From contig CAUYUJ010000001.1 of assembly GCA_963575745.1 (NCBI GenBank), forward strand, positions 2,728,001 to 2,792,000: a DNA stretch of 64,000 nt, read 5' to 3'. This document shows, piece after piece, positions 1 to 64,000 of the stretch. Below the pieces are notes generated by a model. It was not told the origin of the DNA, searched no databases, and saw only the letters and a program-made list of their open reading frames with translations. The DNA comes from Prorocentrum cordatum. Lineage: Eukaryota. Positions within the stretch are counted from its first letter, which is position 1, and every line of letters begins with the position of its first letter. Made by a program: the position numbers and the translations under genes.

Positions 1-54
1 TCAGGTGTGTTATAATAATCAGAATGTTCAGGTGTGTTATAATAATCAGAATGT
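1..54. repeat. 27-bp tandem duplication (TCAGGTGTGTTATAATAATCAGAATGT x2), probably continuing upstream of the window
   Basis: Two exact copies at 1-27 and 28-54. Confidence 0.9.
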
Positions 55-566
55 TTCCGGTGTTTCAAAATGGTAACCCCGCTGCAGCGGGGGCCTCATG
101 TTCGGATCGGAGCTTGGCTCCCGTCGTTCAGAATGGCGCCCTCGGCCCAGCGCTGACCAATTTTCCGGATCCGAGTCCTTTTTCACCGTTATTGCCTCCC
201 GAATGTATCCACCTCCGCCTTCCTCTGGTTTTACATGCTCCTCCCACTCCTTCCACTGCTGCGAATCGTCCTCGTCCTCCTCCTTGCTCATCCAAATATT
301 TTTCCTCCTGCTCGCCCTCCTGCTCACCAGCCTCATCCTCCTCCTGCTGATTCTCCTCCTCCTCCTCCTCCTCGTCCTCCTCCTCCTCCTGCTCCTCCTC
401 TGTGCGCAGCTCCCCCGTGTCCGATTGCGCAAACTATGATGGGCTCTGTTTTGGAGTTCCAAGTAGGAAATGACACGCATCCGCGGATAGCGAGCACACC
501 AGCGCAATAGGAAGGGATGAGATGGAGGGATCGAATGTAAAATATGGCGTGGAAGCGCCTTGCTTG

Positions 567-1305
567 ACAATTACTCAATATTAATACTACTCTCCCTCTT
601 CCCCTGATGACGGCTTGGGAGTAGCCGACCCCCCCCCCGCGTACTGTTTTTTTACAGACAAGTTTCCCCGGAGTTGGGTTGTCGCCTGCATTTTTCCAAA
701 ATGCTGATCTCGCTGAGGCGCCGGCCTCATTTTCGGGCCTCGCTCGTTCAGAATCGTGCTCCCGCTGCAGCGCTGGCATCATTTCCGCCGGCGCCTGCAC
801 GCCCGAGCCGGCGCCCGGGCCGGCGCTCGGGCCGGGTCTGGAGCCGGTTCCGGCCGGCGCCAGAAAATCGAGTTCCGAGGCGGCGCCGAAAAAAGGACAT
901 TCCAATACACATTTTTCTTTTGAAAATGCTGAATTTCTGCTTCCGGCGCCCGGGAAGCCTCCCGGACCGATTCCGGCGTGCTTCCACTCGTTCCGAATCG
1001 TGCTCCCGCTGCAGCGCGGGCCTCATTTCCGCGCTTCCGCTCGTTTCGACTCGTGCTCCCGCTACAGCGCTGGCGTCATTTCCCGTGCCATGCCACGGCA
1101 TGCAATGCAATACTAGGTTGATACTACGCTTCGCGGTGCTCTTCTACGCCATGCCATGCCGTGCTCTACAATGCATCGCGTACCCTTTCGGGATCATTGC
1201 CCTGCTCGACATCCGACTGTGCGAGTAGTGAGGGGATCTGCGCCATGGTAAGGGATGGGAGGGAGGGGTAGGATGCCAGATATGACGCGAGCGCACCTAG
1301 CTTGT
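567..1305 (+). repeat. Dispersed repeat, copy 1 (ACAATTACT...CACCTAGCTTGT), with internal ~47-bp subrepeats; probable non-autonomous element
   Basis: Near-identical to 30201-30748 apart from ~190 extra bp here. Contains repeated GAATCGTGCTCCCGCTGCAGCG units. Both copies run directly into (CCT)n. Confidence 0.8.
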
Positions 1306-2952
1306 CCTCCCCCCCTCTTCCCGCCCCTCCCGCCACCGCCTCCGCCTCCTCCTCCTTTTCTTCCTCCTCCTCCTCCTCCTCCGAATGCCCCTCCTCCTAT
1401 TGCCCATCCTCCTATTGCCCATCCTCCTCCTCCTCCTCCTCCTCCTCCTCCTCCTCTCCTCTCCTCTCCTCTCCTCTCCTTTCCAGCTCTCTTCCCTTCC
1501 TCCTCCCCTCTTCTTCTCCTCTCCTCCTCTTCTCCTCTCCTCCTCTTCTCCTCTCCTCTTCCTCTCCTCTCCTCTCCTCTCCTCTCCTCTCCTCTCCTCT
1601 CCTCTCTCAACTCCCGTCTGCTCCTCTCCTCTGTCCACTCCTCTGTTCTCTCCTCCCCTTCGTCCTCTCCTCTCCTCTCCTCTCCTCTCCTCTCCTCTCC
1701 TCTCCTCTCAACTCCCCTCTGCTCCTCTCCGCTCCTCTCCTCTCTCCTCTCTTCTCCACTGCTCCTGCCTCCTCCTGCTGCTCCTCCTCCAACTCCTCCC
1801 TCCTCCTCCGTCCTCCTCCCTCCTCCTTCCGACCTCCTCCCTCCTCCCGTCTCCCTCCTCCGGCCTTCGTCCTCCCTCATCAGTCCTCCCTCCTCCGTTC
1901 CGTCCTCAATCCTCCGCCTTCCTTCGCGCGTCGTCGGTCTGCCGTCCTGCATCCTCCGTCCTCCCTCCTCCGTCCTCCGCCCTCCGTCCTCTGTCCTCCC
2001 ACCTCCCTCCTCTGTCCTCCCTCCTTCCTACCCCCTCCTTCCTCCTCTCCCCCCCCTCCTCCCTCATTCCTCTCCCCTCCTCCCTCCTCCCTCCTCCCTC
2101 CTCCCTCCTCTGTCAAGGGTCGTCCGTCGTCCGTCGTCCGTGGTCGGTCGTCCGTCCTCTGTTCTCCGTCTTCCGTCCTCCCTCCTCCGTCATCCCTCCT
2201 CCGTCCTCCCTCCTCCCTCCCCCTATCCTTGCATCCACCTCCCTCCCTCCTCCCTTCTCTTTCTCCCTCCTCCATCCTCCGTCCTTCCTCATCCCTCCTC
2301 CCTTCTCCCTCCTCCCTCCTCCGTCCTTCCTCCTCCCTCCTCCTTTCCGTCCTCCGTCCTCTGTCGTCTGTCGTCCGTCGTCCGTCGTCGGTCGTCCGTC
2401 CTCCGTCCTCCGTCCCCCGTCCTCCCTCCTCCGTCCTCCGTCCTCTGTCTTCCGTTCCTCCGTCCTCCCCTCCCTCCTCCCTCCTTCCTCCCCCCCTCCC
2501 CCCTCCTCCCTCCTCCCTCGTCCCTCCTCCCTCCTCTTGCGTCCCTCCTCCCTTCCGTCCTCCGTCCTCTGTCGTCCGTCGTACGCCGTCAGTCGTCCGA
2601 CCTCCGTCCTCCGTCCCCCGTCCCCCGTCCTCCCTCCTCCGTCCTCCGTCTTCCTTCCTTCCTCTTTCCTCCCACCTCCTCCCCCCTCCCTCTCCCCTCC
2701 CCCCTCCCGCTCAACCCCTTTCTCTCCTTCTTTCCCTCCGCCGTCCTCTGTCGTCCGTCGTCCGTCGTCGGTCGTCGGTCGTCGGTCGTCAGTCCTCCGT
2801 CCACCCTCCTCCGTCCTCCGTCCTCCCTCCTCCGTGCTCCGTCCTCCCTCCTCCCTCCCCCTCCTTGCTCCTCCCCCTCCTCCCTCCCTCCCTCCCCCCC
2901 ACTTTCCATCCTCCCCCCTCCCTTCCTCCTTCCCCCTTACTCCTCCCTCTTC
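1306..2952. repeat. C/T-rich low-complexity tract (CCT, CTCTC, CGTCCTC units)
   Basis: Directly visible. It generates the spurious poly-P/S/L and poly-E/G/R ORFs. The same tract type resumes at 4676-4990. Confidence 0.95.
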
Positions 2953-4675
2953 TAAGACGAAGCCGGGATCGGGGCAAAGTTTGACCGGGATAAAAATCAT
3001 GCTCGGTTTTTCAAATCACCGGGGGCGCCGCCGAACGGGCCTGCCACGCCTTGGGCGCCATCGGCTTCGCGAGGGAAGGAATGCGCCCCGGCGCAGATAG
3101 GGCCACGGCGCGTATTTGGCCACGCGCGCGCCCGAGGGAATTCAGCGCCAAGCGCCTTTCACTCCAGAAGACCCGACGTCAGCAAAACAAACTTGAGGCC
3201 CCAAGGGGGCCCCAAAGAGGCGGACCGCCAAAACAATCACGCAACCAACGCAACGAAAAACACGTGTAAATGTCAAAAAGCGCAGTCCTCAGTGACCTCT
3301 TCGGCCACGCAACACCGCGAGAATGCCCGAGAAGGCATTGGAAAAAGAGCCCGCGCGCGGCCTGGCGACTTCCCCGCGCCGCCCCCAGGTTCCCGAAGCG
3401 CGCCGAAATAACCGTAAAGAAAACACCGGAAAGTCTTTGGAAGGCCCCCGCACCATGCAATCAATATCCGCCACCGAATAATCTCGCGGACACCTAGCGC
3501 ACGCGCGGGCGTCCACCATGGATGCCCAACTCCGGTTTCGGAGACAATCGCGCGCAACCGCCCGGGGGCTTCGGCAACCTCGCGATTGGCCCAGGGGCCC
3601 GCGGGCCCCAGGGAATCGAGGACCGAGTTCGCGACTCCGGAAGCATCGGGCGCGGCGCCAGCCAGTCGCTCGTCTCTGGCTGACAGTGGGACGCCTGGAG
3701 ATCCGGTAAAACCTGAGGAACCGCTTTTCAGAGATTCACAGAACCAGAAAACGGGGCGCGCCAAATTCTCGCGTCCGAACTTCTCTGAGAATCTCTGAAA
3801 ATCTCTGAACTAGACACCCCGCGTGAAACATTCTCTCTGAGAGTTTTTTCGGCCCGCGAAATTTGGCGCGCCCGGATTTCCCGTTCCGAGATTCTGTGAA
3901 ATCGGCCTGCGGCGGCGCCCAGCAGGTCCTCACGCGCCGAGGGTGGGGGCCGTGGACATCGCAGGCCGCGATGGTCCCGACCACGAGGTCCTTCCTCCTG
4001 CCCCTCGACGAGTCCACGCTCATGGACACGCTCTCTGCGCTGAGCGTGGACCGCGCCATCCGCCGGTACTTCTGCGCGACGACAGCCAACTGGCCGCCGA
4101 CAGACGAGGCGATTCTTTTCCGAGCTGCGCGTGCCACCGAAAACGTGCAATAGCCCCGGGCTCGGGGAGAAACACTTTCGAAGCATTTTCAAGCCGCCAG
4201 CGTCGTGGCCGCCGACCCGCCGCGCGCCGACCGCGAGACTAGCTGGACCCACTACGTCCACGGCGGCGGGCGGGCGCCCAAGAGAGCTGTCGCGACGGTG
4301 CGCGCGGCGGGGCGCCCGCCCCACTGCAACCGCACATGCGGCCTCCATGGCGCCACAGGCGTACTATGTGCGACGCACTCTCGGGGCCCCCATCAACGCA
4401 TCGGCCAGCGCCCAAGCCCCTGAAACGCAAACCTACTGCGCCCCCCGTGTAAGCCGCGCGCCCGCTCCCAATGCTCGTGCACACCAGCTTTTCTGCCCGC
4501 CCTCAACAGTTTAATGGAGCGCCCATGCGTTACTTGGGCTCCTCAAGCCCCCGAAAAATCCTTGGGGGACTTCTGCGAATGCGCGCGCTGCGCTCCACAA
4601 TTCGGCGTTCTATTTTTCTTTGGAACTCTCCCAGAATCTCTGGTTCCGATTTGTCCCGATCTTCCGCTCAGCTGA
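2953..4675. mobile_element. Candidate non-autonomous TIR element inserted in the C/T tract, with a possible transposase-like fragment (~3920-4137, minus strand)
   Basis: TCTTC flanks both sides (2948-2952, 4676-4680). The ends share the core GATCGGG(G/A)CAAA in inverted orientation at the same distance from each end. Internal TCTCTGA(G/A)A repeats at 3780-3850. Confidence 0.45.
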
Positions 4676-7299
4676 TCTTCCCTCCTCCTTTCCGTCCTCC
4701 GTTGCCGGTCATCGGTCGTCCGTCCTCCGTCCTCCCTCCTCCGTCCTCCGTCCTCCGTCCTCCCTCCTCCGTCCTCCGTCTTCCGTCCTCCGTCCTCCCT
4801 CCTCCCTCATCCGTCCTCCCTCCTCCCTCCTTCCTCCTCCCTCCTCCCTCCTCCCTCCTCCGTCCTCCCTCCCCCCTCCTCCGTCCCCCGTCCTCCCTCA
4901 CCCCCCCTTTCCGTCCTCCGTCCTCTGTCGTCCGTCGTTCGTCGTCGGTCGCCCGTCCTCCGTCCTCCGTCCTCCTTCCTTCCCTCCCCCGCGTTCGTGC
5001 CCTTCAGGCTCGTGTGCTCCTGTTGCTGCCGCTGCTGCGGGCAACACCGAAGAGCAAAGACGCTCAAAGAGCGGGCCACGCCACGGCAGCGGCACGACCT
5101 ATCGGGCGGCGAGGGGGAGGGGCTTCCAGAAGGAGCGGGGCGGAGGCCTTCGGTAGCGCGAACAAGGGACCGGCATCCTATGAAGGCAGGGGGGCTCCTT
5201 AGAAGGCACGGGCCCTCTTGGAAGCGCGCCTGGAGGCTTCTGGCGGGGCTTTTCGAAAGCCGCCAGGCATTTCCAGAACGGCCCGTGCCTTCACGGAGCC
5301 CCCCCTGCCTTCGTAGAAGGCCAGCGGCACCCACTTGTGCACGCCGCCGACGGCCTGCTGACGGACAGACCCCCCAAAAAGCGCACATGCACGACTATCC
5401 TCAACAACCCCCCCCCCAATACAGGAAGGGACAACTTCACAAACACACGCCTTCTGAGCGCGGACCCCTTCCACTGCCTGGCGCGTGGACCGCGCCATGG
5501 GCGGCGCCGGCAGCGCCGCCAGGGCGGTCCAGCGCCGATCCCAAAAATCTGCGCAGAACTCATACACCCACTGCTCGCGCAGCTGACCCAACGTCGGCCC
5601 AACATATGAAAGCAACCGCATCAGCAAAGCCAGCAGAGGTTTCGGACCGCGCAGTGCATATGACCAGGTGAAAAGTCCGGATGTTGACACAAATGTGGAA
5701 TGCGTTATTCTCTGACCCAGACCATCCCTGGGGGAACCCCGGGCCCGCCAGGGACGCCGGGTTCAGCTTCGACGGATGCCAGCAAGTGCCTTCTCAGAAG
5801 GCGGCAGGGCTTGTCAGCAGCCATTTAGCCTTCAGAGGACCCCCTGCATCCTCGGAGGAAGCTTAGGCAGTTTCTCGCATGGCGGCAGGGGGCCTGTGCC
5901 TTCTGAAGAAGCCTGCCCCCTCTGCCTCCCCCTGGGAGCGTCGCCGTCTCTGCTCTGGGGCCCCCAATTTTGTCCCCGGTCGTAATGGTCCATGGAGGCC
6001 ACCACGACTGGGGACAAAACCCGTGGGTGAATGATGAAATTCATTTCGTGCCTTGGCGCTGCGGCGCCAGGACAGCGGCTCGCCCGCAACGCATGTTGCA
6101 GACGATCGGCGCTGCACGTGGGCGGCGCGGCAGTGCCTCGGGCCGCCCTCGTGATCCAACAGCTGCGGGGCGGCGCCGCCGAGTACCCCTCCAATTTTAT
6201 GGCGCGCCGTTGCAAGGGGCTGGGTCCCAGAGAGACAGCGGTTCGAACTGAAAGGCGAGGGGGGGGGGGGGGGGCAAAACACGGCATAATGAGGGGGGGT
6301 AGGAGGAGAGGGGGGGAGGAGGGAGGAAGGAGGAGAGGAGAGAGGAGGAGAAGGAGGACGAGGAGGAAACGGAGGAAAAAGAGGAGGAGGAGGAGGAGGA
6401 GGACGAGGAGGAGGAGGAGGAGGAGAAAGGGGAGGGAGAAAAAGGAGGAGGAGGAGGAGGATATTTGTTTTACCGCAGGCGCACACAGCCGTTTGATCTT
6501 TGTCCGTAGTCCACGAGCGTGAGACTCAGCGCACCAGGCACAGCTGGCTTCCATGCAGACGCAAAGGAACAGGCGCATCAGCAGGAGCAGCAGCAGGGAG
6601 AGGAAGGAAGAGAAAGGAACTGGCTGACGAACGACAGCACTAACAAAAGTTTCACCCTCCGCGCGAGGACCGTGGCACCTCGTGCGCGGAGGCAGCGAGA
6701 GACCGCGATCGCGGGCGGGGGGTGGTGCGCTCGACGCAGGGGGGGGGGGGGGGGGGGGGCAGAGCCCATGCCCCGCACGAGATGACGTTCTCGTTCGCCA
6801 CACCGCCTGCGTCTGGGACGGGAGACCCTCGGGAGAGCCCGACTGGGCCAAGGACCCAAGCAAAAAAACTGTCCCCCGCCAGAGAGCGGGTGCGGCGTCG
6901 GGGCCGGGGGAGCGGCCGCGCTCTCTCGCGTTCGCCGCCGCTCGCTCCCTCACCTTCCCACGCCGGAATCAAAACGACCCGCCCGGCCCAACGCCGCCGC
7001 GCGGCAGGCAGCGGCAGAGGCGCCGCGGAGCAACAGCAGACGGACGCGCAGGATGGGGCGCACAGCAACTGCACCAGCGACGAACAGCAAGAGCAGCAGG
7101 GGAACAACATAAGGGACACAGGAGCGAAGGCAAAAGCGAGTTCCCCAAGGCAGCCCTGCCCCGCGGGCGAGGGAGGCAGCAGCAGGGACAGGGGCGGAAC
7201 AGGTCTTAATGAAAAAGGGGTCCTAGATCCATGAAGCCTTGAGATAACAATTCACCGGGTCAGTGCACCCAGGGAAAAAAAAACCCACACACGCCAGAC

Positions 7300-10200
7300 A
7301 CAGCGACGCTCAGAGGGGGAACTGCGCGAGGGCCACGCGACCCCAAGGGCCTGTGAACAAGGGCACTGATGCAATTAAGGGCCCGCGGAAGCGGCGAGGG
7401 GCAAGACGCAGGGGCACCGCGGGACAGCCAAAACGAATCGCTGGAATATGGGTCGCCGCCGAAAGCCAGAGGGGGCGACCTACGCTGTGATAGTGCCTGG
7501 GAATCGGTGGGCAAACGGAGCGGCCGCCGCTGCCCCCGCTATCCCAGGAGCCCGCGCAGGCCGTGGCATCTGGCGCATCGCCTCCATCGACAGGGCGCCC
7601 GAGATCCCGCGCAACTAGCCGAATGCGTGGAAAGTGCAAAACGTAACCAGGGACCCTCGCAGCGGGAAACAGATCACCTGGGACCCAATGGTCAGGAGCG
7701 GCCACGGTAAACAACGGCTACATTCTCATAGCGCCCGGCAAGAAGCCACCGCCGCGCACGCAATGCCTTAAAGGAGGCGGCGGCCATGCGCCATCACAAA
7801 CTCGTCGAGCACAGCGCCGGCATCGACGTCGCGACCCAGCCCCCGCGCATGTCCCAGGAGAGATGAGGTGGAGGATCACGACTCGTCATCGCGCAGGTGC
7901 GCGCTCCGCCGCCCAGGCAGGTTCTGAACGCCCGGGGCCCATGGGGCGGCTAAAGACTTGAACGCTGGTCAGCACTTGTAGCGGCGCGCGTCGCTAGGGC
8001 ACCCATGGCGGACACAGCGAGCTCTGTCCTCGTGACGAAACCTGGCCGAAGCGTGCACCCCCCCAGGAAGAATCCCGAGAACGCCAGTGGGGAGGCGGGC
8101 GCACGCGGCCATTTCAAGAGCCCTGAGCCGCGAACCTGCGGGCGGATCAACGGAGCCATCGGGGCCCGAAGCCCGCGGATATTCGCGCCCCCCCCCGCCC
8201 CCCGCGCCCGCTGAACGCGGGGGGGAGGGAGCGGATGCGGCGCCCAGACTCGCGCATCTAATCGTGAAGTTCTTCCACCAAAGGGAGCGGCGCCGAAAGA
8301 AACGGAACTCGTGATCATGCGTCCCAGTAGTGCGCTGCTCTAGGTCGTGCAACTCCAGATCGATCGCCTCGCATTTGATTAACACCCGATACTGAATCGC
8401 CTTTGACATCGCATGCAGGCCCACCAACTCGAGCGACATCACGCGCCCTCGAAGCTGAGCAGCATGCGACGGTTCAGCGCGCGCCTTGGGCCAGCCGTTC
8501 GGATCTGCACCGCCCCCCGATATTGCCTCGCAACCATCGGGGTGGCCCAGGCGAAATGCAGCCGATGCTGGAGTGCCGATGAACAATTTGAATGGCACTG
8601 CCGAGTCGTCGTCGGGGGGCGCTGGGAAAGGGACCGAAGCTGCCGCGCCCTCTGCCAGAACTGAATCAAGACTTCCCGCCGCGCCACTGCGTGAGCCGCA
8701 GGCTCAGACGGAGCCCGAGATATAATGCGGGGGCCCCGGATGTCGCAGAGTGGGCCCAGCTCCCCCTCTTCCTCGCGTGATCCGAGAATCGCTCGCACGG
8801 CTGCGCCCCGCGTACAAGCGCGCGGCATTTGCCAATGCGCAGCGAGTGACCGATAGCAGACGATAAGGGCCCAGCCAGAGCAGTGCAGGCACCGCATCGA
8901 CCAGGACACTCCGCAGAACGACGCAGCAATCATCAGCGCGCGCACGCCCCAGATCAAGCCGAGGTGCGCGTTGGTGCATGATCCATCTGGGAACTGAGTC
9001 TAACGCCAAAGAGCATGATGTCTTCGATAACGGACCCCCCTGCCTTGCCCAACGCATGACAGGGAATCGGATGTCCGCTGCCCCGGCGAAACTGGCCACT
9101 GCAATGCGTATTGAACAGGGGCTGTAGAATCCAACGACGGCCTGCGGCGCGCCCATGGCCCCGGGGGCCCGGGACATTCATGCCCAGGCATCCGAAGGGG
9201 CAAACACGCCGAACATCCGCGAATAATACGCCAGCTTCGTCGAAGCCCCGCACGCACCGCAAAAGCCCCACCTTTTCACTTCAACCACATTACGTATTAA
9301 GGATGGCGCCGCCCCTGCTGCCCCCGCGCCGCTGCTCCATGGCCGCATTCGGGGCCGCCTCGTTCAGCCCGATGCAAAACGCGCCCGAGAAACCCCGGGC
9401 GCCCGCGACGGAGAACGAAAAGGGGCGGGTACAATCAGGGGGCCTCGAGACATAAGAACCCAGATTGGCAAGGCCCCCCCCCCTGTCAGCGTGAAAACCA
9501 TTCCACTGACCCTGCAACCCCCAAGAAGAGAAACACCTTCGCTCTCATAAGTCGCCTCTTAAACAAACAAAACATCCGCAGCTTCAGGAACCGCCCGACG
9601 ACCCAGCGGTATGCCATCGGGGCCTGGGGCAGAGTGCTGCTTGAGTCGTGCGCGAGCTTCGAACTCGCCCTGGTCCTGGCGCTCAATTTATTCGCGCGGT
9701 AGCCGGCCAATCGATTGAACGTGGGAAAAGATCGCAGGCCAGCGCCGTTCATCGCCGCGGGGGGAGTGGGCGGGCGCTTCTTCCCAATGGGTGGCCAGCG
9801 CACAGGCCGCGTCTACAGCGTTCGGGCAGGGGGGTGGCGGGCGGGGGCCGTTCTCGACCAGCGCCTCCCCTCAGCCCGCTGCGACGTTTCGTCAGTGACC
9901 AACCTCTCCCCCATGCCATCGAGCGCTTCTTCTGCGCTCCCTTGACCCCCGTCGGTCTCTCAGTCCTGCATTACTCGTCAAACCATCGGTTCTTCAGAAG
10001 ATCAACCGTAGGGTCCAATCCGCCCGGGCCAGCGCAGATACCGCGGCCAACATCAAATAACGAGATGAGAGCATCGTAGCAGCGCAATGCACGCATGACA
10101 AGGTGCCACTGCTGCCCCCATCCACCCTCAGGGCGCCATGAAAGCGAAGCGGCGGCGCTCCGCATCATTCGATGCCTGTCGGCCCTCGGGGGGCTGCTGA

Positions 10201-12564
10201 AATTCAGTCGCAATCGCATCGGGGGAAAAGCTCTCGCTGTTCGAACGCGCTCCGCTAATTCCACTGGGAATGTGAAACCACTCAGTCATTCCGACGCCAT
10301 CCTCCAATGCGCTGCACGATGGCTCATCCACGTCGGGGCTGAGATGCCCCCCCCCCCCCCCCCCCCCAAAGCTTGGGGCAGGCGATGGTCGCGGCAACAG
10401 GGGCGCGGTCAGATGGCGCCCCATTGTAGGTCAGAGCCCCTGTCGCACGAGAAGCAACAATAAACTCGTTGACGACTCCAAAAGGGGGAGTGGTACAGGC
10501 CCTAGCTAGCCGAGAGAAACCTCGAAGCCCGCCGCCGACTATGCCCCTGCGAGCGGGGTCTGGCTGATATATTTCACACCGGGAGATGCAGTGACCATGG
10601 AAGGCGCCGCGCGGCAACCGATCCCCAGGGCAGAACTCCCCCCCGCCAGAACTCCCCCATCCTCCACCGGAACGATATTCCAATCACCTGTTACTGGCAC
10701 CATGCTGTGAGCTGCAGAAGGTGCCTTATCGAGGAGTTTCTTCGGATGCTGCTTAGATATGCTGATGTGATCACATGCGATGACATGTGAACATGCGCAA
10801 TCGCGACGCCCCCCAGCAGGCCCCACGCAACGCTGGATGAGGACCCCCTTGCACCACCTAGGTAATACCACTGGAAACAAAGCAGCGAAAGCATCCCAGA
10901 CAAAGGTGGCCGCCCCGCCGGCTGCCGAATCCCCATCAAAGGGCCTCGCAACATACCCGTGCGCATCTCGTCAACTGACATGGCCAAGTCGGCCCTGGAG
11001 CCATGGGTTTCCGAGGAACATGCAATCCGATGCCGTTCGAGCAACCGCTCTGCCCGCTGAAAACTTGAACTCACTTTTAGAACAGGGGGCGCGATGGGCG
11101 CGAAGAGAGCGCGAGTGCCCCGCGCGCAGAGCGCGACCGGGGCAGACGGAAGATGCACTCCACCAGCAGCCCCTGCCAGAGGGCAAGCGAATTGTTACGC
11201 TTTGCGATTTGCATCGCAAGGAACGCTGCCCCCAAGAGACGGGGGCCCAGTTGAGCTCGCAGACGCTGAAGCCGCAGATCTACTCTCGTCGAGCCCCGTT
11301 CTTCCAGACAGCTGTCGCGCCCGCTTAAGGGGGCGGATCTCCGAGACTCGGACCTGCAAGCATTGCGCGCGCGCTTCGCACTCGGTCTCGCCCAAGCAAA
11401 CTCTGCCCACCGCCGTGTTCATGACGCCAACTGTTGGGCCGTTATCAACCATGAAAACATTCGCCACTGGAACAGGGATCGCACCCTTCGTCCAATGAGT
11501 CCCCCCCCAATCCCCGTAGATAAAGCGCGCTCCTGACCGAAGATCTGTGCCAAAGCCTGCCTCATGTTCCCGAGATATTGAAACAACTTGCGAGACCTCT
11601 GTGGGAGGTCACAAAGGACGCGAAACCAAAGGCCCCTTTGCACCCCCAGGATCAGGAGAAGCAAACGGGCCTACAGACAGACACTACGCGAGGAACGTGG
11701 AGGCCATCAGGGTGTTCGGGAAACCGACGAACACCTTCTTACTGCAGTTGAAAGCCTCGTTCTGGACACCAGGGATGTCACTCGCAAAGGCACATTTGCT
11801 CACGATCAGATTGACCGCCTGGCGAAGAATAGCCTCGAGAAGTGGGCGTCGGAATCCCAGGGCCACAAAACGCGTCGGGTTGCCAACGTCGCCCAACTCG
11901 ACGCGGCGACGAAACTGACGAGCGAATTGGTCACCATCATCAGGGGTTACTATGCCGCCAATTGGGGCAGTCCCCAACGCTGCTAGCCCCTCCTTAACAA
12001 TACCAATGACCCCCTATCACCTGTCAGCAATCTCACAGCCCAGAATGCCATGAAGAAGAGCTTGCTTGTGGATATAAGGAATATGTGCGACATTAGCCAC
12101 GGTCGTCCTCGCAAAATCTGGAAATTCTTCTCCGCCTGCAGCATCTGGCCCTGGATCCCCGGAGTCTGGCCGTTGATTCCAATGAGTCCCCGATCAACTT
12201 GCTGCGACAGGGAAAAAGAGAAGTATAACCCACACTGCAAGAGAAAGACTGGATCAGGTCGTTCTGGGCGGCACTCGTGCTCGTGCCAGCCGCACGAATA
12301 CCTGGGGAAAGCGGGCTGACGAACCGGCCGCTGCCACCCCCGTTCACCCCAGGAGGACTGGGAGCAGGACCCGAGCAGGCCACGGCATGGCCCGGCGCAT
12401 CGCCTTCATGGCGAGAGGGGCAGGGGGAGGCGCAGGAGGGCGTCGCGGAGGAGCGGCAGCCGAGGGCCACGAGGCGCGACCGCGGCCCGCATTTGGTGCA
12501 CGGCCACCAGGCGCCACGAGAAATGCTGGGCAGTTCAGGAGAAGGCCCCTTGAGCCAAAATGGC
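7300..12564 (-). mobile_element. Decayed non-LTR retrotransposon (LINE) with APE endonuclease and reverse transcriptase, many frameshifts; 3' boundary approximate
   Basis: Minus-strand motifs in the correct order: GDWN (~10677-10688, APE), APGPDGI (9610-9630), QRRGGSRGGAILN (~9295-9335, QxGF-like), LFAD (~9215-9230), RQGGPLS (~9025-9046), RADD (8929-8940, YADD-like). Confidence 0.8.
12549..12564 (-). other. Dinoflagellate spliced-leader relic (GCCATTTTGGCTCAAG) at the 5' end of the LINE
   Basis: The plus strand reads CTTGAGCCAAAATGGC, the exact reverse complement of the 3' 16 nt of DinoSL (DCCGTAGCCATTTTGGCTCAAG). Confidence 0.85.
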
Positions 12565-13689
12565 AAAGGAGAAAGAGGAGGAGGCCTTTCCTTACAAACC
12601 GTAGCTCATCGTTACACGCTGCCGCCATACGCCGGAGTCAGGGCACCGCAACATAGGCCCTGTGCACCGTAGGCCCTCGGCAAGAGCCGCACCTGCTCGT
12701 CAGGAGCGTCGGGGAGGGCAGGAGCATTGCGTTTGCAGCTTGGGGAGTTCTGGGCACCCTTGCCAGTGTGCGGTGCGCTGTGTCCCAGCGGGCTTCTCTG
12801 CCAGTCCGATGTTATGCGCCATGATGTTTTCCATCGTGCGCGCACTGGTTCCATAACTTTGAGGCTGTTCGAGCGCTGCGTTCCGATCTCTTTGTCTAAA
12901 GGTCGCGGCCATCAAGACGCAATGGCTCACGCAAGCCAGCGTTTGCCCAACGCAAAAAAGAAGATGATGGGTGTGGGGAGGGAAGGATAACCACCACTGA
13001 CAATGAGGACGAATACGAATAGGATAAAAGCAGGTGGTGGACAATAATTGGACGCGAGATGAGAGAGGGGAGGAAGAAAGGGAGGATTAAGACAATAAGG
13101 AGGAGGAGGAGGACGAGGAGGAGGAGGAGGAGGACGAGGACGATGAGGAGGGAGGATGATCAGGAGGACAATGAGGACGAGAAGGAGGATGATGAGGTCA
13201 AGAGTCAAGAGGAGAACGACCGCCGACCACAATGAGGGGAATGACGAGCGAGCCAGCGAGCGCGCGAGTCTGGCAGAGTTGGGGCCTGTTCAGGCCCGCG
13301 CGAGGGGACTTCTTCTTCTTCCCCCCCCCCCTCAACCTCGTCTGGTTTCGGAGCGGCCGTTCGGGACGATCCAGGCACCCCGGAACGCCCTCGGCGAGGC
13401 GCAGCTGCTGGAACGTATCCCGAGGCGAGAAAATCTGGCGGAAACAACGACACTCTCCCCCCTCTCGAGGGCCTCTTGGGCCGTCTTGGGCGATCCTGAC
13501 GCCGCCTTGGAGACCTCTTGCGGCCATCCTGGGCTCTCCTGGGGCCGAGGAGGAGGAGCAGGAGGAGCAGCAGGAGGAGGAGCAGGAGGAGGAGGAGGAG
13601 GAGGAGGAAGAGGAGGCCCACTGGCCGCCCTGGAGGCCCCCTTGGAGGCCCTCTTGGGGCCGCTTCCAGGTGGCTCCGCGGAAGGCCCC

Positions 13690-13870
13690 CGTCGCAGGGG
13701 GGGGCGTGGCGCTGGCGGCCTCCGACTCCGCCGCCGCCCCGCTGTGTGCCGCCTCCGCGGTGACGTTCCGGACCTCGGCCTCGCGCTCGGCCGCCTGGGC
13801 CTGCAGGCCCGCGGTGAGGTTCCGCAGGTCCACGAGCTCGGCTTGGAGGCCCTCGGACCGGTACCTCGGG
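13690..13870 (-). other. Possible small exon of a coiled-coil host gene (..SEGLQAELVDLRNLTAGLQAQAAEREAEVRNVTAEAA..)
   Basis: GC3-rich, protein-like composition amid repeats. Similar islands lie at ~14420-14500, 16430-16490, 17640-17770 and 33215-33280 on the same strand. Splice sites not resolved. Confidence 0.3.
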
Positions 13871-15103
13871 CGGGAGGGCCACTGGAGCCTCGGGCAGGGT
13901 CCGATCACGTCCTGCGTCCCATCCCGCTCATCTGTCCTCGTCGTCGTCGTCGTCTTTCTCCTCCTGCCTTTGGCTTCCTCCTTCTCGTTCACTGCTTTGT
14001 CGACTTCTCTTAGCGATCTCTTCTTCTACATGTTCTTGGTCTTCTTCTCCTTCGTCCTCCTCATCGTCATTCCTGTTTGGACAAGCGCGTTCCACTGCTC
14101 GGTAAGTAACTACTCGCACATGGCCTGGTTCCGCCGCGGGGGATTTACGATATATTGATCGAAGCACACATGTGTGTTTTCAGACGTTTGGGAGTGGGCG
14201 ATTTGAGAGTAGTGGAACGCGCTCGGTGACTGCTCCTCCTCCTCCTCCTCCTCCTCCTCCTCCTCCTCCTCCTCCTCCTCCTCCTCCTCCCCTATCCCTG
14301 CTCCCCCTCCCGTCACCCCTCCTCCTCTCTGCCTCCGCTCGCCCCCTGCCGCCCTCCCCCTCTGCCCTCCCCCGCCCCCCCCTCTGCCCGCCCCTGCCCC
14401 CCCCTCCCCCGTCGGCGCCGACGGCGCCTCTCCGCGGAGAGCTGCTCCCCGAGGCGACGGGCCTTCTGCCGCGCGCGGGGCGCCCGCGCACAGAGGCGCA
14501 GGCCGACGCCGCTCGCCGCCGCTCGCCGCCGCACCGCCGCCCGCGGCGTTGCCGCCGCGGTCGTCTTCGGCCGCCCCCGCGCCGTGCGCCGTCGCGTGCG
14601 CCGCCGTCGCCCCTCGCCGTCGTCCGCGGATGGTCGCTCGTCGCTCCTTCGCGGGTGCGCCGTTCGCGCGAGTCGGCACCGGCCGGCTGGTTCGCGCGCC
14701 TCGTCGGGGGCAGGGGGCCGAGGGGCAGGACTGGGGGGGCACAGAGGGGTGGATGATGGAGGGGGGGGAGGAGCAGGAGGAGGGAGGATGGACGGAGGAG
14801 GAGAAGCAGCCAACGCAGCAGCAGGAGCCGCCCCTGGACCCAGATCCGCTTTAAAACAACAGCAACTCCTGCGCGATCTGTTCGATCCGAGTGGCAGAAG
14901 GGTGGACGAGGGAGGGTGGGGGCGGTGCTGGACGGCATCCTCCCCGAGCAGAAGATGCCCTCGGTCCTCGACCAGCAAGGGCCTGGAGCGTAAAAGAAAC
15001 GTGGACAATCGATCCGCATCCCTGGCGCCCTCGACCTGTGGGCGGCGCCCTTCTCTGGCGCTCCTCCATGCTCCCATCCAGCACGGCAGGCAGGAGGCAC
15101 TTG

Positions 15104-15805
15104 CGTGACGTCGGGCATGTCCTCCTACAGGCGGATTTTGGAGAAGAGGAGAAGATAGTCAAAAAGTACTCAAACATGACCACAAAGGATGGGGCGGGTG
15201 CACCCGCACAGGCGGATCCCACCGGGGTGGGTGCACCCGCACAGGCGCATCCCACCCGGCGAGGAGGTAGAGGAGGCGGGGAGGCACCCGCACAGGCGGA
15301 CCCCGCCAGCAGAGAGGAAGACGACGAGAACAGAGGGCAGCGCACAGATGCCCGGGATGGAGAAACGGAGGAGGCAGAGGGCGAATGCAGGGAGGAGGAC
15401 GAGAAGGGTGAGGAGGGCGCAGGGGAATCTGTGGAGGCGGCAGAGGAGGAGGAGGCGGAGGAGGAAGGTTTCACCCCTGGAAGGTGCTGACTTCCGGGTG
15501 GACTTCATATGTTATATGTTTCACTTCTGTCGTGTTGCCGGTGAAGGGCCTCGGCATGTACAACGTTTACTCACGAAACATTGTCACCAGACTATTTGCC
15601 GATCTTCTAGAAGCTCCGGCAGGCCTCTGGCGGCCCTCGGCGGCCTTCGGCAGCGGTCGGCCCCTGGCGTGCGAGGCCCTGGTCTTTCCAGCGCGCGGTC
15701 CCCGGAAGTCCCCCCCTCCCCCTCCTCCTCATCCTCCTCCTCCTCGTCCTCCTCCTCCTCCTCCTCCTCCTCCTCCTCCTCTAGAGGGACATGCCCGACG
15801 TAACG
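15104..15805. mobile_element. ~700-bp non-autonomous TIR element
   Basis: Left end CGTGACGTCGGGCATGTCC versus right-end reverse complement CGTTACGTCGGGCATGTCC (18/19). CTTG flanks both sides (15100-15103, 15806-15809). Confidence 0.7.
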
Positions 15806-15949
15806 CTTGCAACGCACCGCCGCCGTGCCTGGCCGGAGCTATCCTGGGCCCTGGCGTGGCGCGCGTGCCTGCACGGCCGAGGCCGGCTCCGCAGAGAACC
15901 GCGGCGTCGAGCAGCGGCTGCGGGGCGGACTTGCCCCGCCGCGCGCCCC

Positions 15950-16420
15950 TGGCCCTCCTCCTCCTTCTGCCCTCTCCTCCTCCCCTCCCTCCCCCCCCTC
16001 CCTCCTCCCCCTCCTCCTCCACCTCCTCCCTCCCCCCCCCTCCCCCTCCCCTCCCCCCCCCTCTCCCCTCCTCCCCCCCCCCTCCTCCCCCTCCTCCCCC
16101 TCCTCCCGCTCCTCCTCCTCCTCCTCCTCCTCCTCCTCCTCCTCCTCCTCCTCCCTCCTCCTCCTCCTCCTCCTCCTCCTCCTCCTCCTCCTCCTCCTCC
16201 TCCTCCTCCCTCCCTCCTCCTCCCTCCCTCCCCCTCCTCCCCCTCCCCTCCTCCCTCCTCCCTCCTCCCTCCTCCCTCCTCCCTCCTCCCCTCCTCCCTC
16301 CTCCTCCCTCCTCCCTCCTCCCTCCTCCCTCCTCCTCCTCCTCCTCCTCCTCCTCCTCCTCCTCCTCCTCCTCCTCCTCCTCCTCCTCCTCCTCCTCCTC
16401 CTCCTCCTCCTCCTCCCCCG
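15950..16420. repeat. (CCT)n low-complexity tract
   Basis: Directly visible. Confidence 0.95.
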
Positions 16421-18055
16421 TCTCCGCCTCCTCGACGACGGCGCCGTCCGCCAGGGCGATGACGAGCACGGCGAGGCGCGGGGCAGGTGCGGGCGGGAGG
16501 ACGCCATCTCGACAACTGCACCCATCGAGGCTGGGCCCATCCCGGACCCGGCCTCGGCCTGGCCAGGATCGGCGTGGTGGGTGCAGAGCTGGGGTTAAGT
16601 CGGGCGTGTCCCCCGACAGGGGGACTTTGGGCGAGACATGAAAGATACTCAAACATACCCCCCCAAAAATGGGCAGAACTGGTCAAGAAGTCGTCCCCAC
16701 ACTATGTTTTGACTAAGTATTGTTGAACCTTCCTCCTGCAGAGGGACAGGCCCGACGTAAAGCTGGGGCGTTCCCTCCGAGAGGGGATTCTCCCCCCGAC
16801 CTGCGCGCCGGCCGCGCCGCTGTGCCCGCCGCCCGAGAAACTCGCACCCCGCGGCTCACGACGCTGTCCACGCTGGTTCGGCACCTTTGGGGTCCCGCCC
16901 AGGGCGCCCCCCCTCGTCGCCGCGGCGGCGGGGCCCGAGTGGAGAGGACAGCTCTTGGTTCTCCCCCTCCCAGGGCAGCCTCGGGGGGGGGGGGGGGGGG
17001 GGCGACTCTGCAGTGGTCGCCAGGACCTCCAGGTGCTGCCTTCGGGCGCCGACGGCCGTCGGGAAACGGCTCGCGACGACGACAGAGCGGTGCCAGGGGA
17101 GGGTCGAGAACTCCAGGACCCCACGTCTTGAGCAGCATCGTGACGCCAGAAGTCTGGGCCTCCTGACTCCTATCCGCCGCCAGAGAAGGTTGGCGAAACC
17201 TTGCAGCTCCTGCCGCTCCCCACTGCTTGTTCCCGGATCAGAGAGAAGTCTGAGATAACTTTCCCTGAACATGCGTTTGAGGTTGGGACGCGCGGCGATG
17301 GCGCTTCGCGGCCGATCTTATGCGCGTTTGGGGGTGCCCACGGACTTGGGAAATTCCTAGGTACTCATCTCCCTCGTCCACCTCCTCTGCCTCCCCCGTC
17401 CTCCTCTTGGAAGAGGGGGCGACCGATAACGGCCAAACGCCGAATGACGAACATCGGGCGACGAACGACGAAGACGCACGACGAGGGAGAGGATGATGAC
17501 GAGGGAAGGGACCACATCGACTATCAAAGAACGGCAGAACGAGGACGGAGCATGACAACGCTGATGACAGGAGGCGGACGAACGTTTACAGACGACGCCT
17601 GACGGACGTCGGCGACGGACGACGGACGAAACACGTCGGCGATGACGGAGGGGATCCAGGGCGGCCTCTTTCTTGCGTTCCTGCAAAGCTGCTTCTTGCT
17701 CGACCAACCTCCTCGCCGCGCGCCGAAGGTGGGGGGCGTCCAAACCGTCGCCGACGCTGGGCCGAATGCTGCTGCTGCTGCTGCTGCTCAACCGTGCTCC
17801 ATCCTCCCGCTCATGCTCCGCATCCTCTTCTTCTTCTTCTTCTTATTCTTCTTATTCTTCTTCTTCTTCCTTCTCCGGATCACCATCATCATTATTGTCA
17901 GCGACATCATCATCGTCAGCATCATTTAGATAATTGTTCTTCTCCTGCTCCTGCTCCTCATGTTCCCTCCCTTCCTCCTCCTCCTTCTCCTCCTCTTCAT
18001 CCAGAAATTGTTGCTGCTAGAGCTGCTCCAGTCCTTCCCCCTACATGCCCTTCTA

Positions 18056-18089
<34 letters not shown>

Positions 18090-18442
18090 CTCGCCTCCTC
18101 CTCCTCGTCCAGCTCCTGCCCCGCATCAGACTCCACCCCCTCCTTTTCTGACACCTGCGGCACTGGCGGACACAGCGGCACAGATGGGACCGACCACAAC
18201 CGAGGTCAATTTTTCTGACAACTCCGACCCACGTTCGCCCCCTGCTCCTGCTCCTTCTCCGCCCGTACTTTTTTTACCGCGACTCCATTGCTACAACACT
18301 TAGTGAATCATCCACCACAATGCCGCAGGCACTTAGTGGAATCCTGGACCTCACAGGGTTGTTATATAAGTATGTGAGTTTATGAGCGCGTATACGTATA
18401 CATGCATACTTGTTATATTGGTATACTAGCGCTCGTTACGTG

Positions 18443-18836
18443 GCTTCCCGGGGCCAGGCTCTTTTGCACGTTGTGAGACGCACCAGGACCAGGCGGCGAT
18501 CAGAAGCCATGGGTCGGGCGACGGAAGAGATATGCACAGGCTGGCGCGCGAATTCACTTGCGCGGCCCGCACCCTCTCGCGAGGATCGGCAAAACAAGCT
18601 ATTATCGGGATGGCATTGGGGAAAATGTCGAGCCAGAACGCGAGCACGTCCAACCTGTCGCAGACGCTGGGCATGCAGTTGCGAAAACTACCTGCACTTT
18701 TTAGCTTCCCTGGGCCAAGCTCTTCTGTGGCTTTTGGGACGCCAACAAGGCCAGGCGGGGATCTGAAGCCAGGGGCGGGGCGACGGAAGATATCAGCGCA
18801 GGCTGGCAGGCGAGCTCAATAGCGTGGCCCGCGCCC
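18443..18836. repeat. Pair of diverged direct repeats (~130 bp, offset ~261 bp) just 3' of the DNMT
   Basis: GCTTCCC.GGGCCA.GCTCTT...GGGCGACGGAAGA...CAGGCTGGC...GGCCCGC occurs at ~18443-18575 and ~18704-18836. Confidence 0.7.
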
Positions 18837-18893
18837 GGTCACGAATATACAACTGGTCGAAGGCCGAACATTCACACATCATTTCGTGAAGCA

Positions 18894-19613
18894 TCAACAC
18901 ATAGCTAGGAGATGACGGGCCCGAACGGGCTGGATGGGATGGGTTTCGACGATGCACTGGGCCGCAGCCTGGGCGAGCGGGAGCTGATACGCCGAAGCGA
19001 CTGCAGTCTTCTTCTGCCCCTGATCGTCGCTGCTGTCCAAACTCTCATACCGAGTATCCGTGCGGCTGTACAGGCCACGCTTACCTGTGCACCGATGCCG
19101 CAGGGCGAGCGTCGAGCAAGCGTGCCATGGCACGATGGTGGTCGCCTTGTTATATGAGGCGTTGTGCTGATACTGACGCAAGACAATATGACGACATGCC
19201 CAGCTCTGGAATAATCTCTGGAACTCGGGGCAAAGCCAGAGCTGGGATGTCCTTGGGTCCTTGAGAAAGACGAGCACGCGAGCGGCAATGCAAACGAGAA
19301 GCCGTTGGATTGTAACAGTGGCGATGCCCGCGCCCGCGCGGGCTTGCTCAGTACCAGCCAAGGCGGGCAGGCCAAAAATGAAGCGGTCAGACCTCAGAGG
19401 ATGTCGCCAGGCACAGATCCAGCCCGTGCAAGGGGCGCTTAGCCAGACCGCGACGGCGGCGCGAGACTTGATCCAGCCGAGGACGGTGCTTCTGAAGGCA
19501 GGCGCCACGCGGTCCTCCAGAGGGCTGCGTCGCCGGTCCAGGCCGAACGCGCCGTGGCCCGCGTCCGCCACGGCAGCGGCGATCGCGCCAGCCCCGCACA
19601 ACAGCTCCAGCAT
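18894..19613 (-). pseudogene. Degenerate C5 DNA cytosine methyltransferase domain (retroelement-associated type)
   Basis: Motif I LELLCGAG, motif IV SAPCTGW (PC intact), motif VI degraded to LKDPRTSQLW (expected ENP..S.LW), motif VIII-like QYQHNASYNKAT, motif X-like SAYQLPLA, in canonical order. Confidence 0.75.
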
Positions 19614-20997
19614 GGGCCGGCGCCGACGAGCCGGCGGGGCGCCGCGCGGCCGCCGCGGGCCGGCGGCGCGGCGGTGCTGCCGTCGCAGGCAGCGGCTCCC
19701 TGCCTCCGCTGGCGGGCCGCCTTGCGCGGCGCTGGGGTTGCCGGGCGCTGGCGGGCCCCGCGCCCGCTCCACCTCGCCGCGGCGCCCAGGAGCTCCGCGA
19801 CCACGGAGAGCAGCAGCCCGAAGTGCTGGTGGCAGGCCACCGCCGCTGCAGGCGGCGCCGCCAAGTGGGGCCCGCGCAGCTTCGCCGCCTTCCCGGGCCC
19901 GAGGCAGCAGGCGAACACGACTCGGCGACCTCTGGGTCGGGCTCCTCGTCGGGGATTCCGTATGTCATCGCGAACGACCCCTTCTTCGACACGGTGTCCA
20001 TCGGGCCGCCGTCTCTCTCGTCGCGGCCGCCGCCGGTGCTCGTAGTCGTCGCCTTCTGTAGCTCTTCCAGGAGCTTCTCCTGGACGGACAGATCCAACGC
20101 CGCTACAACTCCAGCCACTCCCGCTGGTCGGGTGTTGCTGGAAGTGTCCCTGGCACAAAGTGCCGCTAGGATTTTCAAGGAGACCCCCGCGGCCTCCAGA
20201 GCACCCCCCACGAAGCCCAGTTGGCACCAGGGGCTCTAAAAATGCAGTTTAAAACTGGGTGCGTCCTGGGTCAGCGACACCTTTGGCAACACCCGAGCTG
20301 GATGGGCCTTGACCGCGGCATTGACCGCGCCAGGTACGCCCGAGCCGGCGTCCATGGCGTGCCGAACGCCGCTTAAAAAGTCTGCAGGCGCTGTCCAGCA
20401 AAGATGGCACGCTGCCTCAGGCAAGAAGGTCTTCGGAGAGCGACAGGAGAACGTACGAGCAGGGGCAGAAGGGGAGGATGATAAGGGGGTGTAGGGGGAG
20501 CAGGGGGGAGTAGTAGCAGCAGCAGGGGCGGGGCAGAGGGAGGGGGAGCAGGAGGGGAGCGAGGAAGGATGAGAGAAAAGGAAATAGGAAGGGGGGAGGT
20601 GGGGGGACGGGGGGATGAGAACCAGCGGCAGGAGGAGGAGGGATGAGGGATCAGAGACCAGAACGACGATGAGGGCGAGGAGGGATGAGGAATGAGGCGG
20701 GGAGGATTCAGAAGCTGAGTAGGCAAGCCAAGAAGACGACGAGGGAAACTAAGATAGAGAGATGGTCGAAGGGAACAGGGGAATGATGGTAAGGAGAAGG
20801 AGGACGAGGTTAGTCGGAAGGGGGGAGGAGGCAGAGGCGAGATTCGAGCAAGAGTGGGCGGAATGAGGAGGATGATGAGGACAGGAGGGGGAGGATCTGA
20901 GGAAGGTGGGTCAGCAAGAGGAAGAGCAGGATGAAGAGGACGAGGTCGGATAAAGATGGAAAAGAGGAGCGAGGAGGAAGGCGGGAGGGAGCGAGAT

Positions 20998-21110
20998 GGG
21001 ATCCCACTGGCCCTCTGGGCGTAGGTGGTTTAGAGCACGATTCCTTCCCAGACCTTTTCTTCCCCTTTGGGCAGAGGTTACCCCTCATCCTACGTATCCC
21101 CTCCCCGAAG
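20998..21110 (+). repeat. Diverged copy of the left end of the 39733-42103 element
   Basis: ATCCCACTGGCCCTCTGGGCGTAGGTGGTTTAGAG aligns with ATCCCACCAGCCCTTTCGGGCGTCGGTGGTCTAGAG at 39734. Confidence 0.65.
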
Positions 21111-21730
21111 TTTCTGGACAAGGGCTCAGCGAGGGGTTGGAACATCCGAGATGGTTCCAAGATGGTCCAAGCAATCCAAAGGCCACCAGGGTGGCGCAAA
21201 ACGGCGTAAGCATGTCAAACATTGACTCCAGCATGCCTCCAGACGGCCCCAACATTGCTTGAGTTGGCCAGGACGCGTCGCAAGGATGCCCCCGCGAGAG
21301 GGCAACATCGTCCACAAAAGAATTGATACGCGACCTCTGCCTCCTCGGAGAGGGAGGAGGCTCCCCAAGTTACCGGGGGCCACAAAAAGCTCCCAGAAGC
21401 CCACCAACTTCGAACCTCGATTCTCGTGACTGCCGTCGTCGTCGTCGTCCGCCTCCTGCAATCACAAAAGGAGGTCGGGAGACAACGCGCGCTCCCCCAC
21501 CCCCACAGACGCCGCAGATCCTCCTCCTCTCTTCTTCCTGATTCTCCTCCTCCTCCCTGAGGGAGAGGGCCTCCCCAGCGGGGGCCGCGTCGTCCTCTGG
21601 AGGGCGGCGTCGTGTGTAGAGAAGTGCTCCTCCGAGGGGGGAGGGGGGGCAGAGGTGGCCCTCTGGAAGCGTGCCCCAGCTGCAGAGGACCGGCCGGGGG
21701 ACGGGGGGGGCAGCTTGGTGAGGCTTCGGA

Positions 21731-21990
21731 CTGCGCACAGACAGTCAACAGGCCCACGGAGTAGCCCGAGGCGGTCTTAACACACTGCACCGCCTGTGGC
21801 AGCGCCCCTTGGGCGCTCCGCACCCCCGGGTTGGGGTGTTGAGACCGCCCTGGGCTACTCGGGTCTGCGCACAGACAGTCAACAGGCCCGCGGAGTACAA
21901 TAGTGCGAGGCGGTCTTAACACCCTGCACCGCCCGTGGCGGCGCCCCTTGGGCGCTCCGCACCCCAGGGTCGGGGTGTTGAGACCTCCCG
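21731..21990. repeat. ~134-bp tandem duplication containing a ~100-bp foldback unit
   Basis: CTGCGCACAGACAGTCAACAGGCCC at 21731 and 21865. Inverted arms GAGTAGCCCGAGGCGGTCTTAACAC / GTGTTGAGACCGCCCTGGGCTACTC span 21759-21860. Confidence 0.8.
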
Positions 21991-22197
21991 GAGGAGGAGG
22001 AGGAGGAGGAGGAGGAGGAAGAGGAGGAGGAGGGGGAGGAGGAGGAGTCTACCTGGGTGGAGCTCTCCGTGTGCAGCCCGAAGGCTTACCAGTGGTCCAC
22101 TGGAGTCCTCCTCCTTCTCCTGCTTTTCCTGCCGCTGTGAGAACGGCCTGGTGCCCGATGTTGGCTGGTTTGGGCATCTTCACATGCCTCCAGCAAG

Positions 22198-22299
22198 GGG
22201 TGATGATGCTGCTGATGATGCTGATGCTGATGCTGCTGCTGCTGCTGCTGCTGCTGACGACGACGACGACGACGATGATGATGATGATGATGATGATGC

Positions 22300-22340
<41 letters not shown>

Positions 22341-22341
22341 C

Positions 22342-22420
<79 letters not shown>

Positions 22421-22495
22421 CATGATGATGCTGATGATGATGATGATGCTGATGATGATGCGGATGATGGTGATGGTGATGGTGATGCTGCTGCT
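22198..22495. repeat. (GAT)n / (GCT)n microsatellite
   Basis: Directly visible. Confidence 0.95.
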
Positions 22496-22959
22496 CGCGC
22501 GATGGACCCCCCCAACCACCCTGTGCGCATGGCGTGGTGGGGTCTTCCCTGTGGGCGTGCGGTGGTGGGTATGGGGTCTGGCCCTCCCCTCCGTCCGGGT
22601 GGAGGAGGAGGATGACGACGACGACATCAGCGTCGGCATCGGCATCTGCACATGCATCGCCGTCCTCGGCATGACGCAAAACTTCTACCCTTGACGGCGG
22701 GGAGGTGCCAATCTGTAATCGTCGTCGTCGTCGTCGTCGTCGTCGCTCCCCCCATCCCATCTGGGGTGGGGGTGGGGTGGGGGGCGGCCAGAGGGACCCT
22801 GAGACCCGTCCCATCTGGGGGGGGCGTGGGCCCAGAGCCCGGGATCATATATACATACATATATATATGTACACATGTATATACATACATACATGTAGAT
22901 CAATGTGTCTACAGACCTTGTATGGCTTAGTGGCGTTTCGGCTCAGACATTGCATTTCC

Positions 22960-23027
22960 AGAATTTGCGTTCACACGCTCGGTTTTCCCCAAGAGAATTT
23001 GCGTTCACACGCTCGGTTTTCCCCAAG
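22960..23027. repeat. 34-bp exact tandem duplication
   Basis: AGAATTTGCGTTCACACGCTCGGTTTTCCCCAAG x2. Confidence 0.9.
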
Positions 23028-23766
23028 AGGCGGGCGCCATTCACAGCGAGCGGCTTCAGTATGGTCTGGGCAACGAGCAAGCGACCACATTGCGGCGACG
23101 AAGAAGCTGATCCTGCTTTCTGGAAACGAAGGCGGCCAGCAGCAACGATAATGGGCACACATGGGGTTTCATCACAGCCCGAAATCCCGACCTCGCGCCA
23201 CATACTCTCGCAAGACCCTGTCCGCAAGCGGACTGCCAACAGCATCGGCACGGCACTGGCTACAAGCACCAGCGCGCTCGTATCATCTCCCCACGGCTCC
23301 ACTGCGAGAACAGACGGGGTTGGGCTCCGCGTGCAACGCCCCTTCGGCGTCGACGTGGCCACACACAGTCAACCTACGACCGCAAGGAACAATGGATAAG
23401 GAAGGAACCCCTCGTTCAGCCCCGAACGCGCCTGGGTACGAGAGGAGCGCTGGAGGCACAACCATGGAAGGTAAGGTCAGGTGAACCGCTGGAGGCAACA
23501 CAACTCGTAGTGAGCACTCAACAGCTCACGACGTGCTAACGGAGCCCCTGCGCAGGCAAGCTAGCAGCATCGAAAGGGGCACTGCACGAGCTGCTCGCAT
23601 GCTAATGGAGCTCCTGCGCAAGTAAACTGTGGAAGGACCTCAAGAGCGCACCCTTCCGAACTCGAGCTGCGGAGCACTTCAACGCATCGGCTGCACGCGG
23701 GCTTGGGCCTGCCAAGAACTTACCAAACTCTTTCCCGGGCCTGTCCTCGGCCCCGGTCATCCCCAA

Positions 23767-23939
23767 CTAGGGCTCCCAACTTCGCGCTTCGCGCTGCGCG
23801 AAGCGCGAAGCGCGAATAACTTCGCGCTCTCGCGCCGCCCCCCCAAAGGGAGAATAGGAGGACGAGGAGGAGGGGGAGAAGGAGCGAGGACCGCGAAGCG
23901 CGAAGCGCGAATAACTTCGCGCCCTCGAGGGAGCCCTTG
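23767..23939. mobile_element. MITE family B, copy 1 (173 bp), 5-bp TSD CCCAA
   Basis: Ends CTAGGGCTCCC...GGGAGCCCTTG. CCCAA at 23762-23766 and 23940-23944. A second copy lies at 63655-63827. Confidence 0.9.
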
Positions 23940-26147
23940 CCCAAAGCCGGTCGAGGCGTCGCCGTCAAAGCGCCGGTGCTTCGCAGAGTCCTCCTCGCCC
24001 TGGCCGCTGGTGTCCTCCTCGGGGCTCCGCGGCTCTTCCGCGCTGCGCTCGGGGCTCCTCCTCGGGCTCGGGGCTCCTCCTCGAGCTCCTCACCCTGGCC
24101 GTTGGTGCGCTGGTGTCCTCCTCGGGCTCCTCGGGCTGCTCCCCAAAGACCGACCCCCGAGCTTCAGATGCCCAAGGCCAGGAGCTCAGCGGCGCCGTGC
24201 CGCTTGACATAAGACATCCTGGGGCACGTTCTTCGAATCTTGGAGGACCCTAATGCCTAATGTGACCCAAGGTTTCTGTGGGTCATGGGGGCCATCGGGG
24301 GGTGGGTATGAAGTTCCAGTGGGGAACCTGCTTGCTGGCCGATGTCCTATTTGATGTGCCCACTGTAGAAGAGTAGCGCGTCGGTGTCGGCGAAGTGCGG
24401 CGTGTCCACGATGTACACGCCCGTGCAAATCTCGAGGGAGTCATCAGTCTGGTTCGTGCGCATGTTGGCGCGGCACCGGCGAGGCCTGGAAGCCTGCAAG
24501 GCTGGGAGGCGAACCACTGGGGGCACAGCTGGGAGAGCATTCGGTCAACACGCCGACGTCGTACGCGGTGCGGAGAATCTCGATGGGGGCCGCAGTGGTA
24601 CACGCCAGACTCACGTGGCACCAGCCATTGCCTCACCTCTCGCTTCTCGATGCAGCGGGGGCGGTGAAGCGTTCGGTGGACCATGCGCGTCGCGGCGGGC
24701 ATCGGTACGCCCAGCCATCCCGATCGGACTTGGCCAACTTCTTGCTGGTGCGAGCCATGAGGACGCCGTGCCGACGACCGAGACTTAAGTCGTGCGTGTC
24801 CCCCCACAGGGGGATCATCGATGAAAAATCTCAAACACCCTACAAGTGCTCCAAAATGGTCGGAAAAAAACCCACAAAATGGTCCCCCGGCGAATTCGTG
24901 ACTGTCTTCGAATATCAATCAGGGGGACGTAAGACCTGGGTACAGGGGACTCGGAAATCCCCGACGAGGTCGTCAAAAAAATGACGAGGCCGAGCCTGCA
25001 TTTTGACGAGGCCTCCCGCTGCAGACATCCCACGAAACTCCTCCTCGTCAAAATCCGAGGCGCGGTCGTCAAAAAACGATGGCGAACCCGAGTCCCGGCA
25101 AACCCGGGTCTTACGCTCCCCCGAATCAAGCCCGATTTACAGCGAGACGCGCAAAACAGCAGCCGCCCGGCGCGATGGAAATCTGGAGGGTCGGCGTGCG
25201 GCGCCCGGGGAGGTCCCGCTGCGGAGCTCCGGCAGGCAGCGGCGAGAGGTGCGCAGCGTCCGTCGCACGAGTGGGGCGCAGTGCTCCTGCTGCCACTAAG
25301 GGGAAAACAAACCTACCTCGCTTTTGACCACCCTCGCTTCCAAGAGATACCAAACGATGCCAAATTGCAGCCTGTACTGGTCAGGCTGCTTGACAAGGAG
25401 GCGCGTGGTATGGCTTGGTTTTGCCTGGAAGCGAAAGCGGGGTAGGTAATTCACGCTCCGAGCCACAGCCTCAGCACAGCGTGGCTCAGGACAGGAGGTG
25501 AGGAAAAGCAGGACGAGGGGGACGAAGGAGGGGGAGGACGAGACAAGGCAAGAACTGATGCGAGCCCGACTTCCTCAAGACTGCTCGGGAAGACAACTGG
25601 CTCCCAGACGCGTATGGATACGCCTACCAGCGGCTACCGCTGGAAGGACAACCCTCTCTGGCAAACAGCGGGACGGCTATTTGAGGACGCCGAGCCGCCC
25701 GCATTCGGCACCATACTTGCTGTGAAAGAGATGCGGGACAAGCTGAGCAGGGGGAAAGAGAGGAGGGAGACGTGTGCAAGGTCGAAATTTCAACTCACAT
25801 GCAATACGTAGCTTTCACCTGCCGTTGCAACTACACCTCTGGCAATAGCAGTGAACAGCCAGTGCCGCCGCAACGTTAATCAAGCCATTGGGCTCGGGGT
25901 GTAGAGGGCGGCTAGACGCCCTCTGAGTCGACTGCAGCAAGATCGTTTCAACATTGACCCCTGCTCGCTGAACATGCGAGCATTACTCCTGAAGCCCTGA
26001 CATCGAAAATATGTAGCACCCCGCAGATGCGGATAAGAGTGAGGGGGCGGTGAGGACGTCGGCAATTTGCGAGACTGTGGAGAAGACCGCCGGAGGCGCC
26101 AAAGTCTACACATTATATAACGAGCCCGCCGCAAACGCCGATCTTTT

Positions 26148-26163
26148 CACACACACACACACA

Positions 26164-26219
<56 letters not shown>
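26148..26219. repeat. (CA)n microsatellite, followed by (TA)n
   Basis: Directly visible. Confidence 0.95.
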
Positions 26220-26220
<1 letters not shown>

Positions 26221-26221
26221 C

Positions 26222-26252
<31 letters not shown>

Positions 26253-28455
26253 ACCGGGCGTCCAGGTCCCCGGGCCCAAGGGCAGCCCACTTTTCCAAAA
26301 CTCCCCCACCACCCCCGCACCCGACTTTAGTCCCCGGCGCCGGCGAGCCTATTTGAACGCTCCAGGGCGCTCCCTGCGCCTCGGGGGCCCCCCTTGGCGC
26401 CCGCAGAGGGCGCCCAGAGGCCGCCAAGACAACCCGAGAGCGCACCAAGCCGCCGAAGATGACCCCGTGATGGCCCAAGAGGCACCCAAGAGGCCCCAAG
26501 AGCGCTCCAAGAGAACCTCCAAGAAGGCCCCAGGAGGCCAACATTGCCGATGTTCATTGTGTTTTCCGATGTTTTTTTGCGGTTCGCGTTTTCGGGCTTC
26601 CGACACGCCAAGACTACGCAAGAAGCCTCCAACATCGTCCCAAGAGGGCCCAAGAGGCCCCCAAGATGCCCCCAAGAGGCCCCCAAGCCGGCCCAAGAGA
26701 GCCCCCAAACGGCCCGAGAGAGGCCCAAGACGGCCCAAGAGGGCTTCAGGACGACCCCGAGAGGGACCCAAGAGGGGAAATACGAACCGGCATGTCGAGC
26801 TTTCCGCCCCAAGAGGCCCCTATACCGGGCGTCCAGGTCCCCGGGCCCAGGGGCAGCCCACTTTTCCAAAACTCCCCCACCCCCCCCGCACCCGACTTTA
26901 GTCCCCGGCGCTGGCGAGCCTATTTGAACGCTCCAGGGCGCTCCCTGCGCCTCGGGGGCCCCCCTTGGCGCCCGCAGAGGGCGCCCAGAGGCCGCCAAGA
27001 CAACCCGAGAGCGCACCAAGCCGCCGAAGATGGCCCCGTGATGGCCCAAGAGGCACCCAAGAGGCCCCAAGAGCGCTCCAAGAGAACCTCCAAGAAGGCC
27101 CCAGGAGGCCAACATTGCCGATGTTCATTGTGTTTTCCGATGTTTTTTTGCTGTTCGCGTTTTCGGGCTTCCGACACGCCAAGACTACGCAAGAAGCCCC
27201 CAACATCGTCCCAAGAGGGCCCAAGAGGCCCCCAAGATGCCCCCAAGAGGCCCCCAAGCCGGCCCAAGAGAGCCCCCAAACGGCCCGAGAGAGGCCCAAG
27301 ACGGCCCAAGAGGGCTTCAGGACGACCCCGAGAGGGACCTGGGACCCAAGAGGGGAAATACGAACCGGCATGTCGAGCTTTCCGCCCCAAGAGGCCCCCC
27401 AGGAGGCTCCAAGAGGCCCCCGAGAGGCCCAAAAGAGGTCCCCAAAAGGCCCAAAAGATGTTCCAACACGGCCCCCCCGGAGGCTTCAAAACGGCTTCTG
27501 ACACATAACCCACCGCCCAAGACAGCCCCAACACACATGAGAAGGACCGCGAGAGGCCTCCAGGAGGCCTACTATGTCAGAGGCCTCCAGGAGGCCTACT
27601 ATCGCAGATTTTTCGTTCTAACCCACCCAAGATGGCCTCCGGATGGCCCGCACTCCCAAAAGGGCCCGAAGAAACCAACAGCATTGATTTTCCTCTGGTT
27701 TTTGGTGCATTTTAGCGTTTCATCCTTTTGGCACCCCGACGCTGCAAGACGGCCCAAGAGGCCCCCAAGACCGCTCCACGATAGCCGAAGAGGTCTCCAA
27801 GAGGGACCCAAGACGGCCCACGAGGCCCCAAGACGGTGTTTGAGACGCCCAAGACGGTCCCCAGAGAGACCCAAGAATGGGAACGCGAACCCAACAGCAG
27901 ATTTTTCCGCCCTAAGAGGCCCAGAGAAGGCCCCAAGAGTCCCCAAGTGGTCCGACGGGGCCCCCCATAAGCTTCCCAAGTGGCCCAAACAGACCCCAAG
28001 GAGACGCACAAGCGGCCCCAAGATTGCCCAACAGTGCCCTCGATGCATCAAAACTGTCTGCAGGAGGCCCCCGGGAGGCTTCCGGATTGCCTCAGTGTGG
28101 CCCCAGGCGCCCTCAAGTCGGGCCTCAACGCAGCCAAGACGGCCAATGACGGCTTCAGATTGTAGAACATCACCTTCCGACTGCTCGGAGAACCCCGACG
28201 ATGCTCCCAAGGGACCCCAAGAAGCCCCAAGACGCCCCCCCAAAAAGCACCCAAGAGGTGCCTCCAACAGCAAATTGAGGAAGCACGGAGAACCCCCCAG
28301 AAGCCCTTCAGATGCCCCCACGAAGACCCAAGAGGCCCTCAGGAGGCACGATTATGTCACGCGCCTGTGCTTGATAGCGCTGCCCAAGATCTTTCAGCGC
28401 CCCCCCGGCCTGGGCTAGAACTTGAGCGCGCGCGAAGCGCGCGCGATGGTTCTAG
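26220..28455 (+). mobile_element. Candidate non-autonomous Helitron-like element built from CCCAAGAG-rich repeats, with a 571-bp tandem duplication
   Basis: 5' A|TCTATATATA. 3' hairpin GCGCGCGC-GAA-GCGCGCGC (28426-28444), then 7 nt, then CTAG|T (28452-28456). The duplicated unit starts at 26250 and 26821. Confidence 0.5.
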
Positions 28456-28467
28456 TTAAACCAATGT

Positions 28468-28800
28468 GGGTAGGTCGCGGGTGGGTCGCAAATGGGTCGC
28501 GGGTGGGTCGCGGGTGGGTCGTGGGTGGCTCGCTGTTGGGTCGCGGGTGGGTCGCGGGTGGGTCGCGGGTGGGTCGCGGGGTGGGTCGCGGGTGGGTCGC
28601 GGTTGGGTCGCGGTTGGGTCGCGGGTGGGTCGCGGATGGGTCACAGGTGGGTAGTGGGGTGGGTCCCGGGTGGGTCCCAGGTAGGTCGCGGGTGGGTCGC
28701 GGGTTGGGTCGCGGATGGGTCGCGGGTGGGTCGCGGGTAGGTCGAGAGGTGGGTCGCGGGGTGGGTCGCGGGGTGGGTCGCGGGGTGGGTCGCGGGAGGG
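28468..28800. repeat. 11-bp minisatellite (GGGTCGCGGGT)n
   Basis: Directly visible, roughly 25-30 degenerate copies. Confidence 0.9.
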
Positions 28801-28804
28801 TCGA

Positions 28805-29355
28805 CGACAACAAACAACAAACAACAAACAACAAACAACAAACAACAAACAACAAACACAACAACAACACCAACAACAACAACAGCAACAACAACAATAA
28901 CAACAACAACAACAAAAACAACAACAACAACAACACAAACAAAAACAAACACAACAAATTCAAAAACAACAACAACAACACCAACAACAACAACAACAAC
29001 AACAACAACATCAACAACACCAACAACAACAACACCAACACCAACACCAACACCACCAACAACACCAACATCAACAACAGCAGCAACATCAACAACAACA
29101 TCAACAGCAACACCACCAACAACAACAACAGTAACAGCAACAGCAACAACAACAACAACAACATCTACAACACCAACAACAACACCACCAACATCACCAA
29201 CAAAAACAACCACAACAACACCACCACCAACAACACCAACACCAACAATCAGAATAACAACAACCGCAACAACAACGACAACAACAGCAACAACAGCAAC
29301 AACAGCAACAGCACCAACAACAACACCAACGATACCACCAACAACAACGCAACAA
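28805..29355. repeat. (AAC)n microsatellite
   Basis: Directly visible. Confidence 0.95.
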
Positions 29356-30200
29356 TGATAATCCTCACCACGGATCCCGTCACCCATGCACCCAGGGACA
29401 ATGAATGGCCGTTCGGCCCCCTCCCTCTGACAACTGCAGGATTGGCATCATCATTCTCATAAATTCAGAAAGTACGATGCTGATTTGAACAATGAAAGAT
29501 AGGGTCAGGAAAACGATGCTGCAATCTGAAGATCGCAGTGCCTGACAAACGACCCTCACGGATCATCTCAATCATGCGCCCTGAGCTGCTGACTGCCGCC
29601 AAAGGGAGCGGCGAAAGATTCAGAACTCGTCGCCCGAGATGCCGATTCTGTCGGCACCCCTCTGCTGCTGCGTCCTGCTGCCCTGGGGACCCATTCTTCT
29701 TCTTTGTTTGGAAGGAGGGAGCGGACCATTGCAGATGCCGAGCGCGGCCGGGCGAAAGGTGAAGCCACGGACTAAGCCTCACTGGGCACACGCCGTAACG
29801 GTCTGGACGGCCAGCGAGTGCCAAAGAAGTGAAACACACAATCTCAATTCGTCTTGCCGATTATTCATCGTCTTCGCGTGAAGTCTCGACGCTGCTTCAC
29901 GGCGGCGCCAAAGCCTCATGATTTCGCTCTTGCATTGCCCATTATCCGAGAGAGGGGGCCAGCGGCTGGGGGCGAAGCCCTTATGGATAAGATGGGTTCG
30001 GCTGCCTGCGCCTCCTCCGCCGCCGCCGCCTCCTCCTCCTGCTCTTCCTCCTCCTCCCCCAAGCGTGACAGAGGCACATCAGATGCGCGCGTTCCTCCTC
30101 CTCCTCCTCCTCCTCCTGCTCCTCCTCCTCCTCCTCCTCCTCCTTCTCCTCCTCCTCCTCCTCCTCCTCCTCCTCCTCCTCCTCCTCCTCCTCTTGCTCC

Positions 30201-30748
30201 ACAATTACTTAATATGAATACTACTCTCCCTCTTCCCCTGATGACGGTTTGAAAGTGTCCGACCCCCCCCCCGCGTACTGTTTTTTTCACAGAGGTTTCC
30301 CCGGAAAGGTTTTTCGCCCGCATTTGTTTTCAAAATTCTGCTCTCGCTGAGGCGCCGGCCTCATTTTCGGGCCCCGCTCGTTCCGAATCGTGCTCCCGCT
30401 GCAGCGCTGGCCTCATTTCCGTGCTTCCGCTCGTTCCGAATCGTGCTCCCGCTGCAGCGCTGGCCTCATTTCCGCGCTTTCGCTCATTTCGACTCGTGCT
30501 CCCGCTGCAGCGCTGGCGTCATTTCCCGTGCCATGCCACGGCATGCAATGCAATGCTAGGTTGATACTACGTTTTGCGGTGCTCTTCTACGCCATGCCAT
30601 GCCGTGCTCTACAATGCATGACGTACCCTTCCGGGATCATTGCCCTGCTCGACATCCGACTGTGCGAGTAGAGAGGGGATCTGCGCCACGGCAAGGGATG
30701 GGAGGGAGGGGTAGGATGCCAGATATGACGCGAGCGCACCTAGCTTGT
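30201..30748 (+). repeat. Dispersed repeat, copy 2 of 567-1305
   Basis: Same start and end sequences and the same internal subrepeats as 567-1305. Confidence 0.85.
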
Positions 30749-31037
30749 CCCCCTCCCCCTCCCCCTCCCCCTCCTCTTCCTCCTCCCCTTCCTCCTCCTC
30801 TTCCTCCTCTTCCTCCTCCCCTTCCTCCCCCTCCTCTTCCTCCTCTTCCTCCTCCCCCTCCCCCCCCCCTCAAAATGGTCCCTCGGGGTCCGCAGCGGGA
30901 CGCGCCCCGGCGCACGAGCCGCTCCGCCTCGCGCTCCCACGAGGCCGCACGGCGGCCCTCTCGCCCGGTGCTCTCCGCCCTCGGGCTCCGCCGCCCGGCA
31001 GGGCGACGGGCGGGGGGGCCAGAGCCTCTGCTGCTTC

Positions 31038-31232
31038 TCGGGTCGGGCGAAAGGGGGGGATAGCAAAGGGGGGGTTTGAGAATCAGCTCACGTAGCTGAT
31101 TTTCCCGGCGCCTCCCGGCGCCGGAGGCGGCTATGTATCGAGGAATGGGCCCCTCGGTGAGGCCGAAACCAGCTGCATGCAGCAAATTTCGTAACCCCCC
31201 CTTTCCCAATCCCCCCCTTTCGCCCGACCCGA
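31038..31232. mobile_element. MITE family A, copy 1 (195 bp), 5-bp TSD GCTTC
   Basis: TIR TCGGGTCGGGCGAAAGGGGGG / CCCCCCTTTCGCCCGACCCGA. GCTTC at 31033-31037 and 31233-31237. Confidence 0.92.
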
Positions 31233-31608
31233 GCTTCGCAGGGCCGACTACGCTGGGGGCATTGGATAAGGAACCCTTAGATAAGGACTCCAGGGTCTGG
31301 AGGCCGGAGGAGCTCCAATCGAAGCTTGACCATGGATATCACCGCCGCCCTCCAGGGTCCAGAGCCTCTTGGGCACATTCCTCAACGAACGCCCCCACCG
31401 TACGGATTTGGACTGGCAGTTCGGGCTCATCACGAGCTCCACTCTAGGTTTCTTGGTAAGCGCGGGGCGGTAGCCCTCCGACGGGAGTCAACCTCGCCTC
31501 GCCGTCGCACGGCGACGAAGGTCGGAGCGCCTTCGGCGCGCGGTGGCTGCCCGCGACGGAGGTCAATGTGGGGCTGTCGGCGGGGGTGACGTCCCCCCCC
31601 GACCCTTA

Positions 31609-31810
31609 TTAAGAAACTCGGAGTAGCTTGTAGCGGGTCGGCTTCCAGCTTTTCTTGCGGTCGCACCAGCTCACACGGGTCCTCAAGTGGCGGATCTGCT
31701 CTTGAAGGTGGGCCATCGCCTCTCCCTTGCTAATGTTGACAACCATCTGCCAATACAGGTTCAGCACCTTGAACGCTTCTGGATCAATAGGCTTCTGCGT
31801 GGTGAAGTGC
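31609..31810 (-). other. Possible terminal exon (HFTTQKPIDPEAFKVLNLYWQMVVNISKGEAMAHLQEQIRHLRTRVSWCDRKKSWKPTRYKLLRVS*)
   Basis: Preceded by a pyrimidine tract and CAG acceptor on the minus strand. Protein-like composition, no recognised family. Confidence 0.3.
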
Positions 31811-32819
31811 TGGGGGACGAGGAAAAGGAGGGGGCACGGTAAGGCGAGAAAGAGAAGGACCATAAGGAAGAACGATTCAATAATAGGAGGAGGGGGTAAC
31901 CCGTAGAAGTCTTTAGAACCCCCCACGAGCAGGAACAGCATGTGTTCAGTGACCTTATTGGCGGATTGGGGTCCCACCAAGAGCGGAACATATTTTTCTA
32001 ATCGGCACCCGCCACACGACAACGACGACGACGAGATGAAGGAGGAGATTGTGAGCAACGCCTTCGGCGAAGAATGTGTCGATCTATACTGCGGACCTCT
32101 TACAAACGTGATCAAAATTCCTCTGTCGTGCAGGGCACCCAGGGAACATATTCCCTGGGAGAAAAAAGCCCCCCCGAACATTATCCAGCCCGCCCAAGAA
32201 TAGAGGGAAAATAATCTCCGCCGCGGCGACGACGATGATTACAGCTACGACTACGATTACGACTACGGCTACAATCACGACTACACATACGACTACAATG
32301 ACGACTACAATCACGATTACAATCAAGATTCCAACCACGACTACAACCACAACCACCGATTCCTATTACGATCCTCGTGACAGGCGTAGGACGAGTAGGA
32401 TAATAATGGGGTGGACGAGGCGGGTGGACGATGACAGGAGGAATAAGGTGATAAGGAATGCGTGATGCAGGAGACGGCAGGAGGACGAGTAGGGGGAGGT
32501 GGAGGGAGGATTCGGCCGAAAGTCGGCTCGGTTCGGCTCCACAACGCGGCGAAATTAAATTCCGACAGTGCCCTGATATTATTGTGAGATCTCGCGGGTA
32601 CCGTATCATATGCTATTATTCATCGCCTCCCCGTGCAGGACGCTTCACAGCCGAGGTGGATGACGAAGCGTATCCGGAGGTGACTGAGGACGCTCATGTG
32701 AGAACCATAGATACATGCCCTTGTTGCACGCCGTCTCCTATGCGCTATGGGCGCCGAGATTTTCAACTGCGCAGCCTAAATGAGGGCTGGAAACCTATGA
32801 ATCCAGCCAGGGCCCGGGC

Positions 32820-33770
32820 GAGGAGGAGGAGGAGGAGGAGGAGGAGGACGAGGACGAGGAGGAGGAGGAGGAGGAGGAGGAGGAGGAGGAGGCGGAGGAG
32901 GAGGAGGAGAGGAGGAGGAGGAGGAGGAGGAGGATGAGGAGGAGGAGGTAGGAGGGAGGAGGAGGAGGAGGAGGAGGAGGAGGGAGGAGAGGAGGAGGAG
33001 GGAGGGAGGAGGATAGGAGGGAGGAGGTAGGAGGAGGGGAGGTAGGAGGAGGGAGGTAGGAGGAGGAGGAGGAGGAGGAGGAGGGAGGGGAAGAGATCTG
33101 GGGACGCCGCACGAGGAGAAACGAGGAGGGACCACGGGGAGGAGGACGGGGGACGACGGCAAAACGCCGACCGCCGCCGACGGCGACGGCGACCGTCGAA
33201 AAAGCGGCGACGACGAGGGCGACAGCGTCTCGTGGACGGCGGCGTCCTCCAAGTCCGACAGCTCGGTCGCGAGGGCCTGCCGGCCTCCTCCTCCTCCTCC
33301 TCCTCCTCCTCCTCCTCCTCCTCCTCCTCCTCCTCCTCCTCCTCCTCCTCCTCCTCCGGGCGCTGGGGGGCGTTCCCACTCCCAGGAGCCTGCTCCCCGC
33401 CCCCCGCCGATCATCCACCCTCTCTCCGTCGTCCTATTATGCGGCCTCGCTCCTCCATGTGCTGACATCCCCTTCGTCGGCCTCCTCCTTCCCTCCATCG
33501 CCCCCTTCGTGTCCCTGCCCCCTCTTCTTGTTCCTCCTCCTCCTCCTCCTCCTCCTCCTTCTCCACCTCCTCCTCCTCGTCCTCCTCCTCCTCCTCCTCC
33601 GCCTCCTCGTCCTCCTTCTCCTCATCCCCCCCCTCGTCCTCCCATTCCTCCTCCTCTTCTTCTTCCTCCTCCTTCTCCTCTTCCTCCTCCTCCTCCTCTT
33701 GATCGTCCTCCTGATCGTCCTCCTGATCCTCCTCCTCCTCCTCCTTCTCCTCCTCCTCCAGTCGAGCGTT
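32820..33770. repeat. (GGA)n and (CCT)n tracts in opposite orientation
   Basis: Directly visible at 32820-33090, 33283-33357 and 33530-33770. Confidence 0.9.
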
Positions 33771-34181
33771 CGCTAAAATGGAGTACGTAGGTATCCGAGA
33801 ATCTGGCGCATGGGCGCCAGCTCCACAGATCGCGGACCCCCCCCACCAATCCGCGCGGCCAATGCCACCTCATTTGGCGACGCATCGCGCCGATTCCGTA
33901 TGCAACGGGGCCCGACGCCAATCCACACGTCTTCATACATGCGTTCGCCCCCTCGGTCGCGGCCCCCCAGCTCTGGCCCCCTCTTCTTCTTCTTCCCCCT
34001 CCTCGGCATGTCATCCTGCTCCTGGTTCCTGGTTCCTGGTGGCACGTGGCCCCCTCGGGCGTTGCCTCCCCCCCGCAGGGTCGGTCGGCCCTGGGGGGCT
34101 GATCAAACAAGAACCAAACAACCCCTGGAGCACCGCTCCAAAGGCTGCCGGCTGGTAAATACGGAGCGACAGACAGTAGTA

Positions 34182-34376
34182 TCGGGTCGGGCGAAAGGGG
34201 GGGATAGCAAAGGGGGGGGTTGAGAATCAGCTCACGTAGCTGATTTTCCCGGCGCCTCCCGGCGCCGGAGGCGGCCATGTATCGAGGAATGGGCCCCTCG
34301 GTGAGGCCGAAACCAGCTGCATGCAGCAAATTCCGTAACCCCCCCTTTCCCAATCCCCCCCTTTCGCCCGGCCCGA
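34182..34376. mobile_element. MITE family A, copy 2 (195 bp), 5-bp TSD TAGTA
   Basis: Near-identical to 31038-31232. TAGTA at 34177-34181 and 34377-34381. Confidence 0.92.
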
Positions 34377-35240
34377 TAGTAGGAGGGAGGGCTGGGGAAT
34401 GGAAGCGGCCGCGGCGGTACAGGTGGCGGCGCAGAAGAGGTGCAGTGCCCAGAGTGGCGGTGGAGGCCCGCGGTCACCACGACCAGAGTGGCAAGGCACG
34501 AGGGCCTCTCCCTCTGCGCAAAGGAACCCTCCACAGGAGTCCCCGAAGTCAGAAACAGGATCCCCCGCCTGCAAGCAGGCGTAGGGCTCCCAGCGCATTG
34601 ACCTCGGGGGCGCCTGGGGGGCTCCACCGAGCTCGATGGAGGCGTACGCCTTCCAGGCGGTGGTGGGGTTGGCCACTCTCGCCACAGTGGCCTGCCACAC
34701 TCGCCCAGGTGGACGGCACAAGGCTTCTCTAGGACCCCCCCCGAGGCGCCCACCATCCCCGCGACCGGTGCCCTCCCTTGATGAGCAGGGGCAGGGTACC
34801 CAGACCGCGGGGGTGGTGGCCGCCGGAGGCGTTTCCACCGTGCGTGGGGGAGGTTTCTGCCTTCCGTGCCGGAGGAGCGGTGCTGGTAGTGTATCCCCCC
34901 CCCCCCCGATGTCACGCCCAATGCCCACCCACCTGCCTTATTTCGAGCAGTCAGCCGGTTGTCGCGACTGCTCCGGCGCAGAGATCGGGGGTTGCGAACA
35001 GTGCCTCCTGGCCTTGGGAGCCCCATCTGGGCCGCGTGGGGGGTGCTCTTGGGGCAATAACCTCCCAGCAAATCCTGGGGACACCATGGGCCCTGGGACA
35101 CCGTCGGCAGCCTGAGAAAGAGCAGAGGAGTGTGGGATGATAATGGGAATCTCCCAGATGGGGTCGTATTAGATGGGGTCGCAGGATCGCGCTGAATCGC
35201 GGATGCGCCGGCAAAGTCCAGATGTTGAAGCCAGGCTCCA

Positions 35241-35282
35241 GATGGCGCCGCATCGCCGATGCATCGGCGATGTGGCGCCATC
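35241..35282. repeat. 42-bp near-perfect palindrome with no spacer
   Basis: GATGGCGCCGCATCGCCGATG|CATCGGCGATGTGGCGCCATC, 20/21 paired. Confidence 0.9.
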
Positions 35283-36578
35283 CTCCGACCCAAATCACGA
35301 TGGCCCTTTCAAAACGGCCTGTAGATCGGGCGCAGGGGAAGTAGGGCACTGGGCGAAGTATACACGACATCGTCTGGTCGGCCATTAGGTCGGTGCACAA
35401 TGATACGACTGGCGCTACCACTTATGCTATTCCTGATGAACTCTCCTGTCCGACAAGCAGCCGCCGGCTGGATTGACTTGGTCCACTTGGCTGGAAGAGA
35501 GGCCAACGTATGGGCACAGGCGCTGCGCTGACCGTGCTGCGAGGTCATCCGATCCATAATATCGAAGCAAAACACCTCGCTGCGAGGCACTTTCTTGCAA
35601 CGGAAGCTCAACGCATCGAGGGCAACGTTTGTTGCTTGGGTTCGTAACACGCTGGACGCGACACCGAGCAGCAGCACCAATGCACGGGCAGACGAAGACA
35701 TAACGAATTCGCGAAGAGGGCTCCTATACGCCTCCCCACTGCGTCCTCGCTGCGATTTCTTCAAGCCAGGGCGAACGCCTTTGCGGGCCACGATGGGGGG
35801 CCGCGATGGGAGGATCGGGACGGGGATAGAGATATAGGACTGGGGATAGGGGTACTGCGTAGGGATCAAGCGGACCGAGATATATGCAGAGGGATAGGGA
35901 TAAGGATGAGGACGACCATGGGAGGCCACGGGAAGCAATAGGAGGCCACAGGAGACAACTGGAGGCAAAAACCACGGGAAAGAACACCACCGGACCGATT
36001 CTGGATCTGGTCGCGCACCTGCTCGTTCCTTGAAGATATATGCATACATATCTCTACATGTATATGTAAACATATATACATAATTTCGCATATGTGTATG
36101 CACATGGTGGCGTCTTCAAGCTGGAACGACAATGCTGGTGTGGGCAAACGAATATCCTGCCAGCGCAACAGTGTTGTAAGTTCAGCCGCCCATTCAAGAG
36201 GAGAAAACCATGGAGATAGCTGCGCCCTCTCAACAAAAATACTAACCATGGAGACATACCATGTGAAGTCGCGCCACTCAGTCACGAAGAGTGAGCCATA
36301 ACCACCAAATATGGAAATCAACTGCAATGATCGTTATTTTAAGCATTATGAAGTTATGACGGGTATGAAGGTGCATGGGTATCGCGACTGAGATACAAGA
36401 TCCCTAGTATAACATTTCTCCACATCGTCGCGCAAACTCTGAAGTGTTATGGTTTGGACTTGTAATACTATGACACGTGTTTTTGGTCCCAATGGGTTTG
36501 GGCGGCACGCCGCAACCATATGCGACCGGGGTCTCATGTTCTAAGCGACCTAACTCGAAAGAAAGCGAGTTGCCACAA

Positions 36579-36772
36579 TCGGGGGCGGCCAAGAGGGGGG
36601 CGTCGCAGAGGGGGGGCGCAAACCATGGCCGGCGGCATGTGCGTGGCCCAGGGGGGGGGGCCAGGGACGTCATGAAATAAGGAGAGGCGCCATGGAATAT
36701 GGGGAGAAATCATGGCCCACGCCATGATATCCACCCCCCCCTGGCCATCGCCCCCCTCTTGGCCGCCCCCGA
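36579..36772. mobile_element. MITE family A-like sister element (194 bp); a truncated second copy lies at ~37805-37975
   Basis: TIR TCGGGGGCGGCCAAGAGGGGGG / CCCCCCTCTTGGCCGCCCCCGA. Same length and G-run architecture as family A. No intact TSD. Confidence 0.75.
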
Positions 36773-37149
36773 CATGGGCGTGCGCGCCACCTGCCAGCCT
36801 CTTGGGAGCGCCGTCGGAGGCTGGCCGGCCCCCTCGCTCAGAGGGGCACGCGAAGCCCTGCTGGAGAGCACCCGCTGCGGCACGACAGACGTGAGACAAG
36901 ACTGCTGGAGGGGCCCTGGGACGCACAATTAGATAGATACAAATCCGCCGGCCCCCTTGTGGGGCCACCAGGCTGTAGGCCGAAGCTTCGCAGTTTCCTG
37001 TGCCAGTTGCAGCTTGCAGTTTCCACTGTTACAGTTCTGCTTCTTGCGGCTTACTGTTCCTTGTTACAATGATGCTTCTTGCTGCTTACTGTTCCTTGTT
37101 GATAGACCGCGCGAGGGGGGAAGGCCGAAAACCAGCGTGGGAAAAAATG

Positions 37150-37410
37150 ACACCCCTCACGCAGATCGGCGGGGTCAGGGTCCAAAAGCACAAGGGATTT
37201 GCCACATTTCTGAAATTCGGCGGCACCCCTCACGCAGATCGGCGGGGCCAGGGTCCCAAAAAACATAGGATTTGCAACATTTCTAAATTCGGTTGCGCCC
37301 CTCACGCAGATCGGCGGGCTCAGGGTCCAAAAACACAAAGGATTTGCCGCATTTCTAAAATTCGGTGGCATCGGTGACGCAGATGCGTCGGGTCAGGGTC
37401 GAAAAACAAA
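37150..37410. repeat. ~73-bp minisatellite, ~3.5 copies
   Basis: CCCCTCACGCAGATCGGCGG recurs at ~37153, 37226 and 37298, with a degenerate copy at ~37375. Confidence 0.85.
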
Positions 37411-38399
37411 CAGGTCCCGACACTGCTTCACGGTGGCGCCCAGACCTCATGATTTAGCTTTTGCATCTCCCATTATCCGAGACAGGGGGCCGGTGGCATG
37501 GGGCGAAGCCCTTACGGAGAACAGGACTCCACATATTTTCCAATAGGTTCTGGGTTTTTGTCTTCCCCCCCACTTCCCACATTTTCCTATATTTTCTGGG
37601 GGATCGACGATTCATTGTGTCTGTGCGTTTTTTCCCTCCCGAACTGCAGAGAGACAAAGACAGAGACAGGTCGGTCTGGCGCTGGCGACGGTGCTGCCAC
37701 CGGTGCTGGCGAGGGAGTCCTCATTCGGGCACCGAGGCTCAAGAAGGCATCGACGTTCAGCATTTTATGAAAACGCACGCACAAGTACAAACACGCGCAC
37801 TCACTCGGGAGCGGCAAAGAGGGGGGTGTCCAAGAGGGGGGGGTGCAAATCATGACCGGCGGCATGTGCGCGGCCCAGCGGGGGGGCCAGGGACGTAATG
37901 AAATAAGAAGAGGCGCTATGAAATCTGAGGAAATATCATGCCCCCCGCCATGAGATCCACCCCCCCTAGCCATCACCAAGCAGCCCGGACGAAGCACCGC
38001 AGATGTCGGCCAGCGCGCGGGGCGGCGACAAGCGCCTACCCACCTCGCGGAAGCCCCGAAACGCCAGCCGATGCACCGGGGCGGCGACGAGGCGGCGACG
38101 GACGCTGGCCGTGCGAAGACTTCTGGAGAAGCGCTGCCCATTGACGTAACCAACACACGAAATATTCTGCCCATCCCCGCTTGCCCAGGGGCGGAAAGTC
38201 ATGAGAAACAGTTGGCCGTCCCAGTTGGCCCTCCCCCAGGGTCCAAAAACGCGTTTGAGGGGGTGGGGAGGTTCCCGAGCTCCCCGACGCACCCCTGAGG
38301 CCTCCGGAGCCTGCGAATCCACCCTCCGTGGCCGCCACGGTCCCAACATATTTTCTGAGATGGCTTCAGAATAGCTCCAATACGCCGGAGAGGCCTTAA

Positions 38400-38990
38400 G
38401 AACACCCAGGATAGTCTCAAGACGGCTGAAGACGCCGAAAGAAAACCCCAATGGGACCCCCCCCGAGGGCCTCCAGAGGCAGAAAACATTGATTCCCCTA
38501 AGTGTTTGCAAGATTTTCGCATTCTCGGCTCTCTGGCGCTTGCGCGCCCAAGATGGCCAAAGAGGCCCCCAAGACTGGCCTACGCTGGCCCAAGAGACCC
38601 CCAAAAAGGCCTGGAGACGGGCAAGGAAGGCCCCAAGACGGCCCAATAGGCTCCCAAGACGGCAGACACACAACCTGAATGTGGCCCCGAGAGAAGCCCA
38701 AGAGGGGAAACCCGCAGAGGCCCTGGAAGCCATCCGCAGGAAGATGGCCCTCAAGACCCCCGACAGGCTCCAAGAGGCCCCTAACAAAAACCCAAAGGGC
38801 CCCCCAAACGCCCTGGGAGCCTCGACAAAGCTCCACGAGGCCGCCACCTGGGCCGCCAGCAGGCCCCGAAGCTGCCCCCATCAGCTCCCGCAGGCTTCAA
38901 AAATGTTCAAAATGAGACCCCGAAAGGCTCCTGAGAGTTCCTGAAGACCCCCCCCCAGCTGCACGAGTGGGGCCTCAAATAGAGCCCTCA
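38400..38990. repeat. CCCAAGA/GGCCC-rich dispersed repeat family (also at ~60860-61360)
   Basis: Same short motifs as 26250-28400 and 39880-41690. Confidence 0.7.
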
Positions 38991-39732
38991 CAACCGTGCA
39001 AACCGTCCTGTTGTCCTCGATCTGATCCTCCTTTTCCTCCTTCCTCTCAGCGTCGTCGTTATCTATGTATAATTTTCCTCTTTCAGATCGGCCATCCGCG
39101 ACGTCACTCCCGAAACATCTCGCTCCATGCGCGACGCGCGACATCTTTCAGTGCTCCCGTCAGAGAAGCGCAGGACGAGTAGGCCACATGCGCGGAGTAG
39201 CAAATGCGCGGCGACCACTTCTCCCCCACGCACCTGGACACTTGAAGGCGTCCCATGCGCGCGACGGCGTCCAAGAAACAGCCAGCAAGCGCCCAGGAAA
39301 CCCTGACGAGGCTGCAAGACGCCCACCAAGACGCCCACAGGGCCTCACTTTGTCTGAGGGTCGGCGGAATGCTGTAAGCCTCATGAATAACACATGCATG
39401 CAAGTAATCCACCGCCAAGCCACCTGTGTCGAACGGATGTCCCCAGGCCCCCTGAAATCCTCGACCTGACCAGACAAGGGCGCCGAGACGAGGGCGCAGA
39501 GACGAGGCGCATACACCCCTCACCTTTTCTGCCGAAAGCTTATAGGAGCGAGGAGGAGCAAGAGTAGCAGTAAAGAAGCGGGTTCTGGATCTGTGCCGCC
39601 GTTTGGGCTACTGGATCCTTCCACTGGTCTCGGGCCCGTCAAGAAACGACTCGGGGTGAAACAACTTGACCTGGGGAAGCCCCAGTGCCTGGGCCTCGCT
39701 TCCCTCAGGACCTCTTCCCGCAAATCTGATGT

Positions 39733-42103
39733 AATCCCACCAGCCCTTTCGGGCGTCGGTGGTCTAGAGAGCTTCCTCTTCCAACCCCCATTCTTTCCCT
39801 TCGGGGAGGGGTTTACCCCTCCCCTTACCCCTCCCCGCTGACCTGGACGGGGCGTTCCGCGACGCGCTGGAACGTCCAAGATGGCCCAAGACGGCTCCAA
39901 GAACGAAACAACGAAAAATAACAAAACATTGATTTACGTAGGTTTTGGACAGAGTTTGGCCTCTTGGGGGGCCCAAGAGGTGATTCGAGGCATTCTAGAG
40001 GGGCAACGCTAATGAAGAACCCCGCTTCTTTGATAGATCTCCTCCAACATGGCCCCAAGAGCGCCCCGAAGGCTCCCAAGAGCGCCCCGAGAGCGCCCCC
40101 AAGAGGGCCCCAAGAGGCCCCAAGAGGCCCCCAAGAGGCCTTCAAGAAGCTCACAGGAGACCCCCAAGAAACCCCACGAGGCTCCCAAGATGGCCCAAGA
40201 CGGCTCCAATAGCGAAAAAGCGAAACGCACAAACCATTGACTTTCCTTAGGTTTTGGAAGGAGTTTGGCTTCAAGAAGGGCCCAAGAGGCGATTCGAGGC
40301 ACTCTAGAAGGGCAGCGCAAGTATACGACCCCCGCTTCTTTGATAGATCTCCTCCAACATGGCCCCAAGAGCGCCCCGAAGGCTCCCAAGAGCGCCCACA
40401 GAGCGCCACAAGAGGGCCCCAAGAGGCCCCAAGAGGCCCCCAAGAGGCCTCCAAGAGGCTCCCAAGAGACCCCCAAGAGGCCCCAAGAGGCTCCCAGGAT
40501 GGCCCGAGACGGCTCCAAGAGCGAAAAAGCACAAACCATTGACTTTCCTCGGGTTTTGGAAGGATGTTGGCCTGTTGGGGGGCCCAAGAAGCGATTCGAG
40601 GCACTCTAGAGGGGCAACGCTAATGAAGAACCCCGCTTCTTTGATAGATCTCCTCCAACATGGCCCCAAGAGCGCCCCGAAGGCTCCCAAGAGCGCCCCG
40701 AGAGCGCCCCCAAGAGGGCCCCAAGAGGCCCCCAAGAGGCCTTCAAGAAGCTCCCAAGAGACCCCCAAGAAGCCCCAAGAGGCTCCCAAGCCGGCTCCAA
40801 GAGCGAAAAAACGAAAACGCACAAAGCATTGACTTCCCTTAGGTTTTGGAACGATTTTGGCTTCAAGAAGGGCCCAAGAGGCGATTCGAGGCACTCTAGA
40901 GGGGCAACGCTAATGAAGAACCCCTCCTTCTGTGATAGATCTTCTCCAACATGGCCACAAGAGCGCCCCGAAGGCTCCCAAGAGCGCCACAAGAGCGCCT
41001 CCAAGAGGGCCCCAAGAGGCCCCCAAGAGGCCTTCAAGAAGCTCCCAAGAGACCCCCAAGAGGCACCAAGGGGCTCCCAAGATGGCCCAAGACGGCTCCA
41101 ATAGCTAAAAAGCGAAACGCACAAAACATTGACTTTCCTTAGGTTTTGGAAGGAGTTTGGCTTCAAGAAGGGCCCAAGAGGCGATTCGAGGCACTCTAGA
41201 AGGGCAGCGCAAGTATACGACCCCCGCTTCTTTGATAGATCTCCTCCAACATGGCCCCAAGAGCGCCCCGAAGGCTCCCAAGAGCGCCCCAAGAGCGCCA
41301 CAAGAGGGCCCCAAGAGGCCCCAAGAGGCCCCCAAGAGGCCTTCAAGAAGCTCCCAAGACCCCCAAGAGGCCCCAAGAGGCTCCCAAGATGGCCCAAGTC
41401 GGCTCCAATAGCGAAACAACGAAAAGCACAAAACATTGACTTTCCTCAGGTTTTGGAACGATGTTGGCTTCAAGAAGGGCCCAAGAGGCGATTCGAGGCA
41501 CTCTAGAGGGGCAGCGCTAATATACGACCCCCCCTTAGATCTCCTCCAACATGGCCCCAAGAGCAAGAGCGCCCCAAGAGCGCCCCAAGAGGGCCCCAAG
41601 AGGCCCCAAGAGGCCCCCAAGAGGCCTCCAAGAGGCCCCCAAGAGACCCCCAAGAGACCCCAAAGACGGCCCAAGAGGCCCCCAAGCTCGCCATTGTCCT
41701 CCTCCTCCTCCTCCTCCTCCTCCTCCTCCTCTTTTTCTACCTCCTCCCTCCTCCCCCTTTCCCTCCTCCTCCTCCTCCTCCCCCTCCTCCTCCTCCTTCT
41801 CCTTTTCCTCCTTCTCGTCCTCCTCGTCCTCGCAGTGCTCCATCTCCTCCTCCTCCTCCTCATCTTCCTCCTCCTCCTCCTCCTCCTCCTCCCCCTCCTG
41901 CTCCTGCTCCTCCTCCTGCTCCTCCTCTTCCTCCTCCTACTCCGACGACGACGGCTCCTCCTACATCCTCCCCCTCTGGGGGTATATGGCGGCTCACCCC
42001 GCCCTTTGTTCTTCTGCACGCTCCCCCGCTTCCCTCATAACCTCCACTCCCCTGGGACTCATTTCTGGACGGGCTGGTGGGGATATGCGAAGCGTCTAGA
42101 ATT
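39733..42103 (+). mobile_element. Candidate non-autonomous element with short subterminal inverted repeats and a 3' mini-hairpin, filled with a ~300-bp satellite (~6 copies, 39880-41690)
   Basis: CCCACCAGCCC (39736-39746) versus GGGCTGGTGGG (42071-42081), followed by ATGC-GAA-GCGT and CTAG. The satellite marker CATTGA..AGGTTTTGGA recurs at ~39927, 40235, 40537, 40827, 41127 and 41434. Confidence 0.5.
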
Positions 42104-42848
42104 GTTCAATGCGGTGCCCCCAGAGAACGCGACCCTTTCCGTAGGGCCACTTGTCGTCCTCAGCAGGTCTTTGACTACCCTGTGGCCCTTCGAGGGCCCA
42201 CGAGGACCGAATGCAGCGGAACCCATGCGTCTCGCATTCTTGCCACAACTTTGCCTTCATGCCGACAGGAAGCCCTGGACACCCGCCGATCCGATTATTC
42301 CTGCCCGCGGCCCCGGAGGCCCCGACCGCTTCCCATGGGGGGGCAGCCTCTCCCCCCCTTGGGACCCGCCTCTGATCCTCCCGGGGCCCGAGGAGCCGCC
42401 CCCGAGGGCCGAAGGTCAAGGGAACACCGCCGGCCGAAGACAGACACATCGTCGCAGGTCTGGGAGACCGGCCACGCGCAGGAGCGGCCTCTGGGCAGGG
42501 AGTGGCCTCCGGTGCGCGGCTCTCTGGGCGCCGCGGGGGGACCAAACACAAGCGCGCAAGGCGCTCCTGAGGCATCGCGCTCGGCGATCGGGGGGCCCCG
42601 GTGCGCCCGACCCAAAGGCCACTGGGGCAAAGGGCCACTCGTACTTGATCAGGGGCCGACCGTCCTGGCATTCCTATAGTCCTACCACGAAGGGTTCTTA
42701 GAACACAGCAATGTTCTAATAACAAAAACAATGTTCTTAGAACATAAACCCGGTGTGTTCAAACAAGACAGTCCCAGCCAGAAATCTTCTAAGAACATGT
42801 CGTGCAAACCACAAGAGGTTCTTAAACCATTGTTTGGTGGGGCTATAG

Positions 42849-42873
42849 TTATGATATGCGTGGCCTCCTCCAG
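42849..42873 (+). repeat. Left TIR of the large transposon
   Basis: TTATGATATGCGTGGCCTCCTCCAG immediately after the TSD. Confidence 0.88.
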
Positions 42874-43540
42874 CTGGGAAAATGATCACTCCCCACAACA
42901 TCTCCCAGGGAGTCTCAAAACAGTTGTTTCCTACGTTTCCGACGCAGCCCCAAAACAGTTTTAAAGAATATCAAAAACAATGCTCGCTCGTATCAATGCG
43001 ATAATGCGGAAAACACAATAGTTCTAACGTTTTGCTGGGTGTGCCTCGGGTCCGCAGCGCATCGTCCCCCAAGAACCTCAGCGCGCGCTGAGTGCGATGT
43101 GTAGTTTGGCGGGGTTCAGCCCCTTTCCCCACAGGTGCGATGCGAGGTTCCGTATGGTTCAACCTAGGCCCTTTCAGGCCCCCCCCCGTGCCCTTTGGGC
43201 AGGACACGCACCGACTCGACGTCCGCCTTGCTCTGTTTTGAATCGGGGGTTGGGTAATGAGCGAGGGGGGAGACAAAATAAGGTCGGGGACTGGGCGGGG
43301 GTGGGGGGGGGGGGCACATGACACATGACAGAAAGGAAGGGCTGTGATGAGCGGGTGCAGGCGCCCCTTGCCCCCCCCCCCCCCCCCCCTTCCCAAGGGA
43401 TTCAGGACGCCCCCCCCCCCCCCGTCGCCAACGGCAGCAGCATCACCGCCATCATCATCACCACGCGCTGCCGTTTTGGATCGCACATGTCTCGGCAAGG
43501 CTTTGGCACTTTGTGTCTTTTTTTTTGCGGCAAGACCGCG

Positions 43541-46500
43541 ATGGCGGACGGCTGGGGCGATGTGCTCGCCGAGGTCGCGGGTGAGCCTCACCCGCCGCCC
43601 CGCGGCCCCGCGGGCGCCGCGGCCAGAGGGCCGCGCCCCCCGCCCCGCAGGCCCAGTCGGGCAGCCGCGAGGTCGGTCGCGGCGGCGGGCCGCACCAACG
43701 CCCTGTCGCTGCCCCTGTCGGAGTCAGTGAAGCTGCCCACCGTGCCCAGACACATCGTCCAATGCACGGGCAGAGGCTCGACAGATCAGTGGCCGCTGCT
43801 CCCGTACGTTCGCATGGCAGCGCTCGCGATCGAGCGCCAGAGAGTATCAGACCAAGACGTGCCAGCGAAGCTCAACAGCATGTTGATGGATTCGTCGTCC
43901 GAGCTGGCTGGCAGAACCACGTCAAAGGCATCGATCCAGGACTCGATCGGCGTGACCCATGGGAGCTACACAGAGTGCGTGATCGTCTTGGCCAACACCA
44001 TCGTACATTTCGAGCGGGACCAGAAGCTTGCGCTGGAGTGCTATTTGGCAAATACGGTCCCCAAGGAGAACTTGCTCCACTACGTCGAGGCGGTCAAGTA
44101 CGACGAGACCCCGATGAAGCTGTCAGTGAACGATTCGTTCCAAGCACGTGGTCGCGGTGCAGTGGGCTCTTCCGATCAGCAGCAGGTGGCCGTGTACCAC
44201 ATGGATCGATCTCGACAGTGGGGGAAGCCGAAGTTAGAGAGAACTGTCATCAAGCTGCTGCAGAGCTCGTCGAGGTTCGGGTACCTTCTGAGGACCAACG
44301 CGGGCGAGTACGTCGGCATCGTCGGCGCGTCCATTGCTCCGCTCCAGTGGCTGGATCGGAACACTGGGGAGTGTCTTCGAGAGGCGGACCAACGTCGCAC
44401 CACTGCTGTTGGACGGGCTGCTAAGGACTTTGCGTGCAAGACGCGCGTGTCAGTCCTGGACGGCGCTGGCCCGGACGCCCGCTGCGAGGCGCAGGTCGGG
44501 GTTGACCGACGAGGCGACGGCTGGGGCAAGATTGGTTTCACATGCTCCACGCATTGCCTCGCCAACGTATTCACGCACACCTTCGACCTGACGGGCTCCG
44601 ACGTGTCTAGCCAGATCAATTTCGCACTTGCCGTCAACGAGGGCTCGGGCTTCTCTTCTTTCTGTCGGATATTCCGCGCTGTGGTTCAACGGCGGATTCG
44701 CATCCGCAGGGGGAGGCCCCCTCCAGAGGCCACCCCGCGCAAGCGGCACTTGCTGTGCCTTTCGCTCGCAAGGGGGAGTCGACTGATCGAGAAGAAGACA
44801 GCTTTGCACCATTTGCCGAACGGGGACTGGAGGGACCGAGAGCACGTCGACATATGGATTCCCGAGGGCATCGACATAGACGAGAGCGAGATCAAGAAGT
44901 CGGTGTCGGAGGCCTTGGAGGTCGTCCTCTTGGGAGCTCGATTCACCCGGTGGCCGAGGAGCAGGTGGGCGGGGTCCGACGTTGCCATGGACGAGTTCAT
45001 CCTACTTGACGGCATTCACGGATTGGGCTCTGCTGTCTGGGCTATCTGGGCGAAAGAGATGGCTCGGGGCTCCAAGAGGAGACCTCGGCTGGGCGATGGC
45101 GGGGCTCTGCCAGCTGCTGCCGCTGGGCCTGCCGCCGCCGATGGCGGCGAGGGCGGCGCCGCAGAGGCTGCGGCTGCCAGCGGCGGCGATGGGCAGGGCC
45201 ATGGAGATTTCAATGCAAAGCGGCTGGGGAATGAGTACCATCGTAGCACCGCTGAAGATTGGATGGACACGTCGCCGCTTGACAGAGTGGTGATCATTCG
45301 GCAGGTGCTGGAGCCTTTACGTCGGACGATGGATTGGCACCTCGAGGTCGGCGGCAAGCACTGGGAGATCAAGCAGAGGGGCATGGTTGTCCAGGCTGAG
45401 TCCAAGGGCGCAGCCAGTTCGACGAGCAGGACGTGGCCGATCGTGGAGGCTGCGCTTGGCACCCCTGCGCGCGTCTTCCAGGCTGCGTGGGACCCTCTGT
45501 TTCGCGAGCACGTGCTGTGGAAGGACCTCGTGCAGCCGTCGGCGATGACTCGGAAGGCGCGCGCCCTCGCGTTCAAGCTTCTTTCGAGGTCTGAGTGCCA
45601 GGTCCGGGAGGCGTTCACGCATCGACATAGCTTGCTTCCGACTCGCACCTTCGCCATGATCGTGGACCCAGCCGTTGCGCAGGAAGTGAGTGACCTCCAG
45701 GATTGCCGCATGGACAGCTGGACGAAGGACTTCGTGCTGCGACACAAGGACGCGGACGGAGGCTTGTCGAACCCAGCGGCGATCGCAGTGTTGAACCTGC
45801 TTGCCGCCACGATCGACTTGGACATCAAGGCTATCGAGTCCCACCACGCCTCGATCCGCAGGCGGCTGATGGTCAGGGGAGTGCAGACCCACTCGGCAAC
45901 GTTCGCGGAGTCGTCGGCCGAATGGGTGGTTGCCCAAGCTCGTTTATCAGGCAGGGCATTTCGAGCAGTCGGTGAGGGGGGCGCGCCAGCAGGTGGTGGC
46001 GATGACGCAGGGGGCCCTGGCGGGCCGCCAGGCGAGGAGGCTACCGCCACTGTCAGGGGCACGGTGTCTTCTTGGCATGCTCTCCTGAGGGAGCAATCCC
46101 TTGGTCAGACTGGCCGCCAGTGCATCGCCGCCTTGAGCGCTGCGTACCGCGCTTTACCAAGAGCAGAGGTGGCGAGGCTGGCTGCCGTCGCAGCCGCGGC
46201 CAATGGGAATCCCCGTGCTGCGGATGCACCTGGCAGCGCCTTCGGCCTCCGGTCCCGCGACCTCGCTCGCGCCCAGGCCAAGAGGCGGCGGAAGGCGTCT
46301 GAGCAGCAGCTCGTCGCGGAGGCTGTCGTGCCGACCAGCCGCGGGGGGGTGACTGATTTGGCAATGCGGCGGGCATCGGCAGATCCCAACGCCACCGTGA
46401 ACATGGACTCGATGATGCGGGCTGCCCAGTCGCACATGGTGAGCTTGCGCCGCGTGGCCAAGACCGAGGAGCGAAAGATGGCCGACGCGATGGAGGCTTG

Positions 46501-47134
46501 GGAGTCGACTACGGGCGCTGCCCAGTGGGCATCCATGTGCAACAGTTTCAAGGGCGTGGCTGCTTTCCAGGTTATGCTTTCTCCTATGCCCTCGCACATC
46601 GGCCAGATGCTGGAGTTCAAGCGCCCTACTACGTCGACAGCTTCGATCGCTCGCTCGCTGTGGATGTCAGGGCACGGCAGCAACATGAAAGCTTGTCTCG
46701 CATCAGGCTGGATGGAGAGGCACAGGGCCATCATGCGCGACGACTGTGCCCCCGTAGACGTGCCCGTCCAGAAGAAGAAGTACACTTGTGCTCAGATCGG
46801 CATGTGCATCTGTTGCCCTGAGGCCGATGTCATCAAGAAGTTCCGCAGGCGCTTCTACTCCGAGCTGAAGGGCCTCTGCACCAAGGGGTCGCCCGAGCGG
46901 AAGCTCTTGGACGATTCCAGCTTGGTCGTGCGACTGCGCGGCATCAAGGCGGCTGTCGTCGATGGCCGGGGCGTTGTGGCAGCTGGCCCCTCTGGCGACG
47001 ACCCCGACGGCGTGGGCGCCTACGTGTGGTGGCACATCGGCTCCCACGAGTTCAGCCCCTACTGCTCCAACTTCAGGCCGCTCGCCTTCGTCGAGCAGGA
47101 GGCCGTCGGCGGCCAGGTGGAGGTATTGTTGGAG
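43541..47134 (+). CDS. Transposase exon 1 (RNase H-fold DDE core, HMG-box-like segment, Cys cluster); 3' boundary approximate
   Basis: Uninterrupted ORF 43325-47380, likely start MADGW at 43541. Motifs YDETP (D at 44102), LDGAG (D at 44459), CSTH (44543-44554), SRW (44960-44968), IESHHASIRR (E at 45836), SSWHALLREQ..AALSAAYRALPRAE (~46065-46190), CAQIGMCICC. Confidence 0.8.
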
Positions 47135-47472
47135 GAGTCGTTAGCGGAACGGAAACACACTCCTCCCACCACGAACGCGCGCGTGCACGCATGCGCGCTG
47201 GCACGCACGCGCGCGCACGCACGCGTGCGCATATTCGTAGGTGCGCGCACATACGGGCAGATACGCACGCACGCACACGCATACAGGCACGCAGGCACGG
47301 GCACAGGGGACGAGGGAGAAGAGGAGGGTGTGACGAGACAGACCAGGACGACACTGGCGAGGGGAACGCAAGGGGGCTAGTCGGAAAGGGGTCATAGGGA
47401 TCGATGGGGGGAGGATGATTGGGGATGGGGTGAGAGTGATCCCGTCATTGCTATAGTTTCGCCCCCCACGAG

Positions 47473-47827
47473 GGGTGCCACAGAGTCTTTGGTTGATTGG
47501 GAGGCGTTCAGTAGCTTGGACCTCACGGCCGATTGGTCGATCAGCTTTTGGGTCATCGACGAGAGTGATCGTGCCGTCGCCCGTTTTCGCCCTGCCGACG
47601 TCGTCGTGGTCTCCATGGGCCCCGAGTCCGAGCTGCGGCAGTCAGGGAAGGCGACGAGGCGGGCCACAGCTGCGCGGCCCGCCGCCACGGACGACGGCGA
47701 CGACGGCGACCACGGGAGCATCGCGTCGGACCAGGAGGAGGACCTGGATGACCCCCTCCCCCTGGACGACGGGCCCGTGGGCGGCGACGACCACGGCGGC
47801 GCGGACGACGTCCGCGCTGGTGGCGAG
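47473..47827 (+). CDS. Transposase exon 2 (5' boundary uncertain, 47473-47486)
   Basis: Same frame as exon 1 (VDWEAFSSLDLTADWSISFWVIDESDR...acidic tail). Ends at a phase-0 GAG|GA donor. Confidence 0.6.
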
Positions 47828-48340
47828 GACAGCATACTTGAATGTAAGTTCCCGCAAGCATCGCCTAATCCTAAGGTGGGGAGGCCTCTACATTTAACAC
47901 ATTAGCTAGTTAGGTTAACGGTGTGGAAAGTGTAAAACAGCAGCGCTTCAAACAAAAGCACAACAATCAAGCAACACGTAAAACAAAACAACGGCTCTAA
48001 CACATCACAAACAAGCCCCGATAGGTTCCGACACGCCACCGAAACGGCCCTATACGTCCCCAAGAGCGGGAGGTGACGAGGAGGTTGGACGACAGGGGGT
48101 TAGGGAGGGGGCGGTGGAAGGCAGGCAGGATATGAAGCAATCCCTGGTAAGATGAACAGATGCACATTACGGAGGAGGAAGATGATGTGAAGAGGCGGAA
48201 GCAACACGAGGAACATATGTATGTCTCTTGGGGGTCATCTTGGAGCCGTGTCGGGCCGTCTCGGCAGGCCTCCTCTGTGGGTCTGGGGTGGAGTGGGAGG
48301 GCTGGGGTTGCATCGCCCTCCTGCCCCTCGATCCGCACAG

Positions 48341-48904
48341 GACGAGGTCGGCATGGACATCGACGAGTTGTTCAGCGAGGGCGAGGGCGGCGACGGCGGC
48401 GGCGAGGTTCCGCTGCCGCCCGAGGCCCCTATGCCACCGCCTGTTTTTCCGTTGCCTCCGCCCCCGCCTCCTGTCTCTCGGGCCTCCCGCTCAGAGGCGG
48501 GGTCGCGGGCGAGCCGCGAGCCTGTGCAGCATGCTGTCAATGTCCAAGGAAAAGGTACGATTGTGTATTACAGGGAAGGCAGGTGTTTCGAGGCCAGGTG
48601 CCATCGTGGCCATGGCCGCTGCACAATGAGCGCAGCAGCGCACGGCAGCGATCTTGAGAATTTGGCGGCGCAGGGCCGCCCACTTGGCTTGTTAGTATCG
48701 TGGGCGCTGGACCTTGGGGAGGTCTGTGACGACAAGCCGTCGCACGAAAACAAATTCGCACTCCTGACGCTGCGTCCGTACATGAGGCGGCGTGCTCGGG
48801 AGCTCCTTCGTGGCCTGCCAGGTGGTTTGGATCTCATGTCGAAGGAGCGCCCGCAGCGCCCTGGAGAGCCCGAGGGGCCAGAGGGATTGGCGCCCTCCCG
48901 ATGA
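48341..48904 (+). CDS. Transposase exon 3 with a C-terminal Cys/His putative zinc-binding domain
   Basis: Phase-0 acceptor CCGCACAG|GAC. Peptide ..GTIVYYREGRCFEARCHRGHGRCT..GRPLGLLVSWAL..CDDKPSH..RRRAR..ERP..*. Confidence 0.65.
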   Translation, partial: DEVGMDIDELFSEGEGGDGGGEVPLPPEAPMPPPVFPLPPPPPPVSRASRSEAGSRASREPVQHAVNVQGKGTIVYYREGRCFEARCHRGHGRCTMSAAAHGSDLENLAAQGRPLGLLVSWALDLGEVCDDKPSHENKFALLTLRPYMRRRARELLRGLPGGLDLMSKERPQRPGEPEGPEGLAPSR

Positions 48905-49759
48905 GCGATGAACAAAAAAACGATTAATGGGTGTGGGGGGGGGGGATGGAGGAGCAGGATGCCGGGGAACGGTGATGAGGGGGAAGAGCAGGGACAACCG
49001 AAATGAGGAGGGGGTGAGGCCCTCGCTTCCCTTATAGGTTGCCGTGCAAGAAGGGCGGCTGGGGCGCCGATGGGCGAGGGGGACAGGGGTCGACGTTGAG
49101 GCGGGGGCTCTCGTTTTAGCGCCGCGCACGCTCATCTTAAACATCCGCAGCAGACGCGGATGGAAGGCGGGCGGTTTTCAAGTTGCGGCTCTCGCCTGAG
49201 CTCGTCTACAACTTGCATCAGCTACACTGATGGAGGGCGGGCGGTGTTAAAATTACGCTCTCGCCTTAACCTTGGCGCCGCGCAAACTCATTGTCAAAGC
49301 TTGCAGCACTTGCACTTCCCCCATCGCTGAACGGATCTGTCCGAGGTTTGGCGTGGCGACGTGCCCCGTGCCTGACAGCCTGGGCTTGGCAAGGGGGTGG
49401 GCAACGGTTCGAGGTGATTGGTCACCCCCATCTCCCCGTCTGACGCCCTCTCTTGGCTTTCGCCGCCGCCCCTCTCCTCAGCTTCGTCATGTCTGGCCCG
49501 CGAGCTCATGCATCTCAGACTCCGTCCTGCGGTAAGTGCAGTCATCATTGCCGTGCTGGCGCATCTTGGAGCGCCCTTTGGGGCGATGAGGGCCCCCTGT
49601 GCACTGTGGCGGCGGCTGCGGCGACGGCGGCGACGACGGCGAGTATGGCAAGGGTGACAGCGGCGACGACGGCGACGACGACGGCCCTTCGGCCAGTCGG
49701 TGTGGCTGGGGCGCCATGGGGTGCTCCTGGAGGTCCCCCCAGGGGGGCCTTCTGTACCC

Positions 49760-50400
49760 TCAGACTTTTTCGAGACTCCCCTGGGGGACTTCTTTGGCAC
49801 CGAGACTCTTCTTGAGACTCCTCCTGGGACCCCGCTAGACTGCGTGACTCTTTGTTGGTGCCCTCTCGGGGGCAGCTGTTCGAAGGATTCGGATGGAGAC
49901 TGTTTCGAGACTCTGTCTGAGACTTTTTCCTGCGTTTTTTTTTTGCGCGTCCTGGGGGCCCGGCACGGGGGGGGGGGGAGCGGCGACCGCAAGGGGGCTG
50001 TTTTTATATGTTTTTGAAACTGTGTTGGGACTTGTTGGTGCCGTTTTTGGCCAGGAGACTGTTTTGAGACTGTTTTGAAACTATTTTGAAACTGTTTGGG
50101 GGTTTGGGGAGCCGTTCAAAAAGTACAGAAAAAAGTACCAAAAAACGTCCCGAACAAGTCTCGAAACAGTCCCCCGCGCCGAACCCTCCCAAAAAGTATC
50201 CAACAAGTGCCAAAAAAGTATCAAAATAGTGTTTTGGCAGAGTCCCAGCAGCGATTTGGGCACCCGCCGCCCGATTCCCAAGAGTCTCAAAACAGTCTCA
50301 AACCAGTCTCAAAAAAAGTAGCTAAACAGCGCACTGCGAAAAACCAATGAAACCACAGCCCCCCGAAAAGTCTCGAACAAGTCTCAGGGGGGGGGACTCT
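49760..50400. repeat. Internal array of the subterminal motif ACTGTTT(T/C)GA(G/A)ACT, switching orientation at ~50120
   Basis: Forward copies at 49895-49930 and 50055-50097; reverse copies at 50156, 50283-50315 and 50369. 50058-50071 is the exact reverse complement of 42911-42924. Confidence 0.85.
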
Positions 50401-51331
50401 TCAGACCTTCAGCTGCCCAAAATGTGCCAGGGGGGAGACTCTGAGGACCCCCGCGCGCCCAAAGAGTGCCCAAAGAGTGTCCCGAGAGGGCGCCGAGCGG
50501 GGTCGCGAAGAGGGCCAGTTCCCGCGACGTTGGACCCTCGTGGGGAGCCCTTGGGGCCCTCTTGGGCCCCATTGGAGCCGCATCGTGCCCATGTTGGGCC
50601 CCTCTTAGGCCCCTGGGAGGGCTCTGAGAGGGTTCAGAAAGGGCACCCAGAGGCCCCAGAGGGTGCTCCAGACGCGGGGGGCCAAACAATAACATATGTG
50701 TTTGGGTTTCTGGCATCAACGCCACCCTGGGCTCCTCGTGGGGCCCTCTCGGAACCCCAAGAAGCTTGCCGAGAGGACCCAGGATTGGGCAATGCCGAAA
50801 CACACATGTTTCGGATGGGTTTAAGTTGCGCCCTAGGGGGGTCGCAAAGAAGGCGCCGAGAAGGCCCTGGACCGACCTCCTGGGCACCGCTACATCCGTT
50901 TCATGTTTACATTATAACCATTAGAGCAAGGGGTCCTGCAGACAAGCATCTGGCTGCTCGAAATCGGGGCCCTTCTCGGGGCAAGTTCGGAGTCGGCCTG
51001 GGCGTTAAGTTTGAAAATGGGGCCCGCGCTATAAATCTATCCTGGGCGCAACCAACGGCCCCACATAGGTTTCGTCGTTGACCTTTTGGGGCCCATGGCT
51101 TCGGCCGTTGCGAGTTGAACGGGGCCTGGGCCTTAGGGGGCCCTGGGCCGCCATGGGGCCCAGCTGTTGAAGGCCCTGGGCCGCCCTGGGGCCCGAGGGG
51201 CCCCCGCTCGACCGTCGGCGTCGCGTCGCCCTCTTGGCTCAAATTTCGCAGAGCCTTTGAGCGCGCGTGCTCCGGCCGCCAGTGCCCGACCAGCGCCGCG
51301 GCCGCCCGACGCCCAGCCGCTCGCATCGGAG

Positions 51332-51424
51332 ATGGCCAAGCGCAGCTCCAACGGTGAGATGCCCGCTGCTGGTCGCCAACGCCGCCTCGGTGCGAAGTCC
51401 ACGACGCGTGGTCTCTGCGGCGAG
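51332..51424 (+). CDS. Transposon ORF2 exon 1 (MAKRSSNGEMPAAGRQRRLGAKSTTRGLCGE)
   Basis: ATG at 51332. The GAG|GC donor joins in frame to the GAG|GCG acceptor at 51832/51833. Confidence 0.5.
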
Positions 51425-51832
51425 GCGCCGAGGGTCCAGCTGAAAACCGCACCAATAGCAACAACAACACAACAACAGCAACACCACTAGTAATAGCAAT
51501 AGCAGCAACAACAACAACAGTCGAAACAATAGCAACAACAACATCAACAACAATCACAACAACACAGCAACAACCCCCCGTCCCTGCTTTCTGCTCCCTG
51601 CTCCTTCCCCTCCTCCCTCCGTCCTTCATTCCCCCCATCCTCTGATGCTCCCGACCCTCCTCCCCTCCCCCTGCCCCCTACCCCCTCGTCCACTTGCGCC
51701 CCCCCCCGCCCCCCCCGTCGCTCGCAGAGTGGCGGGGGGGGGAGGCGGAGCGCGCGCGGGGCGCGGAGGGGGGGGGGGTCGAGGATCCGAGAAGCAAGTT
51801 TTTGCTTAACAGCAATTGTTTGCCGCCGCGAG

Positions 51833-54773
51833 GCGTGCGACGACCTGGTCAAGCGCGCCCGCGAGGACGAGGCCGTCTTCGCGCGCCGCAGTTGCGACGA
51901 CGTCTACATCCACAGCCTGAGCCTCATGACGATCACCGACGTCGTCGCGAGCATAAGCGACGATGTATTCAAGAAGGATTTCATCGAGGGGAAGATGCAG
52001 ATAAAGAAGCAGGGTAAGAGGCCGCTCTTCCCCGAGGAGGTGGGCAAGCGCGAGGTCTTCTCCATGAAAGTGAAGCGGAAGGCCCTCATCATGTCGAGGT
52101 CAGAGCTGCACAGATATTGCGGCTTCAAGCCCACCAAGAAGAACACGAAATCGATCCCCTCGATGATGTTGCACTCGGAGGACAGCCTAGACGTCGAGGG
52201 CGTATGGCTCTTCATGTGGACGATCGATTGGTCCTTCCTGCGCGCGCTGAGCATCAGCATGGGCGTCGTTAGCGAGAAGAGCTGTGCGTACATGAAGCAG
52301 GAGAACCACATCTTCGCCTCCCAGAGCACGCGGACGTTCGACTGGAGCATGGGCGAGCAGACTCACTCGAGTGGCCCGTCAACCTTGCTCGCGAACCTCA
52401 AGACCCACGAGGGCGCCGGCCTGGCCCTCACGGAGGAGATGGCCAACTCGATGGGGACGCGGCGTCTCCGCGGCGGGGGGTTGCCGTCAGGCGGGGTGTC
52501 CTCCACGTCGCCGCCGATGACCATGTCAGGAGCGTGCTCGGTCCTCTCTGGCGGCATCGAGTCCACGCCAACGGGGGGGGCGGGAGATGGCGAGACTGAC
52601 TCTCCGCACGCGCCCATGCTCTACAGCAAGGGCACCTTGTCGGCGACGACGATCAACGTCATGGCGGAGCGACGTGCTGCGAGGAGCGCTGTGAGCGGGG
52701 TGCCATCCGCCCTGTCGGCCATCGGCCGACTCCAGGCAGCGGCGGCGAACACCTGCAGCATCGATGCTGACGATTCGGCGAGCCAGGCCCCCAATGCAGG
52801 GGGCCCAGCTGTGGGCAAGGGGGACCAGTGGATTGCGAAGCTCCCGTTGTCGAAGGTGCTCACAGCTGGGAAGTTGGGCGCCCAAGCGCACCACGCCACT
52901 GGAGAGTCGAAAAAGGCTGAAGGACAAGGATAAGGACCAGTGGAACAGACTCACCCTGCACATGACGAGGTACGAGCTCGCGAACAAGCTTCACGAGACC
53001 AACATCTTCAGCGCCTCGGCTGGCGATGTCAAGGACGCCTTCGAGCGCCTGCGCCAGTCCATCGATGCCCCGCCCGTCGTCCAGAAGAACATGTGCAAGA
53101 AGATGTTCCAGGAACGCATGACAGTCGAGCTCCAGTCCATGACCGACGTCGCCTTCTTCTTTGAGATGGTGTGGCCATGGCCCACATCATCTCAGGAAGC
53201 GGGCCTCACCTTCACTGCGGATTCGCCGAAGCTCCACTTCATTGACCTCGAGATGGCCGAGAAGATCCGCATGTTCAACCAGAGTTTCATCAGCGGCGTG
53301 CACACTGCACTGATCGAGGGAGGCCACGAGAAGAAGGATATGCTCGTGGCGATTTCTTCTCGGATGGCTTCGCTGATGGACGATCTGCTGGCCGACGCAG
53401 AGGAGTTCTGCGAGGGCGCGTCGCACTTCTTGGGCGCGCTGGGCTCCATGGTGGGCGGCGTCGCCGAGATCTGCGACCCGACCAGCCCGTGGAAGGCGGG
53501 CGACATCGACGCCTTCTACAGCGACATCCTCTCCCTCGACCCCAACCGCGGGGACATCTTCAGCGGGCTGGAGGGGGTGGCGATCGCCATCGGCGCGTGC
53601 GCCGAGTACAGCAAGACGTGGGCGACCCTGATGAAGGACAAAGTCATGGCCATGGAGCTCGCCCCCCAGGTTTCAGCATCCACGTCCGCCCTCTTGTCGG
53701 TGGCGCGCAGCCCCCTGGGCTTCGACGGGGCGGTTGCTGCGGCCACCGCGGCGTTGAGCACCACCCCGAAAGTCGCGTGCTCCCTGGGCGACGAGCTCGC
53801 GACCCCCGTCGTCAAGGAGGTGAAGGCCGCGCTGAAAGATTTGTCGGCCAGCGTCGCCTCAGCCACGCCGACGGGGTCATTGGCGCAGACGCAGCAGAGC
53901 ACATTCATCCAGCTGTTGGGCAAGGCGGTCGACGCCATGCCGTCGGACGCCGAGCTTCTGAAGATGAAGACGGAGATGGACGAAGCCGACGCCTCCATGC
54001 CCCGCGATGCCATCAGGGCGCAGTTGACCACGCTGGTCAACGACATATTTGCTGACGCGGCGACCGCGGTCAACCTTCGCGACGACTTGCGCCTTATCAT
54101 GGGCAAGATGGCAAAGGACGACTTGGATTCGACGATGACTGCGAAGCTCGGCGAGTGCGCCTGCGCCCTCATCAAGAAGATCTTGACGGTGCCCGAGGGG
54201 GGCAAGGAGATGGCGGACGCCGCGACGCAGGCAGCGCACCACTTGCACGACTTCCTGCCGAGCACGGCCACGAAGGGACAGCAGCGGAGCTTGGAGGCAT
54301 CGAGCGCATGTCGGTCGCTGAGGCCGACCACGGAGGCGATCGTCCAGAAGTTCTTCGACGATGAGAAGAAGCTCATCGCGGAGCAGGTGGATCTCGGGGA
54401 CCCGCAGCTTGCCCTCCTGCGCGTCCTCCTGGAGAAGCTGGACGCCTACATCAAGGACGAGGCCGACTCGGACATCAGCTTGCACGAGCACATGAAGGCG
54501 CAGATCCACCAGTACGTGGAGGACGCGAGGCGCGTGGTGAAGACGGTGGGGCAGCACGCCGTCGACGTGGCATCGGCCGAGACCCAGACGACAGCGGCGA
54601 ATATCGAGCCCTACATGCACGGCCTCCCCGACGGCACGGACTGGTTGAGCGCTGGCCCAGCCAACCTCCACGTGTGGAAAAACTTGGCGGTCCACGCCGA
54701 CAGTGCGATCTTGTCCACGGAGATGAGCAAGACCATCGGCCCCTTGAAGAAGAATGTGGACGCTGCCGAGAAG
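51833..54773 (+). CDS. Transposon ORF2 exon 2 (unknown, largely helical-looking protein), one apparent +1 frameshift at the A5 run 52910-52914
   Basis: ORFs 51926-52933 and 52764-54854 have strong GC3 bias and fuse as ..TGESKRLKDKDKDQW.. if one A is removed. Confidence 0.75.
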
Positions 54774-54971
54774 GCGGCTGTGTGCCCCCCCCAGTTATGT
54801 TGGTGCAAACGTGCGCGGGCTCACGCCCGACGTATCTTTGCGTTTGTTTCTTAAGTTGTTCAGTGGGTCGCAGATGGGTTTCGAGGAGGAAGGTGAAAGA
54901 AGGAAAGCCGCGCACCAGTTAGCCTAAGATACCGCTGCATGGCCTTCCCTCCTTCACCTCCCTCTTGGAAG

Positions 54972-55253
54972 GCGCTGGCCCACTGGAAGTCCGAGGGTGA
55001 GAAATACGGATTGCGCATCGAGGGGGATCAGAACTACCAGAAGGTGTCAGACATCATCACCAACGCGTGGGTGACTCTTGTGACAGGCAGTCTGTTCATG
55101 GCTTTCAAGAAAGCGACTGACAAGCAGTTGCTGAGGGCTACGATCGTAAAGACGACGAGCGCCCTCAAGGAGCGTGGCATTTCGCAGGACCGTTTGCATC
55201 CAACCCTGTCGGCGCGGGTGCAGCTGGCCATGCAATTCAAAATTAATGATTAA
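54972..55253 (+). CDS. Transposon ORF2 exon 3
   Basis: The GC-AG intron 54774-54971 (AAG|GCG at both ends, phase 0) gives ..AAEK|ALAHWKSEG...MQFKIND*. Confidence 0.7.
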   Translation, partial: ALAHWKSEGEKYGLRIEGDQNYQKVSDIITNAWVTLVTGSLFMAFKKATDKQLLRATIVKTTSALKERGISQDRLHPTLSARVQLAMQFKIND

Positions 55254-56992
55254 TGTGTAGTTAGGTTTCCTGGGGCCGAGTGGTGTGGTGAAACGAGCTG
55301 CCATTTTGGCGTTCGGCACGCAGCGAGCGCACGCAGACGCCGCGCGTGCATGTCAGCACGGGTGCTGGGTGCGCGTGTAGAAAACACTGCAGCACCCTCT
55401 CCCGCAGCGTGCAAGCACGCAGCACGACAGAGAGGTACACACACACCACACACACACGCACGCACAAACCCAGCCCAGGTCCCAGCCCGCAGACAGCATG
55501 CGGGCTGACAGTTACGAGTTGCGAGTCGGTCCGCATCGGGGCCTGACTGGACTCAGTCAGGACGCGGTATCTCCAGCTCTCTAGGCCAGAGGAGAAAAAC
55601 ACGTGTGGCGGGGGTGCGTATTTCTCTTCCCCACTCTTCCGCCCACCCCACCCCCCCGATCCCCCACCGGCCTAACCCCTGCCCCCCGCCCCCCGCCCCC
55701 GCGGATCTCGAGCCGTCGCCACCTACCCCCCCCTCCGCGCCCGACAGAGTCAGAGGGGCCCGACGGGCCGACGGGGTGCCCCCGCGGCTGCGTCCGACGC
55801 CCCTGGCATCGCCAGAGGGCGAAGTCAGCCGCGTCGAGGCGGCGGGGAAGGGGAGGGCGGAGGAGGAGGAGGAGAAGGAGGCGGAGGAGTGGAACAGAGA
55901 CGGAAGGGAGGAGAAGGAAGGATGGTGGAATGAGAAAATGGAACAAGGCGTGATGACGGCGGGGCCTCTCCTTTTCCCTTCTCCCGCCTCCCTTCGTCCG
56001 CCCCGCCCCCCTCTCCCTTTTCCCTCCTCACCCCTTCCCTCACCCCTCTCCCCTTCGCCCCCATGTCCCTCCCCTTCCCCATCCCCCTCCCTCTTCCTCC
56101 TCCCCCTTCTGCTCCTCCCCCTCCTCATCCTCTCCCCCTCCTCACCTTTCTCTTCCCCCAGCTTTGCTTTCCTTGGGGCCCGTGCGCTCCGTTGTCTTGT
56201 TCATTATTGGCAGCGTTGCGTTTCTTCCCCTCCGAGGCCTCACGATATTTCTCCTTATGCTCCTTCCTCGAGGCCTTTCTGGCTTTCCTGTCCGCCTCCT
56301 TGTCATTGTTACAATGTACAATGGCAAGGAGGTGATGTTTTTGTTCGTTGAGTTCTTTGCATCGGTCTGAGAGCCATTAGTTCTTGTTCTCCATCTCGTC
56401 TGTTTTCATCGTGAGTTGGCACGCGACCTTAGCCCCCCCGCCTCCTCCCCCCCCTCCCTCCCCCCTCCTCTCCCCCCCCTTCTCCCCCCCTCTTGCCTCC
56501 TGCTTCCCGCCCCGCCCGCGGCCACCCGAGGGGGCAGGCCGCCACGGGCGGCCCGAGGGCGCCGCCGCGCCAGCGGGGGGGGGCACCCGAGCGGCCGTCG
56601 CCGCCGTCGTCGCCGCCGCCGTCGCCGCCGCCGAACCCCCCCTCTTACTCCCCACCCCCTCTCATTCCGAGTGGGCCGACGCTTTTTCCCGCCAGGAGCC
56701 CGCGGTGCGAAGGTGCCTAAGGCGAGAGCGCGATTCCGAAAACCAGCGCGTGTCCGAGTGGGCCCTCGGGCCGCAGGCAACCGCTGCCGCTGGCGCCTTC
56801 GGTGGAGCTCTCTATGAAGGCGCGGAACGTGTGAGCGCGCCGAAGTGGACCCTCGGACCGAATGCGACCGCTGGCAATGGGGCCTCCGATGGAACTCCCT
56901 ATGGGGCTCCGCCGCTATGCCCTCGCACCCCCCCTCCCCAGACCACCCCGCTGCCCCCGCCCCTCCCTCCTCATCCATCCCCCTCCACTCCG

Positions 56993-57014
56993 TCCGTGGC
57001 CATTTTGGCTCAAG
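56993..57014 (+). other. Near-complete dinoflagellate spliced-leader sequence inside the transposon's right end
   Basis: TCCGTGGCCATTTTGGCTCAAG matches DCCGTAGCCATTTTGGCTCAAG at 21/22. Confidence 0.9.
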
Positions 57015-57363
57015 GCCGCCTGGCTCCAAAGCGGCCTGCGCGTGGCCCGAGCGCGAGCTCGCGTCCGTGGGTGCCCCCCTTGCGCAGGTTCTTGCGCCTC
57101 GCGTTGGCTTCCTGATGTGCCGCGCGTTGGTTCGGCAGCGCGCGGCACGGGTGCTCTGCCCCCAGCCCCCCGCCCACTCGGCGGGGCGGGTTTGCGAAAT
57201 TGCGCGCGGCGTGGCAGCGCCGAGTGTCGCCTGAGTGGCCTGCACTTTTTTTTTTTGCGCGACAGTGTCGCCGCGACACTGTTTTGAGGCTCCTGAGCGC
57301 CGCGGCCTGCAGACTGTTTTGACACTCTTGACTACACTTGCCAGCAAAACCTCCATATCCCTC

Positions 57364-57388
57364 CTGGAGGAGGCCGCTGCCATCATAA
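57364..57388 (-). repeat. Right TIR of the large transposon
   Basis: CTGGAGGAGGCCGCTGCCATCATAA immediately before the TSD. Confidence 0.88.
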
Positions 57389-58849
57389 GGCTATAGGCAC
57401 GCCAGGACGCTTCGCCACTGCTTGACTTACGTGTAGTCGAAGAAAGGAGCGCCCCCGCCCGCCCGGACCCCAGGCCCATCCTTCAGGCGAGGGCCTGGTG
57501 GCGCGCAACGCGCGCGCGCGCGATCGGCGGCGGACCTGCCGGCGCTGCTCGCCCGCGTGGAAGTGCCTGGCGGCGGGGCGCCTCCGCCGTTTGCATCCCT
57601 GCCCCCTGAGGGCAACGCCAGGAGAAGAAGTCACCACCAGTGGGGTCGTCACTTGCTCGAGGAAGCGCCAGCTCCTCCGAGAAGTGCCCCCCCCCGGCCC
57701 CCCAGAACACTCCAGAGCCCTCCAGCGCAGCCCCTGACGTTCAAAAACCTCCTCGAGCGTCGATCCTGGGACTTCGATCCTCCAAAGGGCCTGCTGACCA
57801 CCCTCGTGTGGCGACTCCCCCTTGGCACTGCCCGGCCCCCCAGGAAGCGCCGCGGCGCGCGGACTCCGCGGCGGGAGGGAGCGGCGCACCGGGCGACTTT
57901 CTCGGACATGCCCTCCTCGGCCTTGCCCGGGAGGGGAGGGGAGGAATAAGGCTCCTCCTCCTGCTCCACCTTTGCCCCCGCCGCTCCCGCACCGTCCCCA
58001 CTGGCTCCCCTTTCCCCTCCTTGCTCTTGTCACTGTCCTCCTGCTCCTCCTGCTCCTGGTCATGCTCCTCCTCCTTCTTTTTGATATTGAGCGGACATGC
58101 GTTCTACAGCTGTTGCGTTCCGTCCTCCTTCTCCTCCTCCTCCTCCTCCTCCTCCTCCTCCTCCTCCTTCTCTCCCTTCTCTCCCCCGCCTCCTCCGCTG
58201 TTCCTGATCATCCCTTCCCCTCCTCGGCATCCTGCACTTTGTCATCGTGCTCCGTTGTAGAGGGGGAGGAGATGTCGGGGGGAGAGGAGATGGAAAGGAG
58301 GAACTAGTACGACTCGAAACAGAATCGGGAGGAAATGGAAGGAGGGTGTGGTGAAGAAGGGGAGCGGAAGGGGAGGATATGAATGGTACATGGAAGAAGG
58401 GGGGGCGCATATCGAAGGTGGGAAGAGGGTCGGGGAGGTGGACATGAAGAGGGGACCCCTTGGAAAAAAAGAGGGGGAGGAGGAGGAGGAGTCAGGAGCA
58501 GGAACCTCGGGATCCGCCTGCGCTCAGACTGTGGGGGTGCGAGATGGATCGCTCGCGCCACCTCGGAGGAGGAAGAGCAGGAGAAGCAAGGCGACTGCGC
58601 AAAAGCATGCAATCATGCTAACGGTCCTCTGCTCTGGTCATTGCCAGCATTGGGCAGTGGAAAAGGACTGCGACAAGTTCGGTCAATGCCACGCCAAAAC
58701 CACCAGCAGGTCGACAAGAAGAACGCAGTCCGTCGCTTCGGGGGACAATCCTCGAAGTGGCGGGCGAGCTGCTCGTTCAGCTGCCGCACGCGCGCCGCGG
58801 AGGCGGCGCCCTCGCGCGCGGCCTCGGGGTCGGCCAATGGAACGGACCG

Positions 58850-59100
58850 CGAGGAAGAGAGCGAGCGAGAGGGAGAGAGAGAGAGAGAGAGAGGAAGACG
58901 AGAGAGAAGGGGAGAGGGAGAAGGAGAGAGAGAGGGGGGGAGGCGCGAAAAGAACAGAGCGGATATGGAGGACCGAGAGGGAAAGAGCGAACGAGATGGA
59001 GAGAAATAGAGAGAGAGAGAGAGAGAGAGAACGAGAGAGTGAGAGAGAAAGAAAGAGAGAGACAGGGAGAGAGGGCAAGAGGGGAGAGCGAGAAGGAGAG
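58850..59100. repeat. (GA)n-rich tract
   Basis: Directly visible. Confidence 0.9.
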
Positions 59101-60039
59101 CGCACCACATCGGACGGCAACGTCGCCCGGCCCCCCGAAACACGATTGTCCCGTGGGTCCACTTCACAAAGCGACGAGCGTCGCTTGCGGAACAGGGGTG
59201 GCCCGGGATGCGCCCCCCCCCCGGCGCGGACCAGTGCGTCCCCGGCTGGAGAACGGAGACGGTCGGCGACGATCAGACCGCACGGGGGCCCGCCTGCGCC
59301 ACCGTGCGCAGGGAGGCGCCGGCTCCACGCGTGGATTGGTGTGCACGCCTCGGCGCCCTGCGAGGAGACGCGCCGCCCCTTTGGGCATCCCCTCAGCGAC
59401 CGAGACGCAGCAGACAACGGAGCAGGTGCCACATGTTCTCGCGGGACCCGTGGACGGAGGCTAGCACTGGTGTGCCGCCCTTTTGGGAGTGGGAAATGGT
59501 TTAATGGTTTGGAGGGTGGTCCCTCTGGTCGCACCAGGGCGGAAAACTCGTTTTGTGAGAACCCTAGACTCTTATGCACGATAGAACCTATCTATCAGCG
59601 GTGCTGCCTGGTCCTGTATCTGCTGAAGAGAAGTCACCAGCTGGTTGGCGCGTTCGTGACGTGCTTGATCCTCTTGTCGCTGGTGACTGGTCGCAGTGAG
59701 GTGCTGCGTGAGGGTTTTCCTCCGGACAATACGGTGCTCAGCACGATGCTCCGCGGGCATTCCGGTTCCATCACCTTGGTGGGTGGCATTACGGCCCCTT
59801 GTCCCCGTTCCCTGGTGGGGGGGGACCCCCGGTGGGGCGGGGAGAGCGAGAGGGAGCGAGGGCGAGAACGAGAGAGCGAGAAGGAGAAAGCGAGACGGAA
59901 GCGAGGCAAGGCGCCGACAGACGTCCAGAAGGACGGCCCCCGGAGCCCGGGATGTGCACTGTGGGAGTCCAGGAGCCCGAGAGAAAGAGAGGGGGGGGGG
60001 GGGGGGAAAGTTCGAGGAAGAAGCATCGGCGTAAGCGCG

Positions 60040-60198
60040 TAAGCATAAGCTTTCGGAGGTCCGCGCGGATTTCTCGGATCGGCGCTGGCCCACCCTGGCG
60101 GCGCCTCGGGCGCCGCCCCCGGCGCGCTCTGCGGGCCAGGGAGTGGGGCCCAGCGCCGATCCAAGAAGTCCGCGCGGACCTGGGAAAGCTTATGTTTA
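60040..60198. mobile_element. ~160-bp foldback / MITE-like element with ~50-bp inverted arms
   Basis: TAAGCATAAGCTTTCGGAGGTCCGCGCGGATTTCTCGGATCGGCGCTGG pairs with CCAGCGCCGATCCAAGAAGTCCGCGCGGACCTGGGAAAGCTTATGTTTA. A related sequence lies at ~5460-5560. No TSD seen. Confidence 0.75.
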
Positions 60199-61612
60199 AG
60201 CAATTGCTCCAGAATGGCGCTTCGCCAGATGGCTCTCGTCGTGGTATGTACGCGAAGACCCGAAAAAGAGCCCCACAGGACCGCCCGGTCTGGCAGCCGC
60301 CTCGCCTGAGACCTCCGCACGCTCGACTCGGGAATCGCGCTCTCGCCCCGATGCAACTTTTTGCTTGCCTGGACGGTCACGGACCAGCGTGACACGGCAC
60401 GAGGGTGCACGTGGCCGTGCTCCCAACCCTGTCCCAGCTGCATCTTAGACCCCTCGCCGACCTCTCGCTCCTCGACCCGTCTCTTCACCTTTTGCTGCTG
60501 TCAGGGTGCGCTGCTGGGGTGAAGCCTTCTCCGAGGAGAAAAACTCAAGCGAAATTGGACCGGTCATCGCAAGGGCATTCGCCAGACAGTTCGCCACTCT
60601 CTGCGCCGATTCAGCCTCTGGGCCCCCTGGACCGAAACTTGAGAGATTACGTATTCTGTCCAACCAGCGAGTAATTAGCTGTATCCGCCACCGTGCCCTG
60701 CGGCATGAGTTGGCATGTCCTCAGGTCCCTTGAGCCTTCCGTCCTCAGTCCTGATGAACAACTATGGCATGGCCTGGGTCCAGAATTGCTGGATTCGTGG
60801 GGCGGCCCGCATGCCGCGGGGTGTCCACCGCATCCTGGGGCGTGTCCCCGCATGTCTTCCTCGGAGCCAAGAGGGCCCCAAAACAGGTCAAGAGGGCCCC
60901 AGGAGGCGCCCGAGACGGTCCAAGAGGGCCCTGGGTCGGTGCACGACCGCTCTAAGATGCCCAAGATGGCCTCACGATGGCCCAAGAGGCCCCCAAGATG
61001 CCCCGAGAGTCCCAAGAGCCCCTCCCATAACGTCCCAAGATGCCAAAACCAATGACTTCCCTCAGGGCTTTGAACGATTAAAGAGTTCTCGCCTCTTCGG
61101 AGTTCCCACGCTCCAGGACAGCCCAAGCGGCCCCCCATAGCGCCCTACAGTAAGTGTCCCAAGAGGTGCCCAGGACGGCCCAAGAGGGCCCGAGGAGGGG
61201 CCCACGAAAGGCCCCCTTCGGCCGTCTTGGGAGCCCGTTGGGTCGTTTCTAGGCCGTCTTGGGCCTGCCCGTCTTTGGCCCGTCTTGACCGTCTTGGGAG
61301 CGTCTTCGGGCCTTCTTGGGCCCTCTGGGGCTGTCTTGGGGACATCAGGGGCCCCCCATGGGCGCCGTCGAACTAGCCCCTTCCGTGAGGCCAAATGTCT
61401 GGGTGTGACAATCTTCCAATGAATAATTGAAGAGTTTTTCAAAGCTGTTCCCAGAAAACTTAAGAGACGTTCGGTAAAGCTACACCGAGAACCCTTCGGG
61501 GCAATCATGTGGCCTCTGAGGCCGCCCTGGGCTCTTGGGGGGCCGGTGTGGATGATTCCGGGAGCGCGGGCAAGCCCTCTGTCTTCCGCATCGCTGCTTC
61601 CCCGCTGCCGCT

Positions 61613-62938
61613 TCAGGGTGCAGCACCGCCCGCTGGCCTCTCCCAGCTCACGGCGCGCGTCCGCGAATGGTAGTAATACGACCGCCCGCTGGCGGGGTCT
61701 GCCGCCTCGAGCCACAGGCCTCCCGCGTCGCCTGGCCGTTGCGCCGACCCCGCCGCGGCCGTCGGCGTGCCACCCGCCAGCCACCGCTCCACGGCCTGGG
61801 TAACGCGCGTCTGCTGGGTGCCGCTGCGCCGGGCGGCCTCCAGCAGGCGCCTCGCCGCCGCCGCGGCCGGCGGCGTGGGCGCCAGCGACCCGTCGAGGAC
61901 CTGCTGCAGGCTGCCCCCGAGGACGGCCGCCAGGTGCTCCTCCAGGAAGAACTTGTCCGGCGCCACGCCCTGCTGGGACATCCGCGCGGCCAGCCGCGAG
62001 ACACGGCTGTGCCCCGCCTCGGGGTCAGCGCCTGCCAGGCCGGAGGCGCGGTAGATGCCCATCACGATCGTGTAGTGGACCACGTCGGGCTTCACGGGCC
62101 CGTCCGCCATGTCGTGCAGGAGCTTCTCGGCGCGATCGGCATCGCCCGCGCAGCGGCATGCCTTGAGCATGCACCCCAGGTGACTCCGAGAGGGCTGTAG
62201 CTCATAGCTGGCCATTGCGTCGAGGTGCCTCTGAACCTCGGCCAGGTCTCCAACACTCGCCGCGGCACTCATTATTGCTGTGAAAGCTGCTCCAGTGGGC
62301 CGGAGTCCTCTAGCTATCATATCTTCCCAGATATCATTGGCCTGCTGGTGACGAGATAATTTTCCACACAATTGAATGGCAGTCGTATATGGGGGAACAT
62401 TGTTTGCAATGCCCAGTTTTCGCATTTCATTAAACAGCTCAAGGCCTTCCACGCAGCGGGAGCATCCTCCATACAAGGCCATCGCCGAAACGTACACAGG
62501 CTCAGTCAAAGCCAAACTGGTCGTCCTTAAACTCTCGAACAGCTCAACTCCCTGCGAGTAACGGCCACAACGGACTGCTCCTGCTAGCATCGCGCTGTAC
62601 ACGATTGTGTTTTTCTGTTCGATGCTATCGAATACCTTCCATGCCTCTGCATAATTCCCTTGCTTCGTGAGCTGCTCAATCGCTTTAGTGAAGCGCCTGT
62701 TCGATGGCGTATCATGCTCCATATTCAAGGTGTCAGCTGTGCGCGCGCTCCGTGGCAGTTTGCTGCTCGGCAGCGTCAATCCCAATGCAGCCCGGTTGCG
62801 CTGACAAGCAAAACTGCTCAGACATCTGCAGGCAATGCTGACAACATGCAGTGCTTCACGTCTCGGCGTGAGAGCGTTTGTGCACAAACCAACCCTCGTA
62901 ACGAATGCGCGTAATTCGGGTCCAAACCTCACGGTCAT
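61613..62938 (-). CDS. Pentatricopeptide-repeat (PPR) protein with a C-terminal WW domain, intronless (alternative start at 62722)
   Basis: About 7 tandem ~35-aa PPR motifs (e.g. VPPYTTAIQLCGKLSRHQQANDIWEDMIARGLRPT; RSHLGCMLKACRCAGDADRAEKLLHDMADGPVKPD) and WLEAADPASGRSYYYHSRTRAVSWERP (WW signature). Confidence 0.88.
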   Translation of the reverse strand: MTVRFGPELRAFVTRVGLCTNALTPRREALHVVSIACRCLSSFACQRNRAALGLTLPSSKLPRSARTADTLNMEHDTPSNRRFTKAIEQLTKQGNYAEAWKVFDSIEQKNTIVYSAMLAGAVRCGRYSQGVELFESLRTTSLALTEPVYVSAMALYGGCSRCVEGLELFNEMRKLGIANNVPPYTTAIQLCGKLSRHQQANDIWEDMIARGLRPTGAAFTAIMSAAASVGDLAEVQRHLDAMASYELQPSRSHLGCMLKACRCAGDADRAEKLLHDMADGPVKPDVVHYTIVMGIYRASGLAGADPEAGHSRVSRLAARMSQQGVAPDKFFLEEHLAAVLGGSLQQVLDGSLAPTPPAAAAARRLLEAARRSGTQQTRVTQAVERWLAGGTPTAAAGSAQRPGDAGGLWLEAADPASGRSYYYHSRTRAVSWERPAGGAAP

Positions 62939-63654
62939 GCGAGCCCGCGTGACCGCCCAGGTGGCACAATAACTTGCTCAACATCTATGAGGAACACCAC
63001 AGGGCTTCGACCAAAGTAACTACGGCGTCGGCATGCCATCATGGAGCTTCTTGAACTTCTCTTGGGGCTAGCCTGGGGTCTTCCTGGGACCGTCTTGGAT
63101 GTCTTCTCTGAGGGCCTCTGGGACCTCCCAAGCCTGACCCCATGACGATCCCATTGAACAGCCTGAGCGGAAAGGAATAGAGCATCCACACACCGACGCA
63201 AATGCAGAGGCATTCGTGAAACACACACACACACACATTCAAAGGGTGTTACACTTGCGTGAAGTTGGCGCATACTTCGTCGTCACCCTCCTCTTTATCA
63301 TCGTCTTCACGAGGAAGAGGGCCACCTGGGTCACTGGACTTCGCGCCTCACGCGATGCGAAGCGCGATTATCTTCGCGCGGTCGCCCCGCTCCAGTGAGA
63401 CGGAACAGCTCCTGGCTCAGGCCACGAAACACGCGGGCACGTTTAGCTTCGCGCTCCCGAGGTTGCCCAACAATGTACGGGTGTCTACTGATGTGAGGGG
63501 CAACATTGGGGGGACGACCAGCTCAGCGGGTGGGGGACACTGAGCCGGAAGCGGAGATACAAATCCCAACCGATCGACGCTGGGCCCCCCGATAGCGAAC
63601 CGCGGTCAGGGGCATGGTGGGCTATCCGGCCCCTGTCGGCGATCGATGGGCGAT

Positions 63655-63827
63655 CTAGGGCTCCCAACTTCGCGCTTCGCGCTCCGCGAAGCGCGAAGCG
63701 CGAATAACTTCGCGCCCTCGCGCCGCCCCCCCAAAGGGAGAAAAGGAGGACGAGGAGGAGGGGGAGAAGGAACGAGGACCGCGAAGCGCGAAGCGCGAAT
63801 AACTTCGCGCCCTCGGGGGAGCCCTTG
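63655..63827. mobile_element. MITE family B, copy 2 (173 bp), 5-bp TSD GCGAT
   Basis: Near-identical to 23767-23939. GCGAT at 63650-63654 and 63828-63832. Confidence 0.9.
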
Positions 63828-64000
63828 GCGATTGGGGGGTCGATGCACCACCCCCCCCTGAGCCCATCCCCCCCCCCCTGACGTTTCCCCTGTAGACGCA
63901 ACTCCACCAGAATCGCTCAAGAATCGGGTCTGAAGCGCAGGCTGCGCCATCACATCCTCGCACCATGATTTCCCGAGTGCCATGTCTGTTGTACCATACG

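What the first reader, a model, noticed from the sequence alone, without database searches (positions are those of the whole stretch)
43541..48904. ~1,500-aa transposase with an intact catalytic triad plus HMG-box-like and Cys/His modules
Seen: YDETP / LDGAG / CSTH / SRW / IESHHASIRR in the order expected for the CxxH-type DDE fold, with a long insertion (~430 aa) between CxxH and E. After the core come an HMG-box-like helix pair, a CxxxxxCxC cluster, an acidic linker and a C-terminal CxxxHxxC..CxxxxxH domain with GRPLGLLxxW. There are no stops in ~1,200 codons. Inference: it may still be active, and its DNA-binding or DNA-bending modules lie C-terminal to the core rather than in an N-terminal BED finger.
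Basis: partly seen in the sequence, partly recalled or inferred. Interest (0 to 1): 0.8.

Follow-up and report, generated by a model that had tools for sequence, protein, structure and literature searches.

The report
Dinoflagellate hAT-like transposase in 14.5-kb transposon
This is the roughly 1,490-residue transposase gene of a complete 14.5-kb "cut-and-paste" jumping gene in a dinoflagellate, and it belongs to a very large enzyme family that no database names, although this copy is probably no longer active.

Summary
An ATG at 43541 opens 1,279 stop-free codons. Two further exons, ending at 48904, continue the protein to about 1,487 aa.

The protein belongs to a huge unannotated family (2,589 representative clusters). 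D188, D307, C335xxH338 and W476 are invariant in 130 of 130 aligned members, and E766 in 128 of 128. No Pfam, NCBIfam or PDB sequence match exists.

The gene lies inside a 14,540-bp element (42849-57388). The element has 31-bp imperfect inverted ends, an identical 8-bp target duplication (GGCTATAG), mirrored subterminal repeats and a second unknown gene. The two-gene unit recurs at three or more loci of Prorocentrum cordatum.

It is therefore a transposase, and by its hallmarks closest to hAT. "Still active" is doubtful. This copy alone carries N312D and G357S at near-invariant sites, its ends are 77% alike, and copies diverge almost neutrally. The HMG-box reading has no sequence support.

The fold test could not be run.

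The parts
42841..42848 (.). Left copy of the 8-bp target-site duplication GGCTATAG
   Evidence: Identical to 57389-57396. Of 28,929 inverted pairs (>=24/31, exact 7-nt tips, 2-25 kb apart) in the window, only this one has identical 8-nt flanks. Contigs of run X1 leave the window exactly after 42848.
42849..42879 (+). Left terminal inverted repeat (TTATGAT...)
   Evidence: Matches the reverse complement of 57358-57388 at 7/7 tips, 20/25 and 24/31. The TIR pattern has 2 hits in the window against 0.02 expected. Alignment A6.
42898..42960 (+). Two left subterminal repeats (YCAAAACAGT core), 35 nt apart
   Evidence: All 7 exact matches in the window (0.19 expected) lie inside the element.
43541..47116 (+). 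Exon 1 (1,192 codons). It holds the N-terminal region, the RNase H-like DDE core with D188 (44102), D307 (44459), C335xxH338 (44543-44554), W476 (44966) and E766 (45836), then a helical region, the CxxxGxCxC cluster (46787-46813) and WWHIG (47027).
   Evidence: The donor after ..AVGGQ is the one used in the public gene model P0168.
44474..44476 (+). N312D, a private substitution of this copy at a site that is N in 128 of 130 family rows. G357S (44609-44611) is a second one.
47117..47503 (+). Intron 1 (387 nt, GT..AG followed by G), containing a CACG-type microsatellite
   Evidence: Junction taken from the public model P0168. Tandem repeat at 47170-47231.
47504..47827 (+). Exon 2 (108 codons): conserved block (AFSSLDLTADWSISFW...) and the start of the acidic linker
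   Evidence: BLASTP to P0006 at E 9e-6 at the collinear position. HMM hit at E 2.9e-5. Model P0168.
47828..48340 (+). Intron 2 (513 nt, GA..AG followed by G; the junction is ambiguous by 3 nt)
   Evidence: GA donors are accepted for this genome's annotation (PMC10666404, passage).
48341..48904 (+). Exon 3 (187 codons plus stop): acidic/proline linker and the C-terminal Cys/His domain (48548-48790; C 48599, H 48611, C 48620, GRPLGLL, H 48743)
   Evidence: tblastn with P0007 and P0009. HMM hit at E 5.7e-23. Invariant columns in A4. The same domain ends the 1,495-aa P. cordatum protein P0160 (37% id, E 1e-11).
49765..50310 (.). Internal cluster of the same subterminal-repeat motif, in both orientations, between the two genes
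   Evidence: (I1).
51665..55250 (+). Second gene of the element (about 1,050-1,100 aa, unknown family). It is fused to the transposase in the public model.
   Evidence: No Pfam or PDB match. The frame changes near 52.91 kb relative to paralog P0171.
57278..57331 (-). Two right subterminal repeats, 35 nt apart, mirroring the left pair
57358..57388 (-). Right terminal inverted repeat
57389..57396 (.). Right copy of the 8-bp target-site duplication GGCTATAG

Best explanation
The finding is the transposase gene (three exons, about 1,487 aa) of a structurally complete 14,540-bp cut-and-paste DNA transposon at 42849-57388 in the dinoflagellate Prorocentrum cordatum. The protein belongs to a very large, unnamed, apparently dinoflagellate-centred family of DDE transposases of the C(2)H class. 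By its hallmarks it is closest to the hAT superfamily.

Inferred mechanism:
- Sequence-specific parts of the protein bind the 31-bp ends and the paired YCAAAACAGT subterminal repeats. Candidates are the N-terminal AT-hook/helical region that the family conserves, and the C-terminal Cys clusters.
- An RNase H-like core uses D188, D307 and E766 with metal ions to nick the DNA.
- The invariant CxxH and Trp (W476, in a roughly 430-residue, mostly helical insertion) help the hairpin/second-strand step, as shown for Hermes and Kat1.
- Integration is staggered by 8 bp, which gives the GGCTATAG duplication.

What is shown: the element's ends, the TSD, the repeats, the gene structure by homology, the family size and the invariant residues. 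What is inferred: the fold, the chemistry and which domain binds which site.

This copy is most likely an ageing, non-autonomous or crippled copy, even though its open frame survives.
For: 1. Invariant D188, E189, D307, C335, H338 and W476 (130/130), E766 (128/128) and R774 (127/128), in the order D..D..C(2)H..W..E.
2. A crude alignment-averaged propensity profile puts strands just before D188, D307 and C335. It puts a helix between the strand block and D307, makes the insertion mostly helical and places E766 in a helix. This is the b1-b2-b3-a1-b4-a2-b5-insertion-a4 order described for transposases (order as in PMC8230255, passages).
3. Ends. TIRs match 24/31 with 7/7 tips. The 8-bp flanks are identical and unique among 28,929 candidate pairs. 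Two subterminal repeats sit 35 nt apart at each end in mirror orientation, and all 7 exact motif copies in the window lie inside the element against 0.19 expected.
4. Contigs of run X1 follow the left flank through the TSD and then continue with 14 nt that match the right flank beyond the TSD at 12/14 (compared by eye). This looks like an empty site.
5. Multicopy. There are five close paralogs on different contigs (95.5-96.5% aa identity to this copy) plus a second subfamily at about 31% in the same genome. The two-gene order recurs at three or more loci: this one, a second fused model P0175, and adjacent accessions on an 80,770-bp contig.
6. Family size: 2,589 representatives at E<=1e-3 and 510 at E<=1e-30.
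7. ESM-feature neighbours among named clusters are hAT-type families, with scores of 0.81-0.85. This is a lead only.
8. hAT elements usually make 8-bp TSDs (PMC12730594, passages; PMC10368747, passages). CxxH and Trp are needed for hairpinning in Hermes and Kat1 (PMC4763223, passages).
9. Decay. N312D and G357S are private to this copy. P0004 has W476R, and P0005 and P0170 lack residues 385-431. Between X1 contigs and the window, 11 substitutions are synonymous and 22 non-synonymous, against 0.25 synonymous expected at random. There are also six 1-nt indels in exon 1.
Against: - No fold evidence. Convergence of D188, D307 and E766 is therefore untested.
- No sequence link to any named transposase family. 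Pfam gave 0 relevant hits in P0001-3, 6, 35 and 51 members and 6 sub-ranges. NCBIfam gave 0 of 4. PDB gave no transposase.
- The ESM scores are below the level that the tool calls more than a lead.
- The TIR tips (TTATG...) do not fit the hAT tip consensus as I recall it. The TSD fits only one of the two preferred positions of the Hermes target pattern nTnnnnAn.
- The ends are defined from one copy only. No second copy's DNA could be fetched.
- The empty-site reading rests on 14 nt from 4 contig ends.
- The secondary-structure profile uses recalled Chou-Fasman parameters and is weak.
- Splicing has no RNA support here.
Confidence: 0.75

Rival explanations
1. It is a cut-and-paste transposase, but not hAT-related. 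On this reading the family is an independent, undescribed superfamily of the C/D(2)H group, or a far branch of P, MULE, Kolobok or KDZ/Zisupton, that happens to make 8-bp duplications.
For: - No hAT Pfam model (Dimer_Tnp_hAT, hAT-like RNase H families) hits any of 51 members even at E<=10.
- The protein is about 2.4 times the length of Hermes (612 aa). It lacks a BED finger and carries unique C-terminal modules.
- The element is 14.5 kb with a second gene and 31-bp TIRs.
- Zisupton also makes 8-bp TSDs.
- The E..H..IR spacing after the catalytic E resembles, from memory, the MULE and P patterns as much as hAT.
Against: - The family has C(2)H rather than the D(2)H of P.
- No KDZ, CxC, THAP, MULE or SWIM Pfam hit appeared in any scan.
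- The ESM neighbours are hAT-type in 9 of the 10 rows shown.
- The combination of an 8-bp TSD, short TIRs and subterminal repeats is the hAT pattern.
Confidence: 0.3
2. This is the first reader's reading: the copy is an intact, still-active autonomous transposase.
For: - No stop or frameshift in 1,487 codons over three exons.
- The catalytic D, D, E, CxxH and W are all present.
- Both ends and a perfect 8-bp TSD are kept.
- The Cys/His ligands of the C-terminal domain are present.
Against: - N312D lies five residues after the second catalytic Asp, at a site that is N in 128/130 rows. G357S is at a site that is G in 122/130. Both are private to this copy among 5 close paralogs.
- The TIRs are only 24/31 alike.
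- The partner gene changes frame near 52.91 kb.
- The substitution pattern among copies is near-neutral, and other copies carry indels.
- The window copy lacks the RRGRP motif of the family consensus.
Confidence: 0.15
3. It is a domesticated or ordinary host gene. The conserved protein would serve the cell, and the surrounding repeats would be incidental.
For: - It is annotated as part of a normal gene model (P0168).
- The family is large and many members keep long open frames. For example, the P0009 cluster has 32 members, several of them 1,644-aa frames on separate contigs.
- Dinoflagellate genomes hold many dispersed duplicates (PMC10666404, passage).
Against: - The gene lies exactly within a TIR- and TSD-bounded unit with mirrored subterminal repeats.
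- Paralogs carry hits on invariant residues and deletions.
- The substitution split of 11 synonymous to 22 non-synonymous shows no purifying selection between copies.
- Two very different subfamilies exist in one genome.
Confidence: 0.05
4. It is not a nuclease at all, and the D/D/CxxH/W/E pattern is a coincidence in a structural or regulatory protein family.
For: No database model or solved structure matches by sequence.
Against: Seven invariant catalytic-type residues keep a fixed order over 130 sequences at 25-38% identity. The propensity profile fits RNase H order. The gene sits inside a transposon.
Confidence: 0.03

Closest known systems
hAT superfamily transposons and transposases (Hermes, Ac, hobo, Tol2, Buster; domesticated Kat1)
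   Same: - 8-bp target-site duplication
- short imperfect TIRs, with short subterminal repeats near both tips
- a D..D..C(2)H..[large, mostly helical insertion with an invariant Trp]..E signature, followed by basic residues after E
- ESM-feature neighbours that are hAT-type families

The mechanism is inferred by analogy with Hermes and Kat1 (PMC4763223, PMC10368747; passages).
   Different: - No hAT Pfam or PDB sequence match.
- No BED finger.
- The protein is about 1,490 aa against 612 for Hermes.
- The D-to-D spacing is 119 and C(2)H to E is 431 residues.
- There are extra C-terminal modules: the CxxxGxCxC..WWHIG block and a C/H/C/H domain with GRPLGLL.
- The element is 14.5 kb, against about 3 kb for Hermes, and carries a second large gene.
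- The TIRs are 31 bp with TTATG tips.
P element / THAP9 superfamily
   Same: 8-bp TSD and a 31-bp TIR length (recalled for the Drosophila P element). DDE core with an insertion domain between b5 and a4 (PMC8230255, passages). 'DE' at the first catalytic Asp (recalled).
   Different: P has D(2)H, not C(2)H, and a GTP-binding insertion of about 190 aa. No THAP or Tnp_P_element Pfam hit appeared.
Zisupton / KDZ transposons
   Same: 8-bp TSD (PMC12730594, passage). Large transposases with Cys clusters (recalled). Elements that carry passenger genes.
   Different: No KDZ-transposase or CxC Pfam hit in any scan. KDZ is described from fungi and animals.
Two-gene DNA transposons (En/Spm-CACTA with TnpA and TnpD; PIF/Harbinger)
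   Same: A transposase plus a second large protein, co-oriented within one TIR-bounded unit. Subterminal repeats are present.
   Different: CACTA makes 2-3-bp TSDs and has CACTA tips (recalled). The second gene here matches nothing. It is absent from 167 of 167 stored family proteins, so it may be a passenger of this lineage only.

Membership tests
DDE/RNase H-like cut-and-paste transposase (general) | Three conserved acidic residues in the order D, D, E on b1, b4 and a4 | tested here: met
   D188 and D307 are 130/130 and E766 is 128/128. Placement on strands and a helix comes only from a crude propensity profile.
DDE/RNase H-like cut-and-paste transposase (general) | RNase H-like three-dimensional fold with a converging catalytic triad | not testable with these tools
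No model, so no fold search.
DDE/RNase H-like cut-and-paste transposase (general) | The gene lies in an element with terminal inverted repeats and a target-site duplication | tested here: met
   TIRs match 24/31. The 8-bp TSD is identical and unique among 28,929 candidate pairs.
hAT superfamily | 8-bp target-site duplication | tested here: met
   GGCTATAG at 42841-42848 and 57389-57396. The rule is as stated in PMC12730594 and PMC10368747.
hAT superfamily | C(2)H motif just after b5, and a conserved Trp in a helical insertion domain | tested here: met
   C335, H338 and W476 are 130/130. Their role in Hermes and Kat1 is from PMC4763223. Positional equivalence is inferred, not aligned.
hAT superfamily | Detectable homology to hAT transposase models (hATC dimerisation domain, hAT-type RNase H families) | tested here: not met
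   Pfam gave none in P0001-3, 6, 35 and 51 members or in sub-ranges. PDB profiles did not find Hermes. Only ESM-feature leads at 0.81-0.85.
hAT superfamily | N-terminal BED zinc finger (common, not universal) | tested here: not met
   No conserved Cys/His columns before D188 in A1. No zf-BED hit.
hAT superfamily | Short TIRs with the hAT tip consensus and the nTnnnnAn target preference | tested here: inconclusive
   TIR of 31 bp with tips TTATGAT. The TSD GGCTATAG has A at position 7 but G at position 2 (pattern). The tip consensus is recalled only, and this is a single insertion.
P element superfamily | D(2)H motif, GTP-binding insertion, THAP domain | tested here: not met
   C, not D, is invariant at the motif (P signature). 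No THAP or P-element Pfam hit.
KDZ / Zisupton | KDZ transposase core and CxC cysteine-cluster domains recognisable by Pfam | tested here: not met
   No such hit in any Pfam scan, including the sub-range 46700-47116 that holds CxxxGxCxC.
   No hit at E<=10 on window:46031-46294 or in 6, 35 and 51 full-length members. The crude profile shows a W-containing extended stretch and one long helix. The fold was not testable.

The most novel reading that the evidence does not exclude
The family would be an undescribed superfamily, or the deepest known branch of hAT. Its members would be large, two-gene, 8-bp-TSD cut-and-paste transposons that pervade dinoflagellate genomes and marine sequence data, hidden among 'dark' genes. 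Its transposases could be the missing autonomous partners that mobilise some of the TIR-type non-autonomous elements, including introner-like elements, that shape these genomes.
Probability: 0.3. Interest if true: 0.8.

Novelty: new variant of a known kind. Interest (0 to 1): 0.6.

Why it matters
Dinoflagellate genomes are huge and repeat-rich, and about half of their genes are 'dark' (PMC10666404, passage). DNA-transposon activity is invoked for their introner elements, but autonomous transposases are hardly described. In 10 literature searches, no listed paper describes this family.

A family with 2,589 representative clusters and no Pfam model is a sizeable blind spot. Its members pass TE filters, and here one is fused in the public annotation to its neighbour and named 'Calmodulin' by UniRef.

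A defined element with ends, TSD, binding-site candidates and a conserved catalytic signature would:
- give annotators a model to mask the family;
- give TE biologists a very divergent hAT-like enzyme with new accessory domains;
- offer a possible starting point for a dinoflagellate transposon tool.

Tried and rejected
- Structure. The alignment A2 was too large. The A3 job was accepted, polled many times, then reported as interrupted. There is therefore no model and no fold search.
- RNA evidence. No RNA holder was listed. The single run X1 is kept as contigs that also cover the introns, so it says nothing on splicing or expression.
- Whole genome. None is held for this window. DNA of the other P. 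cordatum copies could not be fetched.
- Related loci. A3 had no usable conserved stretch. A1 gave one partial, broken metagenome contig, L001. The genome-contig scan failed for lack of a conserved stretch. Viral contigs held 0 relatives among 26 candidates.
- First TIR searches missed the ends. I looked too close to the gene, and low-complexity (TCC)n/(GGA)n and poly-G/C pairs filled the lists. I rejected those pairs as termini. The true ends were found after a lead from the scan's own notes.
- ESM Atlas gave no usable hit on the C-terminal domain.
- PDB profile searches returned only chance-level rows (TFEB, uL23, p53).
- Rfam and tRNA scans of the window found nothing.
- A search for relic spliced leader next to the gene found none adjacent.
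- The downstream protein is not part of the family architecture (0 of 167 stored proteins).
- The Yuan and Wessler 2011 paper is not held. Its superfamily signatures are quoted only through PMC8230255.

Full report
WHAT IS THERE

The window is GC-rich eukaryotic DNA. Proteins 89-100% identical to its translation are named Prorocentrum cordatum by NCBI. Exact relics of the dinoflagellate spliced leader occur elsewhere in the window.

The frame 43322..47380 (+) is 1,352 codons long. It is by far the longest of the 83 frames of 220 aa or more in the window. From the ATG at 43541 it gives 1,279 residues.

- D188 at 44102
- D307 at 44459
- C335xxH338 at 44543-44554
- W476 at 44966
- E766 at 45836
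- CAQIGMCIC at 46787-46813
- the C-terminal GRPLGLLVSW domain in the frame 48191-48904

GENE STRUCTURE

A profile HMM built from 130 family members hits three pieces of the six-frame translation, in collinear order, and nothing else in the window:
- 43322-47377 (E 7e-289)
- 47381-47902 (E 2.9e-5)
- 48191-48901 (E 5.7e-23)

Pairwise searches agree.

The public gene model for this very locus is P0168 (2,413 aa, 100% identical over the query). It uses the junctions ..AVGGQ|AFSSLDL.. and ..AGGE|DEVGMD... That gives these parts:
- exon 1, 43541-47116
- intron 1, 387 nt, GT..AG|G
- exon 2, 47504-47827
- intron 2, 513 nt, GA..AG|G, ambiguous by 3 nt
- exon 3, from 48341

After ..PLPPE, near 48424, the public model leaves exon 3. 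It jumps to 51296 and then to 51665-55250, so it skips the conserved C-terminal domain and fuses the protein to the next gene.

I think that fusion is an annotation artefact or a read-through form, for three reasons:
- 0 of 167 stored family proteins contain the downstream protein.
- Five paralogs of the downstream gene are annotated on their own.
- A 1,495-aa P. cordatum protein of a second subfamily (P0160) ends with the same domain as the frame that stops at 48904 (37% identity, E 1e-11).

The homology model is 1,192 + 108 + 187 = 1,487 aa with no stop. No RNA data could be laid on it.

THE FAMILY

A full HMMER scan of 1.84 billion representatives found 2,589 proteins at E<=1e-3, 1,377 at E<=1e-10 and 510 at E<=1e-30. 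Named members are only P. cordatum, with Polarella glacialis as an alternative nr name. The rest sit on 4-12-kb (one 34.6-kb) ENA, Logan and JGI contigs. One 90% cluster has 32 members, with several 1,644-aa frames from separate assemblies.

None of the family is recognised by any library:
- Pfam gave nothing for the window's three frames.
- It gave one irrelevant weak hit among 6 members at E<=5.
- It gave two sub-threshold T6SS_Vgr hits among 35 representatives.
- Among 51 members at E<=10 it gave no transposase family, only single weak HTH_11, HTH_50, HTH_8, HTH_psq and AT_hook hits.
- It gave nothing relevant on six sub-ranges.
- NCBIfam gave 0 of 4.
- PDB gave no transposase by sequence or profile.

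In the 130-row alignment the following columns are conserved:
- D188, E189, D307, C335, H338 and W476: 130/130
- E766: 128/128
- R774: 127/128
- C722: 129/129
- W660: 128/129
- N312: 128/130

The signature D-(119)-D-(28)-C(2)H-(~140)-W-(~290)-E, followed by H and RR, is that of the C/D(2)H group of eukaryotic transposases. The [C/D](2)H motif lies right after b5, and an insertion domain separates b5 from a4 (PMC8230255, passages). CxxH is in the Hermes active site and is needed for hairpin formation in Kat1 and Hermes. A Trp of the insertion domain also contributes (PMC4763223, passages).

A crude propensity profile averaged over the alignment (Chou-Fasman numbers recalled by me) fits the RNase H order, but it is weak evidence. 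It gives:
- strands at 178-183, 238-251, 257-270, 299-304 and 332-335
- helices at 278-284 and 313-320
- a mostly helical 380-760
- a helix around E766

The nearest named ESM-Atlas clusters are hAT-type: FAM200-ZBED5 RNase-like, DUF659, DUF4371 and Dimer_Tnp_hAT, at 0.81-0.85. The tool rates that as a lead only.

THE ELEMENT

My first searches for inverted ends failed. A note from the scan's own index placed a 14.5-kb two-gene transposon at 42841-57396, and I tested that.

Ends and duplication:
- The left end (42849-42879) and the reverse complement of the right end (57358-57388) share 7/7 tip bases, 20/25 and 24/31.
- The pattern of tip plus core occurs only at these two places, against 0.02 expected.
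- The 8 bases outside both tips are identical: GGCTATAG at 42841-42848 and 57389-57396.
- Among 28,929 inverted pairs of equal quality in the window, almost all low-complexity, this is the only one with identical 8-nt flanks.

Subterminal repeats:
- Each end carries two copies of a YCAAAACAGT-centred repeat 35 nt apart, in mirror orientation.
- All 7 exact copies in the window (0.19 expected) lie inside the element: two left, two right and three in an internal cluster at 50058-50296 (looser motif).

Empty-site-like junction:
- Contigs of run X1 follow the left flank to 42848, the end of the duplication.
- They then continue with 14 nt that match the window's right flank after the duplication (57397-57410) at 12/14, by my reading.
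- That is what an unoccupied allelic or paralogous site would look like.

The element is 14,540 bp. It holds the transposase gene and a second co-oriented gene (51665-55250) of unknown family.

IS IT A FAMILY OF MOBILE COPIES?

Five close copies of the transposase lie on different contigs: this one, P0175, P0170, P0004 and P0005. They are 95.5-96.5% identical to this copy. A second subfamily (P0028, P0160; about 31% identity) lives in the same genome.

The two-gene order recurs. P0175 is a second fused model on a 1.09-Mb contig. The accessions of P0170 and P0174 are consecutive on one 80,770-bp contig.

Copies decay:
- P0004 has W476R.
- P0005 and P0170 lack residues 385-431.
- The window copy alone has N312D and G357S.

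Of the 40 substitutions listed between X1 contigs and the window, I dropped 7 that lie outside the exons. The other 33 split into 11 synonymous and 22 non-synonymous, against a random expectation of 0.25 synonymous. The X1 contigs also carry six single-base indels in exon 1. That is near-neutral divergence, as expected of transposon copies and not of a host gene.

The second gene of this copy changes frame near 52.91 kb relative to its paralog P0171.

ACCESSORY REGIONS

The family consensus has an N-terminal RRGRP motif (AT-hook-like) and a helix-rich block before the first strand. This copy has lost the RRGRP motif.

After the core come these parts:
- A conserved GGxWRAF...Y..L......FG block.
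- The CxxxGxCxC..WWHxG block, present in 80 of 167 stored proteins.
- An acidic/proline linker.
- A C-terminal domain with invariant G, Y, F, A, C, C, GRP, W, L and H columns. A GRPLGLL-like motif is present in 33 of 167 stored proteins.

No HMG_box, zinc-finger or other model matches any of them. The Atlas gave nothing for the last domain. Their DNA-binding role is inference.

CLASSIFICATION

hAT elements usually make 8-bp duplications (PMC12730594, passages). Hermes has 17-bp imperfect TIRs, subterminal repeats bound by its BED domain and an nTnnnnAn target preference (PMC10368747, passages).

The present element shares the 8-bp TSD, the short imperfect TIRs, the subterminal repeats and the C(2)H/Trp signature. 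It fails the sequence-model test for hAT and has no BED finger. It is also far larger, in both protein and element size.

P elements have D(2)H and a GTP-binding insertion. Zisupton also makes 8-bp TSDs, but no KDZ or CxC model matches.

I therefore call it hAT-like in how it probably works. I leave open whether it is a very deep hAT branch or a superfamily of its own.

In ten literature searches, none of the papers listed describes such a family. Only the top-ranked papers of each search were listed, and I read passages of eight of them. The bioRxiv supplements are closed, and I opened no supplementary files.

VERDICT

- The transposase reading is supported, and strengthened by the element's ends.
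- 'Still active' and 'HMG box' are not supported.

Noticed in passing
window 43541-55250 (public model P0168): The public annotation fuses the transposase with the next gene into one 2,413-aa protein and skips the conserved C-terminal domain. UniRef calls it 'Calmodulin', but Pfam finds no domain at all in it. A paralogous locus has the same kind of fused model (P0175, 2,383 aa).
   Followed up: partly
window 51665-55250: The second gene of the element is about 1,050-1,100 aa with no Pfam or PDB match. It has 7 cluster members at 87-92% identity in P. cordatum. In this copy the frame changes near 52911-52915 relative to paralog P0171.
   Followed up: partly
window 50055-50310: An internal inverted pair (49-nt arms, 78%) is built from the same YCAAAACAGT/GAGTCTC repeats as the element's ends. 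It lies between the two genes. It could be an internal transposase-binding site, or the scar of two ends.
   Followed up: no
window 42827-42848 and 57389-57410: The two flanks of the insertion are partly complementary to each other around the TATA centre of the duplicated 8-mer. The target may therefore have been an imperfect palindrome. Neither flank recurs in the window.
   Followed up: partly
window 12549-12564 (-) and 56999-57014 (+): There are two exact 16-nt matches to the core of the dinoflagellate spliced leader. The second lies inside the element, between the second gene and the right end. An 11-nt piece of it also occurs at 55300-55310.
   Followed up: no
window 40051-41686 and 41697-41943: Long arrays of an 11-nt unit (CCCCAAGAGGC and variants), followed by about 81 copies of TCC, lie upstream of the element. 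A GGA-rich mirror lies at 55835-55917 inside it. Long poly-G and poly-C runs at 43297-43316 and 43369-43393 are extremely abundant in run X1.
   Followed up: no
window 61613-62977 (-): A frame with PPR repeats (PPR_2, E 1.9e-21) and a WW domain. It is the only frame of 12 long neighbours tested that matched Pfam.
   Followed up: no
L001 365-3385: The only metagenome locus recovered for the family is a partial copy split into several frames (365-862, 866-1660, 2219-3412). It is either a decayed copy or one with introns.
   Followed up: no

Follow-up and report, generated by a model that had tools for sequence, protein, structure and literature searches.

Within the 64-kb stretch of Prorocentrum cordatum DNA analysed here (the window), a three-exon gene that we call gene 2 lies at 51332-55253, on the same strand as an upstream gene 1. 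Exon 1 (51332-51424, plus strand) encodes 31 aa that make up a basic N-terminus and the first half of a zinc-ribbon-like motif and correspond to positions 1281-1311 of the paralogous protein P0010. Exon 2 (51833-54773, plus strand) comprises 980 codons plus one extra base and encodes the N-terminal domain, a disordered linker and most of a helical rod; exon 3 (54972-55253, plus strand) adds 93 aa and the stop codon. Both introns (51425-51832 and 54774-54971, plus strand) are in phase 0 with GC..AG ends, and the splice junctions are identical in paralogous P. cordatum proteins (P0010; tblastn). The three exons sum to a product of ~1,104 aa. Exon 2 was examined in two parts, whose GC at the three codon positions (GC1/GC2/GC3) is 0.55/0.50/0.86 and 0.59/0.42/0.89; GC is flat at ~0.6 in intron 1 and the intergenic DNA. 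Because the introns are common to the paralogues and the GC3 of 0.86-0.89 stands out from the flat 0.6 of non-exonic DNA, gene 2 is a real gene. The first-pass annotation, made from the sequence of the window, had proposed three exons, two phase-0 GC-AG introns, a ~1,100-aa product and strong codon bias, all of which agree with these results. The public annotation (model P0129) joins gene 2 to gene 1 by a splice from 48425 to 51316, which is a gene prediction only. The UniRef name for the annotated product is 'Calmodulin'.

Gene 1 (43541-48904, plus strand; 1,487 aa) is an exact map of P0129, with exons at 43541-47116, 47504-47827 and 48341-48904. It ends in a Cys/His domain, and the same C-terminal motif is found in frame in the homologue P0128. 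The homologues P0127, P0128 and P0130 are 25-37% identical to gene 1 and conserve the order D...D(x)A..N...C..H...E, with a long spacer before the Glu. Searching gene 1 against Pfam-A returned no family at E<=1, and at E<=10 we found noise only for P0127, P0128, P0130, P0129 and six gene 1 segments; a PDB profile search gave 0 matches. The named neighbours of gene 1 in a language-model atlas are all hAT-related, with scores of 0.76-0.79 that fall below the trust line and make them leads only. Gene 1 is thus a plausible but putative transposase.

The window copy of gene 2 is frameshifted by an extra A in the run at 52910-52914 in exon 2. The frame change falls within 52897-52935, where distant homologues switch frame, and the window's A run is one base too long because paralogues read GELKRLKDK across it. 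Contigs spanning 52910-52914 are free of the extra A in X1 (31.8 of a depth of 31.8), in X2 (5.43 of 5.43) and in most of X3 (4.2 of 6.2), the other 2.0 of the X3 depth corresponding to the window's longer run. Paralogues and three sequencing runs thus bear out the single-base frameshift in an A5 run that the first reading had called, whether as a mutation or as an assembly error; the remaining depth in X3 leaves room for the extra A to be genuine variation. The window copy also has a 7-nt tandem duplication beside the gene 2 stop codon, and the 7 bases at 55242 are missing from the X1 and X3 contigs. Besides the extra A, this copy has 37 private substitutions, and an Arg replaces a putative zinc-binding Cys; it is probably dead.

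Inverted termini, repeats and copies of a 14.8-kb segment

Gene 1 and gene 2 lie within a 14.8-kb segment (42650-57420) that has inverted termini (TIRs). The outer part of the left TIR (42650-42680, plus strand) begins at the proposed left end, 42650, and matches the reverse complement of 57420-57391 at 24 of 30 bases; a 19-nt pattern is found in the window only at 42661-42679 (plus) and 57391-57409 (minus). The inner part (42843-42959, plus strand), which carries two copies of a 12-nt motif (42913 and 42948), aligns with the reverse complement of 57404-57278 at a score of 265. None of 300 dinucleotide shuffles reached this score (mean 188.7, maximum 242). The right TIR (57278-57420, minus strand) likewise carries two motif copies (57278 and 57313) and stops at the proposed right end, 57420. 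The exact TIR core GGCCTCCTCCAG occurs only at 42862 (plus) and 57364 (minus). The termini read CAGGGG... and CAGTGG...; they are known from one copy and are ~80% alike.

The two parts of the left TIR are separated by a nested MITE-like insert of ~162 bp (42681-42842) that is not part of the element proper. The insert contains internal inverted repeats and is flanked by a duplicated CTATAG (42675-42680 and 42843-42848), and it is very high-copy, with hundreds of contigs from all four runs over 42693-42753. The GTTCTTAGAAC repeats at 42684-42835, considered as subterminal repeats, were rejected as part of this insert.

The 12-nt motif has 14 matches in the window, all of them inside the element, where 2.38 are expected; 0 of 100 shuffles reach 14. 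Two copies lie at each end in opposite orientation, and the other ten form a cluster between the genes (49764-50307) in which six minus-strand copies are followed by four plus-strand copies. A clean target-site duplication was not found, the 8 bp outside 42650 and 57420 being different. The best candidate is 6 bp long: CTTGAT at 42644-42649 agrees with CTTGAC at 57421-57426 in 5 of 6 bases, a pairing picked post hoc in one old copy. An inverted-end search restricted on the right to 55200-57200 returned a G-run match only, and another listing gave low-complexity pairs. We dropped the contig joints 41341/56993, 43390/56441, 47710/49660 and 49685/56992, whose sides are 20-25 nt long and fall in low-complexity DNA. 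The intervals 55675-56341 and 59010-59676 are nearly devoid of contig cover, and we infer nothing from this.

The TIRs bracket the coding region, as in class II elements generally. Of the earlier proposal that gene 2 sits inside a transposon next to its transposase, the first part stands as a TIR-bounded dispersed repeat (0/300 shuffles), while the second, the neighbour as transposase, found no match in Pfam or PDB (0 and 0).

Seven gene 2 members fall into one 90% cluster and lie on scaffolds of differing lengths, and the window model P0129 is one more; these are counts of annotated copies, not of read depth. The copies are 87-98% identical in protein. The run contigs contain further copies of the element's interior; those from X1 cover 43629-55428 in 8 pieces among the matches listed, at ~98% identity. 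Elsewhere in P. cordatum, the P0010 locus also has gene 1 next to gene 2 in the same order, so that the linkage is seen at 2 loci only; the gene 2 models P0005-P0009 are on scaffolds that differ in length from those carrying two gene-1-only models. The copies diverge by 5.3% over the N-terminal domain, by 5.7% over the linker and by 4.9% over the helical part, an even decay across domains that fits transposon copies after insertion.

Copy number alone proves little, because dinoflagellate host genes are often dispersed duplicates. Gene 2 could belong to an ordinary multicopy host family; the gene pair would then have been duplicated as a block, and its flanks at 42650 and 57420 would be unrelated repeats in inverted orientation. 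PMC10666404 describes dispersed duplicates as usual in the P. cordatum genome (64.8% of its genes) and indicates that the annotators' transposon filters kept the gene 1 and gene 2 models. Spliceosomal introns and a codon bias like that of host genes are common to the two genes, and gene 1 has no Pfam transposase signature, all of which would suit a host family. Nevertheless, unrelated repeats would have to beat 300 of 300 shuffles, bracket exactly two genes and share a 12-nt motif that is absent elsewhere in the 64-kb window, and the folded domains diverge as fast as the disordered linker, unlike those of a selected host protein. We therefore consider a host family unlikely.

The gene 2 protein and its family

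Exon 1 is basic (K+R 22.6%, D+E 6.5%), the linker is composed largely of S (15.8%), G (15%) and A (15%), and the C-terminal 750 aa contain 13.3% A and 10.3% L. This composition matches the basic N-terminal region, Ser/Gly linker and Ala/Leu-rich, helical-looking C-terminus described in the first-pass annotation, with alanine as a further major component of the linker. The full-length structural model has a pLDDT of 82.4, rising to near 90 in the N-terminal domain and the helical part and falling below 50 in the linker (209-323). In this confident model, a zinc-ribbon-like motif and a beta/alpha domain make up the N-terminal part, and a disordered linker connects them to a helical rod of 740 residues. 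Of the 20 homologues that extend 130 aa or more upstream of the domain anchor, 10 have the zinc-type motif.

The first-pass annotation recognised no motif in this protein, and neither did our searches. Pfam-A gave 0 real matches for 19 gene 2 homologues, with no Myb/SANT or other known domain, and the best match of gene 2 in a PDB sequence-profile search is a designed helical bundle (E 0.06). With the full model, Foldseek returned TM-scores of ~0.1, and the best VIA hit (Z 10.4 over 106 residues) is inside the background of helical proteins. When the N-terminal domain was searched by itself, Foldseek reached an E of 0.045 at best, and 0 of 48,161 chains had Z>=5 (best 3.7); the confidently modelled N-terminal domain is thus without a structural match in these searches. 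The language-model atlas gave no usable match for gene 2. For the rod, VIA also listed CATCHR tethering proteins (Exo70, Sec6, Tip20, Munc13 MUN); we dropped this likeness, the rmsd being 8-16 Å over long alignments and Z within the helical background. PH-domain rows over residues 66-183 of the N-terminal domain have Z ~3, which is too weak.

The gene 2 family comprises 92 representatives, defined as clusters at 50% identity, at E<=1e-3, with 39 at <=1e-10 and 10 at <=1e-30. Many of them are ~1,000 aa long and align over their full length at 20-26% identity. All 20 further clusters that we looked up consist only of environmental contigs or P. cordatum, and both this and the number of clusters argue against an ordinary host family. 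The long environmental contigs that carry gene 2 homologues measure 12-14 kb. A second gene 2 subfamily, 39% identical, is present in P. cordatum itself. The environmental homologue L001 has an intron at the position of intron 2 with the same GC..AG ends, and homologue ORFs stop at this position. Exon 3 of L001 was placed by position, ORF and splice sites (BLASTP against the window exon 3, E 4.9). A scan of metagenome contigs with a single protein matched L001 and L002 only. Full-text literature searches and passages of PMC10666404 and PMC12130899 yielded no description of the family. The family is old, diversified and hitherto undescribed, with a conserved architecture.

Another mobile or virus-derived element is conceivable as the source of the gene pair, in which case gene 2 would encode a structural or replication-associated protein. 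Neither protein resembles known transposon proteins, the homologues come from short environmental contigs, and a viral fold search is topped by long helical proteins (herpesvirus tegument, tape-measure). However, the TM-scores of those viral folds are 0.06-0.14, as for generic long-helix matches, and two scans of a viral contig collection with P0128 and P0029, sensitive to close relatives only, returned no relative. The conserved introns with dinoflagellate-type GC donors also speak against this reading, as do the TIRs with subterminal motifs, a combination typical of DNA transposons. We regard such another mobile or virus-derived element as quite improbable.

The first-pass annotation left open whether gene 2 is a dedicated accessory factor or captured cargo. 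Under capture, a host gene would have been taken into the transposon and gene 1 would be its sole dedicated gene. L001 is consistent with capture in that no gene 1 relative was found in its flanks (957 bp upstream, 1.8 kb downstream). On the other hand, no free-standing named host homologue of gene 2 is present among the matches of the sequence searches run, homologues at 20% identity retain length, domains and intron, and the gene pair recurs at the P0010 locus. Upstream of its gene 2 homologue, L001 moreover has clustered repeats at 11-nt spacing (8 matches, 0.09 expected), a layout similar to that of the window and one that fits long co-evolution with an element. The L001 and window repeats are alike in layout and not identical: the L001 pattern has three matches in the window (15157, 16681 and 16700), none of them in the 12-nt motif cluster. 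Because a deep family keeps its full architecture, a dedicated factor is favoured over recently captured cargo, which we hold possible at a low probability.

Proposed role and relation to known transposons

Taken together, these results suggest, with reasonable though not high probability, that gene 2 is the second gene of a two-gene TIR DNA element, present as ~10 dispersed, decaying copies, and that it encodes a dedicated accessory factor acting in a TnpA-like manner. The accessory role, as opposed to cargo, is what we infer. In the En/Spm element, TnpA is a non-catalytic protein encoded downstream of the transposase, produced from a single alternatively spliced transcript, and the element carries short subterminal repeats. 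On this TnpA-like model, DNA, most likely the 12-nt repeats at both ends and upstream of gene 2, would be recognised by the N-terminal part of the gene 2 protein, which combines the basic terminus with the zinc-ribbon-like motif and the beta/alpha domain. Alternatively, this N-terminal part may target the product of gene 1. A scaffold uniting ends or partners could then be formed by the flexible linker together with the helical rod of 740 residues.

The likeness to En/Spm (CACTA, maize) is one of layout, namely a second protein encoded downstream on the same strand and clustered subterminal repeats, and not one of sequence. The predicted splice fusion of gene 1 and gene 2 recalls the single En/Spm transcript. 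Gene 2 has no sequence or Pfam similarity to TnpA and its protein is about twice as long; the termini are CAGGGG/CAGTGG rather than CACTA, and there is no Transposase_21-type Pfam match.

The likeness to hAT elements (Ac, hobo, Hermes) lies in the D...D(x)A..N...C..H...E order of the gene 1 homologues and in the hAT-related neighbours of gene 1 in the atlas. Many hAT ends start with CAG, as do the ends here. However, no hAT Pfam model matches gene 1 and no clear 8-bp duplication is seen around this one old copy. A hAT element normally has a single gene between short termini; the present element has two large genes as well as subterminal repeats, and its termini are at least ~75 bp long. PIF/Harbinger (a Myb-like protein) and MuDR (mudrB) are, like the present element, DNA transposons with two genes, and their second protein either is required for transposition or goes along with it. 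Gene 2 nevertheless has no Myb/SANT domain and gene 1 no DDE_Tnp_4 or MULE domain, and both size and architecture differ.

Going further, the element might be the first described member of a new eukaryotic TIR superfamily that is widespread in marine protists, with a catalytic protein outside current profiles and a dependence on the gene 2 protein, which would read the 11-12-nt repeats at the ends and upstream of gene 2 through a new N-terminal fold. We offer this as a tentative proposal that is more doubtful than sound at present.

Dinoflagellate genomes are huge and repeat-rich, and most of their repeats are unclassified. Here, a complete element of two genes, whose ends can be delimited, passes for a host gene in the annotation because both of its proteins escape Pfam, TransposonPSI-type filters and PDB searches. 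Environmental data show the gene 2 family to be large, and the confident model of its N-terminal domain has no structural relative in the searches run. If the accessory-factor reading is true, the family would supply a new module of protein-DNA recognition and would help to classify and mask an entire class of dinoflagellate repeats; should it be false, the family is still abundant, conserved and unnamed in marine protists. The family is also transcribed at least somewhere: a transcriptome assembly contains a 70-aa peptide that equals residues 112-181 of P0006.

Gene 2 and its single-base frameshift

Three plus-strand open reading frames (51533-52933, 52695-54854 and 54897-55253) lie in gene 2, located at 51332-55253 in a window of ~62 % GC. 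Using paralogous proteins, tblastn and the exact mapping of the annotated protein P0129, we fixed a plus-strand model with exons at 51332-51424, 51833-54773 and 54972-55253, separated by introns at 51425-51832 and 54774-54971. The three exons and two phase-0 GC..AG introns of the first-pass annotation are thereby confirmed. The encoded protein of about 1,104 aa has the basic start, Ser/Gly/Ala linker and Ala/Leu-rich C-terminal part described earlier. Strong codon bias was likewise recovered, with 86-89 % GC at codon position 3 vs 42-59 % at positions 1 and 2; in the same analysis, GC is flat at 60 % in intron and intergenic DNA.

The frame switches at the A run 52910-52914, where paralogues have one A fewer and an uninterrupted frame, and distant homologues place the switch inside 52897-52935. 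The extra A is absent from the contigs of three sequencing runs at 31.8 of 31.8 depth (X1), 5.43 of 5.43 (X2) and 4.2 of 6.2 (X3). The frameshift seen in the first-pass annotation, which offered mutation or assembly error as its cause and short reads as a check, sets the window apart from paralogues, distant homologues and most run contigs. Because the remaining 2.0 of X3 depth matches the window, one copy may truly carry the longer A run. At the gene 2 stop codon, the window's copy also has a 7-nt tandem duplication of ATTAATG (55236-55253) that alters the last residue; X1 and X3 contigs carry one unit.

P0129 (2,413 aa), 100 % identical to the window, is the window's own annotated model. It bypasses the frameshift via an invented 73-nt intron (52856-52928), through which the best-conserved motif of the gene 2 family is lost. 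P0129 (window 43541-55250), like P0010 at another locus, fuses the upstream gene 1 to gene 2 across a 2.9-kb GC..AG intron (48425-51316), losing the domain encoded by the last exon of gene 1. The fused product is labelled 'Calmodulin' in UniRef, without Pfam support.

Gene 1 and the ends of the element

Gene 1 consists of a 1,352-aa ORF upstream of gene 2 on the same strand plus two further exons, giving 1,487 aa in three plus-strand exons (43541-47116, 47504-47827 and 48341-48904). Its intron 1 is GT..AG, both gene 2 introns being GC..AG, and its intron 2 (47828-48340) apparently starts with a GA donor (GA..AG), which is among the non-canonical splice types of dinoflagellates. The last exon contains a Cys/His motif that the homologue P0128 has in frame at its own C-terminus; at 48530-48904 this motif is followed by GRPLG..L..W, also kept in frame at the P0128 end, and has no Pfam match.

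Gene 1 has no match in Pfam, whole or in segments, or among PDB profiles. Its homologues P0127, P0128 and P0130 come from environmental data at 25-37 % identity. Four diverse gene 1 sequences share Asp (DETPM), Asp (D.A..N), C..H and Glu (IE..H..RR.L), with the Glu ~430 residues after C..H, which is the order found in hAT/Mutator/CACTA/P-group transposases. In a language-model atlas, all named neighbours are hAT-related families, at 0.76-0.79, under the tool's trust level. Given this residue order and these sub-threshold neighbours, gene 1 probably encodes a putative transposase, a reasonable lead. The earlier placement of gene 2 inside a transposon stands as far as a TIR-bounded repeat shared with gene 1 is concerned, while the transposase itself, with no Pfam or PDB match, is a lead.

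The 12-nt motif TCTCAAAACAGT has 14 matches at up to 2 mismatches vs 2.38 expected (0 of 100 shuffles reached 14), all within 42.9-57.3 kb. Two plus-strand copies lie at the left end (42913 and 42948) and two minus-strand copies at the right end (57278 and 57313); the internal copies comprise six on the minus strand (49764-50091) and four on the plus strand (50159-50307). At the outer pairs, 42835-42959 and the reverse complement of 57404-57278 can be aligned; under stricter scoring this alignment reaches 265, whereas 300 dinucleotide shuffles average 188.7 and peak at 242. An exact 12-mer core GGCCTCCTCCAG is found only at 42862 (+) and 57364 (-) and, farther out, a 19-nt stretch only at 42661-42679 (+) and 57391-57409 (-). 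Outward similarity stops at 42650 (CAGGGG...) and 57420 (CAGTGG..., minus strand), with 24 of the first 30 positions matching, so the element measures 14,771 bp. The terminal core has no inner copy near 50.1 kb, making this a single element rather than a pair. The sole candidate duplication, 6 bp (CTTGAT vs CTTGAC, 5 of 6 matching), counts for little because it was chosen after the fact.

A 162-bp insert (42681-42842) with duplicated CTATAG on both flanks interrupts the left repeat. This insert is MITE-like, with internal inverted repeats, and is part of a highly abundant family of small repeats, since 52-113 X1 contigs cover positions 42693-42753. Near-perfect copies of the dinoflagellate spliced leader are present at 12549-12569 (-) and 56994-57014 (+) (2 matches vs 0.00 expected in the window), the latter within the element, where 56342-57008 is very high-copy, and an 11-nt spliced-leader core lies just past the gene 2 stop at 55300-55310 (+). 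Such genomic sequences may be relics of retroposed transcripts. Outside the element, 39876-41686 is a tandem array (period about 300 bp, units 85-88 % alike) of CCCAAGAGGCC-like words, with very high depth in all four runs; related words recur at 26.4-27.1 kb and 60.9-61.3 kb.

The gene 2 protein family

Searching with the long gene 2 ORF returned one cluster of unnamed P. cordatum proteins at 94 % identity. No recognised motif had been reported in gene 2, and Pfam agrees: the window's pieces have no match, and among 19 homologues four families were each hit by a single homologue at E 0.005-0.056, which is noise. An exhaustive phmmer search of 1.84 billion representatives with the intact paralogue P0006 gave 92 proteins at E<=1e-3, of which 39 pass <=1e-10 and 10 pass <=1e-30; a good number have about 1,000 aa and align over their whole length at 20-26 % identity. 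Among 20 clusters examined, 17 hold only unnamed environmental-assembly sequences from contigs of 3-14 kb, two bear the JGI label 'hypothetical protein' and one combines a second P. cordatum protein, P0131 (39 % identity to P0006 over 490 aa), with a transcriptome peptide. Homologue ORFs stop exactly at the end of the window's exon 2; at this position the environmental contig L001 has a phase-0 intron with GC..AG ends, and the 90-aa ORF behind it shows no significant similarity to gene 2 exon 3. One transcriptome assembly, labelled green alga, contains a 70-aa peptide with full identity to P0006 residues 112-181, from which we infer transcription and a mislabelled or contaminated assembly. Full-text literature searches returned no description of the family; supplements of the P. 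cordatum genome paper might list such genes or their expression.

The AlphaFold2 model of P0006, built from 86 sequences (mean pLDDT 82.4), predicts a beta/alpha domain at residues 1-205 (pLDDT about 90), a stretch read as disordered at 209-323 (pLDDT below 50) and an all-helical part at 330-1067 (pLDDT about 90). Foldseek of this model against PDB found only generic solenoid proteins at TM-scores near 0.1, and the best Z in an exhaustive VIA search, 10.4 over 106 residues, is helical-protein background according to the tool. A viral structure library returned long-helix proteins at TM 0.06-0.14. Folded alone, the N-terminal 217 residues of the window's own sequence reach pLDDT 83.8, with no Foldseek match at E<=0.001 (best 0.045) and 0 of 48,161 chains at Z>=5 (best 3.7). 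No fold match to the modelled domain emerged from these searches, though a weak or absent match does not establish a new fold.

A Cys-x2-4-Cys...Cys-x2-3-Cys/His motif precedes this domain in 12 of 42 homologues with the domain anchor; where at least 130 residues lie upstream of the anchor, 10 of 20 have it. The first Cys pair spans the exon 1/exon 2 junction in P. cordatum, and Arg replaces the third Cys in the window's copy and the paralogue P0008.

Copies of the gene pair and a possible role for gene 2

The window's arrangement of gene 1 followed by gene 2 is repeated in P0010, which comes from a different scaffold, so the pair recurs at 2 of the 2 loci where both genes are visible. Another five models of gene 2 and two of gene 1 fall outside this count.

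X1 contigs span 43629-55428 in 8 pieces among those listed, at about 98 % identity. The 25 listed differences in gene 1 at 43706-44914 comprise 14 synonymous and 11 nonsynonymous changes vs 25 % synonymous for random changes, and the lineage was therefore under past selection. The annotated gene 2 copies diverge evenly (N-terminal domain 5.3 %, linker 5.7 %, rod 4.9 %), a pattern resembling neutral decay that followed insertion, and 37 substitutions are private to the window's copy. When the window at 43706-44914 is compared with X1, C>T and G>A changes dominate the differences between copies (134 of 312 X1 places), and several fall at CpG pairs, as fits deamination of methylated cytosine.

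In the conserved gene 2 protein, a Cys/His motif and a compact N-terminal domain are followed by a flexible linker and then a long helical rod; its gene sits inside a TIR-bounded repeat in which short repeats occur at both ends and ahead of gene 2. We favour, with moderate confidence, an accessory protein of the element. A host gene family seems unlikely to us, and captured cargo or a mobile or viral element of a different kind somewhat less likely still. The N-terminal part of the protein would recognise either the short repeats or the gene 1 product, while the rod would act as a scaffold. TnpA serves En/Spm by recognising short repeats and as a scaffold, and the proposed roles would be analogous. 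Two-gene TIR transposons are already known; this element fits none of the superfamilies tested, and the gene 2 protein showed no known relative in the sequence and fold searches.

L001 starts with six 11-nt-spaced repeats (8 hits vs 0.09 expected), followed by GGGCCC-rich repeats and the gene 2 homologue. The window has the matching order: motif cluster (49764-50307), GGGCCC-rich repeats (~50500-51210) and gene 2 ATG (51332). This parallel order hints that the short repeats are part of the unit. The L001 repeat pattern has no match in the window's motif cluster; an AGTC...AAAA core is common to both motifs. At its 3' end L001 has a perfect 67-nt inverted repeat (6049-6115 and 6301-6367) bearing the contig's own 15-nt repeat motif; this inverted repeat may mark the end of an element or be a hairpin produced in assembly.
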